Source: a virus. Taken from it: a stretch of DNA of 64,000 nucleotides. Made by a program: the position numbers and the translations under genes. Positions 1-64,000 of the stretch are shown piece by piece. How positions within the stretch are numbered: position 1 is the first letter of the stretch; every line of letters starts with the position of its first letter. Under the pieces are notes generated by a model. It did no database searches. It was not told the origin of the DNA and saw nothing but the letters and a program-made list of their open reading frames with translations. The stretch covers positions 1 to 64,000 of the IMG/VR virus record IMGVR_UViG_3300032289_001637. The stretch is one strand, 5' to 3'.

Positions 1-24
1 AAACAAACAAACAAAGGAATAAAA

Positions 25-1014
25 ATGGCAGATGCAGTTGAAGTTATTAACGGTGTTGGTTCTATGTATTCATTTCGTGAACCTGCTTGGCATGGTCTAG
101 GAACTGTTGTTACAGAAGAACACACCACAAGTGAAGTCATGGACATAGCACACTTATCAAATTGGAATGTACGTCTTGAAGATGTTCAACTACCTGAGGA
201 TTACACATCAAGCAAATCTAACTTTCTTGTTGTTCGTGACCACCCAGAAGACGGACACCCAGATGTTCTAGCAGTTGTTGGTGAGCGTTACCAGACTTTA
301 CAGAATGAAGAACTATTTGCTTTTGCAGATAATCTTCTTGACGGTGCTCGTTGGGAAACCGCTGGTTCTCTAAAGAATGGTCGTGTTGTATTTGGTTCTC
401 TTGCTCTTGAGCGTGAAACCGTACTTGACCCAAGTGGAGTTGCAGATGTTGTGAAGTCTTACTTACTTGTAAACACATCACATGACGGTTCTCTTGCTGT
501 TCGTGCATCCGTAACACCTGTTCGTGTTGTGTGTGCTAACACTCTTGACATGGCTCTTCGTGGTGTTAAGCAGTCTTTCAAGATGCGACACACATCAACA
601 CTTGAGGGTCGTATCTTAGTTGCTCGTGAAGCATTGGGTCTTGCCAATACTTACATGGATGCTTTTGATAAAATGGCTCAAGAACTTATTGAAAAGGAAA
701 TCACAAAAGATACTTTCAATAAGATTGTTGAAAAGGCTTATCCAATGCCAAGCAAAGATGCAAAGGGTGCTATGACCAAGTGGGAAACCAAGATTGAATT
801 GTTAGATGAGATTTTTGCATCAGACACAAATTCAATGATTAACAATACCGCTTGGGGTGCTTTTAACACATTGACTGAAAGACTTGACTGGTATCGCTCT
901 GCCCGTAATGGCAACAACGAGGGAATCCTTGCAAGTGCATCAGGCTTTGACCCAGTTATCACAGCAGAAAAAAATAAGTTGCTTTCCATTGTAAAGGAAG
1001 TCGCTTTCGCCTAG
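25..1014 (+). CDS. DUF932 family phage/plasmid protein (TIGR03299-like)
   Basis: REPAWHGLG, ETAGSL, NTSHDGS and TPVRVVCANT motifs typical of the family; AAGGA SD upstream. Confidence 0.85.
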   Translation: MADAVEVINGVGSMYSFREPAWHGLGTVVTEEHTTSEVMDIAHLSNWNVRLEDVQLPEDYTSSKSNFLVVRDHPEDGHPDVLAVVGERYQTLQNEELFAFADNLLDGARWETAGSLKNGRVVFGSLALERETVLDPSGVADVVKSYLLVNTSHDGSLAVRASVTPVRVVCANTLDMALRGVKQSFKMRHTSTLEGRILVAREALGLANTYMDAFDKMAQELIEKEITKDTFNKIVEKAYPMPSKDAKGAMTKWETKIELLDEIFASDTNSMINNTAWGAFNTLTERLDWYRSARNGNNEGILASASGFDPVITAEKNKLLSIVKEVAFA

Positions 1015-1071
1015 TAGGACAAAACCGAACGGAAGAAACTCCTACAGCCACGGAGAATAAATAAAGGGGAC

Positions 1072-1106
1072 AGTCCTGAGCACCATACCCAGACTATAAA
1101 CTGCTC
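1072..1106 (+). ncRNA. Putative H-type pseudoknot element, copy 1 (expanded loop)
   Basis: AGTC/GACT stem; loop GAGCA complementary to TGCTC after ATAAAC; followed by a CCCC-TTTC-GGGG hairpin. Confidence 0.55.
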
Positions 1107-1163
1107 CCCTTTCGGGGGCGCAGCCTAGATCCTAGCCAGCTCCTTTATGATTAAGGTAAAAAA

Positions 1164-1185
1164 TGTCAGACCCCTGTGGTATGAT
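1164..1185 (+). promoter_or_regulatory. TGTCAGACC-N4-TGn-TAnnnT promoter, copy 1
   Basis: TGTCAGACC CCTG TGG TATGAT; same spacing in 4 copies. Confidence 0.7.
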
Positions 1186-1215
1186 GAATCATAACCTACT
1201 AAGAAATGAGACACA

Positions 1216-2010
1216 ATGCCAAACTGGGTATTTAACACATTAGTTGTATCTGGCGAACAGTCAGAATTAGATAAAATGGTTGAGCAATTAAATCAACCTT
1301 TTGTAAAACATTTTCCTGAACACAAATTTGAAAATGGTGAAATTGTTTGGGTTGCTGATGAACAGCACTATGACAATCCTGTCTTTGCTTTTTGGAACAT
1401 TGTAAAACCAACCGACCTTGAAGCATACTATGAAAGAGATACTTTCAAAGGTAATAAGAACATCAAGGTAAATGAAGATGGCAAAATGGACGGCGAATCT
1501 TTTATGCAAGAGTTTGTTCGCTCTATGAAAGAAGACCAAGACTGGTATCATTGGAACTGCCGTAACTGGGGAACTAAGTGGGACGTATCAGTTTCTAATG
1601 ACAATCAGTATCCAAACACTATTAAAACAGTTAATGATGATGGTTCTATCTTGTACCAATTTGAAACCGCTTGGAGTCCTGTTGGTGAGGTTCTAATGAA
1701 ACTATCAGAACAATACCCAACTCTTAACTTTGACTATGAGTATGAGGAAGAGCAAGGCTGGGGTGGTGCTTGTACATTCTTAGGTGGAGAAGACATTGCC
1801 TGTTATGAGTATGATTCCCCAATGTCTCACGCTGACCACAAGGAACGAGATAAAGAATGTATCTGTGAGTATGGAGACCCTGAAAACGGGTATGAAGATT
1901 GCCCTGTGGATACCACTAAATTCAAGTGGGATTCAGAACTAGAGGAATGGGTAGAATTGTCAGACCTCTCTGATACACTAGTTTCAACAACCAACCTACA
2001 AGGAGAATAA
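1216..2010 (+). CDS. DUF1281/YubB ferredoxin-like domain protein
   Basis: MPNW start, DWYxWN..NWGTKWD and FETAWSP motifs. Confidence 0.8.
   Translation: MPNWVFNTLVVSGEQSELDKMVEQLNQPFVKHFPEHKFENGEIVWVADEQHYDNPVFAFWNIVKPTDLEAYYERDTFKGNKNIKVNEDGKMDGESFMQEFVRSMKEDQDWYHWNCRNWGTKWDVSVSNDNQYPNTIKTVNDDGSILYQFETAWSPVGEVLMKLSEQYPTLNFDYEYEEEQGWGGACTFLGGEDIACYEYDSPMSHADHKERDKECICEYGDPENGYEDCPVDTTKFKWDSELEEWVELSDLSDTLVSTTNLQGE
1958..1979 (+). promoter_or_regulatory. TGTCAGACC promoter, copy 2 (inside the 3' end of the preceding CDS)
   Basis: TGTCAGACC TCTC TGA TACACT. Confidence 0.65.
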
Positions 2011-2011
2011 A

Positions 2012-2512
2012 ATGGACGTTCAACTTCCAGAAACAAATGCAACATTCGTTAAAGAAATGGTAGAGGCAGGAGAACTTAAGCCTCTCTACGACCCAAAGGC
2101 AACCATTGTTGTCCGAAAGGGTTACTACTACGGTACACCGTCAGACTCAAAGTTTGAACTAGAAAATGCAGACGACATTTCAAGAGCATTCTGGAGAGTT
2201 GATTCGCTTACAGAAACTAACAACAGATTTTCAAGGTCACTAGACAAGTTAAAAGATTATCTTGTTGAGAACTTTGATGAGATTGGTGAAGAACACGCAA
2301 CTGAAATTGCAAGCATCTTTAGCATTGACTTATCTAAAGAAGTTGAAGTTGAGTTTAATGTAACAATCAAAGCAACTATCTCTATGCCTGTCAACGAAGA
2401 TGTGTCTGACTTAAGTATCTATGACTTTGACATCACAATTGAATCAAATGAATCTAAGTATGAGATTTTAGATTCTGATGCAGACATTGATTCGATAGAT
2501 GAAAGATACTAG
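2012..2512 (+). CDS. Acidic hypothetical protein
   Basis: 166-aa ORF with AAGGAG SD. Confidence 0.75.
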   Translation: MDVQLPETNATFVKEMVEAGELKPLYDPKATIVVRKGYYYGTPSDSKFELENADDISRAFWRVDSLTETNNRFSRSLDKLKDYLVENFDEIGEEHATEIASIFSIDLSKEVEVEFNVTIKATISMPVNEDVSDLSIYDFDITIESNESKYEILDSDADIDSIDERY

Positions 2513-2532
2513 GTTTATCTAGTAGGTAGGTA

Positions 2533-2562
2533 AAAGTGCTGAGCATCACTTTAAACTGCTCA
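2533..2562 (+). ncRNA. Putative H-type pseudoknot element, copy 2
   Basis: AAAGTG-CTGAGCAT-CACTTT-AAAC-TGCTCA. Confidence 0.65.
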
Positions 2563-2649
2563 CTCAAGCTGCGCCCCCCCATTTAATAAGTCTATTAGTC
2601 TTAATATATGATTAAGAAGACATGAAAAAATCCCCAAGCCGTGCAAAAT

Positions 2650-2671
2650 TGTCAGACCCTTGTGATAGGAT
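2650..2671 (+). promoter_or_regulatory. TGTCAGACC promoter, copy 3
   Basis: TGTCAGACC CTTG TGA TAGGAT. Confidence 0.7.
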
Positions 2672-2700
2672 ACAAGTATCAGCCTACGAAAAGGAAAGTA

Positions 2701-2868
2701 ATGATTGACACAACAAATCCTTTGCTAGAAAAATTAGCATTTGAGATAGCAGACCTACACAATGTTGGTGGCATTGAATTAGAACAATGGCAAACTGCTT
2801 ATGAATTTGTAAAGCATTTTTATCATACAGAAGAAATGGTTCAGATAGTTATTAGGGGTAAAAAGTAA
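2701..2868 (+). CDS. Small hypothetical protein
   Basis: ATG 2701 with AAGGA SD; TAATG coupling to the next gene. Confidence 0.65.
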   Translation: MIDTTNPLLEKLAFEIADLHNVGGIELEQWQTAYEFVKHFYHTEEMVQIVIRGKK

Positions 2869-3125
2869 TGACATACTTAGTAGCAACAACAGAAGTAATT
2901 TATCAAGAAGCAGATTTAATAAAGATGATGTTAGATACAGGTGAGTATGGTATTCATGGACACCCAATTAGCCATGAGGCTATGGTTGAGTTTGTTAAAG
3001 ATCAAGAATGGCAAATAGAACATAATTTATTCCTTGACAAATTTGATGTACCTTGCCAGATTTCAATTAAAGATGAGGACGGCACAGACCTATTCTTTGC
3101 CAAGAACAGAGTGGAGATAGTGTAA
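2868..3125 (+). CDS. Hypothetical protein
   Basis: ORF coupled by TAATG on both sides. Confidence 0.7.
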   Translation: MTYLVATTEVIYQEADLIKMMLDTGEYGIHGHPISHEAMVEFVKDQEWQIEHNLFLDKFDVPCQISIKDEDGTDLFFAKNRVEIV

Positions 3126-3370
3126 TGAAACTAAGAGGAATCTTTGAGGGAACTTTTGAATCTGTATGGAGTATGGAAGTACCACAAGCAGAGTGGGACT
3201 CTTATCTAGAACTACACCCTGACTTTGACGAAAATGATCGTGACGACATACAAGAGATGTGGGAACATTTCAAGAGCATTGGTTGTTATGATGAGATTGA
3301 CGACACGGTAGACACAGATGTAATTATGACAGGTATAGAAACCTATGGAGTAGAAGTGGAGATCAACTAA
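3125..3370 (+). CDS. Highly acidic hypothetical protein
   Basis: TAATG-coupled 81-aa ORF, D/E rich. Confidence 0.7.
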   Translation: MKLRGIFEGTFESVWSMEVPQAEWDSYLELHPDFDENDRDDIQEMWEHFKSIGCYDEIDDTVDTDVIMTGIETYGVEVEIN

Positions 3371-3576
3371 TGATGCCCTTGTATTGGTATGATGTAGAGT
3401 TTGTATTTGAACACATGGTTATCATTGTTAATACTGGATTTCCTGAACCGCCAGATGAGCAAGATGATGAAAAGGCGTTTGTAATTGAACAAGCAACTAA
3501 AGAACTAATGGCTAACTATAAGATAGACCCAGCAGTCTTGTTTGTGCAAGACATAATCGTACACGAGTGGGAGTAG
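3370..3576 (+). CDS. Hypothetical protein
   Basis: TAATG-coupled ORF. Confidence 0.65.
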   Translation: MMPLYWYDVEFVFEHMVIIVNTGFPEPPDEQDDEKAFVIEQATKELMANYKIDPAVLFVQDIIVHEWE

Positions 3577-3577
3577 T

Positions 3578-3709
3578 ATGTTGATGAACAAGGTCAAGTG
3601 CTGTATGTGTGACGCTACATTTCTAGAGTATGAAGATGAAATGGCATTTAGTTGCATAGAGTGTGGCAAGGAAGATTATCTAATGGATTTAGGAGAAGTA
3701 GAAGTATGA
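3578..3709 (+). CDS. Small Zn-ribbon-like protein (43 aa, not in ORF track)
   Basis: MLMNKVKCCMCDATFLEYEDEMAFSCIECGKEDYLMDLGEVEV; CxxC..CxxC; ATGA overlap with the next gene. Confidence 0.6.
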   Translation: MLMNKVKCCMCDATFLEYEDEMAFSCIECGKEDYLMDLGEVEV

Positions 3710-3939
3710 GCAATCAATACCATTGGGTAGTTGTGTATGACGAAGATTGGGGAGCCTTTATGGTAGACATAGAAACAACTATGGCAAAGCTTTCAGAAGA
3801 GCAAGGTGTTGTTTACAACAAGGATAGTGGAAAGTGGGAGTTTATGGAAGAAGGCTCTGAACTACATTTAGAGTATTTGAGGCTAGAAGAAATCCTGGCT
3901 TATAACCTAACACGTCTTGACTTAACAGAGAAAGTGTAG
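3706..3939 (+). CDS. Hypothetical protein
   Basis: Start MSNQYHW at the ATGA overlap, AGGAG upstream. Confidence 0.7.
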   Translation: MSNQYHWVVVYDEDWGAFMVDIETTMAKLSEEQGVVYNKDSGKWEFMEEGSELHLEYLRLEEILAYNLTRLDLTEKV

Positions 3940-3945
3940 TAGGAT
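3917..3945 (+). promoter_or_regulatory. Sigma70/HrdB-type promoter with leaderless start at 3952
   Basis: TTGACT-17-TAGGAT-6 nt-ATG. Confidence 0.65.
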
Positions 3946-3951
3946 ACGGAT

Positions 3952-4185
3952 ATGATTACATTACCTAAAGAACTACATTTATCAAGAACTATTACATATG
4001 ATGTTCAGAATATTGCAGAGAATATTTTAGACATGGATATGGAAAGAGACCCAAACAGCGTTACTCTTCAAGAGATTGTTGATTTTATTAAAGACTGGGT
4101 ATATGAAGATTTTGGAACTATGCAAAACTTTACCGTGCGTATGGAAAATGAAGACGGAGAGTATATAGGAGATATCAATGACTAA
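3952..4185 (+). CDS. Acidic hypothetical protein
   Basis: 77-aa ORF. Confidence 0.7.
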   Translation: MITLPKELHLSRTITYDVQNIAENILDMDMERDPNSVTLQEIVDFIKDWVYEDFGTMQNFTVRMENEDGEYIGDIND

Positions 4186-4612
4186 ACTATTAGAAGGCGT
4201 TACAGTAGAATACACACAGACAATACCAACCTCAAAACAAATGCCAGAGTTTTATGTGTGGCAGGAGGGTGCAGAGTCTTATGCAACTATCACATACTTG
4301 GACCGTGTGGTAGAGATAGAACGTAATGGTGAGATGAGTCTAACACTACCAAACTTAGTTAATGGTGAACTTTCAGATGAAGGTGTCACTATTGTGAGAT
4401 ACTCTGACGACTTAGAGGCTGCAGGTATCAACGATGACATTCAGTTGATGCAGTTTATTAAAACTATTAGTAATAGTGGATTTGAAATCTATCGTATGAA
4501 TCCTTGGTGGGAAGTGTTTGCACACAACGAAGATATGGGTGAAGTGTACGACACATTCTACGAAGCAATTGATGCTGGTATTGATCACATTTTAGATGAT
4601 AGGAACTGGTAA
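4178..4612 (+). CDS. Acidic hypothetical protein
   Basis: 144-aa ORF, AGGAG SD. Confidence 0.75.
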   Translation: MTKLLEGVTVEYTQTIPTSKQMPEFYVWQEGAESYATITYLDRVVEIERNGEMSLTLPNLVNGELSDEGVTIVRYSDDLEAAGINDDIQLMQFIKTISNSGFEIYRMNPWWEVFAHNEDMGEVYDTFYEAIDAGIDHILDDRNW

Positions 4613-4767
4613 TGGAAGAATCAGTTAATAGATTTATCAAACATACCGTGCTTAACTTAGAACGAGCATTGGAACTAGATGATGATGAACTAACTCTAGC
4701 AGTCTTAATAAACTTATCAAGTGTGATAGAATCCTATGTGGAGGCGATGCAACTTGAGCGAGTATGA
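4612..4767 (+). CDS. Small hypothetical protein (51 aa, not in ORF track)
   Basis: MEESVNRFIKHTVLNLERALELDDDEL...; TAATG coupled. Confidence 0.55.
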   Translation: MEESVNRFIKHTVLNLERALELDDDELTLAVLINLSSVIESYVEAMQLERV

Positions 4768-4978
4768 AATTATAGATTATCTTCTAATTAACTTTATAGA
4801 GCCTGGAGATTTAATTAATTTTGCAGGTGAAGATTTTAGGGTATTAGAGATAGAACCATCAGATGATGGCTGGATATTAGAGGTGTTAGATAGAATGGAA
4901 GATCAAATAGATTTATTTGTTCCTGATGACTCTGTAATAGCCTTATTATCTGAGGGCATGGAAGTAACAGAACAATAG
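4754..4978 (+). CDS. Highly acidic small protein
   Basis: Probable TTG start with GGAGG upstream. Confidence 0.6.
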   Translation: MSEYEIIDYLLINFIEPGDLINFAGEDFRVLEIEPSDDGWILEVLDRMEDQIDLFVPDDSVIALLSEGMEVTEQ

Positions 4979-4980
4979 AT

Positions 4981-5009
4981 TTGACAATTCCGTCAAAAAC
5001 TGGTAAGAT
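4981..5009 (+). promoter_or_regulatory. Sigma70-type promoter
   Basis: TTGACA-17-TAAGAT with TG extension. Confidence 0.7.
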
Positions 5010-5040
5010 AAATAACAAGGTAACTCTTAAGGAGAGAACT

Positions 5041-5202
5041 ATGACAAGAGAGCAAATGCGTACTCTAAAGAAGCAACGTTTCACGTCACTAGAAAAGTGG
5101 GGCGACACAGAGCGTGTAGTAATTCGTGATGGTCTAGGACATTTTGTACATAACACAAACCTAACATCACTACGCCGCAACAAGGTAGTTAAGTCCCGTT
5201 AA
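5041..5202 (+). CDS. Small basic protein
   Basis: ATG 5041 with AAGGAG SD; contains an RDxLGxF motif. Confidence 0.65.
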   Translation: MTREQMRTLKKQRFTSLEKWGDTERVVIRDGLGHFVHNTNLTSLRRNKVVKSR

Positions 5203-5212
5203 GGCTGGCTGG

Positions 5213-5241
5213 AGGGGCAGGGAAGGTCCTTGCCCCTTTTT
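5213..5241 (+). terminator. Intrinsic terminator
   Basis: AGGGGCA...TGCCCCT stem plus T run. Confidence 0.7.
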
Positions 5242-5262
5242 GTCAGACCTTAATGCTAGAAT
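5241..5262 (+). promoter_or_regulatory. TGTCAGACC promoter, copy 4
   Basis: TGTCAGACC TTAA TGC TAGAAT. Confidence 0.7.
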
Positions 5263-5270
5263 GGAATACT

Positions 5271-5486
5271 ATGGGAAAAACACCAAACGAGAAAATAGCA
5301 GACAAACTAATTGCCCTATTTTCAGACAGTAGAATCGGAATCGTAGATTGGCAACACTACATTCCATTTTACATCACACAGCAAAATAAACAAGTTATTT
5401 CAAGTGCTAAAAATCTGGCAGACGGAATAAATGAACAAATTGCTGATAGGGAAATTGGATTAGACAGAGAACAGTTAGGAAAGTAA
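5271..5486 (+). CDS. Hypothetical protein
   Basis: ATG 8 nt after the -10 box. Confidence 0.65.
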   Translation: MGKTPNEKIADKLIALFSDSRIGIVDWQHYIPFYITQQNKQVISSAKNLADGINEQIADREIGLDREQLGK

Positions 5487-5776
5487 TGTTAGACATAAGA
5501 GAAAAAGCAGAGATCATTTTTGAATTCATTAATGACTATCGAGGTGACGAAGCCTTTGAAGATTTCTTTTCATACAATGATTTAGGCGTACCACTTGCGG
5601 TAATGATTGTAAATGATTTAGTTATTCTTAATGAGGGTGGAGTAGAAGTAATTGATGAAACTTGGAAAAATCTTTGTGAAAATCTAAATGAAGCAAACCC
5701 AGAGTATGACTATGAAAGTCTTAATGAACTAATTGAATTGGCTGTTCCTTTTGAAGATCAGGAAGAGCAAGAATAG
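5486..5776 (+). CDS. Acidic hypothetical protein
   Basis: TAATG-coupled 96-aa ORF. Confidence 0.7.
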   Translation: MLDIREKAEIIFEFINDYRGDEAFEDFFSYNDLGVPLAVMIVNDLVILNEGGVEVIDETWKNLCENLNEANPEYDYESLNELIELAVPFEDQEEQE

Positions 5777-5782
5777 TTCATA

Positions 5783-5856
5783 GGGGTGGTAGCTCAGTTG
5801 GTTAGAGCCCTGAACTCATAATTCAGTAGTCGTCAGTTCGAGCCTGACCCACCCCA
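5783..5856 (+). tRNA. tRNA with CAT anticodon (probably Ile2/lysidine type, otherwise Met)
   Basis: Cloverleaf: GGGGTGG/CCACCCC acceptor, GCTC/GAGC D stem, CTGAA-CTCATAA-TTCAG, GTCAG-TTCGAGC-CTGAC. Confidence 0.9.
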
Positions 5857-5965
5857 CCCCACGGGGGCGCAATCTGATAATTTTAATAAATGATTACGAA
5901 CACCCTTATATAACCCCATTTTTTCAATATTTTAAAAATCAAGGAAGAGAGAGTATAATAGTATT

Positions 5966-6493
5966 ATGACTATAGTAATAGGACTCATAGATAATGGTAT
6001 TGTATATATGGGATCAGATAGAGGTATGTCTGATGAATATTCTATATCTTCTCCTATTACCCCGAAAATAAAAAAGAATGGACAATTCTTAATTGGGTAT
6101 GCATCTTCCAGGGGATCAGGACAAGTAGCTCATTACATTGATTTTCCAAATGTATTAAAAAAAGATGTAGATAAATATATGAGAACAGATTTTATATTTA
6201 CTTTGAAGAAAGCTATAGAACCATATGGTATTGATATATCAGATGATGATAAGGCAGCTGCAGATTTTTTGGTGGGAATTCATGGAAGACTATTTCAAAT
6301 ATCTACTAATGACTGGCAAGTAAATGAATATGATAAATATATAGCTATAGGATCTGGTAGTCAATTTGCAATAGGATCTCTTGATACTTCTTATACCTGG
6401 AAAGATCCAAATAAAAAGATTACGAAGGCATTAGAAGTCGCCATAAATAATTCACCTCAATGTATATATCCAATTGATATTTTACATTCTTAA
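5966..6493 (+). CDS. HslV/proteasome-beta-like Ntn threonine protease
   Basis: N-terminal M-T, GSDR and AIGSG motifs; TATAAT 6 nt before the ATG. Confidence 0.75.
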   Translation: MTIVIGLIDNGIVYMGSDRGMSDEYSISSPITPKIKKNGQFLIGYASSRGSGQVAHYIDFPNVLKKDVDKYMRTDFIFTLKKAIEPYGIDISDDDKAAADFLVGIHGRLFQISTNDWQVNEYDKYIAIGSGSQFAIGSLDTSYTWKDPNKKITKALEVAINNSPQCIYPIDILHS

Positions 6494-6606
6494 AAAAGAT
6501 TACGAACCCCCCTAAAAATCCCCCCAGTTTTTGCGGGGGATAAATATTCTTGGTATCAATATCACCTATATAACTATATATAAAAATCTTTAAAAAAGAT
6601 TACGAA
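6413..6606 (+). repeat. AAAAAGATTACGAA direct repeats (6413, 6493, 6593); GATTACGAA also at 5892 and inverted at 7089
   Basis: Read directly. Confidence 0.8.
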
Positions 6607-7272
6607 AGGGCTTAAAAAATGCCAGTTTTTATTAAAATCTATATAGAATTTGCCAGAATATAAACACACCATATACAAGGATTTGACATTACGATTAAGA
6701 TATGATATGCCCTCTCACCCAATTCTCTCCACTATACTCCATTTCTATCCATTATTAATCAATAAATATCATATAATTCATCAGATGTGCTTATATTATA
6801 GTCATTAAAGGCTCTCAGAAGGCTTGTAAGAGACTTTCTTCTGGTTTATATAATCATATGCGAAGCATCATTTAAGACTCTTATATGTCATATAGTTAGT
6901 TATATATATAGTTATGTTTATATAGTGTATATAGTTAATAATCAGAAGATCTTTACTTCCCCCCCGCAAAATTTATAAAGAGGCTTTGCCTCATGTATTG
7001 AATATAGGGGATATTGTTATATATAATATAGTTGCTCATGTTGAGCATGTTTATACTATTTCCGCCGATTTTTTGCGATTTTTTATTTTTCGTAATCGCT
7101 GCCAATAGACTCTATGTATGCTTTTTTCTTCTTCTTATCCCAGGAATATCTAACTACATTTACATAGCAGTTAAGTGCTACGAATGCCAGGATTAGCATT
7201 TCAGCTATTGAGTGTGAGAATTTCATTTTCTATCTTTCTAATTACGAGCGTCTGCCTCCGACTTATATTGTA

Positions 7273-7674
7273 TCAGGAATTGGCTCTTTTGGCAAGTAGG
7301 GAGTCAAAGTCTTTCTTCTTTGTTCCCCCGTCATATTCCCAGGCATAGCCTTCATTAATCATCTTTTCATTAAGGGAAGTGTCTTCATCATTAATAAATA
7401 GCCAGCCTAAAATACGACCATATTTTTCAGAACTGTCTGGCTTTTCTGTTTGAATAATAATGTCTTCTGCATTTTCAAGTAAATGCTTTAGGTATTCTTT
7501 TACTTCTAGACCAAGTGCTTTTTCTCTAAGATCAGTTGTTCTAGATTCAGGAGTATCAATACCCGCCAATCTTACTCTTTGAGTAAAAGATACGTTAAAT
7601 CCAAGATCAATGTCAACATCAATGGTATCCCCATCAACTATCTTTAATACTTTTTTTACACGGTATTCATACAT
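7273..7674 (-). CDS. Thermonuclease (SNase family)
   Basis: VDGDTI, RVRLAGIDTPE, KYGRILG motifs. Confidence 0.9.
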   Translation of the reverse strand: MYEYRVKKVLKIVDGDTIDVDIDLGFNVSFTQRVRLAGIDTPESRTTDLREKALGLEVKEYLKHLLENAEDIIIQTEKPDSSEKYGRILGWLFINDEDTSLNEKMINEGYAWEYDGGTKKKDFDSLLAKRANS

Positions 7675-7706
7675 AACTATTCTATTATATATGTATATTT
7701 CTAAAG

Positions 7707-7779
7707 TCCCCGATAAGAGATTCGAACTCCTGACCTGTAGGGTAGAAACCTATCGCTCTATCCACTGAGCTAATCGGGG
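7707..7779 (-). tRNA. tRNA-Arg(TCT)
   Basis: CCCCGAT/ATCGGGG acceptor, anticodon loop TTTCTAC, TTCGAAT T loop. Confidence 0.88.
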
Positions 7780-7783
7780 ATAA

Positions 7784-7840
7784 GTCAGTTTGCCATGCCA
7801 TTTAACATGTGGGAGTATATGCAACTGACAAACATATACT
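7784..7840 (-). ncRNA. Pseudoknot-like element in the tRNA spacer (possible variant of the dispersed element)
   Basis: AGTATATG/CATATACT stem; loop GTCAG pairs with distal AAAC-TGAC. Confidence 0.45.
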
Positions 7841-7844
7841 GCTG

Positions 7845-7917
7845 CTCCCCAACCTAGACTTGAACTAGGAACATTCAAATTAACAGTTTGACGCTCTGCC
7901 AATTGAGCTATTGGGGA
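7845..7917 (-). tRNA. tRNA-Asn(GTT)
   Basis: TCCCCAA/TTGGGGA acceptor, TCAAA-CTGTTAA-TTTGA, TTCAAGT T loop. Confidence 0.9.
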
Positions 7918-7927
7918 CTATACTGGA

Positions 7928-8056
7928 TTAACGATTTTTAGAGTAACCAGTTTTTCTTTTATTCATAGATCCAGGAGTATTGTATCCACCCCTATTAGGA
8001 ACATTTCTGATTCTAATTTCTAAAGCCTTTGCAACTTTATCGTGATGTTTTCCCAC
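7928..8056 (-). CDS. Small basic protein (42 aa, not in ORF track)
   Basis: GTG start overlapping the upstream stop; MGKHHDKVAKALEIRIRNVPNRGGYNTPGSMNKKK... Confidence 0.5.
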   Translation of the reverse strand: MGKHHDKVAKALEIRIRNVPNRGGYNTPGSMNKRKTGYSKNR

Positions 8057-8244
8057 TACTTTTCTTTCTTAGTAGATTCAACAGTTAGCTTAGAATCTTT
8101 TAGATTTTTAATCTCTTCATCTTTTGCCTGTAGTGCTTCGTTTGCCTGTACCTTTAAAATAGCCATTTGAGTTTCATACTGACTAGTAATCTGACCGATA
8201 CGGTTTTGTAATTCTTGAACTACAAGTTCTAATGTGTTTGACAT
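8056..8244 (-). CDS. Small coiled-coil protein
   Basis: 62-aa ORF, TAATG coupled. Confidence 0.65.
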   Translation of the reverse strand: MSNTLELVVQELQNRIGQITSQYETQMAILKVQANEALQAKDEEIKNLKDSKLTVESTKKEK

Positions 8245-8375
8245 TACATTAACCCCTTTCTAAGGATATTTTCTTTTTCTTTTTCTTTAGACTTTTGGTT
8301 TAATACATATTCTTTAATCTCATTAAGAATAAAAAGGTTTGTTACTAATATTGCTAATAAAATAATCTCAGCCAT
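8244..8375 (-). CDS. Small membrane protein (43 aa, not in ORF track)
   Basis: MAEIILLAILVTNLFILNEIKEY...; fills the gap exactly. Confidence 0.5.
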   Translation of the reverse strand: MAEIILLAILVTNLFILNEIKEYVLNQKSKEKEKENILRKGLM

Positions 8376-8634
8376 TTTCTGGGAATACTCTCTTTAAAAA
8401 AGCAAATTTAGGCTTTGCTCCAATAATACGATCTACTTCTTTTCCATCTTTTAGAATTACATATGTAGGAACTGATTGAATATTATATTGTTCAACCATG
8501 TCTTTGTTAGAATCAATATCAACTCTTGTAATAGTTAAATCAGAATATTCTTTTTCTACTTCGTCAAGAATTGGATTCATTAGTTTGCATGGACCACACC
8601 ATGTAGCCCAGAAATCAATCACTTCTGTTTTCAC
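8368..8634 (-). CDS. trxA: Thioredoxin
   Basis: DFWATWCGPC active site, SVPT cis-Pro loop; GTG start at a GTGA overlap. Confidence 0.9.
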   Translation of the reverse strand: MKTEVIDFWATWCGPCKLMNPILDEVEKEYSDLTITRVDIDSNKDMVEQYNIQSVPTYVILKDGKEVDRIIGAKPKFAFLKRVFPENG

Positions 8635-8798
8635 TTTTTTTCCTTTGTATACTTCCAAGATGCCATACTAAAGTTAGGCTTAAGTTCTTTTTCAATACCT
8701 TCTGCAATGTCTCTTGCTTCTTCCTCACTCTTTACGCTGTAAAAGAATGATCGTCTTGAGCCACTGGGTTCTTCAATAATAACTTTTAATTTGTCCAT
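8631..8798 (-). CDS. Small leaderless protein (55 aa, not in ORF track)
   Basis: MDKLKVIIEEPSGSRRSFFYSV...; TTGACA-17-TAAAAT-6 nt-ATG (8805-8833). Confidence 0.65.
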   Translation of the reverse strand: MDKLKVIIEEPSGSRRSFFYSVKSEEEARDIAEGIEKELKPNFSMASWKYTKEKK

Positions 8799-8840
8799 AT
8801 CTAGATTTTACACCATATCCTTTGTTTTGTCAAGTTTAAA

Positions 8841-8869
8841 TGAGCAGTTTTAAATCATACTCAGGATTT
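8841..8869 (-). ncRNA. Putative H-type pseudoknot element, copy 3
   Basis: AAATC-CTGAGTAT-GATTT-AAAAC-TGCTCA on the minus strand. Confidence 0.65.
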
Positions 8870-8885
8870 TCATATTTTTTAGCTA

Positions 8886-9326
8886 TTACCAAACATCGTA
8901 ATATTCAACATCTGGTCTAGATTCAATTTTTTGTAAAGCAATATTAAGAAGTCCTTCATCAAATCCAACCCCTCTTTCCATTACTTTAACGTTTTCAGAA
9001 AGAGTAAACTGTTTTTTAAATTTTCTTGAACTAATTCCTCTATGGAGATATGTAAACCCATCTTCAGGCTTTTCCTTGCTTTCTCCACTAATTGTTAGAA
9101 TATTGCCTTCTCTATATACTTTTATTTCATCTTCTTTAAATCCAGCAATAGCTAGATGAATTTCATAATCCCAATCATATTCATTTTCAAGCTTTTGCTC
9201 TTCAGAATATTTGATTACATTATATGGAGGGTATGAAGATTCATTTATCATACTGTTTGCCCTGTCAAATAGGCTTTCAAATCCAATCATAAATGGATTG
9301 ATTGTTGACATAGTTGTACTTACCAT
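8886..9326 (-). CDS. Small heat-shock protein (Hsp20/IbpA-like)
   Basis: YPPYN, LAIAGF, YLHRGI, GLLNI motifs; ATG 9326 with AAGGAG SD. Confidence 0.9.
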   Translation of the reverse strand: MVSTTMSTINPFMIGFESLFDRANSMINESSYPPYNVIKYSEEQKLENEYDWDYEIHLAIAGFKEDEIKVYREGNILTISGESKEKPEDGFTYLHRGISSRKFKKQFTLSENVKVMERGVGFDEGLLNIALQKIESRPDVEYYDVW

Positions 9327-9381
9327 TTTTTTGCTCCTTTTAAGCGAGTTAATTACAGTCCCGTTCGGCAACTGCTAGAAT

Positions 9382-9410
9382 ATTATAGCAAAATATAAAA
9401 ATATTGTCAA
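9382..9410 (-). promoter_or_regulatory. Consensus sigma70 promoter for hsp20
   Basis: TTGACA-17-TATAAT with TG extension. Confidence 0.8.
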
Positions 9411-9418
9411 GTAGAAAA

Positions 9419-9449
9419 TGAGCAGTTTATGGGGTCATGCTCAGGACAC
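9419..9449 (-). ncRNA. Putative H-type pseudoknot element, copy 4
   Basis: GTC-CTGAGCAT-GAC-CCCATAAAC-TGCTCA. Confidence 0.6.
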
Positions 9450-9469
9450 TACTTAGCTAAACTAGTAAA

Positions 9470-10009
9470 TTAATACCAGCCCTTTTTCTTGAATGCACTC
9501 CATGCTCCACAAGGGGTCTCATATCGTTTGTCAATATATTTTAGACCCCATTTGATTTGTGTTTCTGGATTTGTTTTCCAATCTGCCCCTGCACTTGCCA
9601 TCTTACTTCCAGGCAGTGCTTGTGGAATACCATAGGCACTTGAGGTTGGGTTGTCAGCAGTATGCCTCCACCCACTCTCACGATTCCATAAATTCACAAG
9701 GCAAGAGTGCTGGTCTTCGCCCCAAGAGTACTTAGACTCCATGTAGGACTTTGCAAAAGCTTGATTAGTTTTTGCAGCAATAGAGCTTGGTCTATTGGAT
9801 CTAGAAGCTTTTTCATTACTTCTAGTTTTTTCTTTTTTCTTTTCTTTTTCAGATGTTGCAAGTTTAGCAATTTCGATACTTCTATCTTCACTGACTCTAC
9901 TTACTACATTTTGCGGTGCATTAGCACTGGTCTGACTGTGGCTTGTTGGTAGGGATGCAATTGCAAGAACCGCAACAAGGGCAATCGGAACCAAGGTTCT
10001 GATACGCAT
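9470..10009 (-). CDS. Secreted lytic transglycosylase (SLT-like, actinobacterial type)
   Basis: Signal peptide; LWNRESGW catalytic Glu; AYGIPQALPG and NPETQIKWGLKYI motifs. Confidence 0.85.
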   Translation of the reverse strand: MRIRTLVPIALVAVLAIASLPTSHSQTSANAPQNVVSRVSEDRSIEIAKLATSEKEKKKEKTRSNEKASRSNRPSSIAAKTNQAFAKSYMESKYSWGEDQHSCLVNLWNRESGWRHTADNPTSSAYGIPQALPGSKMASAGADWKTNPETQIKWGLKYIDKRYETPCGAWSAFKKKGWY

Positions 10010-10085
10010 CCTTCTAGGATAGCATGAAATAGTGACATAATCAAGTTTTTATTATAACAAAATGATAAATAGTTTTATTAAATAC

Positions 10086-10107
10086 AAAAGCCCCTATTTC
10101 TAGGGGC
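10086..10107 (-). terminator. Intrinsic terminator after the M23 peptidase
   Basis: GCCCCTA/TAGGGGC stem plus TTTT. Confidence 0.7.
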
Positions 10108-10125
10108 AATTGTTAATTTGATAGA

Positions 10126-10515
10126 TTAAGATGCAAGAATCTTAGCAGGATCAATGTCCTTGCCATCACTCCATCTAATGTTATCTCTCATTTCAAAGTG
10201 AAGATGAGGACCAGAAGAGTTGCCTGTATTACCAGACTCTGCAATATGCTGACCCTTCTTTACTACGTCTCCAGCCTTAACTAGAGCCTTTGAAAGGTGT
10301 GCATAGATTACCCAGCCACCTTCAACTTTTTGGACTAGCTGTGTGCCATAGCTGGCTCCCCAGTTAGCATTTTCAATCTTGCCATCAGCAACAGCAACAA
10401 TGTTTGTGCCTTCTTTACAAGCATAATCTACACCTGTATGGTAGCCTTTTGACCACATTTTTCCAAGCTTCTTGTAAGGTGTTGTAACCTTACCTCCAAC
10501 AATTGGTGAACCCAT
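10126..10515 (-). CDS. M23 family peptidase (candidate endolysin)
   Basis: HTGVD, YAHL, GPHLHFE zinc motifs. Confidence 0.9.
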   Translation of the reverse strand: MGSPIVGGKVTTPYKKLGKMWSKGYHTGVDYACKEGTNIVAVADGKIENANWGASYGTQLVQKVEGGWVIYAHLSKALVKAGDVVKKGQHIAESGNTGNSSGPHLHFEMRDNIRWSDGKDIDPAKILAS

Positions 10516-10591
10516 TTAAATCATTTCCTTTTTTTCTATAGAATAAGGGAGTCCTTTGTGGGGACTCCCCTACTATATTATATCCTACTTT

Positions 10592-10906
10592 CTATTCTGC
10601 TTTTTTGTCTACTGAACTAAATGCTGAGTTGATTTCACTTGCACTTAGTTTACCATCATCTAGGAATGCTCTTGCAAGCTTTTCAACAACGGTAGCAACA
10701 CCAAGCGTACCTGCCATAATAACAGCAGTAATGGTATCAATTCCAACTAGGGAACCTGCACCAATAATTGATAGACCAGATGCTGCAAATACTGCAACAA
10801 TTCTGAAGAATATATTCCATAAGTTTGTTACTGCTTTGGAACCAATTATTTCTTCTCCAGTTTCTTTATCAACTATTGTTATGTCTACGTTACTTTTGTT
10901 TGCCAT
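10592..10906 (-). CDS. Membrane protein, holin candidate
   Basis: Two hydrophobic segments; adjacent to the M23 gene. Confidence 0.55.
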   Translation of the reverse strand: MANKSNVDITIVDKETGEEIIGSKAVTNLWNIFFRIVAVFAASGLSIIGAGSLVGIDTITAVIMAGTLGVATVVEKLARAFLDDGKLSASEINSAFSSVDKKAE

Positions 10907-11090
10907 CTTCTTCCTCCTTTTCTTCTCTAAAATTCATTGAGAATAGCCATACAGCTAGTGACCACAATATTGCAAAAGCTACTACTGTTTTAGCACTTCC
11001 CTCTAAAACTACCCAAGCTACAAACATACCAAGAAGGGTAAATGTTTGATTTAGTGTTTCACGAATTTTATCTACTATCCATTTTTTCAT
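10890..11090 (-). CDS. Small 2-TM membrane protein
   Basis: Two TM helices, charged C-terminus. Confidence 0.6.
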   Translation of the reverse strand: MKKWIVDKIRETLNQTFTLLGMFVAWVVLEGSAKTVVAFAILWSLAVWLFSMNFREEKEEEDGKQK

Positions 11091-12637
11091 TATCTCATCC
11101 TCCCTGTTATACTACTTGTTGAAAGTATTTGTGCAGCAATAACTGATGCAACAATTACTTTCTGTGATTCCTCACGTTTTTCTGGTGTCATATCTGCACC
11201 AATATTAGCTACAGCAGTAAGAGCCTTTCCAGGATCTGTAAGTACTGCACCTAAAATTTCTGATGGATTTTCAAATATTTCAAGAGCGTCTGCAACTTCA
11301 GCAAACAAGACTACTCCATTATCAAGCATAACTGGCTGATCATCTGGCAAGTCTTCATAATCAAGACCAAGTTCATCAATTAACTCAATAGATATTGCAT
11401 TACCATCTGCTTGTTCTAAGATAACATCTACAAGCAATTCTTTTTCATCTTCCGTCAAAACTCCATCTTCAGTTAAAGATTCTGAAAGACCAGATACTTC
11501 ATCTTCAGAGATAAATCCATCATTCAAGAAATTATCAATTAACTGTTCTGTCTCAGCATCTGAGATACTGCCACTTTCAGTAAAGTCTTCAACAAATGTA
11601 TTTATTTGTTCACCTGTTGTTTCTGTGATATTATTATCAGATGGAAGATCAATGGATGGAAGATCTGGATCAGGAGATGGACTCTCTTCTGGAATTGGAG
11701 TTAATGATTCTGGAGATGAAATCTCTGGCTCAGGACTTGGGTCTTGAGTTGGCTCAGGTTCTACTGGGGGCAACGGAGATTCTGAGGGAATTAAAGAAGG
11801 GGTTGGACTAGGTGAAGAAGTTTCTGAAGGTTGCACAACAGGTTCTGACGGTTCTGGGCTTGGCTCTGATGGCTGGGGTGACGGCTCTACTGTTGGCTCT
11901 GGTGATTGTGATTGCTGTGGCTCAGGGCTGGCAGTAGGACTTGGCTCAAGTGTTGGCTCAGGTGTTGGCTCAAGTGTTGGCTCAGGTGTTGGCTCAGGTG
12001 TTGGGCTTGGAGTTTCACTAGGAACTACTGGAGGATCTGTAAAGTTTGATGGTGTTGGCTCTGGCTCAACTTCAATTGGAACGCCACCATTAACATCAAA
12101 AGCTGCTTCCATAGGGACAACGGGCTGACCTCTTTCAAACCTTATGGCTCTTCTTGCATCTGCTGGAAGGTCTGTCATTGTAACAATTTCACCATGCCAC
12201 CCACCATTTGAAAACTTAGTTACAACCAATCTCATTTGAGTTAAAGGTCCAGTTGATTGTGGGAATGGTCGAACAGACCACTCTATGCAGAATGAGCTAT
12301 CATTGTATCCGTAAGATGTATAAGCACCTTCTCCAAAAGAAACCCAGTCTTTTCCAGCTATTGATATAGATGGTGTTTGTGGATAGTCCCAATAAGTTCC
12401 ATCTGACTGTCCAAATGTTACAGTTGCGTTGGTGCTATAAAAAATTTGATTGTATTCCGTGCTTCCTAAAGTTAAACTAAAAGGTAAAAGCATTGGAAAT
12501 GATCCATCATCATCTCCAGTAATAGTGGACATGTTACAGACTAATGGAGTGTCTGCTTGGGTAACTGGGGATGCTAAAAACATAGTGCCAATTAGTAATA
12601 TTGGAATTAATAGTAGGTAGGAAAAGATTTTTTTCAA
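11090..12637 (-). CDS. Secreted/surface protein with Pro/Glu/Ser/Thr-rich linker
   Basis: Signal peptide, beta-rich N-domain, PEPT repeats, acidic region, hydrophobic C-terminus. Confidence 0.75.
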   Translation of the reverse strand: MKKIFSYLLLIPILLIGTMFLASPVTQADTPLVCNMSTITGDDDGSFPMLLPFSLTLGSTEYNQIFYSTNATVTFGQSDGTYWDYPQTPSISIAGKDWVSFGEGAYTSYGYNDSSFCIEWSVRPFPQSTGPLTQMRLVVTKFSNGGWHGEIVTMTDLPADARRAIRFERGQPVVPMEAAFDVNGGVPIEVEPEPTPSNFTDPPVVPSETPSPTPEPTPEPTLEPTPEPTLEPSPTASPEPQQSQSPEPTVEPSPQPSEPSPEPSEPVVQPSETSSPSPTPSLIPSESPLPPVEPEPTQDPSPEPEISSPESLTPIPEESPSPDPDLPSIDLPSDNNITETTGEQINTFVEDFTESGSISDAETEQLIDNFLNDGFISEDEVSGLSESLTEDGVLTEDEKELLVDVILEQADGNAISIELIDELGLDYEDLPDDQPVMLDNGVVLFAEVADALEIFENPSEILGAVLTDPGKALTAVANIGADMTPEKREESQKVIVASVIAAQILSTSSITGRMR

Positions 12638-12708
12638 TTTATTGCATAGACTCCTCGTTAGACGTATCTAACAAATCTATTATATCATTGTTAATAAACT
12701 AATTAATA

Positions 12709-12737
12709 TAGACAGTTTTACGACTTGTCTAGGTCGT
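12709..12737 (-). ncRNA. Putative H-type pseudoknot element, copy 5 (covaried in both stems)
   Basis: ACGAC-CTAGACAA-GTCGT-AAAAC-TGTCTA. Confidence 0.65.
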
Positions 12738-12755
12738 TTCCCATCCTAAGGAAAT

Positions 12756-13520
12756 TTATAAATCTCTAGGAGGAATATTTCTATTTTCAACGGCAAGTAG
12801 CTGACCTCTATGCTCTGCTTTTATATCTTTTCTTACCCAAGTCCCACCATAAGTATCTTCAAATACTTCAACACCAACTCTTCTTTTTAATCTTTCAGCC
12901 ATTGATTGGAATGTTGGATCATCACTTAAATGAAGATATGCATTGTGATACCAGGGTAGGTCATAGAATGCAGGAGAATTAACTAAAAGCATAGCTGCAG
13001 TATTCCAATGCTCTTCAATTCTTGGATTATCACAAACAGCTTTTCCTCTTAGTCCATATGCTGGAACATCTGCACTAACAATTGGATGGTCTACTTCAAA
13101 TAACTTTTCAATAAGTTCTGCAGTTAAAACTGTATCTGAATCAACATACAATATTGCATCATAATAAATATAAAAAATTTCTATTGGTCTTTGTGCAAAC
13201 TCTCTAATTAAATTTCTACCAGTTTCAATCCTTATCAATCTATTTTCAGCAGTTACTTGACTTTTCATATCATTTATTGAGTATGTCCAGAAATCTCCAT
13301 TGACTTCCTTTAAACTATTTAAAACTCTTTCAAAAGGTTCTAGACCTCTGCTATCAAGTTCTAATGCAGTAAAGAATTTTGCATTCGGGAATTTTTCAAT
13401 TATTTGTTTTGAGTTTTCAAGCCATGACATTTCCTCACCCATGTCTGCTTTCCATCCTACAAGCGGTGTACCAATAACAAAGTGTTTGTTGTAATCTATC
13501 TCTTTAAACATTGTGAACAC
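12756..13520 (-). CDS. Putative GT-A fold glycosyltransferase
   Basis: GRNL..., ILYVDSD (DxD), SDD motifs. Confidence 0.6.
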   Translation of the reverse strand: MFTMFKEIDYNKHFVIGTPLVGWKADMGEEMSWLENSKQIIEKFPNAKFFTALELDSRGLEPFERVLNSLKEVNGDFWTYSINDMKSQVTAENRLIRIETGRNLIREFAQRPIEIFYIYYDAILYVDSDTVLTAELIEKLFEVDHPIVSADVPAYGLRGKAVCDNPRIEEHWNTAAMLLVNSPAFYDLPWYHNAYLHLSDDPTFQSMAERLKRRVGVEVFEDTYGGTWVRKDIKAEHRGQLLAVENRNIPPRDL

Positions 13521-13965
13521 TCCTTATGTATTCAATTATATCAGAGCAGTAGCCATGATAGTCTAAATATTTTATTTCTTCTATAGTTCTAAATAGTTCT
13601 GGAAGAACTGCAATTGTATTTGAATTTGCTTTTGCAACTCCTGGAAATGCCCAAACAAATCTTTTACTTGTTAAAGTATAATCATCTTGATTGTGAAAAA
13701 AACAATTCAAATCTTCATCAAGAGCATACTTCAAAGACTCTTTATCCTTGCAATGGACCCACAAGCTTTCCCTACATTCATCAATAAAGTTATCATCTAT
13801 TAAATACTGTGGCTTATCGTGACCTAAAAATATTTGTCCATCTTTGTGACGAATATCAATCTCTACATCAAAACCTTTATCTATGGCTTGATAAATATAA
13901 ACTGGACTATTTTCTAGTTCTAGTTTTTTTCCAGTTAAATTTCCACGATGAGATATGTATATCAT
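13504..13965 (-). CDS. GDPD/PI-PLC-like phosphodiesterase
   Basis: SHRGN, EN, DVEIDI, LGHD, WVHCK. Confidence 0.7.
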   Translation of the reverse strand: MIYISHRGNLTGKKLELENSPVYIYQAIDKGFDVEIDIRHKDGQIFLGHDKPQYLIDDNFIDECRESLWVHCKDKESLKYALDEDLNCFFHNQDDYTLTSKRFVWAFPGVAKANSNTIAVLPELFRTIEEIKYLDYHGYCSDIIEYIRSVHNV

Positions 13966-14564
13966 TCTGCTACCTTATTAAAATGAACATCTGCTTCTTT
14001 GCCTACATTGTCTGGAACTATTTTACACTCAAATCCTTTGTCTGTCAACCATTCACATATATCATTTACATTATTTTCAGTATTAACATATAGATCAACA
14101 GTATAAGCACCTTCACACTTTCCTTCTTTTACAATTGAAATTTTTTCTCCAAGGCTTTTTAAAACTCTAAAATCATTTCCCTGAGCATCAATCCATAAGT
14201 AATCAATTGATTCAATATTATTTTCATTAATAAATGAATCAAGCCTTACTGTTTCTACAGTAACCTTATGAGTAGTATTAAAGTCTGGTCTCCCTTTCCA
14301 TTTTTCATGTATGTCTGGAGCAAATTCATAAAGTGAAGAGCATCCCCAGTCTCCACCACCTGCTATATTGAATATTTTTTCTCCTTCTTCAACATCAACA
14401 GCTTTATCTATAAGATTAAAATTAGTATCATTCTTAAATCTATCTTTTAAATGTTCAACTAATTCTGGAGTTGGTTCAAAAGCCCATACATTATTATTTT
14501 TATCTTGAACAAATCTTTCTGTGTCATGACCATAGTTAGCTCCAACTTCAACAATAGTTTTCAT
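13962..14564 (-). CDS. FkbM family SAM methyltransferase
   Basis: EVGANYG, AFEP, IDYLWIDAQGND. Confidence 0.85.
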   Translation of the reverse strand: MKTIVEVGANYGHDTERFVQDKNNNVWAFEPTPELVEHLKDRFKNDTNFNLIDKAVDVEEGEKIFNIAGGGDWGCSSLYEFAPDIHEKWKGRPDFNTTHKVTVETVRLDSFINENNIESIDYLWIDAQGNDFRVLKSLGEKISIVKEGKCEGAYTVDLYVNTENNVNDICEWLTDKGFECKIVPDNVGKEADVHFNKVAE

Positions 14565-15943
14565 TATTTCTCCTTGTGATTTTCTAAAAAATAATTTAAA
14601 TCTTCTGGTGTTCCAATACCCCACATTTTGTCAATCATTTTTAGCCTAATCTTCTTACCATCTTTGATTGCTTCATTGAATACTGGACACACATAAAATT
14701 CATTATTTGTTCTAACATTATTTTCTATCATTTGATTTGCATACTTAACATAGTCTGAACCATGTTTCCAAAAATAAATTCCTACCGTTGCATTATCAGA
14801 GATTGGATTCTTTTCTGCAACTTCAGATACAAAACCATCTTCACCAATCTTAGCAAATGACCACTTAGGATGTGTTGCTTTGAAAGATAAAATTCCACCA
14901 TCTGAATTACTTGCAGTAAATTCGTAAAGTGCTTCATTAGAATCCCACTCAACATACTGATCTGAGTTAGCCATTAGAAGTGGCTTTTCGCTATCAATTA
15001 AATGCTCTGCAAGTAGTGTTGTACATGCTGCACCTTCAGTCATTCCATCAACAACAACTATGTCACAATCTGGTGCAATTAAATTTAGTAACTGTTTTAG
15101 GTTGTATTTTTCATAATGTTCTTTTTGTACTAAGAAAATATAGTGAGCATCAATATTAAGATTTTCTACAACTACCTGAATCATAGGCTTACCATTGACT
15201 TCAATTAGTGGCTTTGGAAATGTGTAGCCAGCTTGAGCAAACCTTGAACCTGCACCAGCCATTGGAATAAGAACATTCATCTCTTTATTTTTCCAAGGCA
15301 CTTGTCCAGTTCTCTCTTTCTGTTCAAATTTTTTAATAAAATCTATAAACATTGTATAACTTAGATCATAAGAGTCTTTAATTGGGTATAGGTTTGCTCC
15401 AGAATTTATAGCACCTTGCCTTCCAACATGTGAGTCTTCAACAATAACCGTATCTTTTGGAAATGCTCCAAGGCTTACCATGCATTTCCAGTACATTTCT
15501 GGATGTGGTTTTGGATGCCAGACATCTTCATTGCTAACTATAAAGTCAACCAGATGTAGGACATCTATTGAATGCAAAGATTTAATTATTGTTTCTCTAA
15601 TACTATTTGATGCTATAGCAATCTTCCAACCGTTTTGCTTTAAGTAAGTCATAATATTATTAGCGACAAGGTTTCTTGGCAAATCTTCTAATAGTCTAAA
15701 AGTAGCTTCTTGCTTATTTGCCCAAACCTCATCATGCTTATCTATTGGAAGACCTTTTTCTTGGGTAAGCATGTTAAGCTTTTTTCTTGTATTAAGACCA
15801 TCATATCTTGACAAGTGTTCTGAATAGGATATCTTAAAATCCTCTCCAACAATACCTAGAGCATTATTTAAAGCCTTATAGTGTAAATCTTTAGAGTCTA
15901 TTAGAACACCATCTAAATCAAATATAACTAATTTATTACTCAT
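14564..15943 (-). CDS. HAD phosphatase - nucleotidyltransferase (BcbE-like) fusion
   Basis: FDLDGVL, KPHP, EDS motifs, then IPMAGAGSRF, PKPLI, EKNPIS, NEFY. Confidence 0.85.
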   Translation of the reverse strand: MSNKLVIFDLDGVLIDSKDLHYKALNNALGIVGEDFKISYSEHLSRYDGLNTRKKLNMLTQEKGLPIDKHDEVWANKQEATFRLLEDLPRNLVANNIMTYLKQNGWKIAIASNSIRETIIKSLHSIDVLHLVDFIVSNEDVWHPKPHPEMYWKCMVSLGAFPKDTVIVEDSHVGRQGAINSGANLYPIKDSYDLSYTMFIDFIKKFEQKERTGQVPWKNKEMNVLIPMAGAGSRFAQAGYTFPKPLIEVNGKPMIQVVVENLNIDAHYIFLVQKEHYEKYNLKQLLNLIAPDCDIVVVDGMTEGAACTTLLAEHLIDSEKPLLMANSDQYVEWDSNEALYEFTASNSDGGILSFKATHPKWSFAKIGEDGFVSEVAEKNPISDNATVGIYFWKHGSDYVKYANQMIENNVRTNNEFYVCPVFNEAIKDGKKIRLKMIDKMWGIGTPEDLNYFLENHKEK

Positions 15944-16587
15944 CCTTGTGGACCTGCATGTCTATGCCATTTGTTATGTCTAACAATACTTTTTCCATTA
16001 CATTTCATAACATATTTATTTCTTACTCTGTAAGACCACTCAACATCTTCTTCTTCATTCCATACAAGACTTTCATCAAGTGGTTCTTCAATCATTACAT
16101 GACGCTTAACCATAAAGAATCCACCAGAAATATACATATATTGAGTTTGAGACCAATCGTTATAGTCTAAAGACCATGCTCTTCCATAACCAGGCTTATC
16201 CCAAAGAGACCAGTCCATTGGATTTCTTGCACCTGTAATTAAATATTGTGGGCAAGAGCAGATTTCCCAATCAGTTCCAAATTCAACAAAGTTTTTATAC
16301 CAATCTTTATCAAAGATATGGTAGTCATGCATTAAAACTATATTTTCATACTTAGCTTCTTTTACAAGAATATTCTTTTTTCTAGTAATCCATCTTTCTT
16401 TTACTGACTCATCAAAATTAATTTTTCTAATATCAACACCATCAATACTAGAACTATCTCCACCACCAACAAATAAAATTTCATACTCTGGGATATTAAG
16501 ATTACGAATGCTTTCTATGATCTCTTGAAGTCTCTGTTTATCTTCATAAACTGTTATAATTCCAAATGTCCATTGGATATCATTCAT
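15940..16587 (-). CDS. Glycosyltransferase family 2-like
   Basis: IVLMHDY, ISGGF, EEDVEW motifs. Confidence 0.7.
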   Translation of the reverse strand: MNDIQWTFGIITVYEDKQRLQEIIESIRNLNIPEYEILFVGGGDSSSIDGVDIRKINFDESVKERWITRKKNILVKEAKYENIVLMHDYHIFDKDWYKNFVEFGTDWEICSCPQYLITGARNPMDWSLWDKPGYGRAWSLDYNDWSQTQYMYISGGFFMVKRHVMIEEPLDESLVWNEEEDVEWSYRVRNKYVMKCNGKSIVRHNKWHRHAGPQG

Positions 16588-17515
16588 TTACAAAGCCTGT
16601 CGCTATTACAGTTACTAGAATACCATCCTCAAGATCTGTATCTAAAACTGTTCCAAATATGATGTCAGCATCTTCATGTGCTTTTTCTGAAACTAATGAG
16701 GCTATCATGCTTACCTCAGACATTTTTACATCTCCAGAAGATGCAATTGAAATCAAAACTCCAGTTGCACCATTTAAATCTACATCAAGAATAGGACTTG
16801 TAATTGCTTCATTACCTGCAATTGCAGCACGATTATCTCCAGATGCATAACCAATTCCCATAAATGCAGATCCTGCATCTTTCATAACTCTTTTAATATC
16901 TGCAAAGTCAATGTTAATTTGACCAGGAGTTGTTACTAAATCTGATACTGCTGCTATTGCTTTTAGTAAAATGTTATCGGATTCCTTAAAGGCATCTTCC
17001 ATTGATATATCTGAATCTAGCATAGAAATAAGATTTTGATTTGGAACAACAATTAAGGTGTCAACTTCCTTGCTAAAACTATTAATTCCCTCTAAGGCAT
17101 TTATCATACGCTTCTTGCCCTCAAACCCAAATGGCGTAGTTACAATGCCTACAGTTAAAGCTCCAGCCTTTTTAGCAGCCCCAGCCACTATTGGTGCAGA
17201 GCCAGTTCCAGTTCCTCCACCCATTCCAGCCGTTACAAAAACAACGTCAGCACCTGAAACTACTTCAGAAATTTCATGAATACTATCTTTTGCCGAAAGT
17301 CTTCCTATATTTGGATCTGCTCCAGCACCAAGACCGTTAGTTCTATCTCTTCCAATATCAACTTTAACATCTGCCAAACTTGGCATTAATGCTTGAACAT
17401 CAGTATTTATTGCAATAAACTCTACGCCAGATAGACCTGATTTTATCATTCCATCTACAGCGTTAACTCCTCCACCACCACAACCAATGACTCTTATATC
17501 AATTAAATTACTCAT
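16580..17515 (-). CDS. ftsZ: FtsZ (GTPase core only, no C-terminal linker or peptide)
   Basis: GCGGGGVNAV, NTD, GLGAGA, GMGGGTGTG, PFGFEG, INIDFAD, IIFG, VTVIATGF. Confidence 0.95.
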   Translation of the reverse strand: MSNLIDIRVIGCGGGGVNAVDGMIKSGLSGVEFIAINTDVQALMPSLADVKVDIGRDRTNGLGAGADPNIGRLSAKDSIHEISEVVSGADVVFVTAGMGGGTGTGSAPIVAGAAKKAGALTVGIVTTPFGFEGKKRMINALEGINSFSKEVDTLIVVPNQNLISMLDSDISMEDAFKESDNILLKAIAAVSDLVTTPGQINIDFADIKRVMKDAGSAFMGIGYASGDNRAAIAGNEAITSPILDVDLNGATGVLISIASSGDVKMSEVSMIASLVSEKAHEDADIIFGTVLDTDLEDGILVTVIATGFVNE

Positions 17516-17535
17516 ACCTAATTATACCTTAAAAA

Positions 17536-17679
17536 CTATCCTATTTCTTTTCTTAAATCTGCCCACATATTTCTAGTTTCTTCTATCTTAATTATGGCAT
17601 CTAGCACTGTCATTTCCATAAGTTCATCTACATCCATGCCAATTTTTTCTGCAAATTTTATCATCTTTGTTAAAAACAT
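17536..17679 (-). CDS. Small hypothetical protein (47 aa, not in ORF track)
   Basis: TGATG-coupled MFLTKMIKFAEKIGMDV... Confidence 0.5.
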   Translation of the reverse strand: MFLTKMIKFAEKIGMDVDELMEMTVLDAIIKIEETRNMWADLRKEIG

Positions 17680-17897
17680 CAACTAAAACTATCCATTCCA
17701 ATATAAAGAGATTCTGCAAAAGAAGCATTTTCTACTGCCAAGTCAACAATATGACACTTCTTTGATCTATCTCCAAGCTGTCTACTAAGCAAGTAAGAAG
17801 TTAGTGCTTTTGAATATTTAATCACAAACTCATCAACAGTATACATTTTACTTTCATAGATAATTGTTCTTTCATCTTTTACTTCTTTATTTTTCAT
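17679..17897 (-). CDS. Hypothetical protein
   Basis: ORF in a coupled run. Confidence 0.6.
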   Translation of the reverse strand: MKNKEVKDERTIIYESKMYTVDEFVIKYSKALTSYLLSRQLGDRSKKCHIVDLAVENASFAESLYIGMDSFS

Positions 17898-18084
17898 TTA
17901 ACATTGTCCTAACTACTTCAAGAGCCATATCAATACCACCAACTGGTAAACCTAGCTTGGCTCGTTCATCTCTAACATATTCTATCCTATTTTGCACAGA
18001 AAGTAAAGTATTACTTTTAACAAAACTATTAACAGTTTGAAGTTCTTTTACTTGATCTCTATAGTAATAATAATCATCTGACAT
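17887..18084 (-). CDS. Hypothetical protein
   Basis: ORF in a coupled run. Confidence 0.6.
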   Translation of the reverse strand: MSDDYYYYRDQVKELQTVNSFVKSNTLLSVQNRIEYVRDERAKLGLPVGGIDMALEVVRTMLNEK

Positions 18085-18323
18085 TATAGTAAATCATCTG
18101 TTAGGTGCTCAAATTGAGGCAACGGATCAAGGTCTTGGAAAAATGTCATTTGATTATGTGGGGTAGACAAATCATCTTCTTCATAATCATCCCACACTGC
18201 TGTATACATGTCTGCATAATCATAAAGTGGCTTTTCAACTGTATGCAAAATTGCTAACATCTTTGTTGCAAACCAACGCACTATTGGTCCAGCATCTTTT
18301 TCGTGGTGTAGTTCAAATTTCAT
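18084..18323 (-). CDS. Hypothetical protein
   Basis: ORF in a coupled run. Confidence 0.6.
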   Translation of the reverse strand: MKFELHHEKDAGPIVRWFATKMLAILHTVEKPLYDYADMYTAVWDDYEEDDLSTPHNQMTFFQDLDPLPQFEHLTDDLL

Positions 18324-18502
18324 AGCTTCCTCATTCTTATTTTACCATCTGATCTATTTGACTTTATTTTTTGATTCAAATACTCATCTTCATACTTTAA
18401 ATAAAAATGAACAAATAATTTTTCATAGTCTTTTTCATCAAGAGCCCCATGTTCATCTTGATACTCTTTTAACATTTCTTTAATTTTTGCAACTAATGAC
18501 AT
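18320..18502 (-). CDS. Hypothetical protein
   Basis: Start MSLVAK at TAATG. Confidence 0.6.
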   Translation of the reverse strand: MSLVAKIKEMLKEYQDEHGALDEKDYEKLFVHFYLKYEDEYLNQKIKSNRSDGKIRMRKL

Positions 18503-18912
18503 TAGAAATCTCCTGGGGCAACCTGTAAACATGTAAGACCAATTTCTCTCCACATGTCTACTACCTGTTGACGATCATCAATAACACAAAGTACTTCATA
18601 GAATGGGGCAATAGATTGTTTAAATATTTCTTTTTTAATTTCTGCATCTTTTCTATTGTCACCAGCTTTTCTCATATGAAGTTTTATAAAAGGTGGACAG
18701 TTTTTTGTAAGCCATAAATATGTATCAGCAAAGCATGAATCAGGTCTACCAGATAAAAATATAATCTTGTGACCAGATTTCCAAAGTGAATTTACAACTT
18801 CTATAACTTCAGGCTTAGGAGAGTCTGTTAAAACTTTTTTATAATCAAATATATGTCTGTCAGTTTTTTCTGCTACTGTTCCATCAATATCAACAATTAC
18901 TACTTTATACAT
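18502..18912 (-). CDS. HAD phosphatase (T4 PseT 3'-phosphatase-like)
   Basis: VDIDGT, SGR, RKD..IK, IDDR motifs. Confidence 0.85.
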   Translation of the reverse strand: MYKVVIVDIDGTVAEKTDRHIFDYKKVLTDSPKPEVIEVVNSLWKSGHKIIFLSGRPDSCFADTYLWLTKNCPPFIKLHMRKAGDNRKDAEIKKEIFKQSIAPFYEVLCVIDDRQQVVDMWREIGLTCLQVAPGDF

Positions 18913-19190
18913 TAGCTACTCCAAGGATCAATATATTCATGCAGTATTAAAGGAGTTAATTCGCCCATCCAAGCACCCTCACAGTTATACATTATATACT
19001 CATCAGCTTCTTCCCAAGTCATATTATCACGCTCAACAAGAATTTCCATCATCTTAAGAAATGAATATGTTGCAAGTGTTGGCTGACCACATCTATTAGA
19101 AAGACCTACAAAAGCTTCTTCAAAGCCATCCATAACCATAATTTCTTCATCTGAATGAGATAAAAATTTTTCTAATTCTTCTTTATTCAT
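18912..19190 (-). CDS. Phage hypothetical protein
   Basis: DGFEEAFVG...YN..GAWMGE.TP pattern. Confidence 0.7.
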   Translation of the reverse strand: MNKEELEKFLSHSDEEIMVMDGFEEAFVGLSNRCGQPTLATYSFLKMMEILVERDNMTWEEADEYIMYNCEGAWMGELTPLILHEYIDPWSS

Positions 19191-19342
19191 TACCAACCTC
19201 CAATGCAATCATTTGAGTGTGTATGCAGCCAAAAATTACCTTCCATATGTTTTTTAGTTGGTGCATATAATTCCGTTCCACAAGCACGACATTCATGATA
19301 CCATTCTTCCGCAAAAAAGTCAAACTGAAATCCTTTAGCCAT
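19190..19342 (-). CDS. Small Zn-finger-like protein (50 aa, not in ORF track)
   Basis: CRAC...H...HTH...C. Confidence 0.55.
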   Translation of the reverse strand: MAKGFQFDFFAEEWYHECRACGTELYAPTKKHMEGNFWLHTHSNDCIGGW

Positions 19343-19604
19343 CGTAAATTACATAACTTATGCTAGAAGAATCATTTGTATCAAGCATCTTTTGTTCTTT
19401 CATCTTTGTTCTTGCAGCATCTTCTGCATCTTCTCTTGAAGTAAACTTAATATTTTTTAGTCCACAAGGAACCTTTTCCCATTCGTTAACAGAAATTCTT
19501 CTTTGCACAGAAGCTTTCCAAAATGTTCTGTTTTTGTTTAAACTTATTACTGCACGATACTGATGTTCATTTACATTTTTTGAATCTTTTTTTATTCTAA
19601 ACAC
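19335..19604 (-). CDS. Hypothetical basic protein (AP2-like pattern)
   Basis: W.A.V...FTSREDAEDAA; GGAGG SD. Confidence 0.6.
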   Translation of the reverse strand: MFRIKKDSKNVNEHQYRAVISLNKNRTFWKASVQRRISVNEWEKVPCGLKNIKFTSREDAEDAARTKMKEQKMLDTNDSSSISYVIYDG

Positions 19605-19605
19605 T

Positions 19606-19779
19606 TTATCCTCCTGTACTATAGAAGCCTTTTCCTTTAAAGGCTATCCCTCCAACACTAAAAACTCTTTTAATGTTGCTACCGCAATCTGGACAATTTT
19701 CTGGATCAGGATCATTCATTCCTTTAAACAAATCTTTATTGTCCTCGCACTTTTCACATGCATATAAATATACTGGCAT
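19606..19779 (-). CDS. FmdB family Zn-ribbon protein (57 aa, not in ORF track)
   Basis: MPVYLYACEKC...CPDCG...FKGKGFYST; TTGACA-17-TAGAGT-6 nt-ATG. Confidence 0.85.
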   Translation of the reverse strand: MPVYLYACEKCEDNKDLFKGMNDPDPENCPDCGSNIKRVFSVGGIAFKGKGFYSTGG

Positions 19780-19823
19780 TAATATACTCTACCAAACTTT
19801 TTGTATTTTGTCAATATTGAAAC

Positions 19824-19841
19824 GTCCCCCTTTCGGGGGAC
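19824..19841 (-). terminator. Hairpin terminator after ssb
   Basis: GTCCCCC-GAAA-GGGGGAC. Confidence 0.65.
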
Positions 19842-19847
19842 ATCCAA

Positions 19848-20258
19848 CTAAGCCCAGGGATCAGGCTCTTCTGCTCCAACTGAAACTGTTGAGTTTGAAA
19901 CATTGTTAGTTTTATTAAATGTTCCAGACTTAATTGATAAAGATGCACCAACATCAGTTGCATCAATCTCAAAGGCATTGCCCTTAGTTCCGTCTTTTCT
20001 GTCAAATTCACGGTACTTTAACTTACCATGAACGATTACTTTATTTCCTTTTGAAAGATTAGATGAGACATTTTCTGCCAGAGTTCTCCAACATACAACA
20101 TCATAAAATGCCGTGTCCCCATCTTTCCAAGTTCCATCAGAATCTTGGAATCTTTCTGTGCTTGCAATGCGAAGCTTTGCAAGAACCTTTCCTGATCCAA
20201 GATCCTTCTTTTCTGGATCTTTTACCAGGTTTCCTATTACCGTAATTGTTGTAGCCAT
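19848..20258 (-). CDS. ssb: Single-stranded DNA-binding protein (actinobacterial type)
   Basis: ITVIGNL..DPE, W..LAENV..L.KG..V.V.G.L; acidic DPW tail. Confidence 0.9.
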   Translation of the reverse strand: MATTITVIGNLVKDPEKKDLGSGKVLAKLRIASTERFQDSDGTWKDGDTAFYDVVCWRTLAENVSSNLSKGNKVIVHGKLKYREFDRKDGTKGNAFEIDATDVGASLSIKSGTFNKTNNVSNSTVSVGAEEPDPWA

Positions 20259-20267
20259 TTTTACTCC

Positions 20268-20522
20268 TTATAGCTGTCTTTCATCATTATACTTTATATC
20301 TAGAATTGGGTCAAGTGTCACATTCGCACCTAAAGATTCTAAGATATTTTTTACTCTCGTCATATACTGTATACAACGAAGCCTTTCGTTGTCATTTAAA
20401 TGTCTCCAATGGCTTTCATAAAATTGGATAGCAAGAAAATGATTATAGTCTACAATTGCTATTTCAAAATCTTTTGGAGGCTTTACGCTTCTAATAGCAT
20501 GTCTCATGTTATCTGTATACAT
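20268..20522 (-). CDS. Hypothetical protein
   Basis: 84-aa ORF. Confidence 0.7.
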   Translation of the reverse strand: MYTDNMRHAIRSVKPPKDFEIAIVDYNHFLAIQFYESHWRHLNDNERLRCIQYMTRVKNILESLGANVTLDPILDIKYNDERQL

Positions 20523-20803
20523 TAGTCACTCTCCATTGTAATTGCAGACCAGATATCAAACCAATTAGTCTTTTCTTTATGACTATTAAATTCTTTAGAT
20601 ATCTTTCCGCCCTCCAAATAAACGCCACCCCAAACACCCCATTCAGCATTACTAACTCCATATGCTAAACATTGTCTTTGTACTGGACACCTTATACACA
20701 AAAGATCTACCTTTTTTGAAACTTCTGGATTTTCTTCATATTGATCAAAGAAAAGATTTGTATCCATATTAAGGCATAGAGCTTTTTCATCAAACTTGTA
20801 CAT
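20522..20803 (-). CDS. whiB: WhiB family Fe-S transcription factor
   Basis: C...FF...CxxCPV...C...GVWGG. Confidence 0.9.
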   Translation of the reverse strand: MYKFDEKALCLNMDTNLFFDQYEENPEVSKKVDLLCIRCPVQRQCLAYGVSNAEWGVWGGVYLEGGKISKEFNSHKEKTNWFDIWSAITMESD

Positions 20804-21017
20804 TGCCCTTCCTTAATATAGCATCTGGAATATCCCAAACACCACCAGTATTTTCAAACACAACTTTTTTGTGCCAACTAGAATCAATAAAGGCTGCGTT
20901 CTTTTTTAGACTAGCATCCTGATCTTTTTCAAGATATATAACATTCCAACCATCCCATGTTAATGATGGATTTCCACTTACAATTGATTCCATTTTATTT
21001 AAATCAGATATTTTCAT
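20790..21017 (-). CDS. Hypothetical protein
   Basis: MKISDL start, WDGW motif. Confidence 0.65.
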   Translation of the reverse strand: MKISDLNKMESIVSGNPSLTWDGWNVIYLEKDQDASLKKNAAFIDSSWHKKVVFENTGGVWDIPDAILRKGNVQV

Positions 21018-21267
21018 TGGTACGTCTTTCTGCATTAATAATTACTGTTAAAATTGTAACAATAAATTGAAATATAAACATTAAAATAAATCCTATTTGA
21101 TCTGTAGCAAGACCATACCATAGGGTAACTATTTGATACACCATCCAAGATGCTACCATAAACGCCACCTTTGTAACACTTGTTTTTAATGTTACTGCTA
21201 AAAGCATTGACAAATAAAATAAACTATAAGATGCAAAAATTATTAAAGACCAGATTGTTAAACTCAT
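21004..21267 (-). CDS. Small 3-TM membrane protein
   Basis: Hydrophobic throughout. Confidence 0.65.
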   Translation of the reverse strand: MSLTIWSLIIFASYSLFYLSMLLAVTLKTSVTKVAFMVASWMVYQIVTLWYGLATDQIGFILMFIFQFIVTILTVIINAERRTNENI

Positions 21268-21618
21268 TTAATACCTAAATATCCCCATCTCAACACCTTC
21301 TTGATGTTCCATGTATGTAGCAAATTTTGACAATGGCTCTTTTGGTAAACTAAAATATGCATAGTATGTTACATGCTCAATATTTTGTCTGACCCATTGT
21401 TCATTTATTTTAGAAAAAGAAACTTTGAATCCTTTTTGCTTTAAATAGTTTTCTGCAGAATTACAAAACGCTGCGGTAAAATTATTAATCTTGTGTGGTC
21501 CAAGACTCCAAACTTGTATTTGATTATTATCATTTGGAGTTGACAAAGCTACTGTCATTGCTCTCATAAATATTTCATAATCAGAGAACTCTTTTGTCCC
21601 CTCAACTACAATAACCAT
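21268..21618 (-). CDS. SLOG/YspA-like protein
   Basis: IVVEGTKEFSDY N-terminus; TTGACA-17-TATAAT promoter at 21644-21672. Confidence 0.55.
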   Translation of the reverse strand: MVIVVEGTKEFSDYEIFMRAMTVALSTPNDNNQIQVWSLGPHKINNFTAAFCNSAENYLKQKGFKVSFSKINEQWVRQNIEHVTYYAYFSLPKEPLSKFATYMEHQEGVEMGIFRY

Positions 21619-21679
21619 CGTAAATCCTTTTCTATTAAATACTATTATACATTTTTATTTGGATAATGTCAACTTTAAA

Positions 21680-22042
21680 CTAGCTACTTATAGTATCAAT
21701 TATTGAAAGAAGGTTGTTTACTTCTTTTTCAGAAAGGTCAAATACGTTTACCCTTTCAGCATTTTCGTTAAGAATTCTTCCATCTTTACTGACATTTGCA
21801 GTATATAGAATGTTGTCTATAACCCAATACGCACTATTATCTTGGATTGCCACCCTTACAGTATTTTCATCTAAAACTTTACGCATTTGACTTTTTTTAG
21901 AAAATCCTTTAAATGATACGGAAAAATCTTCTTCTATATTTTCTTTAACTATAGAGTTAATTATTACAATTAAGTTTACTGCAAAAAAGTTTATAGCAAT
22001 TAAACATGCCGATATTCTTTCCAAGGGAGATAGTTTTTTCAT
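21680..22042 (-). CDS. Hypothetical membrane-anchored protein
   Basis: N-terminal hydrophobic helix. Confidence 0.65.
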   Translation of the reverse strand: MKKLSPLERISACLIAINFFAVNLIVIINSIVKENIEEDFSVSFKGFSKKSQMRKVLDENTVRVAIQDNSAYWVIDNILYTANVSKDGRILNENAERVNVFDLSEKEVNNLLSIIDTISS

Positions 22043-22053
22043 ATAGCCTCCAA

Positions 22054-23370
22054 TTATTTATAAAAAGAAAACGGTGAGTCTTTCCAAGTATCATCTGATT
22101 TAGATGCTCTTGCATTTTGAATTGCCTTCCACTTTTGTGTTGACCAAGCAAAGCCAGAATCTCCACCCCAAAGTAGCCATGCTATTTTTCCATTTGATGG
22201 ACGTTCTGCATTATCCCAGTCCTTGCCTTTTTTATCTACTTCATGTCTAGAAAAGAAAGAGTACATTCTTGCAACAGTTTCAGGACTTAAGTCTCTACCA
22301 TTAACTAAATCACGAGCACGAGCAACTCCTACTGCAGTTCCACCTCTACCAAACTTTGCTCTAAGTTCAAGACCTCTTCTAGCATTGTTAGCCATAGACT
22401 CGGTTGGTTTTAGATCAATATCAGAAACGTCTCTCTTTTCTACATCGTATCCTTTTCTTTTAGATTTTGGCTTCCATTCTTCTGGAAGCAAATCTGTTCT
22501 ACCAAGTGCTTCTGCTCTTCTTATAATGTGATTACGAGCCCTTGCATAATTTGATGCACGACCAACTGCCTGGACTGCATTACTTAGATCTGCTGCAGTA
22601 ACAATTGGAAAAGATCCATCTGGCAAAGCCATATCTCTACGAGCTAACATCTGTCTTTCTTTATCAGAATAATCTTTTTTACCCATTGAATGTTGTGGGC
22701 AATTTTTGTCATTGCAATCTTCCATTGAATGAGGTCTTGTATTTGGAACATCATCATTGCCAATAACGCCATCTTCTGATTTTGAAGTTGATACTCTTAA
22801 AGTGTCTACTCTGTGACCAACCAAAGTTTCTGTTGGCTTTCCATCTCTATAAATTCTAATAAGTGCTGCTGGATTATCTGGGGTTCCTGTAATTGTAAAA
22901 TCAGAATTAGGAACATTGATAGAACCATTTCTAACAACTCTTACAACTTTTCCTCTTGCAGTACCACCGCTAGAGTTCCAAGAAACCATTTGACCAACTC
23001 TAACTGAATCAGCTTTTGACATTTCAGGAATCATTTCCATAAATTCTTCTCCAGAATTTTTCATGTCAGCATTTACATAACCATCTGGAATTACTGCAAG
23101 TCTGCAAGCACCCTCTTCTTCAATTTGCTGTGAGATAATTGCACAAGAAACTGCAGATTTATGAAGTGCACAGTTTCCACACTTAACACCAATAGAAGCA
23201 TTTTGATTTGTAGAACCATCTTCATAACCAATCCAAATGCCTTCTGACTGATCTAGTGGTCCAAGTTCTTCTGTTAATTTTAATAATGAATCTGCAAAGG
23301 CTTTTTCATCTTCTGAAAGCATGTTATAAAGGGGTTCGCCTTCCCATTCTGCTGACTTAATAATATCCAT
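22054..23370 (-). CDS. Multidomain phage protein (HiPIP-like Cys domain, Tudor/SH3-like domain, two further domains)
   Basis: CGNC..C..G.C; VGQMVSW..G.ARGKV; ALPDGSFPI; RMYSFFSRH..WLLWGG. Confidence 0.7.
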   Translation of the reverse strand: MDIIKSAEWEGEPLYNMLSEDEKAFADSLLKLTEELGPLDQSEGIWIGYEDGSTNQNASIGVKCGNCALHKSAVSCAIISQQIEEEGACRLAVIPDGYVNADMKNSGEEFMEMIPEMSKADSVRVGQMVSWNSSGGTARGKVVRVVRNGSINVPNSDFTITGTPDNPAALIRIYRDGKPTETLVGHRVDTLRVSTSKSEDGVIGNDDVPNTRPHSMEDCNDKNCPQHSMGKKDYSDKERQMLARRDMALPDGSFPIVTAADLSNAVQAVGRASNYARARNHIIRRAEALGRTDLLPEEWKPKSKRKGYDVEKRDVSDIDLKPTESMANNARRGLELRAKFGRGGTAVGVARARDLVNGRDLSPETVARMYSFFSRHEVDKKGKDWDNAERPSNGKIAWLLWGGDSGFAWSTQKWKAIQNARASKSDDTWKDSPFSFYK

Positions 23371-23385
23371 AACTACTATTATATC

Positions 23386-23745
23386 TTATCTTTGCTCATA
23401 ATGTGCTAACAATGTTTCAAGAAAAAATCTTTCATCATCAGTAAAATTATTTATATTTTCTTTTATTGAGTCTACTTGTTCTGGAGTTACTCCAACAATT
23501 GTCTGCCCCTCAGTAAATACTATATCTATTACATCTTGCATCCAAAGACTTGATGCTAATTCTCCAACAGCTTCATAGTGTGCATAATATAATTCTGGAT
23601 AAAGCTCTTTACACTTTGAAGTAACCTTGTATGTAAACTGATCTGATATAGAATCATACCCCATAATTTCCATAGCACCTATTTCAATTAGATACTCAAT
23701 CATTTCAGATAACTCTTGATTATCAATATCCTCATTATCTTCCAT
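23386..23745 (-). CDS. Acidic hypothetical protein
   Basis: 119-aa ORF. Confidence 0.7.
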   Translation of the reverse strand: MEDNEDIDNQELSEMIEYLIEIGAMEIMGYDSISDQFTYKVTSKCKELYPELYYAHYEAVGELASSLWMQDVIDIVFTEGQTIVGVTPEQVDSIKENINNFTDDERFFLETLLAHYEQR

Positions 23746-24766
23746 GGGGTAATGACTCCTTTACAGATAGTGGTGACACTCTTGTATACATAGAATCTTT
23801 ATACAGTTCATGAAGAAAGTCAACTCCAGAGTAAGAGCAGCCACTTCCAAGCCCACCTTTAATGTCTTTAATTACATCCTTTACAGATCCTTTATAAGCA
23901 ATCTTTGTAGATATTCCTTCTGCAACTGCAATGTCTTTATCTTTGTTCGCTTCTTTACTAGCCATTCCTCTAAAAGATTTAAATTTCTTATCCCCCTCAA
24001 AGTATAGATCTCCAGGAGACTCTTCAGTACCTGCCAACATTGATCCTAGCATTACAGCATCTGCTCCTGCAGCAAAAGCTTTTACCATATCTCCAGTACT
24101 TCTAATTCCACCATCTGCTATGATTCCAGCATTTAAGTTAAACTTATCTTTTGCTTCTCGGATGTTTATAATTGAAGATAGTGTTGGAATACCATGTCCA
24201 GATACTATTCTTGTAGTGCACATGCTACCCCCACCAATGCCTACTCTAATAGAATCTGCACCTGCAATATCTAGGGCTATAAATCCCTCTATGGTAGAAA
24301 CATTTCCAGCCATAATATGAACAGAATTTCCTACAATATTTTTAAGCCTAGCAACTGCATCAATAGCCATCTTACTATGACCATTTGCAGTGTCAACTAA
24401 TAGCATAGAGGCTCCTGCCAAAATAAGCTTTTCTACATGCTCCTGAATAAATGTAGAAGATAGTGCTGCACCAACAGGCAGTTTTAGATCGCTGTGATTA
24501 TAAACTTCTTCAACCATTTTTATTTGATTTTTTGCAGACATGAATCTATGAATAATTCCAATTCCACCAGACTCTGCCATAGCAATAGCCATATCTCTTT
24601 CGCATACTGTATCCATTGGGGAAGCAATTACGGGTAAGTTTAGCAATAAGCTTCCACCAATAGGCATAGCAGTATCTACAGAACTTCTACTAACAACTTC
24701 TGAATATTGTGGAACCATTAATATATCATCAAAGCAAATATAGTTATTTGCTAAATATTCTTTCAT
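23735..24766 (-). CDS. guaB: IMP dehydrogenase / GMP reductase family (no CBS domains)
   Basis: SPMDTV, GIIHRF, GIGGGSMCTTR, IADGGI, FRGMAS, AEG. Confidence 0.88.
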   Translation of the reverse strand: MKEYLANNYICFDDILMVPQYSEVVSRSSVDTAMPIGGSLLLNLPVIASPMDTVCERDMAIAMAESGGIGIIHRFMSAKNQIKMVEEVYNHSDLKLPVGAALSSTFIQEHVEKLILAGASMLLVDTANGHSKMAIDAVARLKNIVGNSVHIMAGNVSTIEGFIALDIAGADSIRVGIGGGSMCTTRIVSGHGIPTLSSIINIREAKDKFNLNAGIIADGGIRSTGDMVKAFAAGADAVMLGSMLAGTEESPGDLYFEGDKKFKSFRGMASKEANKDKDIAVAEGISTKIAYKGSVKDVIKDIKGGLGSGCSYSGVDFLHELYKDSMYTRVSPLSVKESLPHGR

Positions 24767-24769
24767 AGA

Positions 24770-25855
24770 CTACTTCCATTTCTTAATCGTATTAATTATA
24801 TGCATTTTTTCTTTATCTGTCAACCACCATCCAACTGGTATATTTAACTGATTTTCATTAAAAAAGTCTAATCCAGGAAGTGGTCCTTCTTTAAATTCCA
24901 AGGTACAAGTATTATGATCATTTCTATGATGAGTAGGACTTGAAACAATTCTATTATCTAGCAAATATTTCATAAAGTTTTCTCTGTTAACATTATTTAA
25001 AATTATTGGGAATATCCAATATGAGCAAGTTTCATCAAATGGTAGTACTGTGATGTGGTCTAATCCAGAAAGTTCATCGCAGAATAGTTTTGCATTCTTT
25101 CTGCTTTCTTTAACTGCATTATTAGCATATTCAATGTTAGCAAGTCCGATAGTCGCACAAACATCGTTCATATGATACTTAAATCCAGCTCTTTTTATAT
25201 CCTGTTTATATCTAAAACTTTCATTACTAGTTCTATCTAATCCAAACCATCTAAGATTTTTTGCTTCACGTTCTGTTTCTACTGGACAAATAATTGCTCC
25301 ACCATCAGAAGTTGTTAAAAACTTAATAGCCTGAAAGCTATAGCAGATATAATCTCCTCTTTCAACATCTTTTGTTTCAAAAGTATCCCAACAATGTGCT
25401 GCATCTTCGATAACTGGAATTCCAAAAGACTTTAATTTTTTGTAGTCTGGAATTCTACCAGCCCAGTTAACTGCAATAATTACTTTTGTTTTTTTTGTAA
25501 TTAATTTTTCAACGCTATCTGGATCAATAAGACCTGTTAAAGAATCTACATCTGCCCATCTAATTTTTGCACCACGATGTATAGCACCTATCTGTGTTGC
25601 AAAGCATGTCATTGGTGTTGATATAATTTCGTCACCTGGATTAACATTGCATAGCTCTACTGCTAAGTTTATTGCACTAGTTCCAGAATTTACTGTGACT
25701 GGCTTAGTCTTAGCAGTATTCAAAGAACGCCATAGAGCATCTTCAAAGAGTTCAACCCTATGACCCTGTGCAACATATCCAGAAGATAATACTGGATCTA
25801 ACATTTTTGTAGCATCTGGAGACATTGTTACTTGAAATAGTTCAATGTTTTTCAT
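24770..25855 (-). CDS. DegT/DnrJ/EryC1/StrS sugar aminotransferase
   Basis: NSGTSA, IEDAAH, SFQAIK (PLP Lys), DGG. Confidence 0.9.
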   Translation of the reverse strand: MKNIELFQVTMSPDATKMLDPVLSSGYVAQGHRVELFEDALWRSLNTAKTKPVTVNSGTSAINLAVELCNVNPGDEIISTPMTCFATQIGAIHRGAKIRWADVDSLTGLIDPDSVEKLITKKTKVIIAVNWAGRIPDYKKLKSFGIPVIEDAAHCWDTFETKDVERGDYICYSFQAIKFLTTSDGGAIICPVETEREAKNLRWFGLDRTSNESFRYKQDIKRAGFKYHMNDVCATIGLANIEYANNAVKESRKNAKLFCDELSGLDHITVLPFDETCSYWIFPIILNNVNRENFMKYLLDNRIVSSPTHHRNDHNTCTLEFKEGPLPGLDFFNENQLNIPVGWWLTDKEKMHIINTIKKWK

Positions 25856-26616
25856 TACGCCTTCCTAAATTTAGCTTTTGCATTAAATAACCATTTGTTT
25901 ATTTTAATCTCACCATTACTATTTGTTTTTGTATAAGTTCTATCTGTAATATTATAGTAGGTTATTCCAGACTGTTTAATATCTGGGGTACTATATACAA
26001 CCTTGAACATATCTTTATCTAAGTTAAACTTATTACATCCTTCTTCAACAAGTTTTTCCATTCTTAAAAACTTTTCAGATTCTGTTTTATTTATCCAGGG
26101 CAAACCAGTTTTATGAGTAATATTCACTGCTGGATTACCACCATATACAGAATTTTCTTCCATGTTTTTTATAACAACAGACCCAAGCATAGCCATTGAT
26201 TTATCTTTTGCAATTATTGGGGAAACAAAACATTCTCCAACAAACCAAACATCATTTCCAATTATTAACTCTGACTCTTTTTCATACAGGCATCCTTCTG
26301 TAACATCCCCATGTCTGATATGAGAGTACAGTCCAGATCCTATTCCTACTCCAAGAAAGTCTCCTGCCCAAAGCTTTCCAGTTCCATCAAGAACCACCCT
26401 CTCTCCAACCCAAGTAGCTTCCCCTAGCCTGACTACTCCACTAGCATTAATAAAACAATTTCTATTAATCTTTGAGTAATCTCCGATAAAAAGATCTCCA
26501 CCCCCAAGGATTTTTACACCCTCACCAATTTCAACATTGTCTCCAATTTCAAATGAATTAAATTCTCCAATGAATTCAACCGAACTATGAATTTTTGTAT
26601 TGTATCCTATTTTCAT
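25855..26616 (-). CDS. Hexapeptide-repeat acyltransferase
   Basis: IGDNVEIGEG, IGNDVW, GGNPA. Confidence 0.8.
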   Translation of the reverse strand: MKIGYNTKIHSSVEFIGEFNSFEIGDNVEIGEGVKILGGGDLFIGDYSKINRNCFINASGVVRLGEATWVGERVVLDGTGKLWAGDFLGVGIGSGLYSHIRHGDVTEGCLYEKESELIIGNDVWFVGECFVSPIIAKDKSMAMLGSVVIKNMEENSVYGGNPAVNITHKTGLPWINKTESEKFLRMEKLVEEGCNKFNLDKDMFKVVYSTPDIKQSGITYYNITDRTYTKTNSNGEIKINKWLFNAKAKFRKA

Positions 26617-27344
26617 AATTCATCTCCTGAACTGTATGGATCTGGTCTGTTTCCAAGTTGCTGTGGATAAATACCTTTATATTGAGCAACACATTCATTT
26701 GCATGACACTTTCCAAAAGCTGCCTCTAGCTGCTGATACAAGTTTGCGTCTAAGGCAACAGTTTGTGGAGATGGAAATTTTATTCCTGCCTCTTTAAAAT
26801 TATTAAGTCTCCAAGAAACCTGGCTTGCGTCTACAGTGTTAGCTGGAGAAATAGAACCTTCTCTATGATTTAACATATTATTAAAATTATCTTCTAATGT
26901 TTCAAAACTAATAAAATCATTTGGATTATAGATAGAAACTTTACCATAAGAGTAAATTGAATTTGGATTATTGTTATAGAAATTAACAAGATTCTTTAAG
27001 TAATCTTTATACAAAGCATCATCATCACAAAGTATAAAAGCTATGTCAGCATCAGACTCTTGCATAGCTTCATTTAACATCTGCCCATGCTTACTTCCAC
27101 CCTGATTTTTCTTTTGTTCTGGAGAGTCTCCTGTTGCATAAAACTTAATTTTTTTTAAATATTTTTTAGAAAAAATTTCTTCAACTATTGGCTTTCCTAA
27201 ATAGTTTATTCCATCATCACAAAAAGCTACCTCCCAATTATGGTAAGACTGCCTTTTTATTGATTCTAAGGCAGTCTTAACCATATTAGGTCGTTCAAAA
27301 TATGCAAGCAATATTAAAACTTTCATATCTTTTTTTTTAGGCAT
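26613..27344 (-). CDS. Glycosyltransferase family 2
   Basis: ALESIKRQSY, CDDG, LCDDD. Confidence 0.8.
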   Translation of the reverse strand: MPKKKDMKVLILLAYFERPNMVKTALESIKRQSYHNWEVAFCDDGINYLGKPIVEEIFSKKYLKKIKFYATGDSPEQKKNQGGSKHGQMLNEAMQESDADIAFILCDDDALYKDYLKNLVNFYNNNPNSIYSYGKVSIYNPNDFISFETLEDNFNNMLNHREGSISPANTVDASQVSWRLNNFKEAGIKFPSPQTVALDANLYQQLEAAFGKCHANECVAQYKGIYPQQLGNRPDPYSSGDEL

Positions 27345-28357
27345 TACAGAGAAAGCCATTCTTCGTGCTTTAAAGTCCACTCTACAGTCTTCTGAATAGA
27401 TTCTTCAAGAGGTATTGGAAGCTTCCAACCAGTCTCAGAGATCTTCTTTCCATCCAGGGCATACCTTAAGTCATGACCTGGACGAGAAGAGTGGAAGTCT
27501 TCTAATTCATACCTCAATGGCTTCCCAACTGCTTTTGCAATCATCTGAGCCATTTCCAAGTTGTCTACTTCTCTTTCACCGACAATGTGAAATTTTGCTG
27601 GTACATTAGATTCTCCATATGCTGGGAAGTGTTGCTTAAGAACATGTAGAAGTCCATCTGCTTGATTACGAGCATGTAGATAAAAACGAGTTCCAATTTC
27701 TCCTTCTGGAGATGCATGTATCTTAACAGTTTCCCCATTAAGAACTTTTTTAATTACCATTGGCATAAACTTTTCTGTGTCTTGAGTTTCTCCAATAATA
27801 TTCATGGTATTAGTAATTGCAAGAGGAACTCCATAAGTCCTCCAGTATGAGAATGCAATGCTTTCTTGTGCTGCCTTTGAAGCGGAGTATGGATTGCTTG
27901 GGAAGAATTGGTCTACCCACTCTTTATGAGCATACCCCTTTGGAGCTGGACCATAAACTTCATCAGTTGAAATATGCAAGAACTTTTCTGGCTTTGCAAC
28001 TCTTGCCCAGTCAAGTAAATTACAAATTAAAGATACATTGTTTAATATAAAAGGAGTTGGCTCTTCTATGCTTCTATCAACATGACTTTCACTAGCTACA
28101 TTTATAACATAGTCAATTTTTCCAAACTGATGTGAAGTTACTGGAGAAATTGGTGCAGTCAAGTCTGTCTTAATAACTTTAATACGACTATAAGCATCTG
28201 GCAAGTCATCACATGCCACGTTTATTCTATCTGTCAAACCTTTATGTGTAAATGTTGTTGGACATACCACAAACCAGTCTGTATTAACTAAAATATGTCT
28301 AAGCACATGGCTACCAACAAATCCACTAGCACCTGTTAAAAGAACTCTTTTACTCAT
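27344..28357 (-). CDS. rfbB: dTDP-glucose 4,6-dehydratase (RmlB-like)
   Basis: TGASGFVG, SESHVDRSI, STDEVYG, PYSASK, RPGHDLRY. Confidence 0.88.
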   Translation of the reverse strand: MSKRVLLTGASGFVGSHVLRHILVNTDWFVVCPTTFTHKGLTDRINVACDDLPDAYSRIKVIKTDLTAPISPVTSHQFGKIDYVINVASESHVDRSIEEPTPFILNNVSLICNLLDWARVAKPEKFLHISTDEVYGPAPKGYAHKEWVDQFFPSNPYSASKAAQESIAFSYWRTYGVPLAITNTMNIIGETQDTEKFMPMVIKKVLNGETVKIHASPEGEIGTRFYLHARNQADGLLHVLKQHFPAYGESNVPAKFHIVGEREVDNLEMAQMIAKAVGKPLRYELEDFHSSRPGHDLRYALDGKKISETGWKLPIPLEESIQKTVEWTLKHEEWLSL

Positions 28358-28372
28358 GTTTTTCCTTTTCTG

Positions 28373-30157
28373 TTAAATTAAATTAAAATTTATGAGATAA
28401 TCTCTAATGTCTTCTGTCATCTCAGGTTTAGATTTTATCACATTATCAATATCTTTGTCAACTTTTGGACGAGATTTGTATGTATGAATTTCTACTTCCT
28501 GAATCTTTTCTCTTCTTGTATGGCTGATTGCATTGTATACAGATCCGCACATAGCATCTGCAAGGTCCTTAGACTTTTTTCTTGGGTGGTCAACTCTATT
28601 ATTATTCATAATTCTAAGCTCTTGCATTTCCTCAAGTAATAAATCTATTTGAGGCAAAACTATTCTTTCTTCATAAATAAGCATGGATAAGTCTTCGTAG
28701 TGTTTTTTAGCTACCGACAAAGTTTCTGTTTTTATTCCTACACTTGTTAAGTCTCTTTGAATATCAAAAGAATTCCATCGGTCAAAAGTTACTAAGCCAA
28801 GATTAAACCCAAGTCTCCTTAGATTAATAATCCAATTTTTTACTTCTGACAAATCTACTGGACCTTCTTTTTTTGGCTCCCAATAAACAATAGCATCAAC
28901 TACAATAAAAGGAACTACTTGCTCATACCCATTAAAAGATTGAAGACTTACCCACTTATCAACATGGCAAATAGAAACTGCACACTTATCATGCTTTTGT
29001 GCCAAGTCAGCATGAACGTAGTATGTAATTTCAGGATCTGGCTGAAAAGAGTGTTCTATTCTTTTTGAAACATCAATTGGATTAATTTTTTTAAATGCCA
29101 TAGATAGCTTTTCTCTATTCTTAAAGAATGCATCTGATGAAGTTGTTGGCATACATGCAAAACGCATTTGTGCATCAGCCATGTCAGTTAAGAATGCTAT
29201 CTTAAAGTCTTCGATATTTCTTGTTGGGTTAATTTCCCAAGTTGGTCTTTTTAATGCAAACACTCCAGGAATTCTGTATGAATTAATAACGTCTTCATCC
29301 CATTCAACAGTAAACTTATTATTTGGATCGTCTTCAGAAAGTAATGGGTTAATAATAAACTCATGTGACCTAAGAAGAGTTTCTTTTTCAGCAATTACAT
29401 CTTCATACCTTGTTGTAATAAAGTCACCCTTAAAACGAGGAAAAGATAGAAGTACTACCTTTCCATAATCTGGAAAACGTGAGTCTACAGATCCACGAAA
29501 TGCTTTATAAATATTGTCAGCAGTTTTAGCTTGATCATTTCCACTTGCAGATTCCATTGCAAAGCCAGAAATCTCATCCAAGATTGCAAGTATAAGGTTT
29601 AAGCCTTCAGCAGATTCTCTTTCAGAGTGTCCAGAATAAACTGTAATTGACTTATCAAATTCTATACTATCAATTTTTGGTGGATCAAACTTTCCTGCAA
29701 ACCAAGGTGATCCAGTAATTTTTGTCTTAAATCCTTTAAAAAAAACATTTTTTGCCTGTTGAGCATTGATAGCAACATTCATAATATCAATAGCATCATT
29801 GGTTGGCTTACCAAAATATCTTGATGGATCTTTTAAACATAATAGTTTATAAACTAAGTATGCACATCCAACTGTTGAAGAAAAGTCTTTTCCGCTACCC
29901 TTACCAAGCTGCATAATTATTTCATTTTTTGTATACTTCTTAAAATGTTCTTTACCTGCCTCTTCACCCATAAATCTAATTAAATCTTTTTCTTTGTAAA
30001 TTTGACTCATACATTCTACTAAAGTATATTGATACTCGGAAAGCGGTGGTTGATTTAAATATTTTTCACCTTCAACAAATGTTTTTGCATCTACTGGAGT
30101 TTCTGCAAATGGAGACTCGTCAAGAGCTTCCATAAACTCACTAATATCAATTGTCAA
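28373..30157 (-). CDS. terL: Terminase large subunit
   Basis: GKGSGKD Walker A, ILDE Walker B, RNase H-like HADLA, FDRWNS, KDLADA. Confidence 0.85.
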   Translation of the reverse strand: MTIDISEFMEALDESPFAETPVDAKTFVEGEKYLNQPPLSEYQYTLVECMSQIYKEKDLIRFMGEEAGKEHFKKYTKNEIIMQLGKGSGKDFSSTVGCAYLVYKLLCLKDPSRYFGKPTNDAIDIMNVAINAQQAKNVFFKGFKTKITGSPWFAGKFDPPKIDSIEFDKSITVYSGHSERESAEGLNLILAILDEISGFAMESASGNDQAKTADNIYKAFRGSVDSRFPDYGKVVLLSFPRFKGDFITTRYEDVIAEKETLLRSHEFIINPLLSEDDPNNKFTVEWDEDVINSYRIPGVFALKRPTWEINPTRNIEDFKIAFLTDMADAQMRFACMPTTSSDAFFKNREKLSMAFKKINPIDVSKRIEHSFQPDPEITYYVHADLAQKHDKCAVSICHVDKWVSLQSFNGYEQVVPFIVVDAIVYWEPKKEGPVDLSEVKNWIINLRRLGFNLGLVTFDRWNSFDIQRDLTSVGIKTETLSVAKKHYEDLSMLIYEERIVLPQIDLLLEEMQELRIMNNNRVDHPRKKSKDLADAMCGSVYNAISHTRREKIQEVEIHTYKSRPKVDKDIDNVIKSKPEMTEDIRDYLINFNLI

Positions 30158-30671
30158 TTACAACTACCCCACCCTCATTAACTTGAGAAAGCTTTGATAA
30201 AACTTTTGGTCTACAAGATTCACATGATGAAGTAACTTCTTTAAGAATACTTATAAGTATTTCTTGCTTTCTTTCTGTTTCTAAAAGTTCATCAGCAAGT
30301 TCCTGATTATCAAGTAACCCTGCTTTTTGTAGCATCTCAAGTCTTTTACCTTCAATATCAGCAATAAGTTTAATAGATGTAGTTTTTGCTGTTAAGTTTG
30401 CAGTAGCATCTGCAGAATCTATAACTTCATATGCTTTTTTAATTAAAGATGAGAAGTGTTGGTCTGCACCAGCAAGGGCTTCTTTTGCACGAGCGTGAAT
30501 TGCCTGATTATTAGCAGCCATCACTCTCCAGTCAGTAAGAAGCTCAGTAACCTTTACTCTAGGAATGTCAAGTATTTTTGAGATCTCTGAAGCATCAGAG
30601 CCTTTTAGATACTCTGAAGCAACCTTGTTAACAAGGTCTAAATGGTTAACTAATGCTGCTTCGCTTGACAC
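30147..30671 (-). CDS. HTH protein, candidate terminase small subunit
   Basis: N-terminal HTH-like segment, helical; overlaps the terL start. Confidence 0.5.
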   Translation of the reverse strand: MSSEAALVNHLDLVNKVASEYLKGSDASEISKILDIPRVKVTELLTDWRVMAANNQAIHARAKEALAGADQHFSSLIKKAYEVIDSADATANLTAKTTSIKLIADIEGKRLEMLQKAGLLDNQELADELLETERKQEILISILKEVTSSCESCRPKVLSKLSQVNEGGVVVIDN

Positions 30672-30933
30672 GTTTACCTCTCTTATTTACTGCCTTTACT
30701 CTGTCAGGATAAAAAGACCTTGTTGGTCCAGAAATATCTTTAAACATTTGAAAGCAATCTATCCATTCTACACCATTTACAGGGTTTTTTACAAGACTTT
30801 TAAACTTAAAAGTAGAACCATGTTCTCCAGTGATCTTTATAAGATCTCCTTCATTTACTTCATGACCGCTTTCAGTTACCATTAAAGATTTTCTCTCAAA
30901 CTTGTCATTGAATATAGTTTTCTTTTTAGCCAC
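30646..30933 (-). CDS. Hypothetical basic protein
   Basis: 95-aa ORF. Confidence 0.65.
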   Translation of the reverse strand: MAKKKTIFNDKFERKSLMVTESGHEVNEGDLIKITGEHGSTFKFKSLVKNPVNGVEWIDCFQMFKDISGPTRSFYPDRVKAVNKRGKRVKRSSIS

Positions 30934-31261
30934 GTTTTTTAGCCTTTTTTAGTAAAAGATAGCCGATTAAATCGTCTTCATCGTTATCACCTGCGTATAA
31001 CTTTTTATTTTTAATTCTATTCAACTTATCATCAATACGAACATTTAACTGCTCCATATCATCTGCATCACTAAAAATACGAATTGGATTAAGAGCAGAG
31101 TTACCATAGGCTACATTCTTTTCTAAAAGCATTTCTGTAATGTCTAAGCAAGCAGCAAGAATGCTGTACCCAGCTGGTGCGGTTTTAGAAAGTTCAAAAA
31201 TCTTTTTAATCTTTTCTTCGTTCTTATTTACATAAAATACTTCTGACGGATATTCAGCCAT
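30926..31261 (-). CDS. DUF1599/nucleotide-modification-associated domain 1-like protein
   Basis: KN.AYG, RIDDKL.RI, DLIGY motifs. Confidence 0.65.
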   Translation of the reverse strand: MAEYPSEVFYVNKNEEKIKKIFELSKTAPAGYSILAACLDITEMLLEKNVAYGNSALNPIRIFSDADDMEQLNVRIDDKLNRIKNKKLYAGDNDEDDLIGYLLLKKAKKRG

Positions 31262-31413
31262 TATTTTCTCCTGCTTTTTCTTAATCCAAATTTACCAAGA
31301 TATACATAAACAGTCTCAACTGAAACACCACATTCTTTTGCAATATCTTCTGGAGATTTTTTATCCACTAAAAATCTTTTTCTTAGCCAATTTTCATTCG
31401 TGTACATTTTCAT
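31261..31413 (-). CDS. Small HTH DNA-binding protein (50 aa, leaderless, not in ORF track)
   Basis: SPEDIAKECGVSVETVYVYL; TATAAT-6 nt-ATG. Confidence 0.7.
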   Translation of the reverse strand: MKMYTNENWLRKRFLVDKKSPEDIAKECGVSVETVYVYLGKFGLRKSRRK

Positions 31414-31429
31414 AGTATCATTATATCCT

Positions 31430-32023
31430 TTATAAGTCAAGCTTAGTTATCTTATTCCAGTTATTTGTTGCATACCATCCAATAGCAATTGCATCTGCAA
31501 CATCATTATCATTTACATCGGTCATAAATTCTATGTTAACAAGTCTAATAGTTCTATTCTTTCTAAACTCTCTTTCCTTGCCTTTGTACCAAGAGTCTGA
31601 CTTTCCAGGAGTTTGTTTTCTTAATTCAACCTTCTCTTCTTTTGTTAAAACCTTATTTCCAATCCAGTTCTGCCAAGCAACTGGTACGCAAGGGTAGATA
31701 TCTTTTACGCCATTAATATATGCTGCACTAACAATAGCCCCTTGTGCAAGGGCTAACTGCATTGATGTTTTTGGAGAGTTTGCAAAAATAGTATTTTCAA
31801 TTACAACTGCATCAAAATCAAAGTCTTTAAACAATGGAGTAAGTTTTTTACAAGCATCTCCAGCTTTTTTATAATGATCATTTCCAGTAAAATTAATCTT
31901 TCCAAATTTTATTAACTCATTATTTTCAAATATTGCAAAGGCAGCTGAAGTAGAAGAAGCATCTATTGAGATAAATCTTTTTGGCTTTCCAATATCTTTC
32001 CAACTACTTTTGCTCATAATCAA
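31430..32023 (-). CDS. RuvC-like Holliday junction resolvase
   Basis: ISIDAS, VVIE, D.ADAIAIG. Confidence 0.8.
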   Translation of the reverse strand: MIMSKSSWKDIGKPKRFISIDASSTSAAFAIFENNELIKFGKINFTGNDHYKKAGDACKKLTPLFKDFDFDAVVIENTIFANSPKTSMQLALAQGAIVSAAYINGVKDIYPCVPVAWQNWIGNKVLTKEEKVELRKQTPGKSDSWYKGKEREFRKNRTIRLVNIEFMTDVNDNDVADAIAIGWYATNNWNKITKLDL

Positions 32024-32297
32024 AAAATCCTTTTATGTCTTTTAAAGTTTGATCAAGTTTTCTTTTACTCATCATACATCCATTACAAAAACCAATATCG
32101 TTATAAATGCTAATTTCTATACCACACCCACCAGAACATTTTCTAGACTTAGTAGCACGAGACTTAACCTTTGAAACCTTGTATCTTTGCATAATCTTTT
32201 CCTTTGTAGCAGTAGACCTGCAATCAGGTGAGCAATATATTTGATTTTTATTATTGCTTTGAAATTGATTATCACATAGTTTACAAAATTTACTCAA
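32004..32297 (-). CDS. Cys-rich Zn-binding protein
   Basis: CxxC..YCS..C and C..GC..C..C. Confidence 0.65.
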   Translation of the reverse strand: MSKFCKLCDNQFQSNNKNQIYCSPDCRSTATKEKIMQRYKVSKVKSRATKSRKCSGGCGIEISIYNDIGFCNGCMMSKRKLDQTLKDIKGFFDYEQK

Positions 32298-33069
32298 GGT
32301 CTTTCCTTGGTGCTATTTTAATATCACCCTTTGGCTTAGTGCGACATACTGTTTCGAAATCACAACCTTTACAAACCTTTGAGTTTGAACGGTAAGGATT
32401 TTCAGGCAAAAGACCATCGTCATATGCTTTCTTTACTTCTCGCATCCAATCAAAAAAGTAGTTAATAAAGTTTTTATAATGGTCAGTTAGTTTAACTGGA
32501 AACAAAGAAAGTTCATGACTATTCTTTGATTCATAAACTAAGAATGCAAAACTCTTTTTAAGAATTTTCATGTAAATAAGAAGCTGTTCAACATGATACT
32601 TTCTAGCTTCCCCCTTTACATTTAAGTAATGAAAAGAATCTTCATTAAGTGTTTTAATTTCAGTAAGAATATCCATTTCATTCCACTTAATAATTGCATC
32701 AGTTCTTCCAGAAATTGGAGGATCTTCGTAAGACAAACGCTCCTCATTAGTTACAAGAATACCAGCAGACTCCATAGCTTTTTCAATACGACCATGACGA
32801 TCAGTACCACTATCCATATTGGCTACCGAATACCAATCTGTTTTTACATCTGATTCATTTCCTTCAAACCATAAGTACCAAAATCTAGGACACTTACCTG
32901 CACCATAAGTTAATGTTGATGGAGTAAAACTATCTCTTTTCTTAAAGGATGCTTTTCTTTGTAAAGCATATCCTTCTTTAATCTTGTCAACAATTGCCTG
33001 ACTATCAATTAAATTTTCTTCACTCTTCTTTGGTTTTTCAACCAACTTATTAATAAGGCTTTTAGCCAT
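32290..33069 (-). CDS. Cas4-like PD-(D/E)xK exonuclease
   Basis: CPR, G..RH, D..EIKT, Q...Y, CxxC.....C. Confidence 0.8.
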   Translation of the reverse strand: MAKSLINKLVEKPKKSEENLIDSQAIVDKIKEGYALQRKASFKKRDSFTPSTLTYGAGKCPRFWYLWFEGNESDVKTDWYSVANMDSGTDRHGRIEKAMESAGILVTNEERLSYEDPPISGRTDAIIKWNEMDILTEIKTLNEDSFHYLNVKGEARKYHVEQLLIYMKILKKSFAFLVYESKNSHELSLFPVKLTDHYKNFINYFFDWMREVKKAYDDGLLPENPYRSNSKVCKGCDFETVCRTKPKGDIKIAPRKDLE

Positions 33070-33379
33070 TGTTAATCCTAACTGCATATTTCAATGCATC
33101 TACTAGTCTATCCGTTGCTTCTTTAGCTGAATAGTATATATTCTTCTTTGCTCTTTCATCTTTCTTAACATTAGTATACCAGGAAGCAAGCATTGCAAAT
33201 TTAGCAGAATACGCTTGTAGCTTTACAATTAGTTCAACACCAACGGCTGCAGGAACATCTGGTTTAGAAATTAACTTAGCAACCAAAACCAAAGTCTGTG
33301 TGAGTTCATCATCCTGCATATGCTCAGATATTTCATTAAAACCATTTACTTGATTTAATAGTTCAATCGTTGTTTCCAT
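33062..33379 (-). CDS. Hypothetical protein
   Basis: 105-aa helical ORF. Confidence 0.7.
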   Translation of the reverse strand: METTIELLNQVNGFNEISEHMQDDELTQTLVLVAKLISKPDVPAAVGVELIVKLQAYSAKFAMLASWYTNVKKDERAKKNIYYSAKEATDRLVDALKYAVRINNG

Positions 33380-33662
33380 TATTCCTCAATTCTTCAAACA
33401 CTTCCCATTCAATAACAGCAAGTCTAACTTTTTTATTTCCTTCACCGATAACAAGCATCAATGCTGGATTCTTAGATCTATCAACCTTTAAAGTGTCTGT
33501 AACAATTTTTGCCCAGTTGTCTTGACTTATAGAGAATGATTTGCTATATTCTTTCACATCAACAACAAATTCATCATCACTTCCATCAGCTTTTACTGCA
33601 CCTCTACCAGAATTTTTATGAGCTTTTAAACCTGCTTTTTTAAGCTCTGCACGTTCGCTCAT
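33363..33662 (-). CDS. Hjc-like PD-(D/E)xK resolvase/nuclease
   Basis: E, SGRG..KAD, DVKE. Confidence 0.65.
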   Translation of the reverse strand: MSERAELKKAGLKAHKNSGRGAVKADGSDDEFVVDVKEYSKSFSISQDNWAKIVTDTLKVDRSKNPALMLVIGEGNKKVRLAVIEWEVFEELRNNGNND

Positions 33663-33817
33663 GATGATCCTCTTGTTAAAATAACTTGAGACATATGTCT
33701 ATTTGAACAAAGCCAAGTTAGCTTCATATCTTCCCTATAAAATCTTGCAATCAAAACTAATTGCTTACATGAATGGCAAGAGAATTTTCCTCTGTACTCA
33801 GAAAAGTTTTTATACAT
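33659..33817 (-). CDS. Small Zn-binding protein (52 aa, not in ORF track)
   Basis: CHSC...WLC...H; overlaps neighbours on both sides. Confidence 0.6.
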   Translation of the reverse strand: MYKNFSEYRGKFSCHSCKQLVLIARFYREDMKLTWLCSNRHMSQVILTRGSS

Positions 33818-34823
33818 CTAATTTTGCTTCTAAGTCTAAGACTCTTTTAGGATCTTCTTTTAACCAATCAATAACTTTTGCTCTACCCTGCAATCGCTCT
33901 TCTCCTATGGTATACCAGGCTCCACCCTTTTGTATAGCACCAACAAGTTCTGCGGTATCAACTAAGTCTGCAACCCTGTCTACACCCATAGATCCATCTC
34001 CATCGAAGTAGAAGTCGTAAGAACCTGCAACGAATGCTGGACCAGTCTTATTAAAATCAACGTGCCAGTTAACTACACGACCAATCTTAGACTCAATAAT
34101 CTTATCTCCTGAAACTATCTTACCCTTAATTGCCTGATTGTCAGACTCACTTGACCAAAGTTTAACAATGGTACTACTAAAGAATTTAACAGCATGTCCA
34201 CCAGTTGGTTGATGGGATGCAAACATTGCACCAATATTATTTCTTTGTTGAGAAATTAAAACAAGCAATGTTGGCTTATCATTATTATTTGCATAGTTAA
34301 GCATCTTTACTGCATTAGTCATGTCTCTTGCCTCTGCACCAATTTGTTTAGTATTTTCTAACTGCTTTAATTCTTCTGAATCTTTTTCAAAGTAAATAGC
34401 AGGAAGGAGTGCAGAGATAGAATCAACAATTAAAATATCTACGCCAGCTTTCATTAGCTGAACTCCAACGTCTACCATTTCATTTATACTTCTAGCATTT
34501 GAATAAATTAGTTGTTCTACATCTACCCCAAGTTTTCTTGCCCACTCTGGATCAAAAGATGCTTCTGCATCAATCCAAGCACATATCTTTCCATCTTTTT
34601 GAGCATCAGCAATCATTTGTAAACAAAATGAAGATTTTCCTGCAGATTTATTTCCCCAAATAAGGACTTGACGACCATAACCAAACCCACCTTTTAGTGC
34701 ATTGTTCAAACTAATGCTTGGAGTTTTTTGCTTAGTTATTTCAATAGTGTTTCCACTAGTTATTTTCTTACGCAACTTTGGATCTAATTGAGACAAAAAC
34801 TCATCAAGGTCTATTTTACTCAT
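33810..34823 (-). CDS. recA: RecA-like recombinase
   Basis: GNKSAGKS, WIDAE, IVDSI, TGG.A.KF, GAWY. Confidence 0.9.
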   Translation of the reverse strand: MSKIDLDEFLSQLDPKLRKKITSGNTIEITKQKTPSISLNNALKGGFGYGRQVLIWGNKSAGKSSFCLQMIADAQKDGKICAWIDAEASFDPEWARKLGVDVEQLIYSNARSINEMVDVGVQLMKAGVDILIVDSISALLPAIYFEKDSEELKQLENTKQIGAEARDMTNAVKMLNYANNNDKPTLLVLISQQRNNIGAMFASHQPTGGHAVKFFSSTIVKLWSSESDNQAIKGKIVSGDKIIESKIGRVVNWHVDFNKTGPAFVAGSYDFYFDGDGSMGVDRVADLVDTAELVGAIQKGGAWYTIGEERLQGRAKVIDWLKEDPKRVLDLEAKLDV

Positions 34824-35143
34824 GCTAGTAGCCCATGCATATTTGGTCGTTCTAAATTATATTGAGCTTTGTCCAACAAGTTTTCTTGCAATGATTCTTT
34901 TGTATATTCATCTTCTACAAGACCTGCATACAAATCTAGAGTTCTAATAATAATATCCGCCAACTCTCTAACAACAGCACGATCACCTTCGCTCTTACGA
35001 AGAGCCTCTGCTACCTCTGCCACTTCAGTTGTTATCATCATTAGCTGTTTAAGATAAAAGATTATCCCATTGTTGTCATCCCAAAATCCTTTTTGCTTTG
35101 CAGTTTTGTGCAAACTACTTGCTAATTCATCTATGTCAATCAT
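34820..35143 (-). CDS. MazG-like nucleotide pyrophosphohydrolase
   Basis: EVAEVAEALRK...ELADIIIR. Confidence 0.8.
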   Translation of the reverse strand: MIDIDELASSLHKTAKQKGFWDDNNGIIFYLKQLMMITTEVAEVAEALRKSEGDRAVVRELADIIIRTLDLYAGLVEDEYTKESLQENLLDKAQYNLERPNMHGLLA

Positions 35144-38100
35144 TAATTTACTTCTTTCAATGTAATAGTTCCTTCTTTTGTTTCACCAAAATTAATTTTT
35201 GCTACTTTTCCAGGCTGACATTTCATATATCCAGTAGAAAACATTGTTGGGAATACCATTACAGCAGTCATTTCTCTTGAACTATCAGCAACAATCATGT
35301 TAGCCATTCTTTTTCCAGCCTTAGTAACTCTAGGAGTAAATGATAGCACAAAGTGTTCATCATTTGCAAATGGTATTTGCTTATAGTTTAAAAACTTTAT
35401 AAGTGGATTTTCTTTATGCTCTTTTAATTCATCAATTGGAATTGCTTCAGAAATTCTATTTGCACCTGCAAGAATTAAATAAGTTCTTCCTGGCTCAATT
35501 TTAGTCTCTTCTTCATCAAAGATTCCAATGACTCCAGTAGAGTCCATAATTTCTACTCTTGACCAGCCCTTGCCACGCTTAATATTTTTTGCAATACCAA
35601 GTAGTACAAAGACACCCTGTTCATCAAAGTCTTCTACAAGATCTATATATGCATAGTAATGTTGTGGGACACTTGTATTTAATTCTGGAAGATTTAGATA
35701 CTCATAAAGATTATCTCTAACCTTTGCCTCATCTCTTGGATTATCTTCAAATGTTAGTGCACCAATAAGATCTAACGCTTCTACTGCTCTTGAATTTATT
35801 CCACTACCTTTTTGAATAGCAAATTTTTTAAATTGATCTTTGGATTCAAAAGGTCTTCCAGCAATGATCTTATTTGCAACACCCTCAGAAAGCCATTTTA
35901 TTGCAGCAAGTCCAAATCTAATACCCTTACCTTCAATTTTAAAATCTGAATCAGACTCATTGATATGTGGAAGCTTTAGAGACAATCCCATACGCTTAGA
36001 CTCAATTAAATACTCAGTACGAGTATCACTATCCTTTTCACTTTTTAACAACGAAAACATAAATTCAATAGGGTAGTGGTACTTTAGCCAAGCGGTCCAA
36101 TAGGACAGTGTTGAGTACGCAACAGCGTGAGACTTATTAAAAGAATAACCAGCATGTGCTTCAAAATCATGCCATAAATCTTTTGCTCTAATGCCAATAT
36201 GCTTTTCTGCATTGTTAACAAACTTATCTTTAAATATGTCAAACTCTTTAGCATCTTTTTTCTTACCAATAATTTTTCGAACTTTGTCAGCTTCAACCAT
36301 TGTCATTCCGCCAAGAACTACACAAGCTTGCATAACTTGTTCTTGATACAAGACACAACCATAAGTATCTTTTAGATAATCATTCATAGAAGGATGAATA
36401 TATTCAACCATCTCCCTGCCGTGCTTACGGGCAATGTATGACTTTCCAATTGTATTCATAGCACCTGGACGAACAAGAGCATTTGATGCAACAAGTTCAT
36501 CAAAGTTTCCAACTCTCATTTTAACTAAAAGATTTGTATATGGAGTTGCTTCACACTGGAAAACACCCTTTGTACGCCCCTCAGAGAGCATCTCAAAGAC
36601 TTTCTTGTCATTTAGGGGTATCTGCTTTAGATTTATATCTGTTCCGTGGCGTTCTTTAATTGTTTTAATAGTCTGATCAATTACAGTAAGAGTTTTTAGA
36701 CCAAGTACGTCAAGCTTAATTAGCCCAATTTCTGCAGCCTCTTCCATGTCTACTGCAACTACTGGAATTCTTTCTTTACTTCCTGGAGCAATTCGTGTTT
36801 CAAGTGGAGCGTACCTAAATATTGAATCTTTTGCAGTAACTACACCTGCAGCATGGATGCCAGTACCACGAATTCTTCCACGAAGTTGCTCTCCGTATTT
36901 AACAATTTCAGGATACTTCATTCTAAACCACTGAGCATTAGTTGACCTTGTAAAGTCATCCCAACTATCTACACCTTTAAGAACTTTATTAACATCGTTA
37001 AGAGGAATATTAAATGCTCTAGCAACATCTCTTACAACACCCTTATCTTTAAATGCCAGAAACGTAGCAATAGAAGCAACATTCTTATATTCACGCTCAA
37101 GGTATGCTTTAACTTCATCTCTTCTATCGTCTGCTATATCAGAGTCAATGTCAGGAAAATCATCTCTATCTGGATTAATAAAACGGAAAAACAGAAGACC
37201 ATATTCAATCGGATCAATTTCTGTAATTCCTAATGCATAACAAACCAAAGAACCTGCTGCTGAACCACGACCTGGACCAACCATGATTCCCTGATCTTTT
37301 GCCCAGTTAAGCATATTATGAACAACCAAAAAATATGGTGAAAAGTTTTTACTTTTAATAACATCAAGTTCTAAGTTTAATCTATCCAAATATTCTTTAT
37401 TTTCAGAAAGACCTTTTAAAACTAATCCTCTAGATGCAAGTGCAAGAAGTTCTTCATTTGGATTCTCAACTTTTATTGGAAGAAGATCTAAGTTACTTTT
37501 AATAGTATATTCTTCTATCTTGTTTGCAATCTCAACAGTATTTTCATAAATATCTTCACGCTTAATTCCCTGCTGTTGCATTGCTGATTTTATTTCTTCA
37601 TAAGAAAGCAAGTGAATATCAAAACTTCTAAAAGACATCATTCTATCTTCACCATATAAATAGTCAAGTCTTTTCATAGGGTCTTCAATTTTTGATGCCT
37701 TGTCAAAAGTTGCTTCCTTATTTAACTTAGCGTGAGTATTAAGAAGAAGCATCATTTCTTGAATTACCTTTTGACTCTTGTCAGAGTGATGGCAATCAGG
37801 AGTTACAACTGGCTTTACGTCATAAATATCAGCCATCTCAAGCAATTCTTTATTTAATTCTGCAGAATTGTGTGGCATAACCTCTACATAAAAATCGTCA
37901 CCAAAGGTTTCTTTAAACCATGTCATGTGTTTTTTTGCAGCAGCATATTCTTTATACTCAATTGCTTTTGCAAGAAGTCCACTCATACATGCTGATAAAA
38001 CTATTACACCCTCTTTATACTTTGATAGAATTTCAAAATCAATTCTTGGCTTTCTATAATATCCTTCAGTCCAAGCAAGTTCGTTAAGCTTATTTAAATT

Positions 38101-38412
38101 TTCTAATCCCTTATCATTTTTTGCAAGAAGAACAATATGGTTATAAACCATATCAAGTGGTTCAATTCTTTCAGACTTATCTCTGTTATCAAATCTATCT
38201 GCAGTAATATATCCTTCTATACCCAAAATTGGCTTAATGCCATTTGCTTTTGCAGCTCTATACATAGGTCTATGACCAGACAGAACGCCATGGTCAGTTA
38301 TTGCAATTGCTGATAGTCCAATTTCAGAAGCACGTTTTGCATACTCTTCTGGAGTTGCAACACCATCCATAAGGGAGTAGTGTGTGTGAACGTGTAGTGG
38401 AACGTAAGTCAT
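35143..38412 (-). CDS. dnaE: DNA polymerase III alpha subunit
   Basis: PHP HVHTHYSLMDG/TDHG, GRGSAAG, PDIDSD, HAAG, KLDVLGL, YSFNKSH. Confidence 0.95.
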   Translation of the reverse strand: MTYVPLHVHTHYSLMDGVATPEEYAKRASEIGLSAIAITDHGVLSGHRPMYRAAKANGIKPILGIEGYITADRFDNRDKSERIEPLDMVYNHIVLLAKNDKGLENLNKLNELAWTEGYYRKPRIDFEILSKYKEGVIVLSACMSGLLAKAIEYKEYAAAKKHMTWFKETFGDDFYVEVMPHNSAELNKELLEMADIYDVKPVVTPDCHHSDKSQKVIQEMMLLLNTHAKLNKEATFDKASKIEDPMKRLDYLYGEDRMMSFRSFDIHLLSYEEIKSAMQQQGIKREDIYENTVEIANKIEEYTIKSNLDLLPIKVENPNEELLALASRGLVLKGLSENKEYLDRLNLELDVIKSKNFSPYFLVVHNMLNWAKDQGIMVGPGRGSAAGSLVCYALGITEIDPIEYGLLFFRFINPDRDDFPDIDSDIADDRRDEVKAYLEREYKNVASIATFLAFKDKGVVRDVARAFNIPLNDVNKVLKGVDSWDDFTRSTNAQWFRMKYPEIVKYGEQLRGRIRGTGIHAAGVVTAKDSIFRYAPLETRIAPGSKERIPVVAVDMEEAAEIGLIKLDVLGLKTLTVIDQTIKTIKERHGTDINLKQIPLNDKKVFEMLSEGRTKGVFQCEATPYTNLLVKMRVGNFDELVASNALVRPGAMNTIGKSYIARKHGREMVEYIHPSMNDYLKDTYGCVLYQEQVMQACVVLGGMTMVEADKVRKIIGKKKDAKEFDIFKDKFVNNAEKHIGIRAKDLWHDFEAHAGYSFNKSHAVAYSTLSYWTAWLKYHYPIEFMFSLLKSEKDSDTRTEYLIESKRMGLSLKLPHINESDSDFKIEGKGIRFGLAAIKWLSEGVANKIIAGRPFESKDQFKKFAIQKGSGINSRAVEALDLIGALTFEDNPRDEAKVRDNLYEYLNLPELNTSVPQHYYAYIDLVEDFDEQGVFVLLGIAKNIKRGKGWSRVEIMDSTGVIGIFDEEETKIEPGRTYLILAGANRISEAIPIDELKEHKENPLIKFLNYKQIPFANDEHFVLSFTPRVTKAGKRMANMIVADSSREMTAVMVFPTMFSTGYMKCQPGKVAKINFGETKEGTITLKEVN

Positions 38413-38433
38413 TTTAACCTTTCAGTTGTATAG

Positions 38434-38458
38434 GGTGGGGGAGTATTTCTCCCCCACC
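38434..38458 (-). terminator. GC-rich hairpin between the ssDNA-binding gene and dnaE
   Basis: GGTGGGGGAG/CTCCCCCACC, no U tract. Confidence 0.55.
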
Positions 38459-38462
38459 ACTT

Positions 38463-39113
38463 TTACCAGTCTACAGAAGTAGATACAGATGGATTGTCAA
38501 AGCCAAGATAGAAAGACTCTTGTTCAGCGTAAGGAACTTCTCTTACAACTGCCTCAAGATCTGGAACCTCATGCTTGGACCAATCAAACTTTTCTTCATC
38601 CTGCTTAATTGGAATTAGAATATAGGTTGTCTCAGTTCCCTTACCATTTCGCTTTAGCTTCCATGTCATGTTTGAAAGACTTTGAGAATCTTGAACATAT
38701 TCACGAATTGTATCAAATGTTGCAGACTTTGCAACACCCATGCTCCATACAGCAATGTATGGTTCATTAGATCCATCATCAACTAGAACATTTATGTAAA
38801 AACGAAGACGTGATCTCCAACCTGCCTTCATGTCTTTTCTGTGCATCTCACAACCAAAGCAGCGACCTTCGCTTTCAGCAGAACAAGCTGCCTTACGCTT
38901 ATAGTCCTTTGGGTTTGTATGTTCAGAAACAACAATAGCTAGACCATTTTTTTCGTCATAGCTTGGCGAGTCTCCATCAAGTTCATTTACAAAACGAACG
39001 GATACACTCTGATTATCTTCTAGTTTTAGCCACGTTACTCGTGGACCATTATTTTCAAATTTTGGCTTATCTAGCATTGCTTCGATATTTTTTAGCCCTT
39101 TTACAATTGCCAT
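38463..39113 (-). CDS. Phage ssDNA-binding protein (gp32-like)
   Basis: L.DNQSV.VRF, H..C..C..C, KRNGKG.ET.Y, tail ending in DW; lies between primase and polymerase. Confidence 0.6.
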   Translation of the reverse strand: MAIVKGLKNIEAMLDKPKFENNGPRVTWLKLEDNQSVSVRFVNELDGDSPSYDEKNGLAIVVSEHTNPKDYKRKAACSAESEGRCFGCEMHRKDMKAGWRSRLRFYINVLVDDGSNEPYIAVWSMGVAKSATFDTIREYVQDSQSLSNMTWKLKRNGKGTETTYILIPIKQDEEKFDWSKHEVPDLEAVVREVPYAEQESFYLGFDNPSVSTSVDW

Positions 39114-39155
39114 AATATTTCTCCTAATATTTTGTCCTATAGATGAACAGTTGTA

Positions 39156-40109
39156 CTATTGTAACACATTTGCTATTAGATCGTCAAATTGTGAAACAAA
39201 CTTTTTTAAATCTTCATCTGATAAGTCTGATACATCTTTTACTGATTCTGGAAGACTTGCATTTATTGCACTTGAACCAAGTATGTTAGATAGCTTTTTA
39301 GCCATTTCTTTTCCAGCATCATCGTTATCTCCTAAAATAATTACATTATTAAAATACTGTTTTAAAAGTTCTCTCTGCTTACCTGACACAGATGCTCCTA
39401 AAGTGGCTACAGCGTGTGCTCCTACTTGTTCTAGACGTATTGCATCAAAAGATGACTCTACAACAAATACCTTATCAAATCTTTTTGCTCTAAATAAATT
39501 AAACATTGTCTTTGCTTTTGGAAGTCCTGGAGTATTTTTAAACTCTTTACCCTCTACAGACCTACCAACAAATCCTAAGCACATGCCATCTGGAGAGTGA
39601 ACTGGTATTGTAACCATGTCTTGGGATTCAGAGTATCCAAGTAGATACCTTTCAACACTTTCCTTTTTTATTCCTCTACCAAGATAGTACTGGGCAGCCC
39701 TTTGTGAATTAAGTGCAGAAACATTTAGTCTTTTAATTAATTCATTATCAAACTCTACAAACTCAGGCTTTTTATTAAGCTTTGATTCAAGGCTTTCAAT
39801 AAAATTAATACTCTCTGATTTAGAATCAATCATTCTTGCTGATTCAAAGTATGATCTTTTTGTTACATGCATTATTACTTCAATGAGTGAATGAGATTCT
39901 TGACATCCAAAGCAGTAAAATAATCCGCTTTCTTTTGAAATTTCTGCAGCAGGAGATCTATAATTATTATGATATGGACAAAAAATTATGAAGTCAGACT
40001 CTACTTCGTATACTACATCAATTCCTGCAGCTAACAGACTTCTTCGGACTTGATCCTCTGAGTAGAAGTAGCCATTACTGGCTTGTTTTTGTCTATCCCT
40101 GATATACAC
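39156..40109 (-). CDS. dnaG: DNA primase (CHC2 Zn finger + TOPRIM)
   Basis: CPYH..CFGC, VES.FD, GDNDDAG. Confidence 0.88.
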   Translation of the reverse strand: MYIRDRQKQASNGYFYSEDQVRRSLLAAGIDVVYEVESDFIIFCPYHNNYRSPAAEISKESGLFYCFGCQESHSLIEVIMHVTKRSYFESARMIDSKSESINFIESLESKLNKKPEFVEFDNELIKRLNVSALNSQRAAQYYLGRGIKKESVERYLLGYSESQDMVTIPVHSPDGMCLGFVGRSVEGKEFKNTPGLPKAKTMFNLFRAKRFDKVFVVESSFDAIRLEQVGAHAVATLGASVSGKQRELLKQYFNNVIILGDNDDAGKEMAKKLSNILGSSAINASLPESVKDVSDLSDEDLKKFVSQFDDLIANVLQ

Positions 40110-40342
40110 TCTGCTGTTCTCTTTCCTACATATACGCCATATATTGATATTTCAAAATTAAATGTCTTACCATTATAACTAATTGTAAAGTCTGTGTCAA
40201 TATCATATCTTGGAACATATCCATCAGATCTCATTCCAGCGACTATCATGCTATAGTACTGCTCTTTAAGTCTTATAATATGAGAGTCATCATAAATCTC
40301 ACCATCAAGGCTAAACTTTTTTATTGACTTATGAGCGTACAT
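40031..40342 (-). CDS. Hypothetical protein
   Basis: Leaderless TGaTATAAT-7 nt-ATG. Confidence 0.7.
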   Translation of the reverse strand: MYAHKSIKKFSLDGEIYDDSHIIRLKEQYYSMIVAGMRSDGYVPRYDIDTDFTISYNGKTFNFEISIYGVYVGKRTAECISGIDKNKPVMATSTQRIKSEEVC

Positions 40343-40374
40343 ATCATCAATTATATCAATGGAATTAACTAGTT

Positions 40375-41589
40375 TTATTCAAAATCCTTATAAATAAAGC
40401 GACCTGAGTCAAAATCAATATCTACCATAAATTCACCACAGAATCCATGACGGTTTTTTCTAAATATACATTCAAGAATTGTACTTCCAGTAGCACGACC
40501 AAGAGCTAGTACCCAGTCAGCATCATAGGCTAATTGCTTTGACCACGCTACTTGACCAAGAGACGGAACACTATTCATATCAGTTGCATCATCAGGTGTA
40601 GCAGAAGCAATCGCAACAATTGGTACTTGAGAAGAAATTGCAAGAACCTTTAATTCTCTAGATATATTCTTAATCTTTACAACTTCATTATCATTTCCTT
40701 GATTTGAATTCATCAATTGAATATAGTCAACAAATACAACATCAGGGGAATATTGATCTATTTTTCCTCTAATGACAGAAGGAGACACATCTGCAAGACC
40801 ATCATTAGAGATTATATAAAATGGTGGCTTATCTTTTAAGTTTTGCTTAGCCCAATTTTCAAAACCTTCAATATCAACTATTCCTGCACTTAGTTTTCTA
40901 TGCGAAAAATATCCCTCAGCCATGATTGTGTAAACACGATTTCTAACTTCTTTCTCTGTCATTTCAAGAGAAATTATTAAAGGTTTCTTGCCAGCTTTCC
41001 ACGCTTGTACAGCCATAAAAATAGCAAGCCAAGACTTACCAATGGCAGGGTAAGCAAGAAGAATACCAAATTGACCAGGAGCAATACCACCAGGTAGATA
41101 GTTATCAAAACCTGCCAAGTTTGTTCTAACACCGTGTATACCTTTTTCACTTAACTCCTTAATATGTGTAAAGTGTGCAGAAGCATCCTCTACATCTGTT
41201 GCATCAATGTCTCTTACATCAGAGCTAATTCTTTTAAGGTCTGATGTTTTTGAAATTATTGAATTAAGAGCCTCAATTGGTTGATGCTCGTTCAATTGCT
41301 TTGCACTAGTCATTAGTGCATTTCTTAAATTATCTTCAAGGAACTGTATTCTTAATTCTTCTAGGTGATGCTTTGTTGTACCAATTTCACCTACTGGTTG
41401 AAAGTCTCTAAACTTTTCTACCAAAAGTGACTTAGTAGGAACGGTTGAATTTTGCTCATAATAATTTTTTACAAAATCCCAAACATCTTTATGAGTTCTA
41501 AACAAAGTATCTGGATTTGCCTGAAATAGCACATGAATTTGCTTATCATTTAAAACTGCAGATATTACCTTTGCTTCTAAATCAGACAT
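40375..41589 (-). CDS. dnaB: DnaB-like replicative helicase
   Basis: AYPAIGKS, SLEM, FVDYIQL, ISRELK, DAD, KNRHG. Confidence 0.92.
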   Translation of the reverse strand: MSDLEAKVISAVLNDKQIHVLFQANPDTLFRTHKDVWDFVKNYYEQNSTVPTKSLLVEKFRDFQPVGEIGTTKHHLEELRIQFLEDNLRNALMTSAKQLNEHQPIEALNSIISKTSDLKRISSDVRDIDATDVEDASAHFTHIKELSEKGIHGVRTNLAGFDNYLPGGIAPGQFGILLAYPAIGKSWLAIFMAVQAWKAGKKPLIISLEMTEKEVRNRVYTIMAEGYFSHRKLSAGIVDIEGFENWAKQNLKDKPPFYIISNDGLADVSPSVIRGKIDQYSPDVVFVDYIQLMNSNQGNDNEVVKIKNISRELKVLAISSQVPIVAIASATPDDATDMNSVPSLGQVAWSKQLAYDADWVLALGRATGSTILECIFRKNRHGFCGEFMVDIDFDSGRFIYKDFE

Positions 41590-41897
41590 TACCTATTTAG
41601 CCATTCCTTTGCTTGTTCTCTAAGTAGCTTTCTAGCTACATCATCTTCTTCTTTAATTCTTTTTGCATCATAAATTTTATCAGCATTATTGACTAACCAT
41701 TTCCAGGTTGGTGATGCAGAAACGCTGACGTAGTATTCAATTAGATCATAACTTTGCTCTATACCGTATGATTCAATCAATGAGTCTGCAGCCCACTGTT
41801 GAATGTGTATGTTTATATTTTCTTCTTTTAAGTTTTTTTCTTTTGTTATTTTCTTATATCTAGATATTAGTGCAAAGCGATCTTTCTTATCCGCCAC
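41589..41897 (-). CDS. Hypothetical protein (possible helicase loader/initiator)
   Basis: Coupled immediately upstream of dnaB. Confidence 0.6.
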   Translation of the reverse strand: MADKKDRFALISRYKKITKEKNLKEENINIHIQQWAADSLIESYGIEQSYDLIEYYVSVSASPTWKWLVNNADKIYDAKRIKEEDDVARKLLREQAKEWLNR

Positions 41898-42100
41898 TAG
41901 TCCTCTAGTTCTTTCTTAGCTTCTTCAACCTTTTGAATTACTTTGTTTTCTACAAATTGATAAACTCTGTCAAGAGCTTGATCTGTATTTTCTCCGCTAC
42001 GAACAAAGTCTGTAATTCCTAAATCAATTCTAAGACTTTGAAAATTTCCAAGGTTTAATGTATATCCTAGTGTTACTGAAACATTTGTTGTTTCTGACAT
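41897..42100 (-). CDS. Phage hypothetical protein
   Basis: GYTLNLGNFQSLRID pattern. Confidence 0.7.
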   Translation of the reverse strand: MSETTNVSVTLGYTLNLGNFQSLRIDLGITDFVRSGENTDQALDRVYQFVENKVIQKVEEAKKELED

Positions 42101-42109
42101 TTTGGTCTC

Positions 42110-42622
42110 CTACCATGTCTCTTCTTGCCAAGTCGGAATGAAACGCCCATCCGATGTCTTCGTATAAAGCATTATAGCATCTCCCATTCTAGAACGCAAG
42201 TCTTGCTCTGTTAACACGTTTCTAGGGGTAATCTTACCATCTTTTCTTGGTCTACCACCATGTATAGTTGCCATAATATCCCTAATTTCAAAAATATGAT
42301 CTTCAGAATAATAAGCATTAATTTGAAAACCTCTTTCTCCACCAAGACTATCACCAATTGGCTCAGGAATCAAACCATTTGCAATTATTCTTTGAAACTG
42401 TACTCTTGATCTATTTAAAATCCTTGCAGTATTAGCAATTGTGTAAGCCCTTTTTCTATGTTTTTTAAAATCTGAGTACAGCATACTTTGCTCTTTACCC
42501 TGAGTTACATTATAAAAATTAACGATATTGCTACTTTTATTTATATGAAAAACTTTTACAAGCTCTTTGTTTATAAAAAATATTTTTTTACAAGGATTTA
42601 TTTTATCCTGAGGTTGAGACAT
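42110..42622 (-). CDS. HTH (MerR/Xis-like) DNA-binding protein
   Basis: YTIANTARILNR...GLIPEP...YYSE; GRPRK AT-hook-like motif. Confidence 0.6.
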   Translation of the reverse strand: MSQPQDKINPCKKIFFINKELVKVFHINKSSNIVNFYNVTQGKEQSMLYSDFKKHRKRAYTIANTARILNRSRVQFQRIIANGLIPEPIGDSLGGERGFQINAYYSEDHIFEIRDIMATIHGGRPRKDGKITPRNVLTEQDLRSRMGDAIMLYTKTSDGRFIPTWQEETW

Positions 42623-42631
42623 GTCCCCTGC

Positions 42632-43066
42632 CTAAGAACTAATTCTTTCACCAATTGCAATTATTGAAACGTCAGCAGAAAAGTCTCCAGCAGTTGATGA
42701 TGAAAATACATTTACTGTACAAGAGCTTTGAGTAACTCCATTTAGGACTGCATATAAGTTTGAAACTCCAGTTACAGAAGTTACTGAGCACAATACTACT
42801 GGAGTGGTTTTAAATATTCCAGGATATTGGAATGAAGCAGGGGCATTTGGCTGAACGGACAATTTTGCATCAATGATTTTTTGAGTTTCTGCATAGAATG
42901 TTAAATTTGATGTTAACACTTGAGATGGAGTAGACGTATCTCTATATTTAATTTTTGAAAGGCTACTTCCAACCAACTCTGAAACTTTATTTATTTCTTG
43001 AGCTATTCTAAATAAATAAGATATGTCAAGTGGTTGACCTCTATCTGGTAATTCAATTTGTGCCAT
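42632..43066 (-). CDS. Minor tail protein candidate
   Basis: F...PVV and IAIG C-terminal pattern; end of the tail cluster. Confidence 0.55.
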   Translation of the reverse strand: MAQIELPDRGQPLDISYLFRIAQEINKVSELVGSSLSKIKYRDTSTPSQVLTSNLTFYAETQKIIDAKLSVQPNAPASFQYPGIFKTTPVVLCSVTSVTGVSNLYAVLNGVTQSSCTVNVFSSSTAGDFSADVSIIAIGERISS

Positions 43067-43088
43067 CTTTTTCTCCTAGTTAATTATA

Positions 43089-43667
43089 TCAGGTTAGTGA
43101 TACAACGCCTGTATCAAATATTTTAAATAGATCATACACGCCTTGTGCAGATCCAGAAATTCCTAAGTAATTGTCAAACGTTTGCTGATATGCTGATGCC
43201 GATTGAAAAATTCCTATTACAGGAACGTCTTTTAATGCAACAGTTCCAATAACTCTGACTGAAGCAGAGCCATTCGGTATAACAATACTTGTTGTATCTG
43301 AAGAAACTCTATCATGATATTCAAAATTTCCCATATCAAATCCTGATCCCCATTGAACAAATACATCAGTTTCGTGCTGCTTAGAAGCTCCTGAATTATT
43401 ATGAGCTATAGAAGCACTGGTAATTGAAGCAGAATTATAGTTATAAATTCTTGGAGTATCCCAAGTTAGACTTACTTCTTGTAGAGAAATTACTGCAGTA
43501 ACATCTGATTCTAAGGGTCTATACTGACCAATACTTTTAATTATATAAAGTTGAGACCAAGCTGACCATTGGTTTTTATCAACAGATATAATTCTAAATT
43601 GGAAAGCATGATCTCCATTTTTATCTGGTGGAGGTAATTTTTCTACAGGAATTCTTATCTCTGCCAT
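43089..43667 (-). CDS. Minor tail protein
   Basis: Position; FN3-like WSAWS. Confidence 0.6.
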   Translation of the reverse strand: MAEIRIPVEKLPPPDKNGDHAFQFRIISVDKNQWSAWSQLYIIKSIGQYRPLESDVTAVISLQEVSLTWDTPRIYNYNSASITSASIAHNNSGASKQHETDVFVQWGSGFDMGNFEYHDRVSSDTTSIVIPNGSASVRVIGTVALKDVPVIGIFQSASAYQQTFDNYLGISGSAQGVYDLFKIFDTGVVSLT

Positions 43668-44854
43668 TAAGAAACCCCTATACCAAACCTATATTCTACA
43701 TAACTTGTAGAATTTTCTCTCTTTAAAATTGGATTTTTATCTAAAGTTTTTACATACTCACCAGCAACTAAAGAATATAATGGATTATAGCTAGAAACAT
43801 TTTCAAATCTTAAGCCGTCATAAAATACAAAATGTTCTCCAGTTCTAACATTAGAGTCATTATGAATACATGTATAAATTCTTACACCATTTACAGAACT
43901 CCAAGAAAAGTTAGGCTCTGTTGTAAAATCTGACAATTTCCTTGTTACAACTTGATACCTTGAATTATCTAAAGATTTACTTGGATCTAATGCATCTATA
44001 TCTTGAAGTGCAATGTTTACAAAAGCTTTTGATGTAGAATTTCCTGAATTATTCAAGAACTCTAACCTAATTTTAACATTGTCTGGAGCTAATGCATTGA
44101 CTCCTTCTCTTGATAAACTTACTACTGAAAAAGCTAACTTTATTTGATCTGTTGGTAAATTTTTTCCTAAGTTTAAACTAATAGAATTATTTTCAATATA
44201 ATATGAAGCACTACTAGATATATTAATTGAAGCAGAACTTGCTGGCATTGCTGCATTTACAACAGAAGTGCTACCAGAAACGCTTAGACTTCTATTCAAA
44301 TATCTTGGTGGCTCTCCTCTATTTAGTCTATCTGAATATTCAAAAATTGAAGAGTTACTATTTATAAAAACAAAATCGTCCCAGTTTATAGCAAATATAT
44401 CAATATCTCCTACAGGGGAATTTTTAATTGGAACTGGTCCTGCATACAAAACAGTTCCAGAATTATTTAAATTATTAGAATATGCCCATGGCTCTGAATT
44501 AGAAAATGTTGAAATAATTCTACTATCAAAATTTCCAGCTACTGCGTTTGTTGCTGCTGGATATAGTCCAAGTTCAGTAATTTTATACCTTTGTTCAATA
44601 GGAAGTTCTGCTTTAAAAACAATTTTTTCAACATATTCGTTTGCTTGTTGATCAAATTCTTTTAACAAACCTTTTGACAAAATTGGAACTCTTCCTACTT
44701 CAAATTCTAAAGACTGGACACTTGCAGAAAATGTTGCAGAAGAAGATGTTGGATAAGCCTGTCCACCAACACCAATTGCAATATGACTTGCGAATTCTGG
44801 AGCTTGGTTTAAAAGATATTTAGCTACGATATTTTTTCCATTTGTTGTAATCAT
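43667..44854 (-). CDS. Minor tail/baseplate protein
   Basis: IT..GK, IAIG.G, ITELGLY pattern. Confidence 0.65.
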   Translation of the reverse strand: MITTNGKNIVAKYLLNQAPEFASHIAIGVGGQAYPTSSSATFSASVQSLEFEVGRVPILSKGLLKEFDQQANEYVEKIVFKAELPIEQRYKITELGLYPAATNAVAGNFDSRIISTFSNSEPWAYSNNLNNSGTVLYAGPVPIKNSPVGDIDIFAINWDDFVFINSNSSIFEYSDRLNRGEPPRYLNRSLSVSGSTSVVNAAMPASSASINISSSASYYIENNSISLNLGKNLPTDQIKLAFSVVSLSREGVNALAPDNVKIRLEFLNNSGNSTSKAFVNIALQDIDALDPSKSLDNSRYQVVTRKLSDFTTEPNFSWSSVNGVRIYTCIHNDSNVRTGEHFVFYDGLRFENVSSYNPLYSLVAGEYVKTLDKNPILKRENSTSYVEYRFGIGVS

Positions 44855-45411
44855 GATTCCACCTTATATATTGTACCATTTGTGTCTATTTGAATTTCTA
44901 CTTGTTGATTTTTTTCTAAATTAATAAGCTCTATAACTAAATCGCCATTTGTATCAATATAGTAATATCCTTTTTGACGAGTAACTATTTTATTATTTTC
45001 ATCAAGATATTGGTATGTTGAGTTTAAACTTTCTAATGCTATATAGTCTTCTTGAGGTATTTTATCTTGAATATTAATAGTATAAATACTTGTAAGAGGC
45101 TTAAGCTTATCCATAATGCTTAATTGTTTTACTGTGTCATACTTTTTTCTTACTTCAGAAAGGTTAGAAATAATTGAATATTTTTGACTAATGCCTTCAA
45201 TTGTGTCATGTCTTTCAACTTTTGATAGTTCTATTGCAGAAATATTTTCAAATATTAGTTTTTGAATTTGTTCTGCATCAAATTGTGGAACTAAAGAAGA
45301 AATTTCTGTAACATTTCTTGTTGGAGTCCTTACAACACTAGAAGTAGATCCTGTGCTTGTTGGACTAGGATTTGGAGGCATTGGACTACTGCTGTCTATA
45401 TCTGTTGGCAT
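44851..45411 (-). CDS. Minor tail protein
   Basis: Position in the tail operon. Confidence 0.55.
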   Translation of the reverse strand: MPTDIDSSSPMPPNPSPTSTGSTSSVVRTPTRNVTEISSLVPQFDAEQIQKLIFENISAIELSKVERHDTIEGISQKYSIISNLSEVRKKYDTVKQLSIMDKLKPLTSIYTINIQDKIPQEDYIALESLNSTYQYLDENNKIVTRQKGYYYIDTNGDLVIELINLEKNQQVEIQIDTNGTIYKVES

Positions 45412-45412
45412 C

Positions 45413-48400
45413 TTAAACCTCCACCACTCTTAACTGAGTTTTAATATCTGAAGAAGATCTTTGGTAAGTGGCAGATATAACTACAAACTTTTTATCTTTA
45501 TCTACTAATTTAACACCTTCTGGCAAATCATAATTAATTTTTATTAAATCACCAAGTTGAACATGTTGGGTTCCAAAAGTATCTAATTCAAAAACTTTTC
45601 TTGGTCTAATTGTTTTATCTAAAATCCATTTCATAATATCTTTTGCGGAGTCTTCATTTTGAATATAAACTGAGTCAATAGAAAAAGATTTATTTCCATA
45701 TATAGATCTACTATTTTTAATATTATCATAAATTTTTTCAGATCTTCCAGGAGACAGGATTGTATTTTCAAGAGTCACTGGATCAGAAAAATTAGAAAGC
45801 TCTTTAAAATAATCGTCTACCGTAAGAACATTAGAAATATTTTGAGTAAATGTTATTCCTTGAATCATAATTCTATTTGTAGAACTTTCACTTAAATCAA
45901 TTGCCTTATCTGTTGTATTAAATATTAGGAATTCAGCCCCATAAGATCCTGGCAAAAATCCTGATATTTCATAAGATTTTTCTACAGTAAATGGAGGAAC
46001 AATCTTTGCTATTAATGCTGGATAGGCTTGATCGTATTTAATATTAAAGTATGCACACTCTCTTAAAATTGTTCCAAACTCTTCAAAATAAAAGTCTACA
46101 GTTGGTCTTGTCTCTGTACTAATAGAGGATAAAAAAGTATTTTGAATTATTGCTGGTACAGAGTATTTTCTTAGAGATTCAGCAGATACCACATTATTTA
46201 CCTTTTTTGACAAAGAAACATCATCTTCCTTTATATTTTTTAAAGCAAAAATATTTTCAAACATACACTTAGAAGATCCTCTTGTAAACAAGCAAGTTTT
46301 TAATCCACTGCTTGGCATTTGTAAAGGATTGTTATCAGTTACTGTTCCTATTAATTTGTTATTTAAATAAATATTAAAGTCAATTCTATAAATTCCTTTT
46401 GAATTTCTTTGAATTTCAGCATCCAAAGATAGGTCATATACGGGTATATCTTGAGAAGTTAGCCTATCAGATCCTACAAACTTTCCTTCATCAACAATAA
46501 TTCTTGCAAGACCTCCCCAAAGTTTTTTAGGAATTGCAATGTTTATTTTTCCTAATTCTTGTGTAGAATATGGAGTTTTTTCTATTTTATAAAAAATTAT
46601 ATTTTCAATTACAGATTCGTAAGAAGCGGATCCAGAACTTACAGAGCGAGGTGATCCATAATATTCAAGAATATCTTCAGACATAGATGCAATTTCAAGG
46701 TAGTATCCAGAATTTGTATTTGGATCAACCATATATCCAATTCCACCAGCTCCACCAGATAAGGTTTCTAGATTTACATCTCCTACACCTCTATCAATTT
46801 TAAAAAGATCTATAGCATTCAAAGCAGACTGAGTTTTATCATCCTTTGTTTTTCCAATAATTCTCATTCTAGTTCCAACATGCCTATAATCTGTGTCTAA
46901 GTCTTTATAAACATAGCTTATCAAATCTCTGTCAGTAGTTGAAGATAGATTTAAAAGTTTATATTTTGGATCTTGTAATGCTGGAACAGGATATGGTCCA
47001 TTAAATATTAATGCAGATGATTGAATTCCTGCAACATCTTGTTGGCTATAGCTAGAAAATCCTTCAGACCTTGTTGACTGCTTCATAAAATTAGCAATCT
47101 TACTAGTTATTAAAGATTGATTTTGCGATGCCGTATCATTTCCAAGCGGATAAACAGACGCTGAAACTGAAGCAGAAATTTCTCCATAAGATAAAAACTC
47201 TATTGGTGTTGTGCTAAATATATTTTTAGAATCCATTCTAAAAGATTTTCTATTATTTAAATTTTCCCAGTAAGGATTTAACCCAGCAAAGTGACTAGTA
47301 ACAGAAGTTCCAAATTGACCTCTACCACTAGATCTTACTGCACCATTTTTATATCTAACATTTTCTTCTAGGTCATCAAAATTAGACCCAGATGCATTTT
47401 CATAGTAAGGCTCTGTATAAATTCTAAGAAGTCCTGTTAAAACCATTTTTCCATTAAATACCAATTCAGAAAAATACTTTTGATATTCACTATTACTTGT
47501 AATCCAAACAAGACCATTTGTTGCAGAAGCAGACGGAGAGTCTACTTGATATTGTTGTGCATCATATCTTATAATTTCTCCATTAGCAAATAGGTATCCT
47601 TGAAATCTTGGAAGCCAAAAAGCACTTTCTCCAACATCAATTGTATTATTAATTATTTTATGATTTACTACAGTTGGCACAGCACTTCCAAGACTATTTT
47701 GCAATGGTACTGCTCCAAGTGCATAACCTACATTTCCTGTTGGTTGATTTATTGTTCTTGCTTCTTGCTGATCTCCAAGTTCCCAAAGTATTGCACTTTT
47801 ATATCCATAAGTTCTTTCACTAAGGCTTAAGCTTGCTTGTTCTAGTTTTGATACTTCTCTTTGTATATATCTAGTTGTATAATTAATTTGACCATCATTT
47901 AATATTTTTGTTTCAAAACTAGAAATTGCCTCAATATTTGGAACAATACTATTAGTTTTTTGTCCATAAAGGGTTGTTAGTCTTTCAGAAATTGCAGAGT
48001 TGTCTTCTCTTACAGAAATATCTGGCATTAAATATTCTTTTGGCATTATTACAAAATTATTATATTCATCAAAAAACATTGCAGTTTGAGTAGCTTGTGC
48101 AAGCCTTTGCAAAATTTCTGAAACAGAAGCATCTGGCTCAACAAAGAAGAATGGAATTACTGGATCATTAGCAGTATTAATATTTTTAAATACATAGTTA
48201 CTAAAACCAATATTGTCTAATAGCAATGCTACTGCTTTCGTTAGGGTAGAGTTTTGTAAAAATATTGAAGTAGCATTATTAGACTCTAGTATAAAAAAGG
48301 CATCTCTTAAATTTAATGAAACATCTTCCATGCCACTAGTAGCAGCTGCAGCATTTTCTGAATAAAATGTTTTTAATGGAATAAATTTATCATATCCATT

Positions 48401-49930
48401 AACATCTAAAATAGCTTCATAAAAATCAAACTTAATCTGTGGCTTAAGATTATTTGCAATTATACTTCCAGTTCTAGTTGTACTATTAAAAATATTTAAT
48501 TCTGTAAATACCCCATCATGATTAGATAGATTAATCTCTCCAGTTGAAGCAACCAGACCACCAACTGGAAGACCAAAATCTGTTGCCATAATATTCTTAG
48601 TAATTTGATAATCTATAGTATAGTCTGTTATATCAACTTTTAATCTTGGTGATAGCTCAATTAATTCAAATGGTTTATTTGGGGCATACATTGTTTCTAC
48701 AACAACTCTAATTCCTTTAATAAAAATAAAATCCCTATAGATATCATTACTTCCAGTATTAAAATAATCTGGATTCAATATTTTTTTAATTAATCCAACT
48801 CTTTTTGTATCATCCTCTTCTAATAGTGAAAATCCATATTCTACATTGTAAGTTTTCCACTCTTCATCTTCTTGGCTCCAAACATAAAGAGTTCCTGGCT
48901 GTGTAGTAGAGCTACCAAGTATATAAGCATCTCCATCTCTAACATTTTTTGTGTTATTGTATATACTTGTATCTGGTAGCTGATCTACTGTGTCAAGATA
49001 TTGATATAAATGAAAATTTTGTTTAAACTGTTCTGGTATTTTTATACCATAATATATTTCTACATGACCATCCCAAGGAACAATTCTAGAACCATCTTTT
49101 CTTGTAGATGATTCACTAAACCCTATTGCATCTATCCAGTTGTTATTGTCATTAAGATACTGTATTTTCCATCTTTTTGGAACTGATGATTTTGTTATAT
49201 CTTGAAGTGGATCTATAACTAAATTATTATTAGTTCTAATTTTTCCTGGAACTAAAAACTCTCCATTAATTCCAACTGCTTCTGGATCTGCTAAATTAGT
49301 TTGTAACTTTATAACTATTCTATTTGTAGCAACCTTATTTTTATAAGTAACAAAAGGAGCACAGTCATTTATTTTGTAAGAAGGGTCTCCAGTAGTAAAG
49401 AATGTAGCAGCCTGACTTGATATACCAAACTCCACCCCATCTTCTTTTCTATAAGAATTCCAATATTTAAACTTATCAAATCTTGAGCAAAAGTAATATC
49501 TTGGTCTTTTCCCAGATCTAATACTATCTACAAACTTTGTATTATTTATGTTTGACTCTCCAAAATAAAGAATCTTATTAATTCCAGACCTTGGTCTAAA
49601 TGGTTTAATACAATCTTTTAAAGAGTAGTAAAGCTCTCTGCTTGTTTCTCCTGAATAAAATGTTAAAGGTTCGTTTGGATCTTCTGTTTTATATTGAGAA
49701 ATATAATTAGAGTCTAGAGCATTTGTATAAACATCTGCATTATCTTGAGAGTCATACTCTGAATATAAATTTCTATAAACAACATTTGCACTATCTGGTC
49801 TATATCTATAATTTCCATAATTATCTAGATTTGAAAAATCATTTTGATTCCATTCAGCAATAACTAAAGAATCTACATCAATGCTATTTTTTGTCTGAAG
49901 ATAATTTATTAAGTCGTTGTCTAAAAACAT
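45413..49930 (-). CDS. Large tail tip/baseplate hub protein
   Basis: 1505 aa, two genes after the tape measure; C-terminal QLGDLI hub-like pattern. Confidence 0.7.
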   Translation of the reverse strand: MFLDNDLINYLQTKNSIDVDSLVIAEWNQNDFSNLDNYGNYRYRPDSANVVYRNLYSEYDSQDNADVYTNALDSNYISQYKTEDPNEPLTFYSGETSRELYYSLKDCIKPFRPRSGINKILYFGESNINNTKFVDSIRSGKRPRYYFCSRFDKFKYWNSYRKEDGVEFGISSQAATFFTTGDPSYKINDCAPFVTYKNKVATNRIVIKLQTNLADPEAVGINGEFLVPGKIRTNNNLVIDPLQDITKSSVPKRWKIQYLNDNNNWIDAIGFSESSTRKDGSRIVPWDGHVEIYYGIKIPEQFKQNFHLYQYLDTVDQLPDTSIYNNTKNVRDGDAYILGSSTTQPGTLYVWSQEDEEWKTYNVEYGFSLLEEDDTKRVGLIKKILNPDYFNTGSNDIYRDFIFIKGIRVVVETMYAPNKPFELIELSPRLKVDITDYTIDYQITKNIMATDFGLPVGGLVASTGEINLSNHDGVFTELNIFNSTTRTGSIIANNLKPQIKFDFYEAILDVNGYDKFIPLKTFYSENAAAATSGMEDVSLNLRDAFFILESNNATSIFLQNSTLTKAVALLLDNIGFSNYVFKNINTANDPVIPFFFVEPDASVSEILQRLAQATQTAMFFDEYNNFVIMPKEYLMPDISVREDNSAISERLTTLYGQKTNSIVPNIEAISSFETKILNDGQINYTTRYIQREVSKLEQASLSLSERTYGYKSAILWELGDQQEARTINQPTGNVGYALGAVPLQNSLGSAVPTVVNHKIINNTIDVGESAFWLPRFQGYLFANGEIIRYDAQQYQVDSPSASATNGLVWITSNSEYQKYFSELVFNGKMVLTGLLRIYTEPYYENASGSNFDDLEENVRYKNGAVRSSGRGQFGTSVTSHFAGLNPYWENLNNRKSFRMDSKNIFSTTPIEFLSYGEISASVSASVYPLGNDTASQNQSLITSKIANFMKQSTRSEGFSSYSQQDVAGIQSSALIFNGPYPVPALQDPKYKLLNLSSTTDRDLISYVYKDLDTDYRHVGTRMRIIGKTKDDKTQSALNAIDLFKIDRGVGDVNLETLSGGAGGIGYMVDPNTNSGYYLEIASMSEDILEYYGSPRSVSSGSASYESVIENIIFYKIEKTPYSTQELGKINIAIPKKLWGGLARIIVDEGKFVGSDRLTSQDIPVYDLSLDAEIQRNSKGIYRIDFNIYLNNKLIGTVTDNNPLQMPSSGLKTCLFTRGSSKCMFENIFALKNIKEDDVSLSKKVNNVVSAESLRKYSVPAIIQNTFLSSISTETRPTVDFYFEEFGTILRECAYFNIKYDQAYPALIAKIVPPFTVEKSYEISGFLPGSYGAEFLIFNTTDKAIDLSESSTNRIMIQGITFTQNISNVLTVDDYFKELSNFSDPVTLENTILSPGRSEKIYDNIKNSRSIYGNKSFSIDSVYIQNEDSAKDIMKWILDKTIRPRKVFELDTFGTQHVQLGDLIKINYDLPEGVKLVDKDKKFVVISATYQRSSSDIKTQLRVVEV

Positions 49931-50514
49931 TATACTTCCTCAAGAGAAATAGAAATATCCCAAAGGTCGTGGTTAGTTCCGCCTCTTTTAACAACATTGT
50001 AGCTAAAATCTGAAACAAAAACTTCTAAGATGTCAGAGTATTTGTCAAGTTTACTATAAGATCCTACAGAAAAACTTTGTGGCTTATCATAAGACAAGAA
50101 CATGTAAAAAGATCCAGGATTAGTGCTGTACCAGTCTAACAGCTCTGCTCCACCTGCACCGCCATCTGCGGTATATTCAACTAAATCATCTATATACTGA
50201 CCACTTGCAGTAAAAGATTGACTTCCACTAAATGATCTGGATGGTAGTAAATTGTAAGAAAAAGAAATATTTATCTTATCTGCAATGTGATAAGAACGCA
50301 TGTGACCGTTTACCATTCTTTTTTTATTTTCAAGTCTATTTGTATTAAAACTAATATCACTTCTATTGTGATCAGAGAGTATTATGAAGTCTTCTCCTTC
50401 TACCCCAGAAATTTGTGGAACACCGTCTAGAAGCCCTCCAGAATTATTAGAAAAAATAACTGCTTGTGGTCTAATCCATTTTTTTCTACTACTTAAATAT
50501 GCACTACTAACCAT
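49930..50514 (-). CDS. Distal tail protein candidate
   Basis: Directly after the TMP; RMVNG.MR, ISLEEV end. Confidence 0.65.
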   Translation of the reverse strand: MVSSAYLSSRKKWIRPQAVIFSNNSGGLLDGVPQISGVEGEDFIILSDHNRSDISFNTNRLENKKRMVNGHMRSYHIADKINISFSYNLLPSRSFSGSQSFTASGQYIDDLVEYTADGGAGGAELLDWYSTNPGSFYMFLSYDKPQSFSVGSYSKLDKYSDILEVFVSDFSYNVVKRGGTNHDLWDISISLEEV

Positions 50515-53500
50515 TAGTATCTACTACTCCTTAAATTTCCTCTATTTTGCTGTGAAAGCTTAGCCATTACAACATTTGCAATATCATCTGGACTTGCATC
50601 TGTACCAGCAACATTTACATTTACGTTGTATGTATTATTATACATTGTTTCAGGTCCTTGTGCTTTACCAGATTGAGGAATGTCGTATCTAGATCCACTA
50701 ACTCCAAATGTTGGCTGACTCATTTCTGGCAATTCAAAAGCACCCAGATTAATTGCTTCAAGAAGTGGCATTCCATATTTTCCAACCATTGCTTTTCTTA
50801 TTACAAATTCTCCAGGAGTTAGTCTTGCGGAAACACTGTCTAGACTTCCAATACCTGGAACAATTCCTCCAGTATTAAAATAGTTTGTTGATGCAATTGC
50901 TTTCTTTACAAATTTTGTAATTTCTATCTTTTTATCATTGCTAAGAGTTGCATACTTTTCATCCATTTCATCTGCTTTTACAGTATATGCTTTTGGATCT
51001 ACATATCCCATTTTTTGAGCAATATAGTGTTGTTCTTTATTTTTACCAAAGGAAAGCTTAGAATTTAAAATACCTGCTTTAAATTCAGCTTTGGTATAAG
51101 GAACATAGGCAGCAACAGGGGATATGACAGGAGGCTTCACAGGAGTTGTTACAGGAGTTGCCACAGGAGTTGCCACAGGAGTTGTCACAGGAGTTGTCAC
51201 AGGAGTTGTCACAGGAGTTGTCACAGGAGTAGGGGAAAGAGAGTCAACTTTTTCAACAACAACTGGTGCAGCAATATTATCGGCTGTACCACCGCCACCA
51301 CCAGTACCAAGAATTGTGTTATCAGCCTGTCCAGGAGTTCCAATTTTCTCAACAACTGCAGCTTTTTCTGCAACGTTATATGCATCAATATAGTCTTGCA
51401 AGTCTTTTAGTGCTTTACCAGTTAAACCTGCTGCCCTCAATGCTTCAATATTTTGCTTCATCTTTGTTAGCAATATCTTGTATTCTAATTTAGCTCTTTC
51501 CTTATCTATATCATTCTGTTTTTTAGAATTTTCATATATTGCATCTTGAACCACTTGCATATCTTGTTCATTTTTGTAAATTGTTTCACCAAAAGAGGAG
51601 ATTTGTTCTGTAATTTGCTTTCTTGTCATTAAGACACCATTTACAGATATAGATAGTGACTCAAGTTCTTTTTGTCTTTGTGTTTCTAATGCAGCCCTTG
51701 CATCTTCAATTTGATATTGAGCATCTTGTGTTTGAATTTCACTAGCCATATTTGCTGCTGCTGCAATATCTCCAGATGCTAAGGCTGATGCTAATCCAAC
51801 TCTTGAACGGTTTTGTTGATCAATTCTGTTATTTGCTTTTTCAACCTTATCAAGTGCAGAAATTCTATCATCATAAGTTTTATTAACCTTTTCTTCTTCT
51901 TTTGCAAGAAGATCCAAAGCATGGTTTCTTATATTTATTTGACGTTGTATTAATTCATTTTCTCTTTCCATTCCAGAAAGTTTTGTTTCTAATGCTGAGT
52001 TTTCAAGAGTTATTGCTGAAGCTGCAAGATCTAACGTATCTAAAGTTCTTTCTTCTGAACTCTTTGTTAAAAATTCAAGTGCTCTTTGAACATTTAATTG
52101 CTCTTTTAATGTATCTATATACTCTTTCTTTGCAGCAGTAGTAGAATGTTGATAAAGTTCTACATCTATCAATCCAGCAATTTCACCATTAATACCTTGA
52201 GTTACAAGTTGCTTGGTTATGTCTAACTGATCTTTTAATCCATTTACATTTTTCTTTATATCTACAAGACCTTGTACTGCATTTAGTTTCTTTTGAGCCT
52301 CAGTTTGCTTATTTAATTCTTCAATATAGGATTTTCTTTGTTGAGTTGTCATAGCCAAGAATGCTTTTTGATCAATCATTCCTTCAACATCTGAATTTAT
52401 TTCAACGCCTAGCTTATTTAATGCATCAGAATATTCGCTTATCTCTTTTGTTTGTTTTTTAGCATCAGCAAGTGCCATTGTTGCTGCTAGTGTAGATTGT
52501 GCCTGTACTTGTTTGTTTAACTCTGCAATGTAAACCTTTCTTTCTGCAGTGGTCATTGCTAAGAAAGCCTTTTGATCAATCATTCCTTCAACATCAGAAT
52601 CTATTACAACTCCTAAACCACTTAGTACAGAAGAATAGTCACTCATCTCTTTTGTTTGTTTTTTAGCATCAGCAAGTGCCATTGTTGCTGCCAACCTAGT
52701 TTGTGCTGATGCTTGTTTGTTTAACTCTGCAATGTAAACCTTTCTTTCTGCAGTGGTCATTGCAAGGAATGCTTTCTGATCAATCATCCCTTCAATGTCA
52801 GAAGTTATTACAACACCCAAAGATCCAAGTGTCTTTGAATATTTACTTAGGTCTGATGTAGCTTTTTGAGTTTCTGCAAGAACCATTACTGCATTTAATC
52901 TATTCTGCAATGCAATTTGAGATTGCATGGTCTTAATAAGGTCTGCTCTTTTATTTTTTGCAGTATTTAAATATACATCTTGAGGAATCATGCTAAGAGC
53001 TTCTACATTATTGGCATCTGCAACACCCTTAATCAGATTTGTATAATTTTTAATTTCTTTATTTTGACTCTCAGCATCTTTTAAGAATGTTACTGCCTGT
53101 TCTTTTTTAGTAGGAGGTTTTGTCCCTCCTCCTCCTCCTCCTCCATCTTCATTAAAAGGAGTTTGACCTGTACCATCAATGTTTAATGATTGAATAAAGT
53201 CTGCCTGATCTTTTATCTTTTTTGCATAGTCTGCTTTTATTTTTGCATTTGCTGCTGCTACCCCTGCACCACCTCTACCATCTGTTTCTTGTTGAAGCTG
53301 TGGCATTGCTCCAACTGTTTGCATTGCAATCACAAAAGATGTTAAATATGTTTTTTGCTGACTTGCAGGAAGTGCGTTAAATGCATCCACTTCTTTTTGA
53401 GTTGCATCATATCCAACTGATTCAAATACGGTTGTTAATGCTTTTTCATTATCACCACCACTTTGCATTATAAGATTATTAGCTTTTGTTACAGCATCTT

Positions 53501-56500
53501 TAATTTCTTTTTCAGGGTCCTTTCCAGTTCCATCAAATAGTTTAAATAGTTCAATTGGATCAAATCCCTTTGGTGCAACTTTAGCAATTTTATCTATTGT
53601 GTCTTGTATTGACTTAGTGTAAGCTTCTGGATCTGTAAACTCTGTATCTCCATTTAAATATGATGTATACATTGAAAGGTCAAATCCATCAGGAAGACTG
53701 TTTAAAACTTCTTCTAAATCTTTTATAGAGTCTGCATTTGTTCCAATTTTTATTGCAATATCTGGATCTCCAAGTTCTGTAAGAGCAGATTCTATTTGAG
53801 TAAACGATAAAGTTGTTCCAGAATCTGTAATAGCTTTTTGCATATTTGTTGCTACTGTTTGAGGGTCATAATTTTTAGTAGGACTAGAGGCAATGGTAGC
53901 TCCAACAAATTTTTCAAGTTGGGCAGACTCCATAATTGCTTTCATTTCTTGCGGAGTTGGGGTTGTTCCATCTTCAGATGCCTTTAGCAACTTTTCTTTG
54001 TATAAAGCCCAAACGCCTTGAATATCTCCTATTTTTGCTCCATAGTTTTCTGGAGTTAGTCCATCTAATGTACTTGCAATAATAGTTGAAACAATTTCTT
54101 GCTGGGCTGTATCAAGCTTTGAAAAGTCTGCTTGTCCAAAAACTTCTGCAGCAACCTTATCTCTATCGGTTGCCCTTGCTACTACAGCTGCTGAATCTGA
54201 ACTAAATCCTGAAAGAAATAATTGATCAGCTATTGTTTGCTGAGTCGCTCCAGAATCTTTTGTATTCATTACTGCATTTTCAATATTGTCATAAGATATC
54301 TGTCTAATCTCTTGAATCTTTTTTTCTCTAGTTTCAAATTCTTGAGTAGTGATGCTTCCATTTTTTCTTTCTTCGTTTAAAAGAGCTTCTGCATTTTTTA
54401 ATTCTTTTAATGTTTGTATTGAAGATCCAAAAGTTTTTCCTACTGCTGCAACATTTGCTTCTATTGCTTTCTTGTTAGCAAAAAATGCAGTTGCTGCACC
54501 GCCAACTGCACCAATTACAGCACCAAGGGCTATACCAAAAGCTGCAAATGGACCACTCCAGGATGTTAAAACTCCACCAAGAACTGCACCTGCTGCTCCA
54601 CCAGCAATAGCTCCACCAGCAAAACTTTGATTTGCAGTAAAGCGGTTAGAGTTAATTTCAGGCAGGTCTTTATTTAAAGCGGCTTGTCTTTTTTCAATAG
54701 AAGAAATCATTGCTTTAGATCCAGATTCTAAAGTGCCAGATCTAATAAGACCAATAACCTTTGATTTTAATAATGAATCGTCTAATGCAAAAGCAATTGC
54801 AGATCCAAAAGATTCTGCTTTTTTAGGATCCATTCCGTCTGCAATAGCCATTTCAAGCATAGATGCAACTTTTTTATACCTATCTTCTGATGAAGATTTT
54901 TTAAGATCCTCAACTAACTTCTTTCCTTCATCAGTATCAAAGTAAGGCATAATTTCAGAAGCACCCTGTGCTTGTTTTTCTGTAAACCTATAGTCTTGCG
55001 TTCCAGATCTAACTGATGCAAAAGAATATCCAGTAGCAGAACTTATTTCTTCCATTCTATTTGCAGTCCCACCAAGATTTGCTCCTGCAATTGCAGAAGA
55101 CTTTGCAAGACCATCAACATGCTTTCTCATCATTACAAAACCTGCTGCCAGTAGTCCAACTCCAGCAGTAACTGTTCCAGCTGTTTTTCCTAGTTGCTGA
55201 AGCATTGGAATAATAGCCATAGCAGCACCAACACCCATAAGAGCTTGTTGTTGTTTTGGATTTTCTACGAAACTTGAAGCCATCATTGGAACCATTGATG
55301 CCATCATCATTCCTTGACCTGCTTTTTGCATTCTTTGTGCTCTAGCTTCTGCTCTTGCTGCTTTTGCTTCAGGAGTATTCCTAGCTTCTTTTCTAGCTAA
55401 CATAGCAGCTTTTTTATTTTCAATTAAGCTTAAAGCCATATTTTTTCCAAGTAGGGCTGTATTTTTTGCAGCACCAGTCATTGCTGTTCCAATATTTCCA
55501 AGCTGTCTATTTATTCCAATCATTCTATCTTTATTAATGATTTGTTGTTGAACTACCTTCTTTTCAATTGCCTCTCTTGCTTGAAAATATCTTTCTCCAG
55601 CCCTTGCATATACCATATTGTTTGCTGATATAGTTTTAAAAGTTTCTGTCATTTTTTTTGCAGTAGATGAAAGTGTGGCTGAAGTATCTTTAAATACTCC
55701 TTGACCAGTATTAGATCTACTTTGCAACTGATATGGATCACTCATGCCCATCATAATTCTTGCTCTTCTTGATGGCATTCCAGGAAGTGTTGGAAGAACT
55801 ACTCTCTGTCTATTTTCTTTAGCAAAATATTGCATACCTGGTACTTTTCCACCAGAATTCATCATTAGTCTTGGAGGAGCTTCTCTAGAACCCTTGTAAG
55901 CAATTCCTCCCATATTTAGTCCTTGTGCATTTCCACTATTAATAGCAGTTAATAAATCATAATTTCTTCTTGTTGCATCTTTATTAACTACAAATTCTCC
56001 AGGAGTTAACATTGCAGGAACTGTATCTGTATTGCCTTGACCTGGAACAATACTTCCTTTATTTGCTTTTAGCATTCCTTGGAATCTTGAAGCACTTGAA
56101 TAAATATCTCCACCGAGACCTCTGATTGAAGTTAGATCTCTAAGCATAATTGCAGAGTAAGCTTCATCTGCATTTCTATAACCAGCTGATTTTGCTGCTT
56201 CATCTAATGCTGATCTATCTCCAATTCTTGAAGGAAGTTTGAAAGAAGGAACTCTAGCAATAGCTGACTCAACAGCATCATCATACATTTTTGCAAATTG
56301 TGCTTTAGTTAATCCTTCACGAGCAATAGCATCTCCAAGCATCTTAACAAAGTCTTTTGATGCCCCTGTTTTTTCAGTTACTTGTGTAATTGCTCTTGCA
56401 GTATAAGCCCCAGTATTTGTTGCCTCATTTCCAAAACTAATTTCAGACCCAGTTGCTCTTCTAAATACACCCTTTGAGTTTCTAATTAATTTAACAGCTG

Positions 56501-59500
56501 CAGCACCAGGATCAATTGTTGCAAGTCTTCCTCCACCAGTTGAAAGAATGTTTCCAGCTGTTGCATCCATGTCTCCAAGCATTGATGAAGCAGGTATTTG
56601 TTTTAAAAGTTCTTTAGTAGGAAGCGTTGTTCCTGCCTTCATTCCTGGAATCATTGGAGCAGTTGTTGCAAAGATTTCTCCCTCAGGACCATCCATTCTT
56701 ACAATTCTTGATCCAGGAGTTGCAGTACCTGCAATTCTTCTTCTTGCGGCATTTCCAATTAATTCTGCTTGAGCCTCTGCAAGAGTAGGAAATGGCTTAA
56801 CAAACATCTTTCTACCATCAACATCATAGACTCCAGCTATGTCTCTAAACCTACTGCTATGTCCTGTTGAATCTTCAACCTTTGTTCCAGTAAACTTTTT
56901 AATTTGAGATTTTGCAACAACACGATTTGGCATTCTTGCACCAAAGTATTGAACAGCTCCACCAGCATTATAACCAAGTCTGCTGCCTCCTGTTGTAAGA
57001 TATTTTTCTAAACCAATTAGTTGGCTTGGAACAAAGTTTTGAGGACCAGTACCAGAAGCCATAAAGACTTTTCCATCACCTTGACCATCTGATGCTACAA
57101 AGGAAATTTTTCCAGGTGTACCTGAAGAACCAATACTTCTATATACTCCAACTCTTCCTTCAGAATCTCTGTAATTAGCCCCAATACCTCCAAGGCTTTT
57201 TAAATCTATAACTTCTTGACGAGACAAGACTCTATATCCTTCTCTTTCTAGTCTGGAAATAACTTCAGGCTTATCTAAATCTGATGGTCCTGAAACTTTA
57301 AGCTGTCTATTAATTTCCGAAGTTTCAGTTCTAAATTGCATAGGTTTTTTTAATAGTTTATAAATTTCTGGATTATTCTTTTTAATAATGCTTTGATAAA
57401 TTGGACCAATATCTGCATCCATTAAAGTTTTGCTTGGATCCATTCTTCTAATTCTTTCTACAAACTGAGCTTTTATTTTTTCTAAGTTTGCTGGAGATTC
57501 AAGTCTTCCTGCAACAGCCGACAATGGTTCAAACATTTTAGAGGCTGGAACATTTTCTAATCTTTGAGCCAATTCTGATGGACTAAATCCACTTCCACCT
57601 CTTCTTAAGTTTTGGTTAATGCTTCTTGGAAGATTAACTGTAAACCCAGTTTGAAGAGTTAAGGGGGATCCGCCAATTGTTTCAAATATTCTTCTTAACA
57701 ATGGATGCTTGATTTGCTTAGCTTGAGAAATATTTACCGATTCTAAATCTTTTCTAGAAAGCATATGTGTTAATTCATATTTTTCATCTATTTGTCCAGC
57801 TCCAACAGGCTGATTTCTTGGTTGTAATGGTACTGCTACATTTCCTCTCCTTACTGCTTGACCTTGTGCAATATTTTCTAGCTCTCTTTGTCTTCTTGCA
57901 TTTTCTCCTACTCCAACCTGTCCAAATGGAACATCTTCTCTTCTAAGATTATTATTTCTATTTCTAACTACACGATTTGGTCTTGGTCCTGCAAAATATT
58001 GCATTCCAGGAATCATTCCACCATTATTAAAATTATTACCGCTATTAATTGCATCAAGAAGTGCATAGTTTTGTGCAGTAGCCTGTTTGTTTACAACAAA
58101 TTCTCCAGGTGTAAGCATCGCTGGAACTGTGTCTGTATTTCCAACTCCAGGAACAGTAGTTCCTCCAGACATAAAGATTGGTCCACCTTTATTTCTTCTT
58201 AGACCTCTTATTCTAATTGAACTAGCTTTTACTCCACTTGCTGCTGCAGCTCCAGCTGCTGCTGCCACTCCAAGCCCAGGTCTGGTCGCTGCTGCTTGTT
58301 GCTGAACTGATATTAATGCTCTGTATTCTGCAACAAGACCTGCTACTGCATTCCTAGCTGCTCCTGTAGAAGTTGCTTGTTCTAGCATTGCAGCGTTTGC
58401 TATCTGTGTAGAACTTGCTAATTGTTTTGCAGCACCAGCTGCTTCTAATTCTTCAATTGATAAATATTTTGCAGATTGTGTAAGTGCTTTTACTGCTGCT
58501 ACTGGACCACCCTTAATAAGTGCCTTTCCAAAAATTCCAAATCCATGAGTAATTTTTCCAAGGGTTCCAAGTAAGTTAATTAAAAGACCAAGGAACATTG
58601 TTCCAGCAGGAACTACAACACCAACAATTACTGCTGCAATAGCTGCAAATTGTTTTTGACCATCTGAAAGACCATCAAATTTTTCAACAATTTTTGTTAA
58701 GAAGTTTACAACTGGAATTGCCATCTTAATAAATATTTCACCAATTGGTTCAAGAGATAGTTTTAATCTTTCTACTGCTCCAGTAAGCTGTGTTCCTAAA
58801 GCATTTTCTACCGCTGCAAGTTCTTTTTCTGCTGTAGTTCTTAATGCTGTAACATCATATTCCATCAAACTTAAAACTTGACTTGCTTGAGATCCATCTC
58901 TAACAATATTTTCAAACAAAGCTCCAAGTCTTGCATATTGATACTTTCCAAACACCTTTTCAAGTGCTTGTTGCTTTGAAAAATCATCTAATCCTTTAAG
59001 GGCTTCACCAAAAGCAAATACTGTTCCCATCAAATCTCCACGATTTGCAGAAATAATTTTATCTAAATTAATTCCAAATCCTGACAAAGTTTCTGTTGCT
59101 GCTTTTGTTGGATTAATTAAAGATGCAAGACCAGACTTTAATGCGTTAGCACCTTGCTCTGCACTTACACCACCTTCTTGCATTGCTGCAAGGAATACTG
59201 ACATGTCTCGTACATCTCCACCAAGACCTTTAATAACTGGAGCAACTCTTGGAATTGCTGCGGATAAGTCTTGCAAAGAAACTACTGTTTGGTTTTCAAC
59301 CATATTCAAAAAGTTAATTGTATCTGCTAAATCTTCTCCAGATAATCTAAAAGCAGACTGTAGGGCTATTGTAGTTTTTAATGCCTCTTGCTGTTCCATT
59401 TGACCAAGCGTTGCAAGTCTTGTCGCTTGTCTTGTTGCATCTATCAAATCACCATTTCTTGCACCAGATGCTGCTGCGTTTGCAGCCAACCCAATAGTAT

Positions 59501-60245
59501 CTTTTACTGCAATTCCATATTTTGTATATTCTTCAGCAAGTTGTCTAACTTGTGCAATGTTTTGATTAACTTCTTCTGGAGTTGTAAAAGCATCTCCATA
59601 TACCTTTTTAAGGTTTACTAATTGCTTTTCAATATCCATAAAGGTTCTACCTGCAACTGATCCTAGTACAGTTAATGGAACAGTAAATCCAACCATAAGC
59701 TGACGACCAGACCATTGAACATTTTTACCAAAGTTAATCATGTGGGTAGTACCCTGTCTAAACATTGTATTTAGAAGAGCTTGTCTTTCTGCAGCTATTG
59801 CTGCTTTAGAAGAAAAAGCATCAAGTGGTCTAATTGCAAGGGCTTCTCCCATACCCTTTGCTGATGCACCAGTATTAATAAACTGTGTTTGCAGTGTAGA
59901 AGCTCTTCTTGCTGCAAGATCCATAGTTGCTGCAAAAGCAGCACTGTTCTTATTAAATGCAGAACTAAAGAATTGACCTAAAGTTCCTCTACCCTTTTTT
60001 AAAGTACTATCAAGATTTGCAGCTGCAGAATTCATCTTCATAAATTCTGAAGTGAATAGCCCACTTGAATTTATTGCTTTTGAAAGATCTCTTGTATAGT
60101 CGGAAGCAAACTTGCCTTGGGCAAGATTCCCCTTAGCCAAGGCAGCGTTAAATGAGTTTATTTGATTTTGAAGTGCTTTAAGCTCAGCAGCAGCAGATCC
60201 AGTATTAATCTGGATATCAATAATACCTTTAGCTACTCCAGCCAT
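50514..60245 (-). CDS. Tape measure protein with internal cargo domains
   Basis: 3243 aa, Ala/Gly-rich helical N-terminal TMP domain, TM segments, follows the tail chaperones. Confidence 0.9.
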   Translation of the reverse strand: MAGVAKGIIDIQINTGSAAAELKALQNQINSFNAALAKGNLAQGKFASDYTRDLSKAINSSGLFTSEFMKMNSAAANLDSTLKKGRGTLGQFFSSAFNKNSAAFAATMDLAARRASTLQTQFINTGASAKGMGEALAIRPLDAFSSKAAIAAERQALLNTMFRQGTTHMINFGKNVQWSGRQLMVGFTVPLTVLGSVAGRTFMDIEKQLVNLKKVYGDAFTTPEEVNQNIAQVRQLAEEYTKYGIAVKDTIGLAANAAASGARNGDLIDATRQATRLATLGQMEQQEALKTTIALQSAFRLSGEDLADTINFLNMVENQTVVSLQDLSAAIPRVAPVIKGLGGDVRDMSVFLAAMQEGGVSAEQGANALKSGLASLINPTKAATETLSGFGINLDKIISANRGDLMGTVFAFGEALKGLDDFSKQQALEKVFGKYQYARLGALFENIVRDGSQASQVLSLMEYDVTALRTTAEKELAAVENALGTQLTGAVERLKLSLEPIGEIFIKMAIPVVNFLTKIVEKFDGLSDGQKQFAAIAAVIVGVVVPAGTMFLGLLINLLGTLGKITHGFGIFGKALIKGGPVAAVKALTQSAKYLSIEELEAAGAAKQLASSTQIANAAMLEQATSTGAARNAVAGLVAEYRALISVQQQAAATRPGLGVAAAAGAAAASGVKASSIRIRGLRRNKGGPIFMSGGTTVPGVGNTDTVPAMLTPGEFVVNKQATAQNYALLDAINSGNNFNNGGMIPGMQYFAGPRPNRVVRNRNNNLRREDVPFGQVGVGENARRQRELENIAQGQAVRRGNVAVPLQPRNQPVGAGQIDEKYELTHMLSRKDLESVNISQAKQIKHPLLRRIFETIGGSPLTLQTGFTVNLPRSINQNLRRGGSGFSPSELAQRLENVPASKMFEPLSAVAGRLESPANLEKIKAQFVERIRRMDPSKTLMDADIGPIYQSIIKKNNPEIYKLLKKPMQFRTETSEINRQLKVSGPSDLDKPEVISRLEREGYRVLSRQEVIDLKSLGGIGANYRDSEGRVGVYRSIGSSGTPGKISFVASDGQGDGKVFMASGTGPQNFVPSQLIGLEKYLTTGGSRLGYNAGGAVQYFGARMPNRVVAKSQIKKFTGTKVEDSTGHSSRFRDIAGVYDVDGRKMFVKPFPTLAEAQAELIGNAARRRIAGTATPGSRIVRMDGPEGEIFATTAPMIPGMKAGTTLPTKELLKQIPASSMLGDMDATAGNILSTGGGRLATIDPGAAAVKLIRNSKGVFRRATGSEISFGNEATNTGAYTARAITQVTEKTGASKDFVKMLGDAIAREGLTKAQFAKMYDDAVESAIARVPSFKLPSRIGDRSALDEAAKSAGYRNADEAYSAIMLRDLTSIRGLGGDIYSSASRFQGMLKANKGSIVPGQGNTDTVPAMLTPGEFVVNKDATRRNYDLLTAINSGNAQGLNMGGIAYKGSREAPPRLMMNSGGKVPGMQYFAKENRQRVVLPTLPGMPSRRARIMMGMSDPYQLQSRSNTGQGVFKDTSATLSSTAKKMTETFKTISANNMVYARAGERYFQAREAIEKKVVQQQIINKDRMIGINRQLGNIGTAMTGAAKNTALLGKNMALSLIENKKAAMLARKEARNTPEAKAARAEARAQRMQKAGQGMMMASMVPMMASSFVENPKQQQALMGVGAAMAIIPMLQQLGKTAGTVTAGVGLLAAGFVMMRKHVDGLAKSSAIAGANLGGTANRMEEISSATGYSFASVRSGTQDYRFTEKQAQGASEIMPYFDTDEGKKLVEDLKKSSSEDRYKKVASMLEMAIADGMDPKKAESFGSAIAFALDDSLLKSKVIGLIRSGTLESGSKAMISSIEKRQAALNKDLPEINSNRFTANQSFAGGAIAGGAAGAVLGGVLTSWSGPFAAFGIALGAVIGAVGGAATAFFANKKAIEANVAAVGKTFGSSIQTLKELKNAEALLNEERKNGSITTQEFETREKKIQEIRQISYDNIENAVMNTKDSGATQQTIADQLFLSGFSSDSAAVVARATDRDKVAAEVFGQADFSKLDTAQQEIVSTIIASTLDGLTPENYGAKIGDIQGVWALYKEKLLKASEDGTTPTPQEMKAIMESAQLEKFVGATIASSPTKNYDPQTVATNMQKAITDSGTTLSFTQIESALTELGDPDIAIKIGTNADSIKDLEEVLNSLPDGFDLSMYTSYLNGDTEFTDPEAYTKSIQDTIDKIAKVAPKGFDPIELFKLFDGTGKDPEKEIKDAVTKANNLIMQSGGDNEKALTTVFESVGYDATQKEVDAFNALPASQQKTYLTSFVIAMQTVGAMPQLQQETDGRGGAGVAAANAKIKADYAKKIKDQADFIQSLNIDGTGQTPFNEDGGGGGGGTKPPTKKEQAVTFLKDAESQNKEIKNYTNLIKGVADANNVEALSMIPQDVYLNTAKNKRADLIKTMQSQIALQNRLNAVMVLAETQKATSDLSKYSKTLGSLGVVITSDIEGMIDQKAFLAMTTAERKVYIAELNKQASAQTRLAATMALADAKKQTKEMSDYSSVLSGLGVVIDSDVEGMIDQKAFLAMTTAERKVYIAELNKQVQAQSTLAATMALADAKKQTKEISEYSDALNKLGVEINSDVEGMIDQKAFLAMTTQQRKSYIEELNKQTEAQKKLNAVQGLVDIKKNVNGLKDQLDITKQLVTQGINGEIAGLIDVELYQHSTTAAKKEYIDTLKEQLNVQRALEFLTKSSEERTLDTLDLAASAITLENSALETKLSGMERENELIQRQINIRNHALDLLAKEEEKVNKTYDDRISALDKVEKANNRIDQQNRSRVGLASALASGDIAAAANMASEIQTQDAQYQIEDARAALETQRQKELESLSISVNGVLMTRKQITEQISSFGETIYKNEQDMQVVQDAIYENSKKQNDIDKERAKLEYKILLTKMKQNIEALRAAGLTGKALKDLQDYIDAYNVAEKAAVVEKIGTPGQADNTILGTGGGGGTADNIAAPVVVEKVDSLSPTPVTTPVTTPVTTPVTTPVATPVATPVTTPVKPPVISPVAAYVPYTKAEFKAGILNSKLSFGKNKEQHYIAQKMGYVDPKAYTVKADEMDEKYATLSNDKKIEITKFVKKAIASTNYFNTGGIVPGIGSLDSVSARLTPGEFVIRKAMVGKYGMPLLEAINLGAFELPEMSQPTFGVSGSRYDIPQSGKAQGPETMYNNTYNVNVNVAGTDASPDDIANVVMAKLSQQNRGNLRSSRY
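51139..51230. repeat. 12-bp tandem repeat (about 7.7 copies, ACAGGAGTTGYY) encoding PV(T/A)T
   Basis: Read directly. Confidence 0.9.
52290..52900. repeat. Three 204-bp (68-aa) tandem repeats within the TMP
   Basis: TGATCAATCAT at 52369, 52573, 52777; EGMIDQKAFLAMTT repeated. Confidence 0.85.
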
Positions 60246-60616
60246 TAATTAACCACCTCATAATCCAAGCCCATTCCAATTCCGAATCCAGCTCTTTGAG
60301 CTGCTATTCCTTGTAGGGCAAGAATATCATCTGGATTAGAAGTCGCACCTTTGCTATATGCTCTGGCTTTGATTTCTTCCCATTTATTACTAGACGAAGA
60401 GGATTCATCTATATTAACACCTTGAAGTGCTGCTAAAAATTTTCTATCTTCATAGTCTTGATTATTTTTAGCCTCTAGTATTGCTACTAATTCAGGCATT
60501 GATATAGATTCCTCCATTTCAGAATAATTCTTCCAGAATCCTAGAAGAAATACTCTTGATTCTAACTCAGCAAGATCTAGTTCGTCCCAACTAGAGCCGC
60601 TGCCAGTGCGTTTGGG
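60245..60616 (-). CDS. Tail assembly chaperone, -1 frameshift extension (gpT-like)
   Basis: Frame open from 60616 to 60245; slippery C CCA AAC at 60616-60610. Confidence 0.75.
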   Translation of the reverse strand, partial: PKRTGSGSSWDELDLAELESRVFLLGFWKNYSEMEESISMPELVAILEAKNNQDYEDRKFLAALQGVNIDESSSSSNKWEEIKARAYSKGATSNPDDILALQGIAAQRAGFGIGMGLDYEVVN

Positions 60617-60912
60617 TCATTCAATTTAATCCCTGCAGCAACCTCAATTACCTTATACACAGTTGGGAGATCCATGATCTCTTCCAATTGCTCCTTAGTT
60701 GCTAACTCTGCATTGTATTGCTTCATTGCAATAACAGCACAGTTTAACAAAAGATCCATTGATTTGATATTATCTTCTGCAATTTTTGGATCACTAATCT
60801 TTTGAAACTCTTTCATAAAATCTCTTAACAAAGAAATTTTAAGTGGTTTCATAGAAATGTTAGAACCATCTAGTAGCTCTACTTCTACAACTTCATATAC
60901 GCTAGTTGCCAT
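60577..60912 (-). CDS. Tail assembly chaperone (gpG-like)
   Basis: Between the major tail gene and the TMP; AGGAGG SD. Confidence 0.8.
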   Translation of the reverse strand: MATSVYEVVEVELLDGSNISMKPLKISLLRDFMKEFQKISDPKIAEDNIKSMDLLLNCAVIAMKQYNAELATKEQLEEIMDLPTVYKVIEVAAGIKLNDPNALAAALVGTN

Positions 60913-60964
60913 TTATTCCTCCTATAGAATATATTCAATTATATCATAGAAGCCTTGTAAAACA

Positions 60965-61000
60965 AACAATGCCCACCCTTTTTGGGGGTGAGCACTGTTT
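60965..61000 (-). terminator. Terminator after the major tail gene
   Basis: GTGCTCACCC/GGGTGGGCAT stem plus TTGTTTGTTTT. Confidence 0.7.
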
Positions 61001-61019
61001 CTATATTTAGTTTTGTTGG

Positions 61020-61721
61020 TTATCCAACGGTACGATCAACGATCTTACCATAGACACCATTGGATGCTGGAAGTAAACGGAATGTAACTTCAAACATAGA
61101 TGCTTCGTCACGCTTTGCAGATACAGTCACATTCTCAATTGAGAGAACACGATTTGCTATATACACACGCTCTACCTTTGCATTACCAGTTGCTAAAGGA
61201 TCACCAGAACCTGGACCAACAGCGATAAGTGCACGTTCTACAGGAACGTCACCTATTTCGCCACCTGATAGACTAAGGTCGAATTCTCCAGAAGTCAATC
61301 TACCTGAAGCATTCACAGATGCTGAAACACTTGTAACACTTGTTGGTGATGCAATTGCTACAACAAGGTTTTCAAGAGTGGCTTCAGCAAATGCTGTTAC
61401 CATGTTTACTTGCATACCTTGCTTGTAAAGCTTTGCAACATCAAGAAGCTGATCTACCTGAACTTCACCGAAGTCTGGTTGGAACTGTAGTTCTAAACCA
61501 TTCATTGTGAATCCTAGATTTCTCCAGTTTACAGATGCAGATGCTGTTTCAAGAAGGTCTGCGTAAGCTCCAGAACCACTTAGTGCTGGAAATGCATTTG
61601 CACTACCACTTGAAAATCTGTAATCACTGTTAGCTGTGTTAAATTCTAGTGCACCCTGCTTCGAAACGAAGAGTTGGGCTGCACCAACGATAATTTGATT
61701 GGAATTTCCACGAGTTGCCAT
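61020..61721 (-). CDS. Major tail (tube) protein
   Basis: IIVGAAQLF, LGFT..G, VDQ, LEN motifs; position. Confidence 0.8.
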   Translation of the reverse strand: MATRGNSNQIIVGAAQLFVSKQGALEFNTANSDYRFSSGSANAFPALSGSGAYADLLETASASVNWRNLGFTMNGLELQFQPDFGEVQVDQLLDVAKLYKQGMQVNMVTAFAEATLENLVVAIASPTSVTSVSASVNASGRLTSGEFDLSLSGGEIGDVPVERALIAVGPGSGDPLATGNAKVERVYIANRVLSIENVTVSAKRDEASMFEVTFRLLPASNGVYGKIVDRTVG

Positions 61722-61799
61722 ATTTTTTTCACCTCTTTTTTGATCTTAAATTTATGGGGAGATTGGCGTTTCCTAACTTAAGTATACATCTAGTTTTTA

Positions 61800-62381
61800 T
61801 CATTCATTAAACTGTTTTGAATGATAATCATATTTAATAATAAGATCTCTAGTTGGATTATATTCCATAAAGTCTGATACGTCTTGTTGATTATCTGTGA
61901 ATCCAGACTGATAAACATTTACACAATGAAAATGATACCTATTTAACTCTGGATAACTAGGACTATTGTAGTCTGGCAAATTTTTAGTAAATTCGTTAAT
62001 ATCTTTTCCTGCATCATCTTCCCTATCTAGTATGCTTTGAACTAAAGAAGTAAGATTGTAAGTAGTTTCAAACCTATCTTGCTGGAACTTATTAACGCCC
62101 CACAGAGAGCCACCATGGATAGTATATCTCATCTGATCAGTTTTGATAGGGTAAAAATATTTATACCCTCCACGGATTCTACTAAACTTATCAAACACAA
62201 TATATGGTAGATCATTTTCTAAAACTTGGGATGGAAGGTTAGAAGCTGGTGCTGGAAAAAATGGAACTATTTGAGAACCTCCAGAACTTGGTGGATATAA
62301 AGATGAAAATTGCGGAGCATAAGTTTTAAACTGTTCCCAAACATATAAGTTTATAATTTGCTCTGGTCTATAAATTATCAT
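61800..62381 (-). CDS. Tail terminator-like protein
   Basis: LPYIVFD; directly upstream of the major tail gene. Confidence 0.55.
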   Translation of the reverse strand: MIIYRPEQIINLYVWEQFKTYAPQFSSLYPPSSGGSQIVPFFPAPASNLPSQVLENDLPYIVFDKFSRIRGGYKYFYPIKTDQMRYTIHGGSLWGVNKFQQDRFETTYNLTSLVQSILDREDDAGKDINEFTKNLPDYNSPSYPELNRYHFHCVNVYQSGFTDNQQDVSDFMEYNPTRDLIIKYDYHSKQFNE

Positions 62382-63061
62382 AAGGCTTCTCCTGGAGCTT
62401 TAGCTATCCAAGAAAGTGCAGTTGCTCTTCCTGTAGAAGATCCTCCACCATTTACACCTGATGAAAAATAATCTTCATACACTTTTGGATTTGAAAAATA
62501 ATCATAAAATTTTATTGCAGGAAGGTAAACATTTGTAAAGTAGGATCCATAGAACTCATTGAAGGCTTCTACAAAAGATCCTCTTGTTGCTTCTCCGCCA
62601 GGATTAGCAATTATAATTGGACCAACTCTAAAATATTCTTCACCATTAATTGTAAATGCAAGAGCTTTTGCATTTTTTTCATTAATAGTTACTGGAATTC
62701 CCTCTTCCATAATAATAGCTTTATTATAAAATGGCTCTCCTCCATCTTGAGATGGTATATTTGATTGTAAAAATTCTGCATCAATAACTGCTGAAGTATT
62801 ATTAACTTGAAGAGATAAGTCATATAGTCTTTCCATTGGATTTCCAACTTCTCCCCACTCATAAACATGGTGCAACATTCCAGGGTGGGATCTGGCTAAA
62901 CCATCAAGGTATTCGTAAAATACTGAAATAGAAGTAGCACCAACTTTTTGATTTAACAAAGACTTATTTTTATTTAATTCTGTAACAAATCCATTTGAAT
63001 ACTTAACTGTATTATTTAACTTTTTAATTAAATCATCTGCTTTAATTCTTGAACGAATCAT
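62378..63061 (-). CDS. Neck/tail completion protein
   Basis: Position; A.IMEEG, KALAF patterns. Confidence 0.55.
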   Translation of the reverse strand: MIRSRIKADDLIKKLNNTVKYSNGFVTELNKNKSLLNQKVGATSISVFYEYLDGLARSHPGMLHHVYEWGEVGNPMERLYDLSLQVNNTSAVIDAEFLQSNIPSQDGGEPFYNKAIIMEEGIPVTINEKNAKALAFTINGEEYFRVGPIIIANPGGEATRGSFVEAFNEFYGSYFTNVYLPAIKFYDYFSNPKVYEDYFSSGVNGGGSSTGRATALSWIAKAPGEAL

Positions 63062-63534
63062 AATTCTTCATCCCATTTCTGATTTCCAGACCTTGAAATA
63101 AACATTCTATACATGCCAATATTATGAAACATGTCAAATGATGGAACTATTGTTTTTATTTCATACTTTGTTTTTGTAGCACCTTGTTCATATTTAAGGT
63201 TTTCTCCATTAACCCAGGCAGGTTCTCCTGACGGGTCTTTTATATTTGTAATTGCTATTGCAGTTATTGGATAATACTTTCCAGTATTAGATTTTCTAAC
63301 ATCTTCTGAAACTCTAAAAGCAATGTTTGAACTATAGTCAAAAGTTTTATTTCTCACTTTTAATTCTGGTGCAATCATTGCATCAACAAGTTCACTAATT
63401 GCAGAACAGTTAATTGTTCTATTAAAAACCCATTTTCTAATAATATTTCCATATGGTGATTGAGTTTCTTCTGCATAGTATATGTCTGCAGTCATTGGGT
63501 AAAAAATACTGTCTAATGAGGAATTAAAAAGCAT
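63058..63534 (-). CDS. Head-tail stopper candidate
   Basis: Position; beta-rich. Confidence 0.5.
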   Translation of the reverse strand: MLFNSSLDSIFYPMTADIYYAEETQSPYGNIIRKWVFNRTINCSAISELVDAMIAPELKVRNKTFDYSSNIAFRVSEDVRKSNTGKYYPITAIAITNIKDPSGEPAWVNGENLKYEQGATKTKYEIKTIVPSFDMFHNIGMYRMFISRSGNQKWDEEL

Positions 63535-64000
63535 TTATAACACCCCAATACGAATATTATTCTTATACTTTGTTAGGATTCTGTCAACAACAAGATTTCC
63601 AGTTGATGCATTAAAATTCTTTGCAAACTTAATTTTAAAATCAGCATTATCAAATGATTCAATATACTTATTTAAATATTTCATATTGTCACTTGAAATG
63701 TCAGCAACTAAAAGCTCTGTTGCTTCTTTTATGTCTTGAGGAATTACCTTCCATCCAAAATCTGCATCAACAAGGTATTCAAATCCATCTGCAAAGTCAA
63801 CATCCAAGTATCTATCTCTCCATACCCTGTTGTAGTTAACTCTATTAGTTTCAGTTTGTGTTAGCACAATAGATGTCTTATCTTTTGAAATTTCAAATTC
63901 TTGGTCATTTACTGCTGCCGTTGCATCATAAACAAGTTCTAAATTTTCATATAGCTTATGAAGTTTATGAATCTTTTCATCAATAACGAGATAATCAGAT
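63535..64000 (-). CDS. Head-tail adaptor (5'-truncated by the window)
   Basis: Frame open to the window edge; FGW..IP.DIKEA..LL..D pattern. Confidence 0.65.
   Translation of the reverse strand, partial: SDYLVIDEKIHKLHKLYENLELVYDATAAVNDQEFEISKDKTSIVLTQTETNRVNYNRVWRDRYLDVDFADGFEYLVDADFGWKVIPQDIKEATELLVADISSDNMKYLNKYIESFDNADFKIKFAKNFNASTGNLVVDRILTKYKNNIRIGVL

Follow-up and report, generated by a model that had tools for sequence, protein, structure and literature searches.

A lake phage genome of 94,158 bp carries five pseudoknots of about 30 bases, each just 3′ of a gene end, and the question raised by this locus is what kind of element is repeated in this way and what it might do there. All five are found in the window, the whole stretch of 64,000 nucleotides that was analysed, where every copy is intergenic and in sense orientation (Table 1).

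Table 1. Pseudoknot copies and associated features in the window; parts are given 5′ to 3′ as S1 / C / S2 strand in the loop / L2 / S1′ / linker / S2′.
Feature	Position	Strand	Parts	Remarks
Pseudoknot copy 1	1072..1107	+	AGTC 1072-1075 / C / TGAGCA 1077-1082 / 9-nt L2 / GACT 1092-1095 / ATAAAC / TGCTC 1102-1106	Stop of DUF932 gene 57 nt upstream; matched by covariance model, E 7e-8
Pseudoknot copy 2	2533..2562	+	AAAGTG 2533-2538 / C / TGAGCA / T / CACTTT / AAAC / TGCTCA, end 2562	Canonical form; stop of ORF 2012-2512 20 nt upstream; E 6e-13
Pseudoknot copy 3	8841..8869	-	AAATC 8869-8865 / C / TGAGTA / T / GATTT / AAAAC / TGCTCA, end 8841	hsp20 stop 16 nt upstream; E 2e-12
Pseudoknot copy 4	9419..9447	-	GTC 9447-9445 / C / TGAGCA / T / GAC / CCCATAAAC / TGCTCA, end 9419	Stop of SLT-like transglycosylase gene 22 nt upstream; E 3e-7
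Pseudoknot copy 5	12709..12737	-	ACGAC 12737-12733 / C / TAGACA / A / GTCGT / AAAAC / TGTCTA, end 12709	Stop of ORF 12756-13520 18 nt upstream; E 6e-8
Probable decayed sixth copy	1015..1045	+		Directly 3′ of DUF932 stop
Sigma-70-type promoter TTGACA-17-TAAAAT	8805..8833	-		11/12 match; starts 7 nt past copy 3
Sigma-70-type promoter TTGACA-17-TATAAT, with TG, drives hsp20	9382..9410	-		12/12 match; starts 8 nt past copy 4
Variable cassette: promoter, hsp20 and its own knot (copy 3)	8841..9418	-		Upstream boundary is copy 4

A covarying pseudoknot folded on the sense strand

Members of the family fold as a compact H-type pseudoknot, ordered S1 - C - UGAGCA - W - S1′ - (N)AAAC - UGCUCA, in which S1 comprises 3-6 bp with an almost invariant closing C-G pair. 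A first-pass annotation had described five elements behind stop codons, with a first stem that differs in every copy and always pairs, and with a covarying loop-tail pairing. All five can be read directly in the sequence, with S1 spanning 3 to 6 bp; copy 5 carries the S2 variant UAGACA/UGUCUA, in which three pairs are swapped in a compensatory way and which recurs in the unrelated locus L096, and copy 3 has one G.U pair in S2. The S2 of copy 1 has only five pairs and is separated from S1′ by a 9-nt insertion, and copy 4 has an S1 of only 3 bp and an L3 linker of 9 nt. Among orthologs, that of copy 1 in L023 is nearly identical, that of copy 2 in the same locus shows compensatory changes in both stems, and those of copy 3, behind hsp20 in L243 and L249-L252, read AAGUC/GACUU and UAAGCA/UGCUUA. 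The sequence at 1015..1045 is probably a decayed sixth copy, as it retains ..AAAC-T.. and the flanks, with a GTAGGA/TCCTAC hairpin as its sole present fold, and aligns with an intact knot at the same place in L023.

A covariance model seeded with 82 foreign copies and copies 2, 3 and 5 independently recovers copies 1 and 4, which were outside the seed; over the complete phage genome the five copies are matched at E 6e-13 to 3e-7, and the next match has E 0.07. A generic H-type descriptor alone returns about 1225 meaningless matches, and the signal thus resides in the conserved words and the covarying stems together. Across hundreds of copies, orthologous ones included, both stems covary: the inner pairs of S1 are 100% paired and use all four Watson-Crick types, the central pairs of S2 contain no unpaired cells in spite of AU/GC swaps, and one variant has gained a 7-bp S2 through an inserted pair. 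The covariation score is 0.43, compared with 0.14 in shuffles, of which none in 500 reaches this value, and slid controls pair in only 21-38%. Since G.U pairs in S2 greatly outnumber A.C (31 vs 2), it is the sense strand that folds, and 135 of the 145 classifiable copies (93%) are co-oriented with the coding strand. These results bear out the earlier proposal of an RNA tertiary element rather than a DNA site for a protein.

With at least 119 IMG/VR loci and at least 120 bacterial contigs, in phages whose hosts span many phyla, this is a very widespread phage RNA family, and in about 85% of copies the S2 sequence is identical. It is absent from Rfam 15, where a search with the pseudoknot gave no match even at E<=10, in line with the annotation's failure to recognise a named family, and a literature search found no paper on it. 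Tandem knots occur in L023, L055 and L057, and all copies are confined to the accessory region of the genome with its small ORFs.

Anchoring to stop codons and a variable cassette

When 263 copies are pooled, the knots prove to be anchored to the stop codon upstream. Its distance to the closing C of S1 is never 4-6 nt, is 7 nt in 4 copies, 8 nt in 40 and 9 nt in 30, and then decays; in most anchored copies the first S1 pair lies 4-8 nt past the stop codon, and in none 1-3 nt, which corresponds to a sharp lower limit of about 4 nt. The depositors' own annotations of S-RIM4, Labelle and S-EIVl also place the end of the CDS 4-12 nt before the knot. The copies in the window, with spacers of 16-57 nt, lie farther from the stop codon than the family mode. 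On the downstream side, the next ORF starts at a broad range of distances (median about 110 nt) and G is almost absent from the first two bases past S2′. A same-strand tRNA follows 3-12 nt downstream in 16 of 260 copies, whereas none of the 260 has a tRNA within 30 nt upstream. Many copies are located within obvious operons, 10-30 nt ahead of the ribosome-binding site of the next gene or shortly before a tRNA. Downstream terminators are neither enriched nor depleted at knots (4.3% vs 5.4%), and in the window canonical terminator hairpins occur at other gene ends (10107-10090, 6540-6520) and are absent from the knot-bearing ones. The suggestion that each copy stands upstream of the next promoter holds for copies 3 and 4, the case of the other three being less clear.

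The hsp20 cassette is present in five close relatives and missing from about ten, the segment that differs lying exactly between two knots. In the DNA runs X5 and X9, contigs connect position 8850 to 9458/9452, leaving one knot at the junction, and run X5 has a depth of 0 over 8980-9383. Of 39 relatives, 36 retain the knot behind the SLT gene, at protein identities as low as 50%, and the segments 3′ of it differ in length among relatives.

A possible 3′-end cap for the upstream message

Among the functions offered by the first-pass annotation, this context favours a transcript-end stabiliser or exonuclease block. The role that we tentatively infer from it, at somewhat less than an even chance, is that of a mechanically robust cap closing off the upstream message at its 3′ end. 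The knot would be transcribed as the tail of the message and fold into the H-type pseudoknot, in which the one-nucleotide loop (C) spans the deep groove of S2 (6 bp), a single base forms the junction after S2 and the A-rich AAAC linker runs along the minor groove of S1, and would act as a protein-independent mechanical stop. Read-through transcripts would first be cleaved 3′ of the knot, either by RNase E/Y or, ahead of a tRNA, by RNase P; 3′-to-5′ exonucleases would then trim them back to the knot and stall there, leaving the upstream cistron with its stop codon and a stable, defined 3′ end. The knot would lie as near to the stop codon as it can without having to be unwound by the terminating ribosome. 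As each gene carries its own knot, gene-plus-knot units would act as cassettes, whose gain and loss by recombination may be favoured by the conserved words at their ends.

Such a cap is supported by the fold, the sense strand, the stop-codon anchoring and, as regards downstream cut sites, the tRNAs and the scarcity of G just past S2′, as well as by the tandem copies, the knot kept behind the SLT gene and the restriction of canonical terminators to other gene ends. RNase R, however, degrades structured RNA. Together with the report that the 5′-3′ exonuclease Xrn1 does not stall at small frameshifting pseudoknots of the ordinary kind (PMC10321173), this means that an 11-bp knot may be an insufficient barrier. 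Also against a cap, a purely mechanical role leaves the S2 identity across many phyla unexplained, terminators are neither depleted nor enriched behind the knots, and the spacers in the window exceed the family mode.

An unlikely alternative is that the knot mimics a tRNA acceptor arm or serves as a processing signal, so that RNase P, tRNA 3′-trimming or CCA-adding enzymes would treat the message end as a tRNA end. S2 stacked on S1 would form an 11-12-bp helix like an acceptor/T arm, with fitting lengths of 6 + 5 bp, and the 3′ strand S2′ is followed by A and sometimes by CCA. CCA directly past S2′ occurs in 18 of 260 copies against a background of 1.3% (p ~1e-8, uncorrected for the relatedness of copies) and is enriched among copies preceding a tRNA (Fisher p 0.017), and the 16 copies ahead of a tRNA gene occupy the slot of the upstream tRNA in an array. 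Nevertheless, 93% of copies, and all five in the window, lack CCA, the would-be discriminator base usually pairs with U9 (78/107 rows), knots never follow tRNAs, and no tRNA or tRNA-like model matches them.

Distinctly unlikely is a barrier to 5′-to-3′ decay by RNase J or other 5′-to-3′ enzymes that would shield the downstream RNA, making the knot a prokaryotic equivalent of the coremin-type RNAs by which plant viruses resist Xrn1. Its layout resembles the Watson-Crick coremin variant (PMC10321173, PMC10520033), and the A-rich linker strengthens S1, the helix encountered first from the 5′ side, but Xrn1 passes through plain frameshifter pseudoknots without stalling (PMC10321173). Moreover, the anchor is the upstream stop codon rather than the downstream gene, and the second hairpin needed by coremin is not a family feature (MFE of the 45 nt downstream -5.5, compared with -6.2 in controls). 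The phages' hosts belong to many phyla, some of which are not known to have RNase J.

The same low probability is given to an element directed at the ribosome, located at the mRNA entry channel while the stop codon occupies the A site, which would modulate termination, block sliding or re-initiation, or promote recoding. The sharp spacing of the first S1 pair matches the 5-8-nt spacer used by frameshift and read-through stimulators, and knots stand behind ORFs only, never behind tRNAs. The distribution, though, resembles a hard lower limit followed by decay rather than an optimum; the logo has no conserved slippery sequence ahead of the stop, no open frame continues through the knot (UGA in the loop, UAA in the linker), and at their spacing the window copies are out of contact range.

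A binding module, or regulatory site, for a conserved protein or small ligand is very unlikely. It would account for a conservation of loop, linker and S2 far above purely structural need, and size and shape are like those of preQ1-I and SAM-II/V aptamers, but several copies per genome stand behind unrelated genes, anchored to stop codons rather than ribosome-binding sites, no single phage protein partner is evident for phages of many phyla, and no riboswitch model matches.

Highly improbable is a non-canonical transcription terminator in which the S2 helix is completed just ahead of a U-rich stretch. At least five U in the 8 nt past S2′ are found in 49 of 263 copies, against 9 in controls, and copies 3 and 4 have UUU/UUUU behind them and a promoter after that, like terminator-promoter composites (PeSLs, PMC4122927); about 80% of copies, however, have no U tract, S2 by itself has a low stability (-4 to -6 kcal/mol), and many copies lie inside operons. 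Least probable of all is a recombination site, folded or not, that would mobilise gene cassettes at the DNA level like integron attC or PeSLs: the hsp20 cassette, the length variation 3′ of the SLT knot and the location of all copies among accessory small ORFs would fit, but an S1 that differs in every copy is unfavourable to homology-driven exchange, there is no GTTRRRY-type core and, by impression from the loci inspected, no associated integrase, the G.U excess and stop-codon anchoring point to an RNA role, and the short conserved words at the ends of genes would explain shuffling more simply, as a side effect.

Comparison with known systems

In size and compact H-type design the knot is like the -1 frameshifting pseudoknots of luteoviruses and enamoviruses (BWYV type, about 28 nt), which likewise have a single base at the junction, an A-rich ..AAAC linker lodged in the minor groove of S1 and a short first loop that starts with C. 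Unlike these, it follows a stop codon rather than a slippery heptamer, has an S2 of 6 bp instead of 3, and no frame continues through it. The preQ1-I riboswitch aptamer (RF00522) is also an H-type pseudoknot, about 34 nt long and ending in an A-rich tail, but RF00522 gives no match at E<=10, and the phage knot is multi-copy behind unrelated genes and tied to the upstream stop codon, not to a downstream ribosome-binding site. TYMV-type tRNA-like 3′ ends likewise build an acceptor-arm-like coaxial helix from a pseudoknot, and a minority of phage copies end in ACCA; the phage knot, in contrast, has no anticodon or D domain, is followed by CCA in only 7% and matches no tRNA model.

Coremin xrRNA-WCC and xrRNA-C of plant and other RNA viruses share with the knot a short C-G-closed hairpin with a one-nucleotide first loop, a loop-to-spacer pairing with a GAG/CUC core, an ..AAAC.. 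spacer, a 3′ UTR or intergenic position, and the mechanical block proposed for the phage element (PMC10321173, PMC10520033). They differ in a 4-6-nt loop (YGAD or YGNNAD) with only three S2 pairs, where the knot has CUGAGCAW and six, in the downstream second hairpin on which Xrn1 resistance depends, and in acting on a eukaryotic 5′-3′ exonuclease in eukaryotic hosts, and there is no sign of common descent. The PeSLs of T4-type phages resemble the knot in placing a gene-end structure immediately before a sigma-70-type early promoter, in plastic small-ORF regions and flanking cassettes that vary between close relatives (PMC2839356, PMC4122927), but are plain G+C hairpins of a single lineage, whereas the knot is sequence-conserved over many phyla and often has no promoter behind it. 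The 3′-terminal stabilising hairpins of bacterial mRNAs, such as terminator hairpins and REP elements, share its position after the stop codon and the proposed block to 3′-5′ exonucleases; they are simple, G+C-rich and variable in sequence, whereas the phage element is an 11-bp knot with conserved loops.

Fold and covariation of the knot

The phage genome, which derives from lake or freshwater metagenomes, is a single contig of 94,158 bp with 35% G+C that IMG/VR classes as linear and about 87% complete, and the window holds its first 64 kb. Direct reading of the window confirms that the five short H-type pseudoknots (knots) reported in the first-pass annotation are present at the places claimed and have the architecture described. 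All five share the layout S1 - C - UGAGCA-like S2 - one junction base - S1' - (N)AAAC - S2', in which S1/S1' is the first stem and S2/S2' the loop-tail stem, and they are 28-36 nt long. As had been proposed, each copy lies in sense orientation 3' of a stop codon (5/5, 16-57 nt), in a gap between ORFs and in the same sense as the flanking genes, which on the 5' side are mutually unrelated. The copies are confined to the first 13 kb, where small ORFs, tRNAs and promoters of early type are located. Far from this region, the window holds two very long neighbouring ORFs, which probably encode giant structural or tail proteins.

Coordinates of the knots and of other features in the window and in further loci of the family (L-numbers, loci carrying the knot)
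Feature	Position (strand)	Distance from stop (nt)	Gene 5'	Remarks
Copy 1	1072-1107(+)	57	DUF932 protein	9-nt insertion 3' of S2; only five S2 pairs
Copy 2	2533-2562(+)	20	unknown (ORF 2012-2512)	
Copy 3	8841-8869(-)	16	hsp20	
Copy 4	9419-9447(-)	22	SLT-like transglycosylase	S1 of 3 bp; linker of 9 nt
Copy 5	12709-12737(-)	18	unknown	S2 UAGACA/UGUCUA, a compensatory exchange of three pairs
Putative decayed copy	1015-1045(+)		DUF932 protein	directly 3' of stop; GTAGGA-N16-AAAC-TCCTAC
Promoter-hsp20-knot unit	8841-9458(-)			
tRNA gene	5783-5856(+)			at plus/minus module switch
tRNA gene	7707-7779(-)			at plus/minus module switch
tRNA gene	7845-7917(-)			at plus/minus module switch
Hairpin-plus-U terminator	10090-10107(-)			canonical; gene end without knot
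Hairpin-plus-U terminator	6520-6540(-)			canonical; gene end without knot
Hairpin-plus-U terminator	5213-5231(+)			canonical; gene end without knot
Motif TGTCAGACC(C/T)...	1164-1178(+)			then TGN-TATGAT / TAGGAT
Motif TGTCAGACC(C/T)...	1958-1972(+)			then TGN-TATGAT / TAGGAT
Motif TGTCAGACC(C/T)...	2650-2664(+)			then TGN-TATGAT / TAGGAT
Motif TGTCAGACC(C/T)...	5241-5255(+)			then TGN-TATGAT / TAGGAT
TAAAAT -10 box	8796-8810(-)			ends 6 nt before ATG of ORF 8631-8798; no Shine-Dalgarno visible
ORF, 3243 aa	50514-60245(-)			single ORF
ORF, 1505 aa	45413-49930			neighbour of 3243-aa ORF
Sub-class knot	L040:3672-3705			tail AAAAAGGCUCA
Sub-class knot	L009:11345-11378			tail AAAAAGGCUCA
Sub-class knot	L009:12069-12102			tail AAAAAGGCUCA
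Sub-class knot	L082:4519-4552			tail AAAAAGGCUCA
Sub-class knot	L072:1974-2007			tail AAAAAGGCUCA

A generic H-type descriptor that contains no sequence words is uninformative, since it gives about 1225 matches in the genome; the signal of the knot lies in conserved words combined with stems that vary and still pair. A looser, word-free scan for the family had about 11% false positives, as measured on reversed sequence. IMG/VR was scanned with the pattern CTGAGCA-N4-20-AAACTGCTC, which leaves S1 free, and this yielded at least 119 loci, several of them with three or four copies. Among the IMG/VR pattern matches listed, the gap is exactly 7 nt in 88 of 139, a peak which argues against chance, because chance matches would be distributed evenly across gap lengths. 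The covariance model R1 was built on S1 only, from an alignment (A1) of 82 distinct foreign copies and window copies 2, 3 and 5, and was searched with filters off. On the whole genome it recovers the five reported elements (E-values 6e-13 to 3e-7), and with them copies 1 and 4, neither of which was part of the seed; the next best match has an E-value of 0.07, so that the phage has exactly five intact copies.

The three inner pairs of S1 are paired in all 85 sequences, with two pairs showing all four Watson-Crick types; S1 is closed by C-G in 82 sequences and by G-C in 3. S2 was assessed on matches not forced by the pattern and on a second alignment of family copies (A4, 110 matches), which was fitted to S1 only. 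Despite swaps, every cell of the central S2 pairs is paired, the counts being GC 97, AU 6 and GU 3; AU 95 and GC 10; GC 102 and AU 4; and CG 84, UG 13 and UA 5. Recurrent S2 variants are CUAAGCA/UGCUUA, CUGGACA/UGUCCA, CUGGGUA/UACCCA, CUGAGUA/UACUCA and CUAGACA/UGUCUA, the last of which is that of window copy 5 and recurs in an unrelated locus, and a 7-bp variant has gained a pair through insertions on both sides. Covariation scores 0.43, compared with 0.14 in shuffles (none of 500 reaches 0.43), and pairing falls from 91% to 21-38% when the partners are slid.

Compensatory exchanges are visible between orthologous copies too. Between copy 2 and its ortholog in the relative L023, where identity at the end of the flanking gene is about 90%, the S1 closing pair changes from G-C to C-G and an S2 pair from A-U to G-C, while the hsp20 knot reads AAAUC/UGAGUA..UGCUCA in the window and AAGUC/UAAGCA..UGCUUA in relatives. 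S2 cells contain 31 G.U versus 2 A.C, which identifies the sense strand as the folding strand. The earlier view of the element as a conserved RNA pseudoknot, not a DNA site, therefore holds, given that both stems covary, that G.U prevails over A.C in S2 and that 93% of copies are co-oriented with coding, and the structural interpretation as an H-type pseudoknot is supported.

The geometry of H-type pseudoknots is well established. In the family, 1 nt spans the 6-bp S2, 4-9 nt run along the 3-6-bp S1 and the junction is one base, lengths which would permit both helices to form together as a stacked knot of 11-12 bp; taken singly, the helices are weak (-4 to -6 kcal/mol each). Within the knot, a triple formed by the C and A-minor contacts made by AAAC are predicted. 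The family also has a sub-class, in which the tail AAAAAGGCUCA replaces AAAACUGCUCA and S2, which is shorter by one pair, covaries itself (CUAAGCA/GGCUUA).

Distribution of the family

Knots are found in uncultured phages of many habitats in IMG/VR. Cultured carriers are the Synechococcus phage S-EIVl, with 6-7 copies on a single strand, the cyanophage S-RIM4 and the Patience-group mycobacteriophage Labelle, with one copy, and blastn matches make Paracoccus phages, Vibrio phages and Lak megaphages probable carriers as well. Knots are also present on at least 120 bacterial-genome contigs, strikingly many of them from Saccharibacteria and the rest from Lactobacillaceae, Nocardia, Polynucleobacter, Bacteroidia, Anaerolineae and others. 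A whole bacterial genome has 1-3 clustered copies only, and the flanking ORFs in Saccharibacteria and Lactobacillaceae carry no Pfam domain, apart from one phage minor capsid protein; because of this clustering and the capsid neighbour, the bacterial copies are read as islands or prophages and not as genome-wide cellular use. In complete E. coli genomes, blastn gave no match to a consensus-like copy, a weak negative given the short query and the variable S1. About a quarter of the exact-consensus bacterial contigs among the matches listed (L120-L239) are labelled Candidatus Saccharibacteria. At one conserved locus among the contigs, the knot lies about 20 nt 5' of a GGGAGG-ATG start of a 138-aa ORF without Pfam domain.

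No cultured phage closely related to this one is available, as its DnaE-like polymerase is only 51% identical to those of Streptomyces phages; a near-identity search of phage records by megablast with 14 kb gave no match. In Rfam 15, only three tRNAs pass the gathering scores in the window, and over 900-13000 no family hit, up to E<=10, falls on one of the five elements, in line with the initial failure to assign them. Full-text literature searches returned no description of the motif. The text of a catalogue of 10,006 candidate viral RNAs does not contain it, and it may stand among the unnamed entries of the tables (PMC10690425). The knot is a new, widespread and uncatalogued family, whose type of fold is known.

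Gene ends, cassettes and promoters

The context of the knot was compiled over 263 non-identical copies. Orientation is not random, 135 of the 145 classifiable copies (93%) being co-oriented with the dominant coding strand. The closing C of S1 keeps a minimum distance from the end of the preceding stop codon, with a sharp lower edge: no copies lie at 4-6 nt, 4 at 7, 40 at 8 and 30 at 9, beyond which the numbers decay roughly geometrically. Counted to the first S1 pair, spacings of 1-3 nt do not occur and those of 5-7 nt are commonest. Spacing towards the next ORF start varies widely (median about 110 nt). This position at gene ends matches the depositors' annotations in three cultured phages. 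A same-strand tRNA gene begins 3-12 nt 3' of 16 copies, and no tRNA was found within 30 nt 5' of the knot (260 copies). The first two bases 3' of the knot nearly exclude G, no pattern is conserved at -20 to -12 on its 5' side, UGA and UAA occur within it, and some phages carry knots in tandem. The three tRNA genes of the window, unlike those of several relatives, have no directly preceding knot. The sole RNA run (X20) consists of contigs, had a 0.07 share of words and gave no informative bridging or ending at knots.

Near-consensus sigma-70-type promoters lie 7-8 nt 3' of copies 3 and 4, so the order of the unit is gene - knot - promoter - gene - knot. Lake populations are polymorphic for insertion or deletion of the promoter-hsp20-knot unit: in DNA contigs of two further lake studies, 8850 is fused to 9458/9452 and the junction carries one knot, and one DNA run has zero depth across hsp20 and deep flanks. 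The cassette is present in five IMG/VR relatives and missing from about ten close ones, and distant SLT relatives have segments of other lengths in its place, which means that knots mark the edges of variably present genes. The knot directly behind the SLT-like gene persists in 36 of the 39 IMG/VR relatives of that gene, down to 50% protein identity. A further trace of turnover is seen behind DUF932, where L023 has an intact knot 9 nt 3' of the stop; the corresponding window segment aligns with it and looks like a decayed sixth copy, which would account for the 57-nt spacing of copy 1.

Several other signals accompany these genes. The motif TGTCAGACC has the look of another type of promoter, with an extended -10 and restricted to the plus-strand module, and similar TTTTCGACCC/TGTCTGACC words occur 3' of knots in the relatives L005, L043, L072 and L082. 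The message of ORF 8631-8798 may be leaderless, which, together with the polymerase match to Streptomyces phages, hints at an actinobacterial host.

Proposed role and comparison with known systems

Being tied to the stop codon, loosely spaced from the next gene, placed before tRNA 5' ends and promoters and sometimes tandem, the knot behaves as expected of a structure at the 3' end of the upstream message, and for this reason a mechanical 3' cap is favoured. That the knot caps message ends is the best hypothesis that the sequences offer, and it is put forward tentatively. Cleavage would occur downstream of the knot, for which tRNA 5' ends are natural sites; 3'-to-5' exonucleases would then stall at the knot, and the cistron would retain its stop codon. 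Four nucleotides of single-stranded mRNA separate the A-site codon from the entry channel of the ribosome, as is known from ribosome structures and the spacers of frameshifting sites. The sharp lower limit of 4 nt 3' of the stop corresponds to this stretch and suggests that the knot resists ribosomal opening and that selection holds it just outside the terminating ribosome.

Mechanics alone leaves the near-uniform S2 sequence across phyla unexplained, which keeps alive several rivals of a purely mechanical cap, each of them less probable. One is a processing signal or tRNA-like end: in 18 of 260 copies (7%) S2' is immediately followed by CCA, versus 1.3% in the background, relatedness being uncorrected, and none of the five window copies has CCA there. 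Another is a barrier to 5'-3' decay of the coremin type, a fold to which the knot is structurally close; a second hairpin is not enriched 3' of knots, where the 45-nt mean is -5.5 versus -6.2 kcal/mol in the control and 22% of copies versus 28% lie at or below -8 kcal/mol. The sharp stop-codon limit would also suit a ribosome-directed role, and a uniform S2 would suit a binding site. A non-canonical terminator would agree with U-rich tails, found in 19% of copies versus 3% of controls; terminators 3' of knots are neither depleted nor enriched (4.3% versus 5.4%), and a terminator scan of 1-14500 listed none of the five knots. Lastly, a DNA-level cassette site would explain the variable gene edges; S1, however, differs in each copy while the fold persists, so that the conserved thing is the RNA structure, and gene shuffling at knots is most simply a by-product.

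A wider form of the cap hypothesis is slightly less probable. The knot might be a universal, protein-independent RNA stopper common to phages whose hosts span many bacterial phyla, and thereby the prokaryotic equivalent of the RNAs with which eukaryotic viruses resist exonucleases. It would sit at the nearest ribosome-tolerated site behind the stop, define and shield message 3' ends and move with its gene, forming the edge of a mobile cassette; a few copies would also pass as tRNA-like CCA ends. If this reading is true, a 30-nucleotide fold missing from Rfam and from the literature searched would be among the commonest functional RNA elements in phage genomes, giving a simple rule for phage message ends and for the stabilisation of single cistrons in read-through transcripts. 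It would also provide a very small, portable RNA-stabilising tag for bacterial synthetic biology and an additional structural relative of the plant-virus coremin knot. The 4-nt limit behind stop codons is a testable read-out of the downstream footprint of the ribosome in vivo, and the cassette polymorphism connects RNA punctuation with gene shuffling in accessory phage regions.

The family is defined by a C-G-closed S1, a C, the UGAGCA-like S2, the junction base, S1', AAAC and the complementary S2', and it stands apart from the systems compared. In structure it comes closest to two folds, the coremin knot of plant viruses in its Watson-Crick variant and the frameshifting knots of luteoviruses, with which it has in common the C-G-closed S1, a one-base first loop, the GAG/CUC core and the AAAC spacer. 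Coremin hairpin 1 has the loop consensus YGAD or YGNNAD, and its structure was still unsolved in 2023 (PMC10520033); the knot loop is CUGAGCAW, with U instead of G as second base, and the second hairpin that is obligatory directly downstream in coremin (xrRNA-C) is not a feature of the knot. Stimulators of -1 programmed frameshifting have a slippery heptamer 5-8 nt upstream and an overlapping frame downstream; the knot has a stop codon upstream and UGA/UAA inside. PreQ1-I riboswitches, which cover the ribosome-binding site of queuosine-pathway genes, were rejected on the lack of an RF00522 match and the unrelated neighbours (DUF932, hsp20, SLT, unknowns), intrinsic terminators, with their G+C-rich hairpin and U tract, on the small share of U-rich tails, and tRNA-like structures, which end in 3' NCCA behind an acceptor-like helix, on the rarity of CCA and on ARAGORN and Rfam, which call only true tRNAs. 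Integron attC sites are 57-141 bp long with R''/L''...L'/R' boxes and a GTTRRRY core, and the knot is shorter and lacks the GTT core. The PeSLs of T4-type phages are lineage-specific, simple stem-loops with an early promoter, which mark the boundaries of variable genes (PMC4122927). The promoter behind copies 3 and 4 and the variable hsp20 cassette recall them; the knot, a conserved pseudoknot, may work as PeSLs do, probably without being one of them. Its position resembles that of a PeSL or a terminator hairpin, and its action may be comparable to that of exonuclease-resistant RNAs.

What the first reader, a model, noticed from the sequence alone, without database searches (positions are those of the whole stretch)
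16580..17515. Phage-encoded FtsZ truncated exactly after the GTPase core
Seen: a 311-aa protein resembling bacterial (actinobacterial-like) FtsZ rather than divergent PhuZ/TubZ. The GGGTGTG loop and T7 loop (INIDFAD) are intact, and it ends at VTVIATGF-VNE with no linker and no conserved C-terminal peptide. It has its own leaderless promoter, phage-like AT content and phage genes on both sides. Established: the C-terminal peptide tethers FtsZ to the membrane through SepF/FtsA, and tail-less FtsZ can polymerise but not anchor. Inference: a dominant-negative co-polymerising division inhibitor that enlarges the infected cell, or a captured cytoskeleton for organising phage assembly. Phage IMPDH could help supply GTP.
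Basis: partly seen in the sequence, partly recalled or inferred. Interest (0 to 1): 0.88.

Follow-up and report, generated by a model that had tools for sequence, protein, structure and literature searches.

The report
Tail-less FtsZ gene in actinobacterial phages
A 94-kb uncultured phage of actinobacteria, like nearly all its relatives, carries a well-preserved copy of the bacterial division protein FtsZ without the tail that ties it to the membrane, most likely to jam host cell division during infection.

Summary
Window 16580..17515 (minus strand) encodes a 311-aa FtsZ core. It scores 368 bits against the FtsZ equivalog (cut-off 295) and aligns without gaps to M. tuberculosis FtsZ (57% identity, TM 0.95-0.97). 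The GTP-binding loop and the T7 catalytic loop are intact. The protein ends 5 residues after the last beta-strand, and the next gene overlaps its stop by 8 nt, so no tail is hidden.

It is not an assembly artefact or a decaying gene:
- More than 120 protein clusters and about 60 IMG/VR contigs carry it.
- Every copy is 307-314 aa, across subclades down to 63% identity.
- Median dN/dS is 0.15.
- 36 of 37 loci anchored on the SSB gene with enough downstream sequence have it.

The genome is a phage of Actinomycetota. It has a WhiB gene, and its TerL and DnaE are closest to those of Streptomyces and Gordonia phages. The nearest cellular FtsZs are actinobacterial (53-59%), and all of those keep the DLDVPDFLK tail.

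A consensus TATAAT sits 5-6 nt before the start codon and is conserved in the main clade, which fits a leaderless promoter.

Function is inferred. The most likely role is co-assembly with, or capping of, host FtsZ to block division. A phage cytoskeleton is the main rival.

I found no paper describing this. The scan had already noted the same kind of gene in another genome (e1-5354895).

The parts
16580..17515 (-). ftsZ core CDS, 311 aa: GTPase domain plus FtsZ C-terminal subdomain, with no linker and no conserved C-terminal peptide
   Evidence: AlphaFold2 pLDDT 90.1, last strand at residues 299-306. Foldseek match to 1rlu, TM 0.95/0.97.
17521..17526 (-). Consensus -10 hexamer TATAAT (within GGTATAAT), 5 nt before the ATG; candidate leaderless promoter
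   Evidence: (A/G)GGTATAAT followed by 5-6 nt and then ATG/GTG is kept in all 21 main-clade loci shown (74.8% identity or more, the window included), while the flanks vary. No Shine-Dalgarno sequence lies at a usable distance. Not verified with RNA data.
15940..16587 (-). GT2-family glycosyltransferase whose start overlaps the ftsZ stop by 8 nt (probably translationally coupled)
   Evidence: PF00535, 3.1e-05.
12756..15943 (-). Rest of the glycan-modification cassette behind ftsZ: HAD plus nucleotidyltransferase fusion, FkbM methyltransferase and two unassigned ORFs. The cassette varies between relatives but is always of this type.
20522..20803 (-). WhiB-like regulator, a marker of an actinobacterial host and possibly a second handle on host division
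   Evidence: PF02467, 49.7 bits, over the cut-off. Role of phage WhiB in septation as stated in PMC10202952.

Best explanation
The gene encodes a complete, catalytically competent FtsZ polymerisation core. It lacks the disordered linker and the C-terminal peptide through which cellular FtsZ binds its membrane anchor (SepF in Actinobacteria). An ancestor of this lineage of low-GC actinophages acquired it once, and it has been kept as a near-core gene ever since.

Shown:
- identity, fold and intact GTP-binding and T7 loops;
- truncation conserved under purifying selection;
- a conserved consensus -10 box directly before the start codon;
- no tail-like peptide anywhere else in the genome.

Inferred mechanism: host RNA polymerase transcribes the gene as a leaderless mRNA. 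The protein then joins host FtsZ filaments through the conserved longitudinal faces. The resulting mixed filaments have too few SepF-binding tails, or, because of clade-specific changes on the bottom face, are capped. A membrane-attached Z-ring cannot form or constrict. The infected cell stops dividing but keeps growing, so the phage keeps the whole cell's resources and no daughter escapes. This is the benefit shown experimentally for the small FtsZ inhibitors of T7 and T5.
For: Identity: TIGR00065 at 367.8 bits; gapless alignment to Mtb FtsZ residues 8-312, E 2e-104; model pLDDT 90.1 and TM 0.95-0.97 to 1rlu/6ym9.

Catalytic residues: N201/D203/D206 correspond to E. coli N207/D209/D212 and are conserved. 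135 positions are conserved and identical between the phage clade and Actinomycetota; only 13 are conserved but different. This is the pattern expected if the polymer interfaces remain compatible.

No tail: all 76 cellular homologues with an ORF complete in the locus (2 more run off their contigs) carry a linker plus a C-terminal tail peptide, DLDVPDFLK-like in Actinomycetota. The phage copies stop 2-5 residues after ATGF. No CTP-like motif occurs in any ORF of the 94-kb genome.

Selection: median dN/dS 0.148, maximum 0.27, over 890 pairs. Subclades at 63-65% identity are also truncated. 36 of 37 SSB-anchored loci with enough room carry ftsZ. The 120 best clusters are all 307-314 aa, although lengths up to 545 aa were searched.

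Expression signal: conserved GGTATAAT 5-6 nt before the start codon.

Host: WhiB; TerL 55% and DnaE 51% identical to Streptomyces phages.

Precedents:
- A. tumefaciens FtsZ1 lacks CTL and CTP, co-polymerises with full-length FtsZ and needs it for localisation (10.1101/412759).
- SepF is the only actinobacterial division protein known to bind the FtsZ tail (10.1101/732925).
- Division inhibition gives T5 and T7 a competitive advantage (PMC10714956).
Against: The cellular precedent cuts both ways: deleting A. tumefaciens FtsZ1 has no division phenotype, so tail-less FtsZ is not toxic by default.

A poison that works by dilution needs expression comparable to host FtsZ. An intact T7 loop is not what a simple capper needs.

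The phage protein is only 54-58% identical to the FtsZ of the candidate hosts (Planktophila), so co-assembly is not guaranteed.

The exact host genus is unknown.
Confidence: 0.5

Rival explanations
1. An autonomous phage cytoskeleton. The tail-less FtsZ forms its own cytoplasmic, treadmilling filaments that position phage DNA, capsids or assembly sites. This would be functionally analogous to PhuZ/TubZ but derived from canonical FtsZ.
For: Both polymerisation faces and the full GTPase machinery are under strong purifying selection, which is more than a mere blocker needs. The phage clade sits on a long stem branch of about 1 substitution per site and is monophyletic, so it could have become orthogonal to host FtsZ. 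Eight of the 13 clade-specific substitutions fall in residues 242-271, on or near the bottom longitudinal face.
Against: No adaptor, centromere-binding or anchoring partner is conserved next to the gene: the upstream neighbours differ between subclades. Known phage tubulins use C-terminal tails for filament contacts or partners, and this protein has none. The 94-kb genome is far smaller than the jumbo phages in which PhuZ spindles are known (my recollection, not tested).
Confidence: 0.2
2. A decoy or sponge. The core mimics host FtsZ to soak up host factors that bind the globular domain. These could be regulators, proteases, kinases, or defence systems that monitor FtsZ, and filament function would not be needed.
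For: Host immunity can use FtsZ as a co-sensor of a phage protein (CapRel, Gp0.4 and FtsZ; PMC13423816, abstract seen). The clade-specific changes map beside E. coli F268, a position where substitutions give resistance to Hdi, Gp0.4, MinCD and SulA (PMC10714956).
Against: A pure decoy would not need the catalytic T7 residues and the nucleotide loops to stay invariant. No such system is known in the presumed hosts.
Confidence: 0.1
3. The gene's function is tied to the glycan cassette it heads. For example, filaments might organise phage enzymes that modify the cell envelope or virion sugars.
For: In the window and the five comparison loci with a Pfam call on their downstream genes, ftsZ is directly followed, often with overlapping stop and start, by a variable set of glycosyltransferase, FkbM methyltransferase or nucleotidyltransferase genes. 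In the L159-type loci the two downstream ORFs had no Pfam match.
Against: The cassette content changes while ftsZ stays constant, as expected if ftsZ simply borders a variable accessory island. No enzyme of the cassette is known to bind FtsZ.
Confidence: 0.06
4. A non-functional remnant, host contamination or an assembly chimera.
For: None beyond the fact that this is a metagenome-derived record.
Against: More than 120 independent clusters and about 60 viral contigs have the same architecture. dN/dS is 0.15. Codon composition matches the phage. Synteny with phage genes holds in 36 of 37 loci.
Confidence: 0.02

Closest known systems
Cellular FtsZ of Actinomycetota (e.g. M. tuberculosis FtsZ; PDB 1RLU, 6YM9, 5ZUE)
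   Same: Same family and fold. 57% identity with a gapless alignment over 305 residues (phage residue n corresponds to Mtb n+4). Same nucleotide-binding and T7 loops. The phage protein is essentially the natural equivalent of the 1-312/315 crystallisation constructs.
   Different: No linker and no DLDVPDFLK peptide. Encoded by a phage. It forms its own long-branch clade outside the sampled actinobacterial families. 13 positions are conserved but different, clustered at residues 242-271.
Naturally truncated FtsZ paralogues of Alphaproteobacteria (A. tumefaciens FtsZ1, Rhizobium meliloti truncated FtsZ, Magnetospirillum truncated FtsZ)
   Same: A complete GTPase core without CTL and CTP, coexisting in the cell with a full-length FtsZ. 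FtsZ1 co-polymerises with, and depends on, the full-length protein (10.1101/412759).
   Different: Those are chromosomal paralogues of the same organism and are dispensable or have niche roles. This one is viral, of actinobacterial affinity, and meets a xxxxx FtsZ only during infection.
Small phage-encoded FtsZ inhibitors (lambda Kil, T7 Gp0.4, T5 Hdi)
   Same: Probably the same goal: stop host division so that no daughter cell escapes, which gives a competitive advantage (PMC10714956).
   Different: Those are short two-helix peptides that bind FtsZ. Here the presumed inhibitor is a truncated copy of the target itself.
Phage tubulins PhuZ and TubZ
   Same: Phage-encoded members of the tubulin/FtsZ superfamily.
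   Different: Very distant in sequence: PHROG PhuZ 27.7 bits against FtsZ equivalog 367.8 bits. PhuZ and TubZ rely on C-terminal tails, and this protein has none.

Membership tests
FtsZ (TIGR00065; Pfam PF00091 + PF12327) | Score above the curated equivalog and gathering cut-offs | tested here: met
   TIGR00065 367.8 bits against 295.2; PF00091 153.3 against 33; PF12327 100.8 against 27.
FtsZ (TIGR00065; Pfam PF00091 + PF12327) | Tubulin signature loop GGGTG(S/T)G and T7 synergy loop N-x-D-x-x-D | tested here: met
   GGGTGTG at residues 99-105. N201/D203/D206 align with E. coli N207/D209/D212.
FtsZ (TIGR00065; Pfam PF00091 + PF12327) | Two-subdomain FtsZ fold | tested here: met
   AlphaFold2 pLDDT 90.1; Foldseek 1rlu_A TM 0.95/0.97, rmsd 1.1.
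FtsZ (TIGR00065; Pfam PF00091 + PF12327) | Disordered linker plus conserved C-terminal peptide that binds membrane anchors (FtsA, ZipA, SepF) | tested here: not met
   The protein ends 5 residues after the last strand. All phage homologues do the same. The cellular homologues have the peptide. No such motif occurs elsewhere in the genome.
FtsZ (TIGR00065; Pfam PF00091 + PF12327) | GTP-dependent polymerisation and Z-ring function in cytokinesis | not testable with these tools
   Needs biochemistry and cell imaging.
Tail-less FtsZ paralogues (A. tumefaciens FtsZ1 type) | Full GTPase core, with CTL and CTP absent | tested here: met
Tail-less FtsZ paralogues (A. tumefaciens FtsZ1 type) | Common descent with the alphaproteobacterial truncated paralogues | tested here: not met
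   The best cellular relatives are Actinomycetota. The phage clade is monophyletic, and the tree holding it together with Actinomycetota is not rejected and has the higher likelihood. No truncated alphaproteobacterial paralogue was included in the tree, so exclusion of that origin is indirect.
Tail-less FtsZ paralogues (A. tumefaciens FtsZ1 type) | Co-polymerises with the full-length FtsZ of the cell | not testable with these tools
   The complex prediction gave no verdict (listed under Tried and rejected only).
PhuZ / TubZ phage tubulins | Sequence membership in the PhuZ/TubZ families | tested here: not met
   phrog_4733 only 27.7 bits, E 2.7e-06, against the FtsZ equivalog at 367.8 bits.
PhuZ / TubZ phage tubulins | C-terminal tail used for filament contacts or adaptor binding; partner genes (TubR/tubC, phage nucleus shell) | tested here: inconclusive
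   No tail is present and no neighbour is conserved across subclades. Partner families were not searched for explicitly.
Small phage FtsZ inhibitors (Kil, Gp0.4, Hdi) | Short helical peptide that binds FtsZ | tested here: not met
   This is a 311-aa protein with the FtsZ fold.

The most novel reading that the evidence does not exclude
Canonical FtsZ has been domesticated by a widespread lineage of actinophages into a phage-owned filament system. One form would be a cytoplasmic cytoskeleton that organises replication or assembly in very small host cells, a further independent origin of a phage cytoskeleton after PhuZ and TubZ. The other would be a substoichiometric end-capper whose altered bottom face (the positions matching E. 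coli A266, G267, L270 and L272) poisons growing host filaments.
Probability: 0.2. Interest if true: 0.85.

Novelty: new variant of a known kind. Interest (0 to 1): 0.66.

Why it matters
Known phage ways of stopping host division use small peptides that bind FtsZ. A phage that carries a tail-less copy of the target itself would be a different and simple principle: interference by subunit mimicry.

It is also a natural experiment on what the FtsZ tail is for. The phage protein matches the truncated constructs that structural biologists make.

The gene is near-universal in an apparently abundant group of uncultured phages of actinobacteria. It could therefore affect cell size, burst size and carbon flow in those communities.

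It is directly testable with standard tools in Corynebacterium or M. smegmatis. It also pairs with a phage WhiB gene 3 kb away. Phage WhiB proteins are reported to inhibit septation (PMC10202952), so two phage genes may converge on host division.

Tried and rejected
1. Complex prediction of the Planktophila FtsZ core (L106) with the phage FtsZ and GTP returned no verdict. It is not used as evidence either way.

I therefore have no read-level check, no expression data and no sample metadata.

3. tblastn against GenBank phages gave only hits below 60% identity. Several are in very short or very large records or in non-phage-named records, and some are annotated as cellular ftsZ, so I read them as likely host or contaminant sequence. 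Megablast of 10 kb found nothing. No cultured phage relative with this gene was found, and none of the 27 hit records is a Streptomyces or Gordonia phage, the groups closest by TerL and DnaE.

4. The free 'quick' trees placed the phage clade at the backbone or next to the long Patescibacteria branch, with a long-branch warning. The constrained search holding phage and Actinomycetota together had a log-likelihood 11.7 higher and p-AU 0.835. I therefore reject the Patescibacteria placement, but I do not claim a specific donor lineage.

5. I looked for a separately encoded tail or tail mimic by motif search over all ORFs of the genome. None was found.

6. I looked for a conserved adjacent partner gene. 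The three small upstream ORFs are conserved only in the main clade. In the 63-65% clade, ftsZ instead follows an SNase-like gene.

7. Literature searches for phage-encoded, viral or phage FtsZ, and for ftsZ in freshwater actinophage papers, found nothing relevant. Phage G has a divergent FtsZ/tubulin-like GTPase (CetZ-like), which is a different thing.

8. I checked short cellular representatives for a tail-less cellular ancestor. The ones examined have short tails or are no closer than canonical FtsZ.

Full report
OBSERVATION

The ORF at 16580..17515 on the minus strand is 311 aa. It carries GMGGGTGTG at residues 97-105 and INIDFAD at 200-206, and it ends VTVIATGF-VNE-stop.
- Pfam: Tubulin/FtsZ GTPase domain (1.2e-44) plus FtsZ_C (5.2e-29).
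- NCBIfam: FtsZ equivalog TIGR00065, 367.8 bits against a cut-off of 295.2.
- PHROGs: the PhuZ family scores only 27.7 bits.

The best solved relatives are M. tuberculosis FtsZ structures (E about 2e-104). The alignment is gapless, with phage residues 4-308 matching Mtb residues 8-312. An AlphaFold2 model built on 26 sequences has mean pLDDT 90.1. Its last strand spans residues 299-306 and only five residues follow it. Foldseek gives TM 0.95-0.97 to 1rlu and 6ym9.

In a mapping against E. coli K-12 FtsZ, the catalytic N207/D209/D212 correspond to phage N201/D203/D206, all conserved.

NO HIDDEN TAIL

The next gene is a GT2 glycosyltransferase at 15940..16587. It starts 8 nt before the end of the ftsZ stop, and its Pfam match begins at residue 10. 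Relatives end with TGA, TAA or TAG and have at least four different downstream genes. Frameshift, read-through and chimeric assembly are therefore excluded as explanations. A motif search of all ORFs in the 94-kb genome finds no FtsZ-tail-like peptide elsewhere.

THE GENOME

The window is the first 64 kb of a 94,158-bp IMG/VR virus record, estimated 87% complete. It encodes:
- TerL, a DnaE-type polymerase, a DnaB helicase, a primase, a UvsX/RecA-like recombinase, SSB and a tail protein;
- a WhiB-family protein at 20522..20803 (49.7 bits, over the cut-off). This family is reported to be exclusive to Actinobacteriota and is used as an actinophage marker (PMC10202952).

TerL is 55% identical and DnaE 51% identical to those of roughly 130-kb Streptomyces phages, with Gordonia phages also prominent. 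None of the 27 records hit by the FtsZ query in the phage collection is a Streptomyces or Gordonia phage. The host phylum is thus well supported, but the genus is not. I could not read sample metadata.

DISTRIBUTION AND SELECTION

In the 5.8-billion-protein search, the 120 best clusters (85-100% identity) are all 307-314 aa, although lengths up to 545 aa were admitted. IMG/VR yields about 60 contigs. They include subclades at 75% and at 63-65% identity, and every one stops 2-5 residues after ATGF.

Nei-Gojobori dN/dS over 890 pairs has a median of 0.148 and a maximum of 0.27.

As an independent check I anchored on the SSB gene. Of 40 loci, 36 have ftsZ 2.1-5.1 kb downstream. Three of the other four lack enough sequence, and one more distant relative has none within 4.9 kb. 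The gene is therefore near-core in this lineage.

Its GC3 (0.167) is as low as that of the other phage genes, which indicates long residence in the phage.

ORIGIN

The best cellular matches are Actinomycetota at 53-59% identity. Planktophila and Rhodoluna are at about 54%. Of the 78 cellular ORFs examined, the 76 that are complete in the locus all have a linker and a C-terminal tail peptide, DLDVPDFLK-like in Actinomycetota. Two more run off their contigs.

The phage sequences form one clade (SH-aLRT 97-100) on a stem of about one substitution per site, outside the sampled class Actinomycetes. The free quick tree joined them to a long Patescibacteria branch, with a long-branch warning. The tree that holds phage and Actinomycetota together is 11.7 log-likelihood units better and is not rejected (p-AU 0.835).

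I conclude a single old acquisition, most likely from an actinobacterium, with no identifiable donor.

EXPRESSION SIGNAL

Directly upstream lies GGTATAAT, then 5 nt, then ATG. In all 21 main-clade loci inspected (the window included), (A/G)GGTATAAT followed by 5-6 nt and ATG or GTG is conserved while the surrounding sequence varies. No Shine-Dalgarno sequence sits at a usable distance. About seven other genes in the genome show TATAAT 5-7 nt before their start.

In the 63-65% clade the gene has no such box and follows an SNase-like gene.

WHAT DIFFERS FROM CELLULAR FtsZ

Against 56 actinobacterial sequences, 135 positions are conserved and identical and 13 are conserved but different. Eight of the 13 lie at residues 242-271, in the S8-H10 region. 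Positions 259, 260, 263 and 265 map to E. coli A266, G267, L270 and L272, flanking F268.
- Substitutions at F268 give resistance to T5 Hdi, T7 Gp0.4, MinCD and SulA (PMC10714956).
- From my own recollection, not tested here, L272 lies on the bottom longitudinal face, and bottom-face mutants act as filament cappers.

This makes a capping variant of the interference model worth testing.

MECHANISM

Established knowledge:
- Most FtsZ partners bind the C-terminal peptide.
- In Actinobacteria, SepF is the only division protein known to bind it (10.1101/732925).
- A natural tail-less FtsZ (A. tumefaciens FtsZ1) co-polymerises with full-length FtsZ and depends on it for localisation (10.1101/412759).
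- Phage inhibition of FtsZ gives a competitive advantage by preventing daughter-cell escape (PMC10714956).

Inference: the phage protein enters or caps host filaments and deprives them of membrane attachment, which blocks division. I give this about 0.5. An autonomous phage cytoskeleton gets about 0.2, a decoy for core-binding host factors about 0.1, a role tied to the glycan cassette about 0.06, and an artefact or remnant about 0.02.

Against the leading model: deletion of FtsZ1 has no phenotype in Agrobacterium, so tail-less FtsZ is not toxic by default. There is also only 54-58% identity to candidate host FtsZ.

COMPARISON AND NOVELTY

The protein is a member of the FtsZ family by every sequence and fold criterion, except that it lacks the linker and tail. 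It works most like the truncated FtsZ paralogues of Alphaproteobacteria, but it is not related to them by descent as far as tested. Its likely purpose matches Kil, Gp0.4 and Hdi, by a different means.

Full-text searches found no paper describing a phage-encoded canonical FtsZ, truncated or not. JGI annotates many copies simply as 'cell division protein FtsZ'.

An earlier finding of this scan on another genome (e1-5354895) reached the same reading. I reached mine independently before seeing it. This report adds the promoter conservation, the SSB-anchored prevalence, the AU test and the bottom-face cluster.

THE IMPDH REMARK

The gene at 23735..24766 belongs to the IMPDH/GMP-reductase family (PF00478, 8e-101). 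It is 343 aa and matches the IMPDH model in two stretches spanning that model's middle part, so it appears to lack the insert. It is below every equivalog cut-off (IMPDH 281 bits, GMP reductase 211). A link to GTP supply is possible but unsupported.

Noticed in passing
window 12756-16587 (-); also L146, L147, L153, L159, L162: ftsZ always heads a glycan-modification cassette (GT2, FkbM methyltransferase, HAD plus nucleotidyltransferase). Its gene content changes between relatives while ftsZ stays constant. A second sugar cluster lies at 24770-28357: an aminotransferase, an acetyltransferase, a glycosyltransferase and a dTDP-glucose 4,6-dehydratase-like gene.
   Followed up: partly
window 5966(+), 17515(-), 23370(-), 31413(-), 40342(-); genome 75476(-), 85345(-): Perfect TATAAT hexamers lie 5-7 nt before the start codons of at least seven genes. 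This suggests the phage makes wide use of leaderless transcripts, as is common in Actinobacteria.
   Followed up: partly
window 23735-24766 (-): A 343-aa IMPDH/GMP-reductase-family protein that matches the IMPDH model in two stretches, so it appears to lack the middle insert. It is below all curated equivalog cut-offs, so its direction in guanine nucleotide metabolism is unclear.
   Followed up: partly
window 20522-20803 (-): A WhiB-like regulator 3 kb upstream of ftsZ, conserved at 72-92% in relatives. Phage WhiB proteins are reported to inhibit septation, so two phage genes may target host division.
   Followed up: partly
window 7273-7674 (-): A staphylococcal-nuclease-like gene (PF00565). 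In the 63-65% ftsZ subclade its homologue sits directly upstream of ftsZ, which shows rearrangement of this region between subclades.
   Followed up: no
window 5783-5858 (+), 7706-7779 (-), 7844-7917 (-): Three phage tRNA genes: Met-CAT, Arg-TCT and Asn-GTT.
   Followed up: no
window 22054-23370 (-): A 438-aa protein with an Hva1_TUDOR domain and its own TATAAT box before the start codon. Function unknown.
   Followed up: no
L198 (IMGVR_UViG_3300046779_001273): A more distant relative (SSB 73% identical) shows no ftsZ within 4.9 kb downstream of SSB. This may be a natural ftsZ-less comparator.
   Followed up: no
P0121 (Closterium sp., 840 aa): An algal protein with two tandem FtsZ cores, each about 45% identical to the phage protein. 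It topped the representative search only because the two domain scores are summed.
   Followed up: partly

Follow-up and report, generated by a model that had tools for sequence, protein, structure and literature searches.

The tape measure protein (TMP) encoded in the window, the 64,000-nucleotide stretch of viral DNA analyzed here, contains a kinase-fold domain at residues 1110 to 1400. Judging from its sequence and predicted structure, this region is probably a complete protein-kinase-like (PKL) domain that works as an active ATP-dependent phosphotransferase and is delivered to the host as an enzyme carried in a cargo slot of the TMP. It appears to represent a kinase-fold family that is new in itself and new in its location, the tape measure, and it is probably active, since the residues for ATP-Mg binding and phosphate transfer have all been kept. 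The original prediction is confirmed in what it observed and, for the most part, supported in its interpretation.

The tape measure protein

The TMP is a 3243-aa protein encoded at 50514 to 60245 on the negative strand (all features described below lie on this strand, and their coordinates are window positions). It was recognized from the ORF list and its translation, from Pfam and PHROG searches, and from the tail genes that flank it. The sole Pfam match of the ORF is PhageMin_Tail (PF10145; residues 235 to 433; E value, 2e-27), and in PHROG it matches families of tape measure proteins, the best with an E value of 2e-97. The PhageMin_Tail core, the great length of the protein, and its place between tail chaperone-like and distal tail genes mark it as a TP901-family TMP, so that the original prediction was correct in placing the insert within a tape measure protein. 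The source phage looks actinobacterial, and the hosts of the lineage are probably actinobacteria.

A Kyte-Doolittle scan revealed a first hydrophobic, transmembrane-like segment at residues 529 to 563 (58557 to 58661; peak, 2.43), a second hydrophobic cluster at residues 1668 to 1707 (55125 to 55244), and a further one at residues 1874 to 1924 (54474 to 54626). A hydrophobic segment at about residues 530 to 570 was found in nearly all full-length relatives.

Conserved catalytic motifs

The kinase-fold domain spans about 290 residues (56046 to 56918), as delimited by the AF2 model, the structural matches, and a family alignment (A4). The four motif strings quoted in the original prediction exist in the order claimed, all inside 56080 to 56900: AGVYDVDGRKMFVKP (residues 1137 to 1151; 56793 to 56837), AQAELIG (residues 1158 to 1164), LGDMDATAGNIL (residues 1223 to 1234), and LATIDPG (residues 1241 to 1247; 56505 to 56525). 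Together they span residues 1137 to 1247 of the TMP. The family alignment, in which conservation of the motifs among homologs was checked, consists of 84 sequences, most of them only 22 to 29% identical to the window copy. K1150, D1225, D1227, N1232, D1245, and G1247 are each present in 84 of 84 sequences, and E1161 is present in 82, with glutamine in the other two. A chance string of motifs is thus ruled out, as the catalytic residues have been kept across the alignment despite the low overall identity.

The placement of these residues in the predicted secondary structure follows the PKL fold. K1150 (56796 to 56798), the beta-3 lysine, lies in the predicted strand at model residues 36 to 43, and E1161 (56763 to 56765), the helix-C glutamate, lies in the predicted helix at 46 to 63; conservation and predicted placement together identify them as the strand-3 lysine and helix-C glutamate of the fold. 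The loop between strands 1 and 2 (56832 to 56864), which precedes strand 2 and falls between the predicted strands at model residues 12 to 16 and 29 to 33, carries G1128, S1130, and G1138, all invariant in the 84 sequences. This is a candidate Gly-rich, nucleotide-binding loop and would correspond to the P-loop.

The catalytic loop, D1225-x-D1227-x4-N1232 (56550 to 56573), follows the predicted helix at 107 to 114 and precedes the predicted strand at 124 to 126. Two residues before the catalytic aspartate stands the invariant D1225, giving a family pattern of D-x-D-x4-N in contrast to the H-x-D of HRD kinases. In the window copy the loop is D-M-D-A-T-A-G-N, against D-K-D-L-x-x-G-N for the major family, and histidine occurs at this position in none of the 84 sequences; the original prediction had rightly noted that the usual loop histidine is missing. 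The DFG-like metal-binding motif, D1245-P-G1247 (56505 to 56513), comes directly after the predicted strand at 132 to 134, and its middle residue is valine in 70 and proline in 10 of the 84 sequences. The D-x4-N and D-x-G elements of the PKL fold are therefore both in place, with D1227, N1232, D1245, and G1247 invariant. D1227 and D1245 are 18 residues apart, a spacing shared with PKA. At the position of the activation segment lies a GVFxxA(S/T)G motif (residues 1259 to 1266; 56448 to 56471), whose G, A, and G are invariant across the 84 sequences; in the subfamily of the window copy, a 9-residue insertion separates it from the D-x-G motif. The helical C-lobe occupies residues 1278 to 1394 (56064 to 56414; predicted helices at 169 to 285), with a pLDDT mostly of 78 to 94.

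The original prediction had left the choice between kinase and pseudokinase open. A pseudokinase, or a structural spacer that adds TMP length or a docking surface without catalysis, would explain the absence of the canonical HRD histidine and of the GxGxxG loop (absent from the window domain; the major family reads GxGGxY), and the pseudokinases PAN3 and MLKL appear as weaker structural matches. In a typical pseudokinase at least one catalytic residue has been lost, however, and here all catalytic positions are invariant over 84 sequences that are otherwise about 25% identical. We regard a noncatalytic role as very improbable and the TMP domain as most likely an active ATP-dependent phosphotransferase, going by motifs and model.

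Predicted fold and structural matches

The original prediction was also followed up by structure prediction and Foldseek. With a 12-row alignment as input, AF2 had first given a poor model (pLDDT, 53.5) whose Foldseek matches were not significant. In the model used here, run on the 84-sequence alignment (pLDDT, 75.6; pTM, 0.79), the chain folds into the two lobes of a kinase: five strands and helix C make up the N-lobe, and the C-lobe is helical, as in PKL domains. Four of the five models from this run averaged only about 63, and within the model used the pLDDT is about 59 to 74 in the catalytic loop and below 50 in the activation-segment region (model residues 137 to 168). From topology rather than geometry, the K, E, D, N, and D residues are predicted to converge on one pocket.

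The top 50 structural matches were all kinases, and the best of them were atypical: CtkA (score, 12.7), CotH (11.1), PI4K type II (about 11), MavQ (about 10), LepB (9.4), and HipA (8 to 9). The alignments to CtkA, CotH, and PI4KII take in the C-lobe, up to about model residues 270 to 280, and the similarity extends to the lipid-kinase fold.

A kinase fold may also serve other chemistry, and the domain might instead act as a SelO-like AMPylase, a SidJ-like glutamylase, or a RIO-like ATPase switch. As a switch, it would hydrolyze nucleotide to power a conformational step in the TMP itself, for example its insertion into the membrane or the opening of a channel, and it would modify no host target. 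RIO1, RIO2, RIOK1, Bud32/PRPK, and SidJ are among the structural matches; the D-L-x-x-G-N of the major-family loop is similar to the D-L-x-x-x-N found in RIO, Bud32, and APH family loops; and the invariant extra aspartate that replaces the HRD histidine, D1225, is unusual. We nevertheless consider these activities unlikely compared with phosphotransfer.

Sequence searches and occurrence

The domain was described in the original prediction as HipA/PI3-PI4-kinase-like. The kinase fold is borne out, and atypical kinases are among the best structural matches, but profile tests reject both HipA proper and PI3/PI4 kinase proper. HipA_C (PF07804) had no match in the window segment or in 27 family members, and it was unmatched in the phage record, though matched in three control genomes; hhalign of the family profile against Escherichia coli HipA gave a probability of 0.3%. 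PF00454 (PI3_PI4_kinase) likewise had no match in the segment or the 27 members. The catalytic loop of PI3/PI4 kinases reads DRHxxN, including a histidine that the family does not have. Traces of PF00454 were seen in an Atlas neighbor cluster, 38% of whose members carry this domain, and in a subthreshold match to RisK1 (E value, 0.12).

That RisK1 match, itself insignificant, was the only one in NCBIfam. Pfam returned nothing for the segment and the 27 family members even at an E value of 10, PHROGs did not recognize the domain, and the PDB sequences, searched by phmmer and with two family profiles, gave weak matches only, none of them to kinases. The searches of Pfam, PHROGs, and NCBIfam made here thus miss the kinase-fold family, and about 300 metagenomic copies carry only a "tape measure" annotation.

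The domain lies in the TMP of every relative on a long enough contig. A search for a free-standing version yielded 16 matches of 148 to 525 aa with no known domains, 13 of which were fragments on contigs shorter than 3 kb. Cultured phages appear to be without the domain: with the window segment and a major-family member as queries, tblastn found no match in 50,697 phage records, an observation that counts against the explanation favored here. A profile search of Streptomyces phage Genie2, the closest cultured relative by terminase, was also empty, a weak result in a search with no positive control.

The cargo slot

After the first transmembrane segment and ahead of the next hydrophobic cluster, the TMP has a region that acts as a "cargo slot," with copies of a linker motif on either side. 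In relatives whose contigs are long enough, the domain likewise sits here. The first linker copy (VPGxGNTDTVPAMLTPGEFVVNK; residues 698 to 720; 58086 to 58154) opens the slot and is found at the same place in relatives; the second (residues 1400 to 1422; 55980 to 56048) closes it. A third copy, identified from the sequence, lies near the C terminus (residues 3129 to 3151; 50793 to 50861). Between the first two copies, and ahead of the kinase-like domain, is cargo module 1 (residues 761 to 1098; 56952 to 57965), the fold of which was not recognized and for which Pfam, PHROG, and Atlas gave no lead. This module is swapped out in close relatives: it is 23 to 30% identical in relatives whose N termini are 93 to 98% identical. 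A QYF...NRVV junction (residues 1099 to 1110; 56916 to 56951) directly precedes the kinase-like domain and is repeated at residues 749 to 760 and 1472 to 1483. The layout of this TMP lineage (linker motif, variable cassette, kinase, linker motif) is modular. Some scaffolds, P0011 and P0017 among them, have cargo but no kinase.

Such an arrangement, with three linker copies and repeated junctions bracketing modules, is polyprotein-like, and the enzyme might work in the producing cell instead, either by phosphorylating the TMP, chaperones, or virion proteins during tail assembly or after being cleaved at the linkers and released there. A folded 30-kDa domain is also a poor fit in the tail lumen. 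Evidence for a protease or for cleavage was not found, though; the third linker copy, at the extreme C terminus, has nothing left to release; and a function in the producer cell is hard to square with placement in the first-ejected protein. We assign this alternative a low probability.

A further point against the favored explanation is that three folded copies of a 30-kDa domain are unlikely to lie side by side in the lumen of a siphophage tail. The domain would in that case need to be kept unfolded and to refold once ejected, or to be cut out by processing.

Proposed role at infection

For delivery to the host, the explanation we favor, the steps would be as follows. D1227 would serve as the catalytic base, with K1150, E1161, N1232, and D1245 completing the set for ATP-Mg binding and phosphotransfer. 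The TMP fills the tail tube and exits the virion ahead of the DNA, and because it leaves first, the enzyme would arrive at the host just as infection begins, reaching the envelope or cytoplasm and refolding there. A host target would then be phosphorylated before any phage gene expression. CtkA, HipA, and CotH act on proteins and PI4KII, MavQ, and LepB on membrane lipids, and the target here may be of either kind; a lipid is possible since Actinobacteria contain phosphatidylinositol. A point against this scheme is that a domain placed outside the cytoplasmic membrane would be without ATP.

More tentatively, it is possible that the TMP doubles as an effector-delivery polyprotein, with an active atypical kinase as constant cargo, injected before the genome, and a freely exchangeable second cassette beside it. 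The kinase, whose fold is nearest to those of CtkA, PI4KII, and CotH, would act at the entry site within seconds of adsorption, on a lipid of the host membrane or on a defense or translation protein. If true, no earlier example of a pre-expression kinase effector would be known from the tail of a siphophage.

Wall-degrading activities carried in TMPs are known from phages, as is the expression of kinases early in infection. A conserved, apparently catalytic TMP kinase would be another strategy, in which a signaling or modifying enzyme is delivered as protein before the genome, and such action would precede any other counter to host defenses that sense phage DNA or transcription. The modular cargo slot, in turn, raises two questions: how a tail lumen could hold and then release a globular domain of 30 kDa, and whether protein-delivery scaffolds could be made from TMPs.

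Comparison with known systems

Helicobacter pylori CtkA (PDB 3akj/3akk/3akl), the structural match named above, is a secreted atypical Ser/Thr kinase. It is about 10% identical to the TMP domain, with no relationship detected at the sequence level, and it is free-standing, whereas the TMP domain lies inside a 3243-aa virion protein. PI4KII alpha/beta and the Legionella lipid kinases MavQ and LepB differ from the TMP domain, which has a loop without histidine and no PF00454 match. Compared with HipA toxin kinases, the TMP domain has neither the HipA N-terminal domain nor an antitoxin partner, and again its loop is without histidine.

No kinase-fold domain in a TMP was found in the literature searched or in the cultured-phage collection. 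The TMP of mycobacteriophage TM4 contains an embedded peptidoglycan hydrolase motif (PMC1796659), and Sle1-type TMP-related CIS effectors carry exchangeable functional modules on a TMP-like scaffold (PMC13277306). In these systems, as proposed here, the TMP transports an activity required for entry, but the known TMP cargo is wall-degrading rather than kinase-fold.

The kinase domains of phage and plasmid polyvalent proteins (Iyer et al. 2017; PMC5512222) are likewise kinase folds in large multidomain proteins that enter the host with the DNA. The defining feature of that clade, described from (pro)phages of Verrucomicrobia-Chlamydia and Bacteroidetes, is that the entire C-terminal subdomain has been lost, and the paper mentions tape measure proteins zero times (PMC5512222). 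Here, the model includes a helical C-lobe (model residues 169 to 285), the carrier is a TMP, and the phage looks actinobacterial; membership in the published C-lobe-less clade was rejected on the C-lobe in the model, set against the published description. Kinase-like domains fused to portal, head-morphogenesis, and ADP-ribosyltransferase virion proteins embody the same idea as the TMP domain. Foldseek matches in BFVD (E values, 6e-6 to 1e-3) included one fusion to a portal protein and one to a head-morphogenesis protein, large proteins from the phages GodonK (Gordonia) and Onyinye (Mycobacterium), and, in uncultured phages, proteins labeled "PI3K/PI4K catalytic domain."

Architecture of the tape measure protein

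The tape measure protein (TMP) is encoded on the negative strand by a single uninterrupted open reading frame of 3,243 amino acids (positions 50514 to 60245), and the genes adjoining it are tail genes. The source virus record, of which the window is a part, is 94 kb long with an estimated completeness of 87%. The sole Pfam match of the TMP was PhageMin_Tail (PF10145; residues 235 to 433, E = 2e-27). Its PHROG matches were tape measure families (best E = 2e-97), with coverage limited to the first ~700 residues. By hydrophobicity, a strong segment is located at residues 529 to 563 and weaker pairs at residues 1668 to 1707 and 1874 to 1924.

A linker motif (...GNTDTVPAMLTPGEFVVNK) occurs three times, at 58086-58154, 55980-56048, and 50793-50861 (residues ~698 to 720, 1400 to 1422, and 3129 to 3151) on the negative strand. 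The same strand encodes three copies of a QYF...N/RRVV junction at 57966-58001, 56916-56951, and 55797-55832 (residues 749 to 760, 1099 to 1110, and 1472 to 1483). The linker motifs and the QYF junctions bracket the cargo modules of the TMP. The linker motif occurs at equivalent places in relatives, and its region is covered by a match to PHROG 35029 (unknown function). The cargo slot, between linker copies 1 and 2, holds two globular modules: module 1 (residues 761 to 1098; 56952-57965, negative strand) and, adjoining it downstream, the kinase-fold domain (residues 1110 to 1400; 56046-56918, negative strand). The TMP also contains, on the same strand, a 204-nt (68-amino-acid) unit repeated in tandem at least 2.4 times (52333-52821), in which the peptide EGMIDQKAFLAMTT is found at residues 2485, 2553, and 2621, and a 12-nt repeat of 7.8 copies (51137-51230) encoding a PVTT/PVAT proline-threonine linker (residues 3007 to 3034).

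Conservation of the catalytic motifs

The original prediction identified the domain from four kinase-like motif strings, all of which we found in the expected order at residues 1137 to 1151, 1158 to 1164, 1223 to 1234, and 1241 to 1247 (56505-56837). The usual histidine of the catalytic loop is indeed missing, as that prediction had it: an invariant aspartate replaces the histidine of HRD, yielding D-x-D-x4-N. When a 313-amino-acid segment was searched against 1.8 billion representative proteins, ten matches were returned, every one within a long protein, and the distant ones (25 to 39% identity) retained the lysine, the glutamate, the G-D-K-D-L-x-x-G-N loop, and the D-x-G motif.

Further relatives were gathered by pattern scans seeded from alignments (111 in viral contigs, 198 in metagenome contigs, and 2 in species genomes). 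Domains excised from the loci were aligned after near-duplicates were dropped, giving 84 sequences headed by the window's copy. Its subfamily accounted for 4 of the 84 sequences, the other three being 86 to 90% identical to it, and the remaining 80 were 22 to 29% identical. Nevertheless, K1150, D1225, D1227, N1232, D1245, and G1247 were present in all 84 sequences, as were G1128, S1130, and G1138 in the loop preceding strand 2, and G1259, A1264, and G1266 of a GVFxxA(S/T)G motif C-terminal to D-x-G. E1161 was found in 82, with glutamine in the other two. The catalytic motifs are thus conserved across the family, and their persistence through such divergence argues that they are functional rather than accidental. 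The invariance of the catalytic residues also makes it unlikely that the domain is a pseudokinase spacer.

Predicted fold

Pfam searches of the segment and 27 family members, even with E values up to 10 allowed, gave no match; neither did a PHROGs search of the domain, and NCBIfam gave no meaningful match. Kinases were absent from the matches of PDB sequence searches (one sequence, two profiles), and hhalign against Escherichia coli HipA returned a probability of 0.3%. Judged by sequence, the domain is a new family. The catalytic-loop stretch (segment residues 106 to 146; 56479-56601, negative strand) had a nonsignificant, sub-threshold NCBIfam match (E = 0.12, 10.8 bits against a cutoff of 800) to RisK1, labeled there as a Rickettsia type IV secretion system phosphatidylinositol 3-kinase effector.

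AlphaFold performed poorly with a 12-row alignment (pLDDT 53.5). Once the alignment had 84 rows, the top model had a pLDDT of 75.6 and a pTM of 0.79, the remaining four averaging ~63. In model numbering, the N-lobe starts with a strand (12 to 16) and the loop bearing the invariant G-x-S...G, followed by a hairpin (29 to 33 and 36 to 43) that terminates in the lysine and a helix (46 to 63) bearing the glutamate. Strands 71 to 77 and 80 to 88 and helices 101 to 114 lead to the D-x-D-x4-N loop, and strands 124 to 126 and 132 to 134 to D-x-G. Residues 137 to 168, where the window's subfamily has a 9-residue insertion, were of low confidence, and five to six helices complete the C-terminal part up to residue 285. 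This succession of elements in the model is the one canonical for kinases, and every motif lies on the element where it would be expected.

Every one of the best 50 Foldseek matches in the PDB was a kinase or pseudokinase (probability up to 0.99, E values from 4e-4). VIA-align rescoring of the best 1,000 ranked CtkA highest (Z = 12.7; 212 residues aligned, rmsd 4.2), followed by CotH (11.1), PI4KII alpha/beta (10.5 to 11.0), MavQ (9.9), LepB (9.4), Vps34 (8.8), HipA (8.2), and canonical eukaryotic-type kinases (about 7 to 8). Models without a clear match typically give a best Z of 7 to 8, a range that the top group clearly exceeds, with alignments spanning both lobes (model residues 5 to ~272). 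The predicted bilobal kinase fold was therefore borne out by the model. The nearest named ESM Atlas clusters, an independent lead in agreement with the structural matches, carry HipA_2, PI3_PI4_kinase, and LepB_N. Together, these results support the proposed HipA/PI-kinase assignment as a fold neighborhood of atypical kinases, but the Pfam and hhalign results do not support it as sequence membership.

A constant and an exchangeable cargo

Full-length relatives share a constant order of PF10145 core, first membrane segment (~530 to 570), kinase-fold domain, and next hydrophobic cluster, with the kinase-fold domain placed anywhere between residues 500 and 1680. In close relatives, the N-terminus was 93 to 98% and the kinase domain 86 to 97% identical to the window's TMP, whereas module 1 was only 23 to 30% identical, with 69 to 102 gaps, in four of five; the fifth alone retained it (73% identity). 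Thus, the kinase is a constant cargo and module 1 an exchangeable cassette. Pfam, PHROGs, and the ESM Atlas offered no family or fold lead for module 1, which may assist the kinase in targeting or regulation, or may itself be a second effector that is polymorphic. Two relative TMPs from outside the window (P0011 and P0017) share the scaffold and two linker motifs, but the kinase domain is absent and their slot has no Pfam match, indicating that other cargo occupies it in some phages.

Proposed delivery and activity

TMPs fill the tail tube, set tail length, leave ahead of the DNA, and aid envelope crossing (e.g., PMC5099701, PMC1796659). Because the TMP is expelled first, the kinase-fold domain it carries would arrive in the host at the moment of infection. 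Three folded 30-kDa domains side by side should not fit the tail lumen, which suggests that the domain is packed unfolded and refolds once ejected or, alternatively, is processed out. Since activity needs ATP, it would have to end on the cytoplasmic face of the membrane, where ATP is available. Rival readings are that the domain acts in the producing cell or is released through cleavage at the linker motifs.

Given the invariant catalytic set, ATP-dependent phosphotransfer is the most likely activity, the rival being a different chemistry performed on a kinase scaffold. Phosphotransfer could be directed at either class of substrate, since the structural neighbors include both protein kinases (CtkA, CotH, HipA, and Fam20) and lipid kinases (PI4KII, MavQ, and LepB).

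Relation to known systems

Wall-degrading motifs are already known in TMPs, e.g., that of TM4 (PMC1796659), and TMP-related effectors with swappable functional domains were recently reported in contractile injection systems (PMC13277306). Iyer et al. predicted kinase domains in virion-delivered "polyvalent proteins" but nowhere mention TMPs; unlike the present domain, their kinase clade lacks the C-terminal subdomain and belongs to other bacterial lineages (PMC5512222). In our literature search, no TMP was reported to contain a kinase-fold domain. The domain thus represents a kinase-fold family that is new in sequence and whose carrier is also new, and it falls within the idea, proposed before, that phages deliver enzymes together with their DNA.

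In the viral structure library BFVD, kinase-like domains resembling the model are fused to other virion proteins. They occur in a 1,479-amino-acid protein of Gordonia phage GodonK, a 1,340-amino-acid "ADP-ribosyltransferase" of Mycobacterium phage Onyinye, an HK97-type portal fusion and a head-morphogenesis fusion, "PI3K/PI4K catalytic domain" proteins of uncultured phages, and haloarchaeal tailed viruses. These structural likenesses suggest that atypical kinases borne by virions form a broader group that has received little study.

Occurrence and likely host

All homologues on adequately long contigs were TMPs; 13 of the 16 short "stand-alone" matches were fragments on contigs under 3 kb. The domain was not found among 50,697 cultured phage records. 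The large terminase (28373-30157, negative strand) shares 54 to 55% identity with its counterparts in ~131-kb Streptomyces siphophages (family Stanwilliamsviridae), e.g., Genie2, in which no copy of the domain was detectable. Gordonia phages formed the second largest group of terminase matches. The two species-genome matches were metagenome-assembled genomes labeled Bifidobacterium and Acidimicrobiaceae, both Actinomycetota. Despite the low G+C content (~34%), the terminase kinship and these two matches point to a likely actinobacterial host. One homologous protein carries a Chitinophagia label, also from a metagenome-assembled genome.
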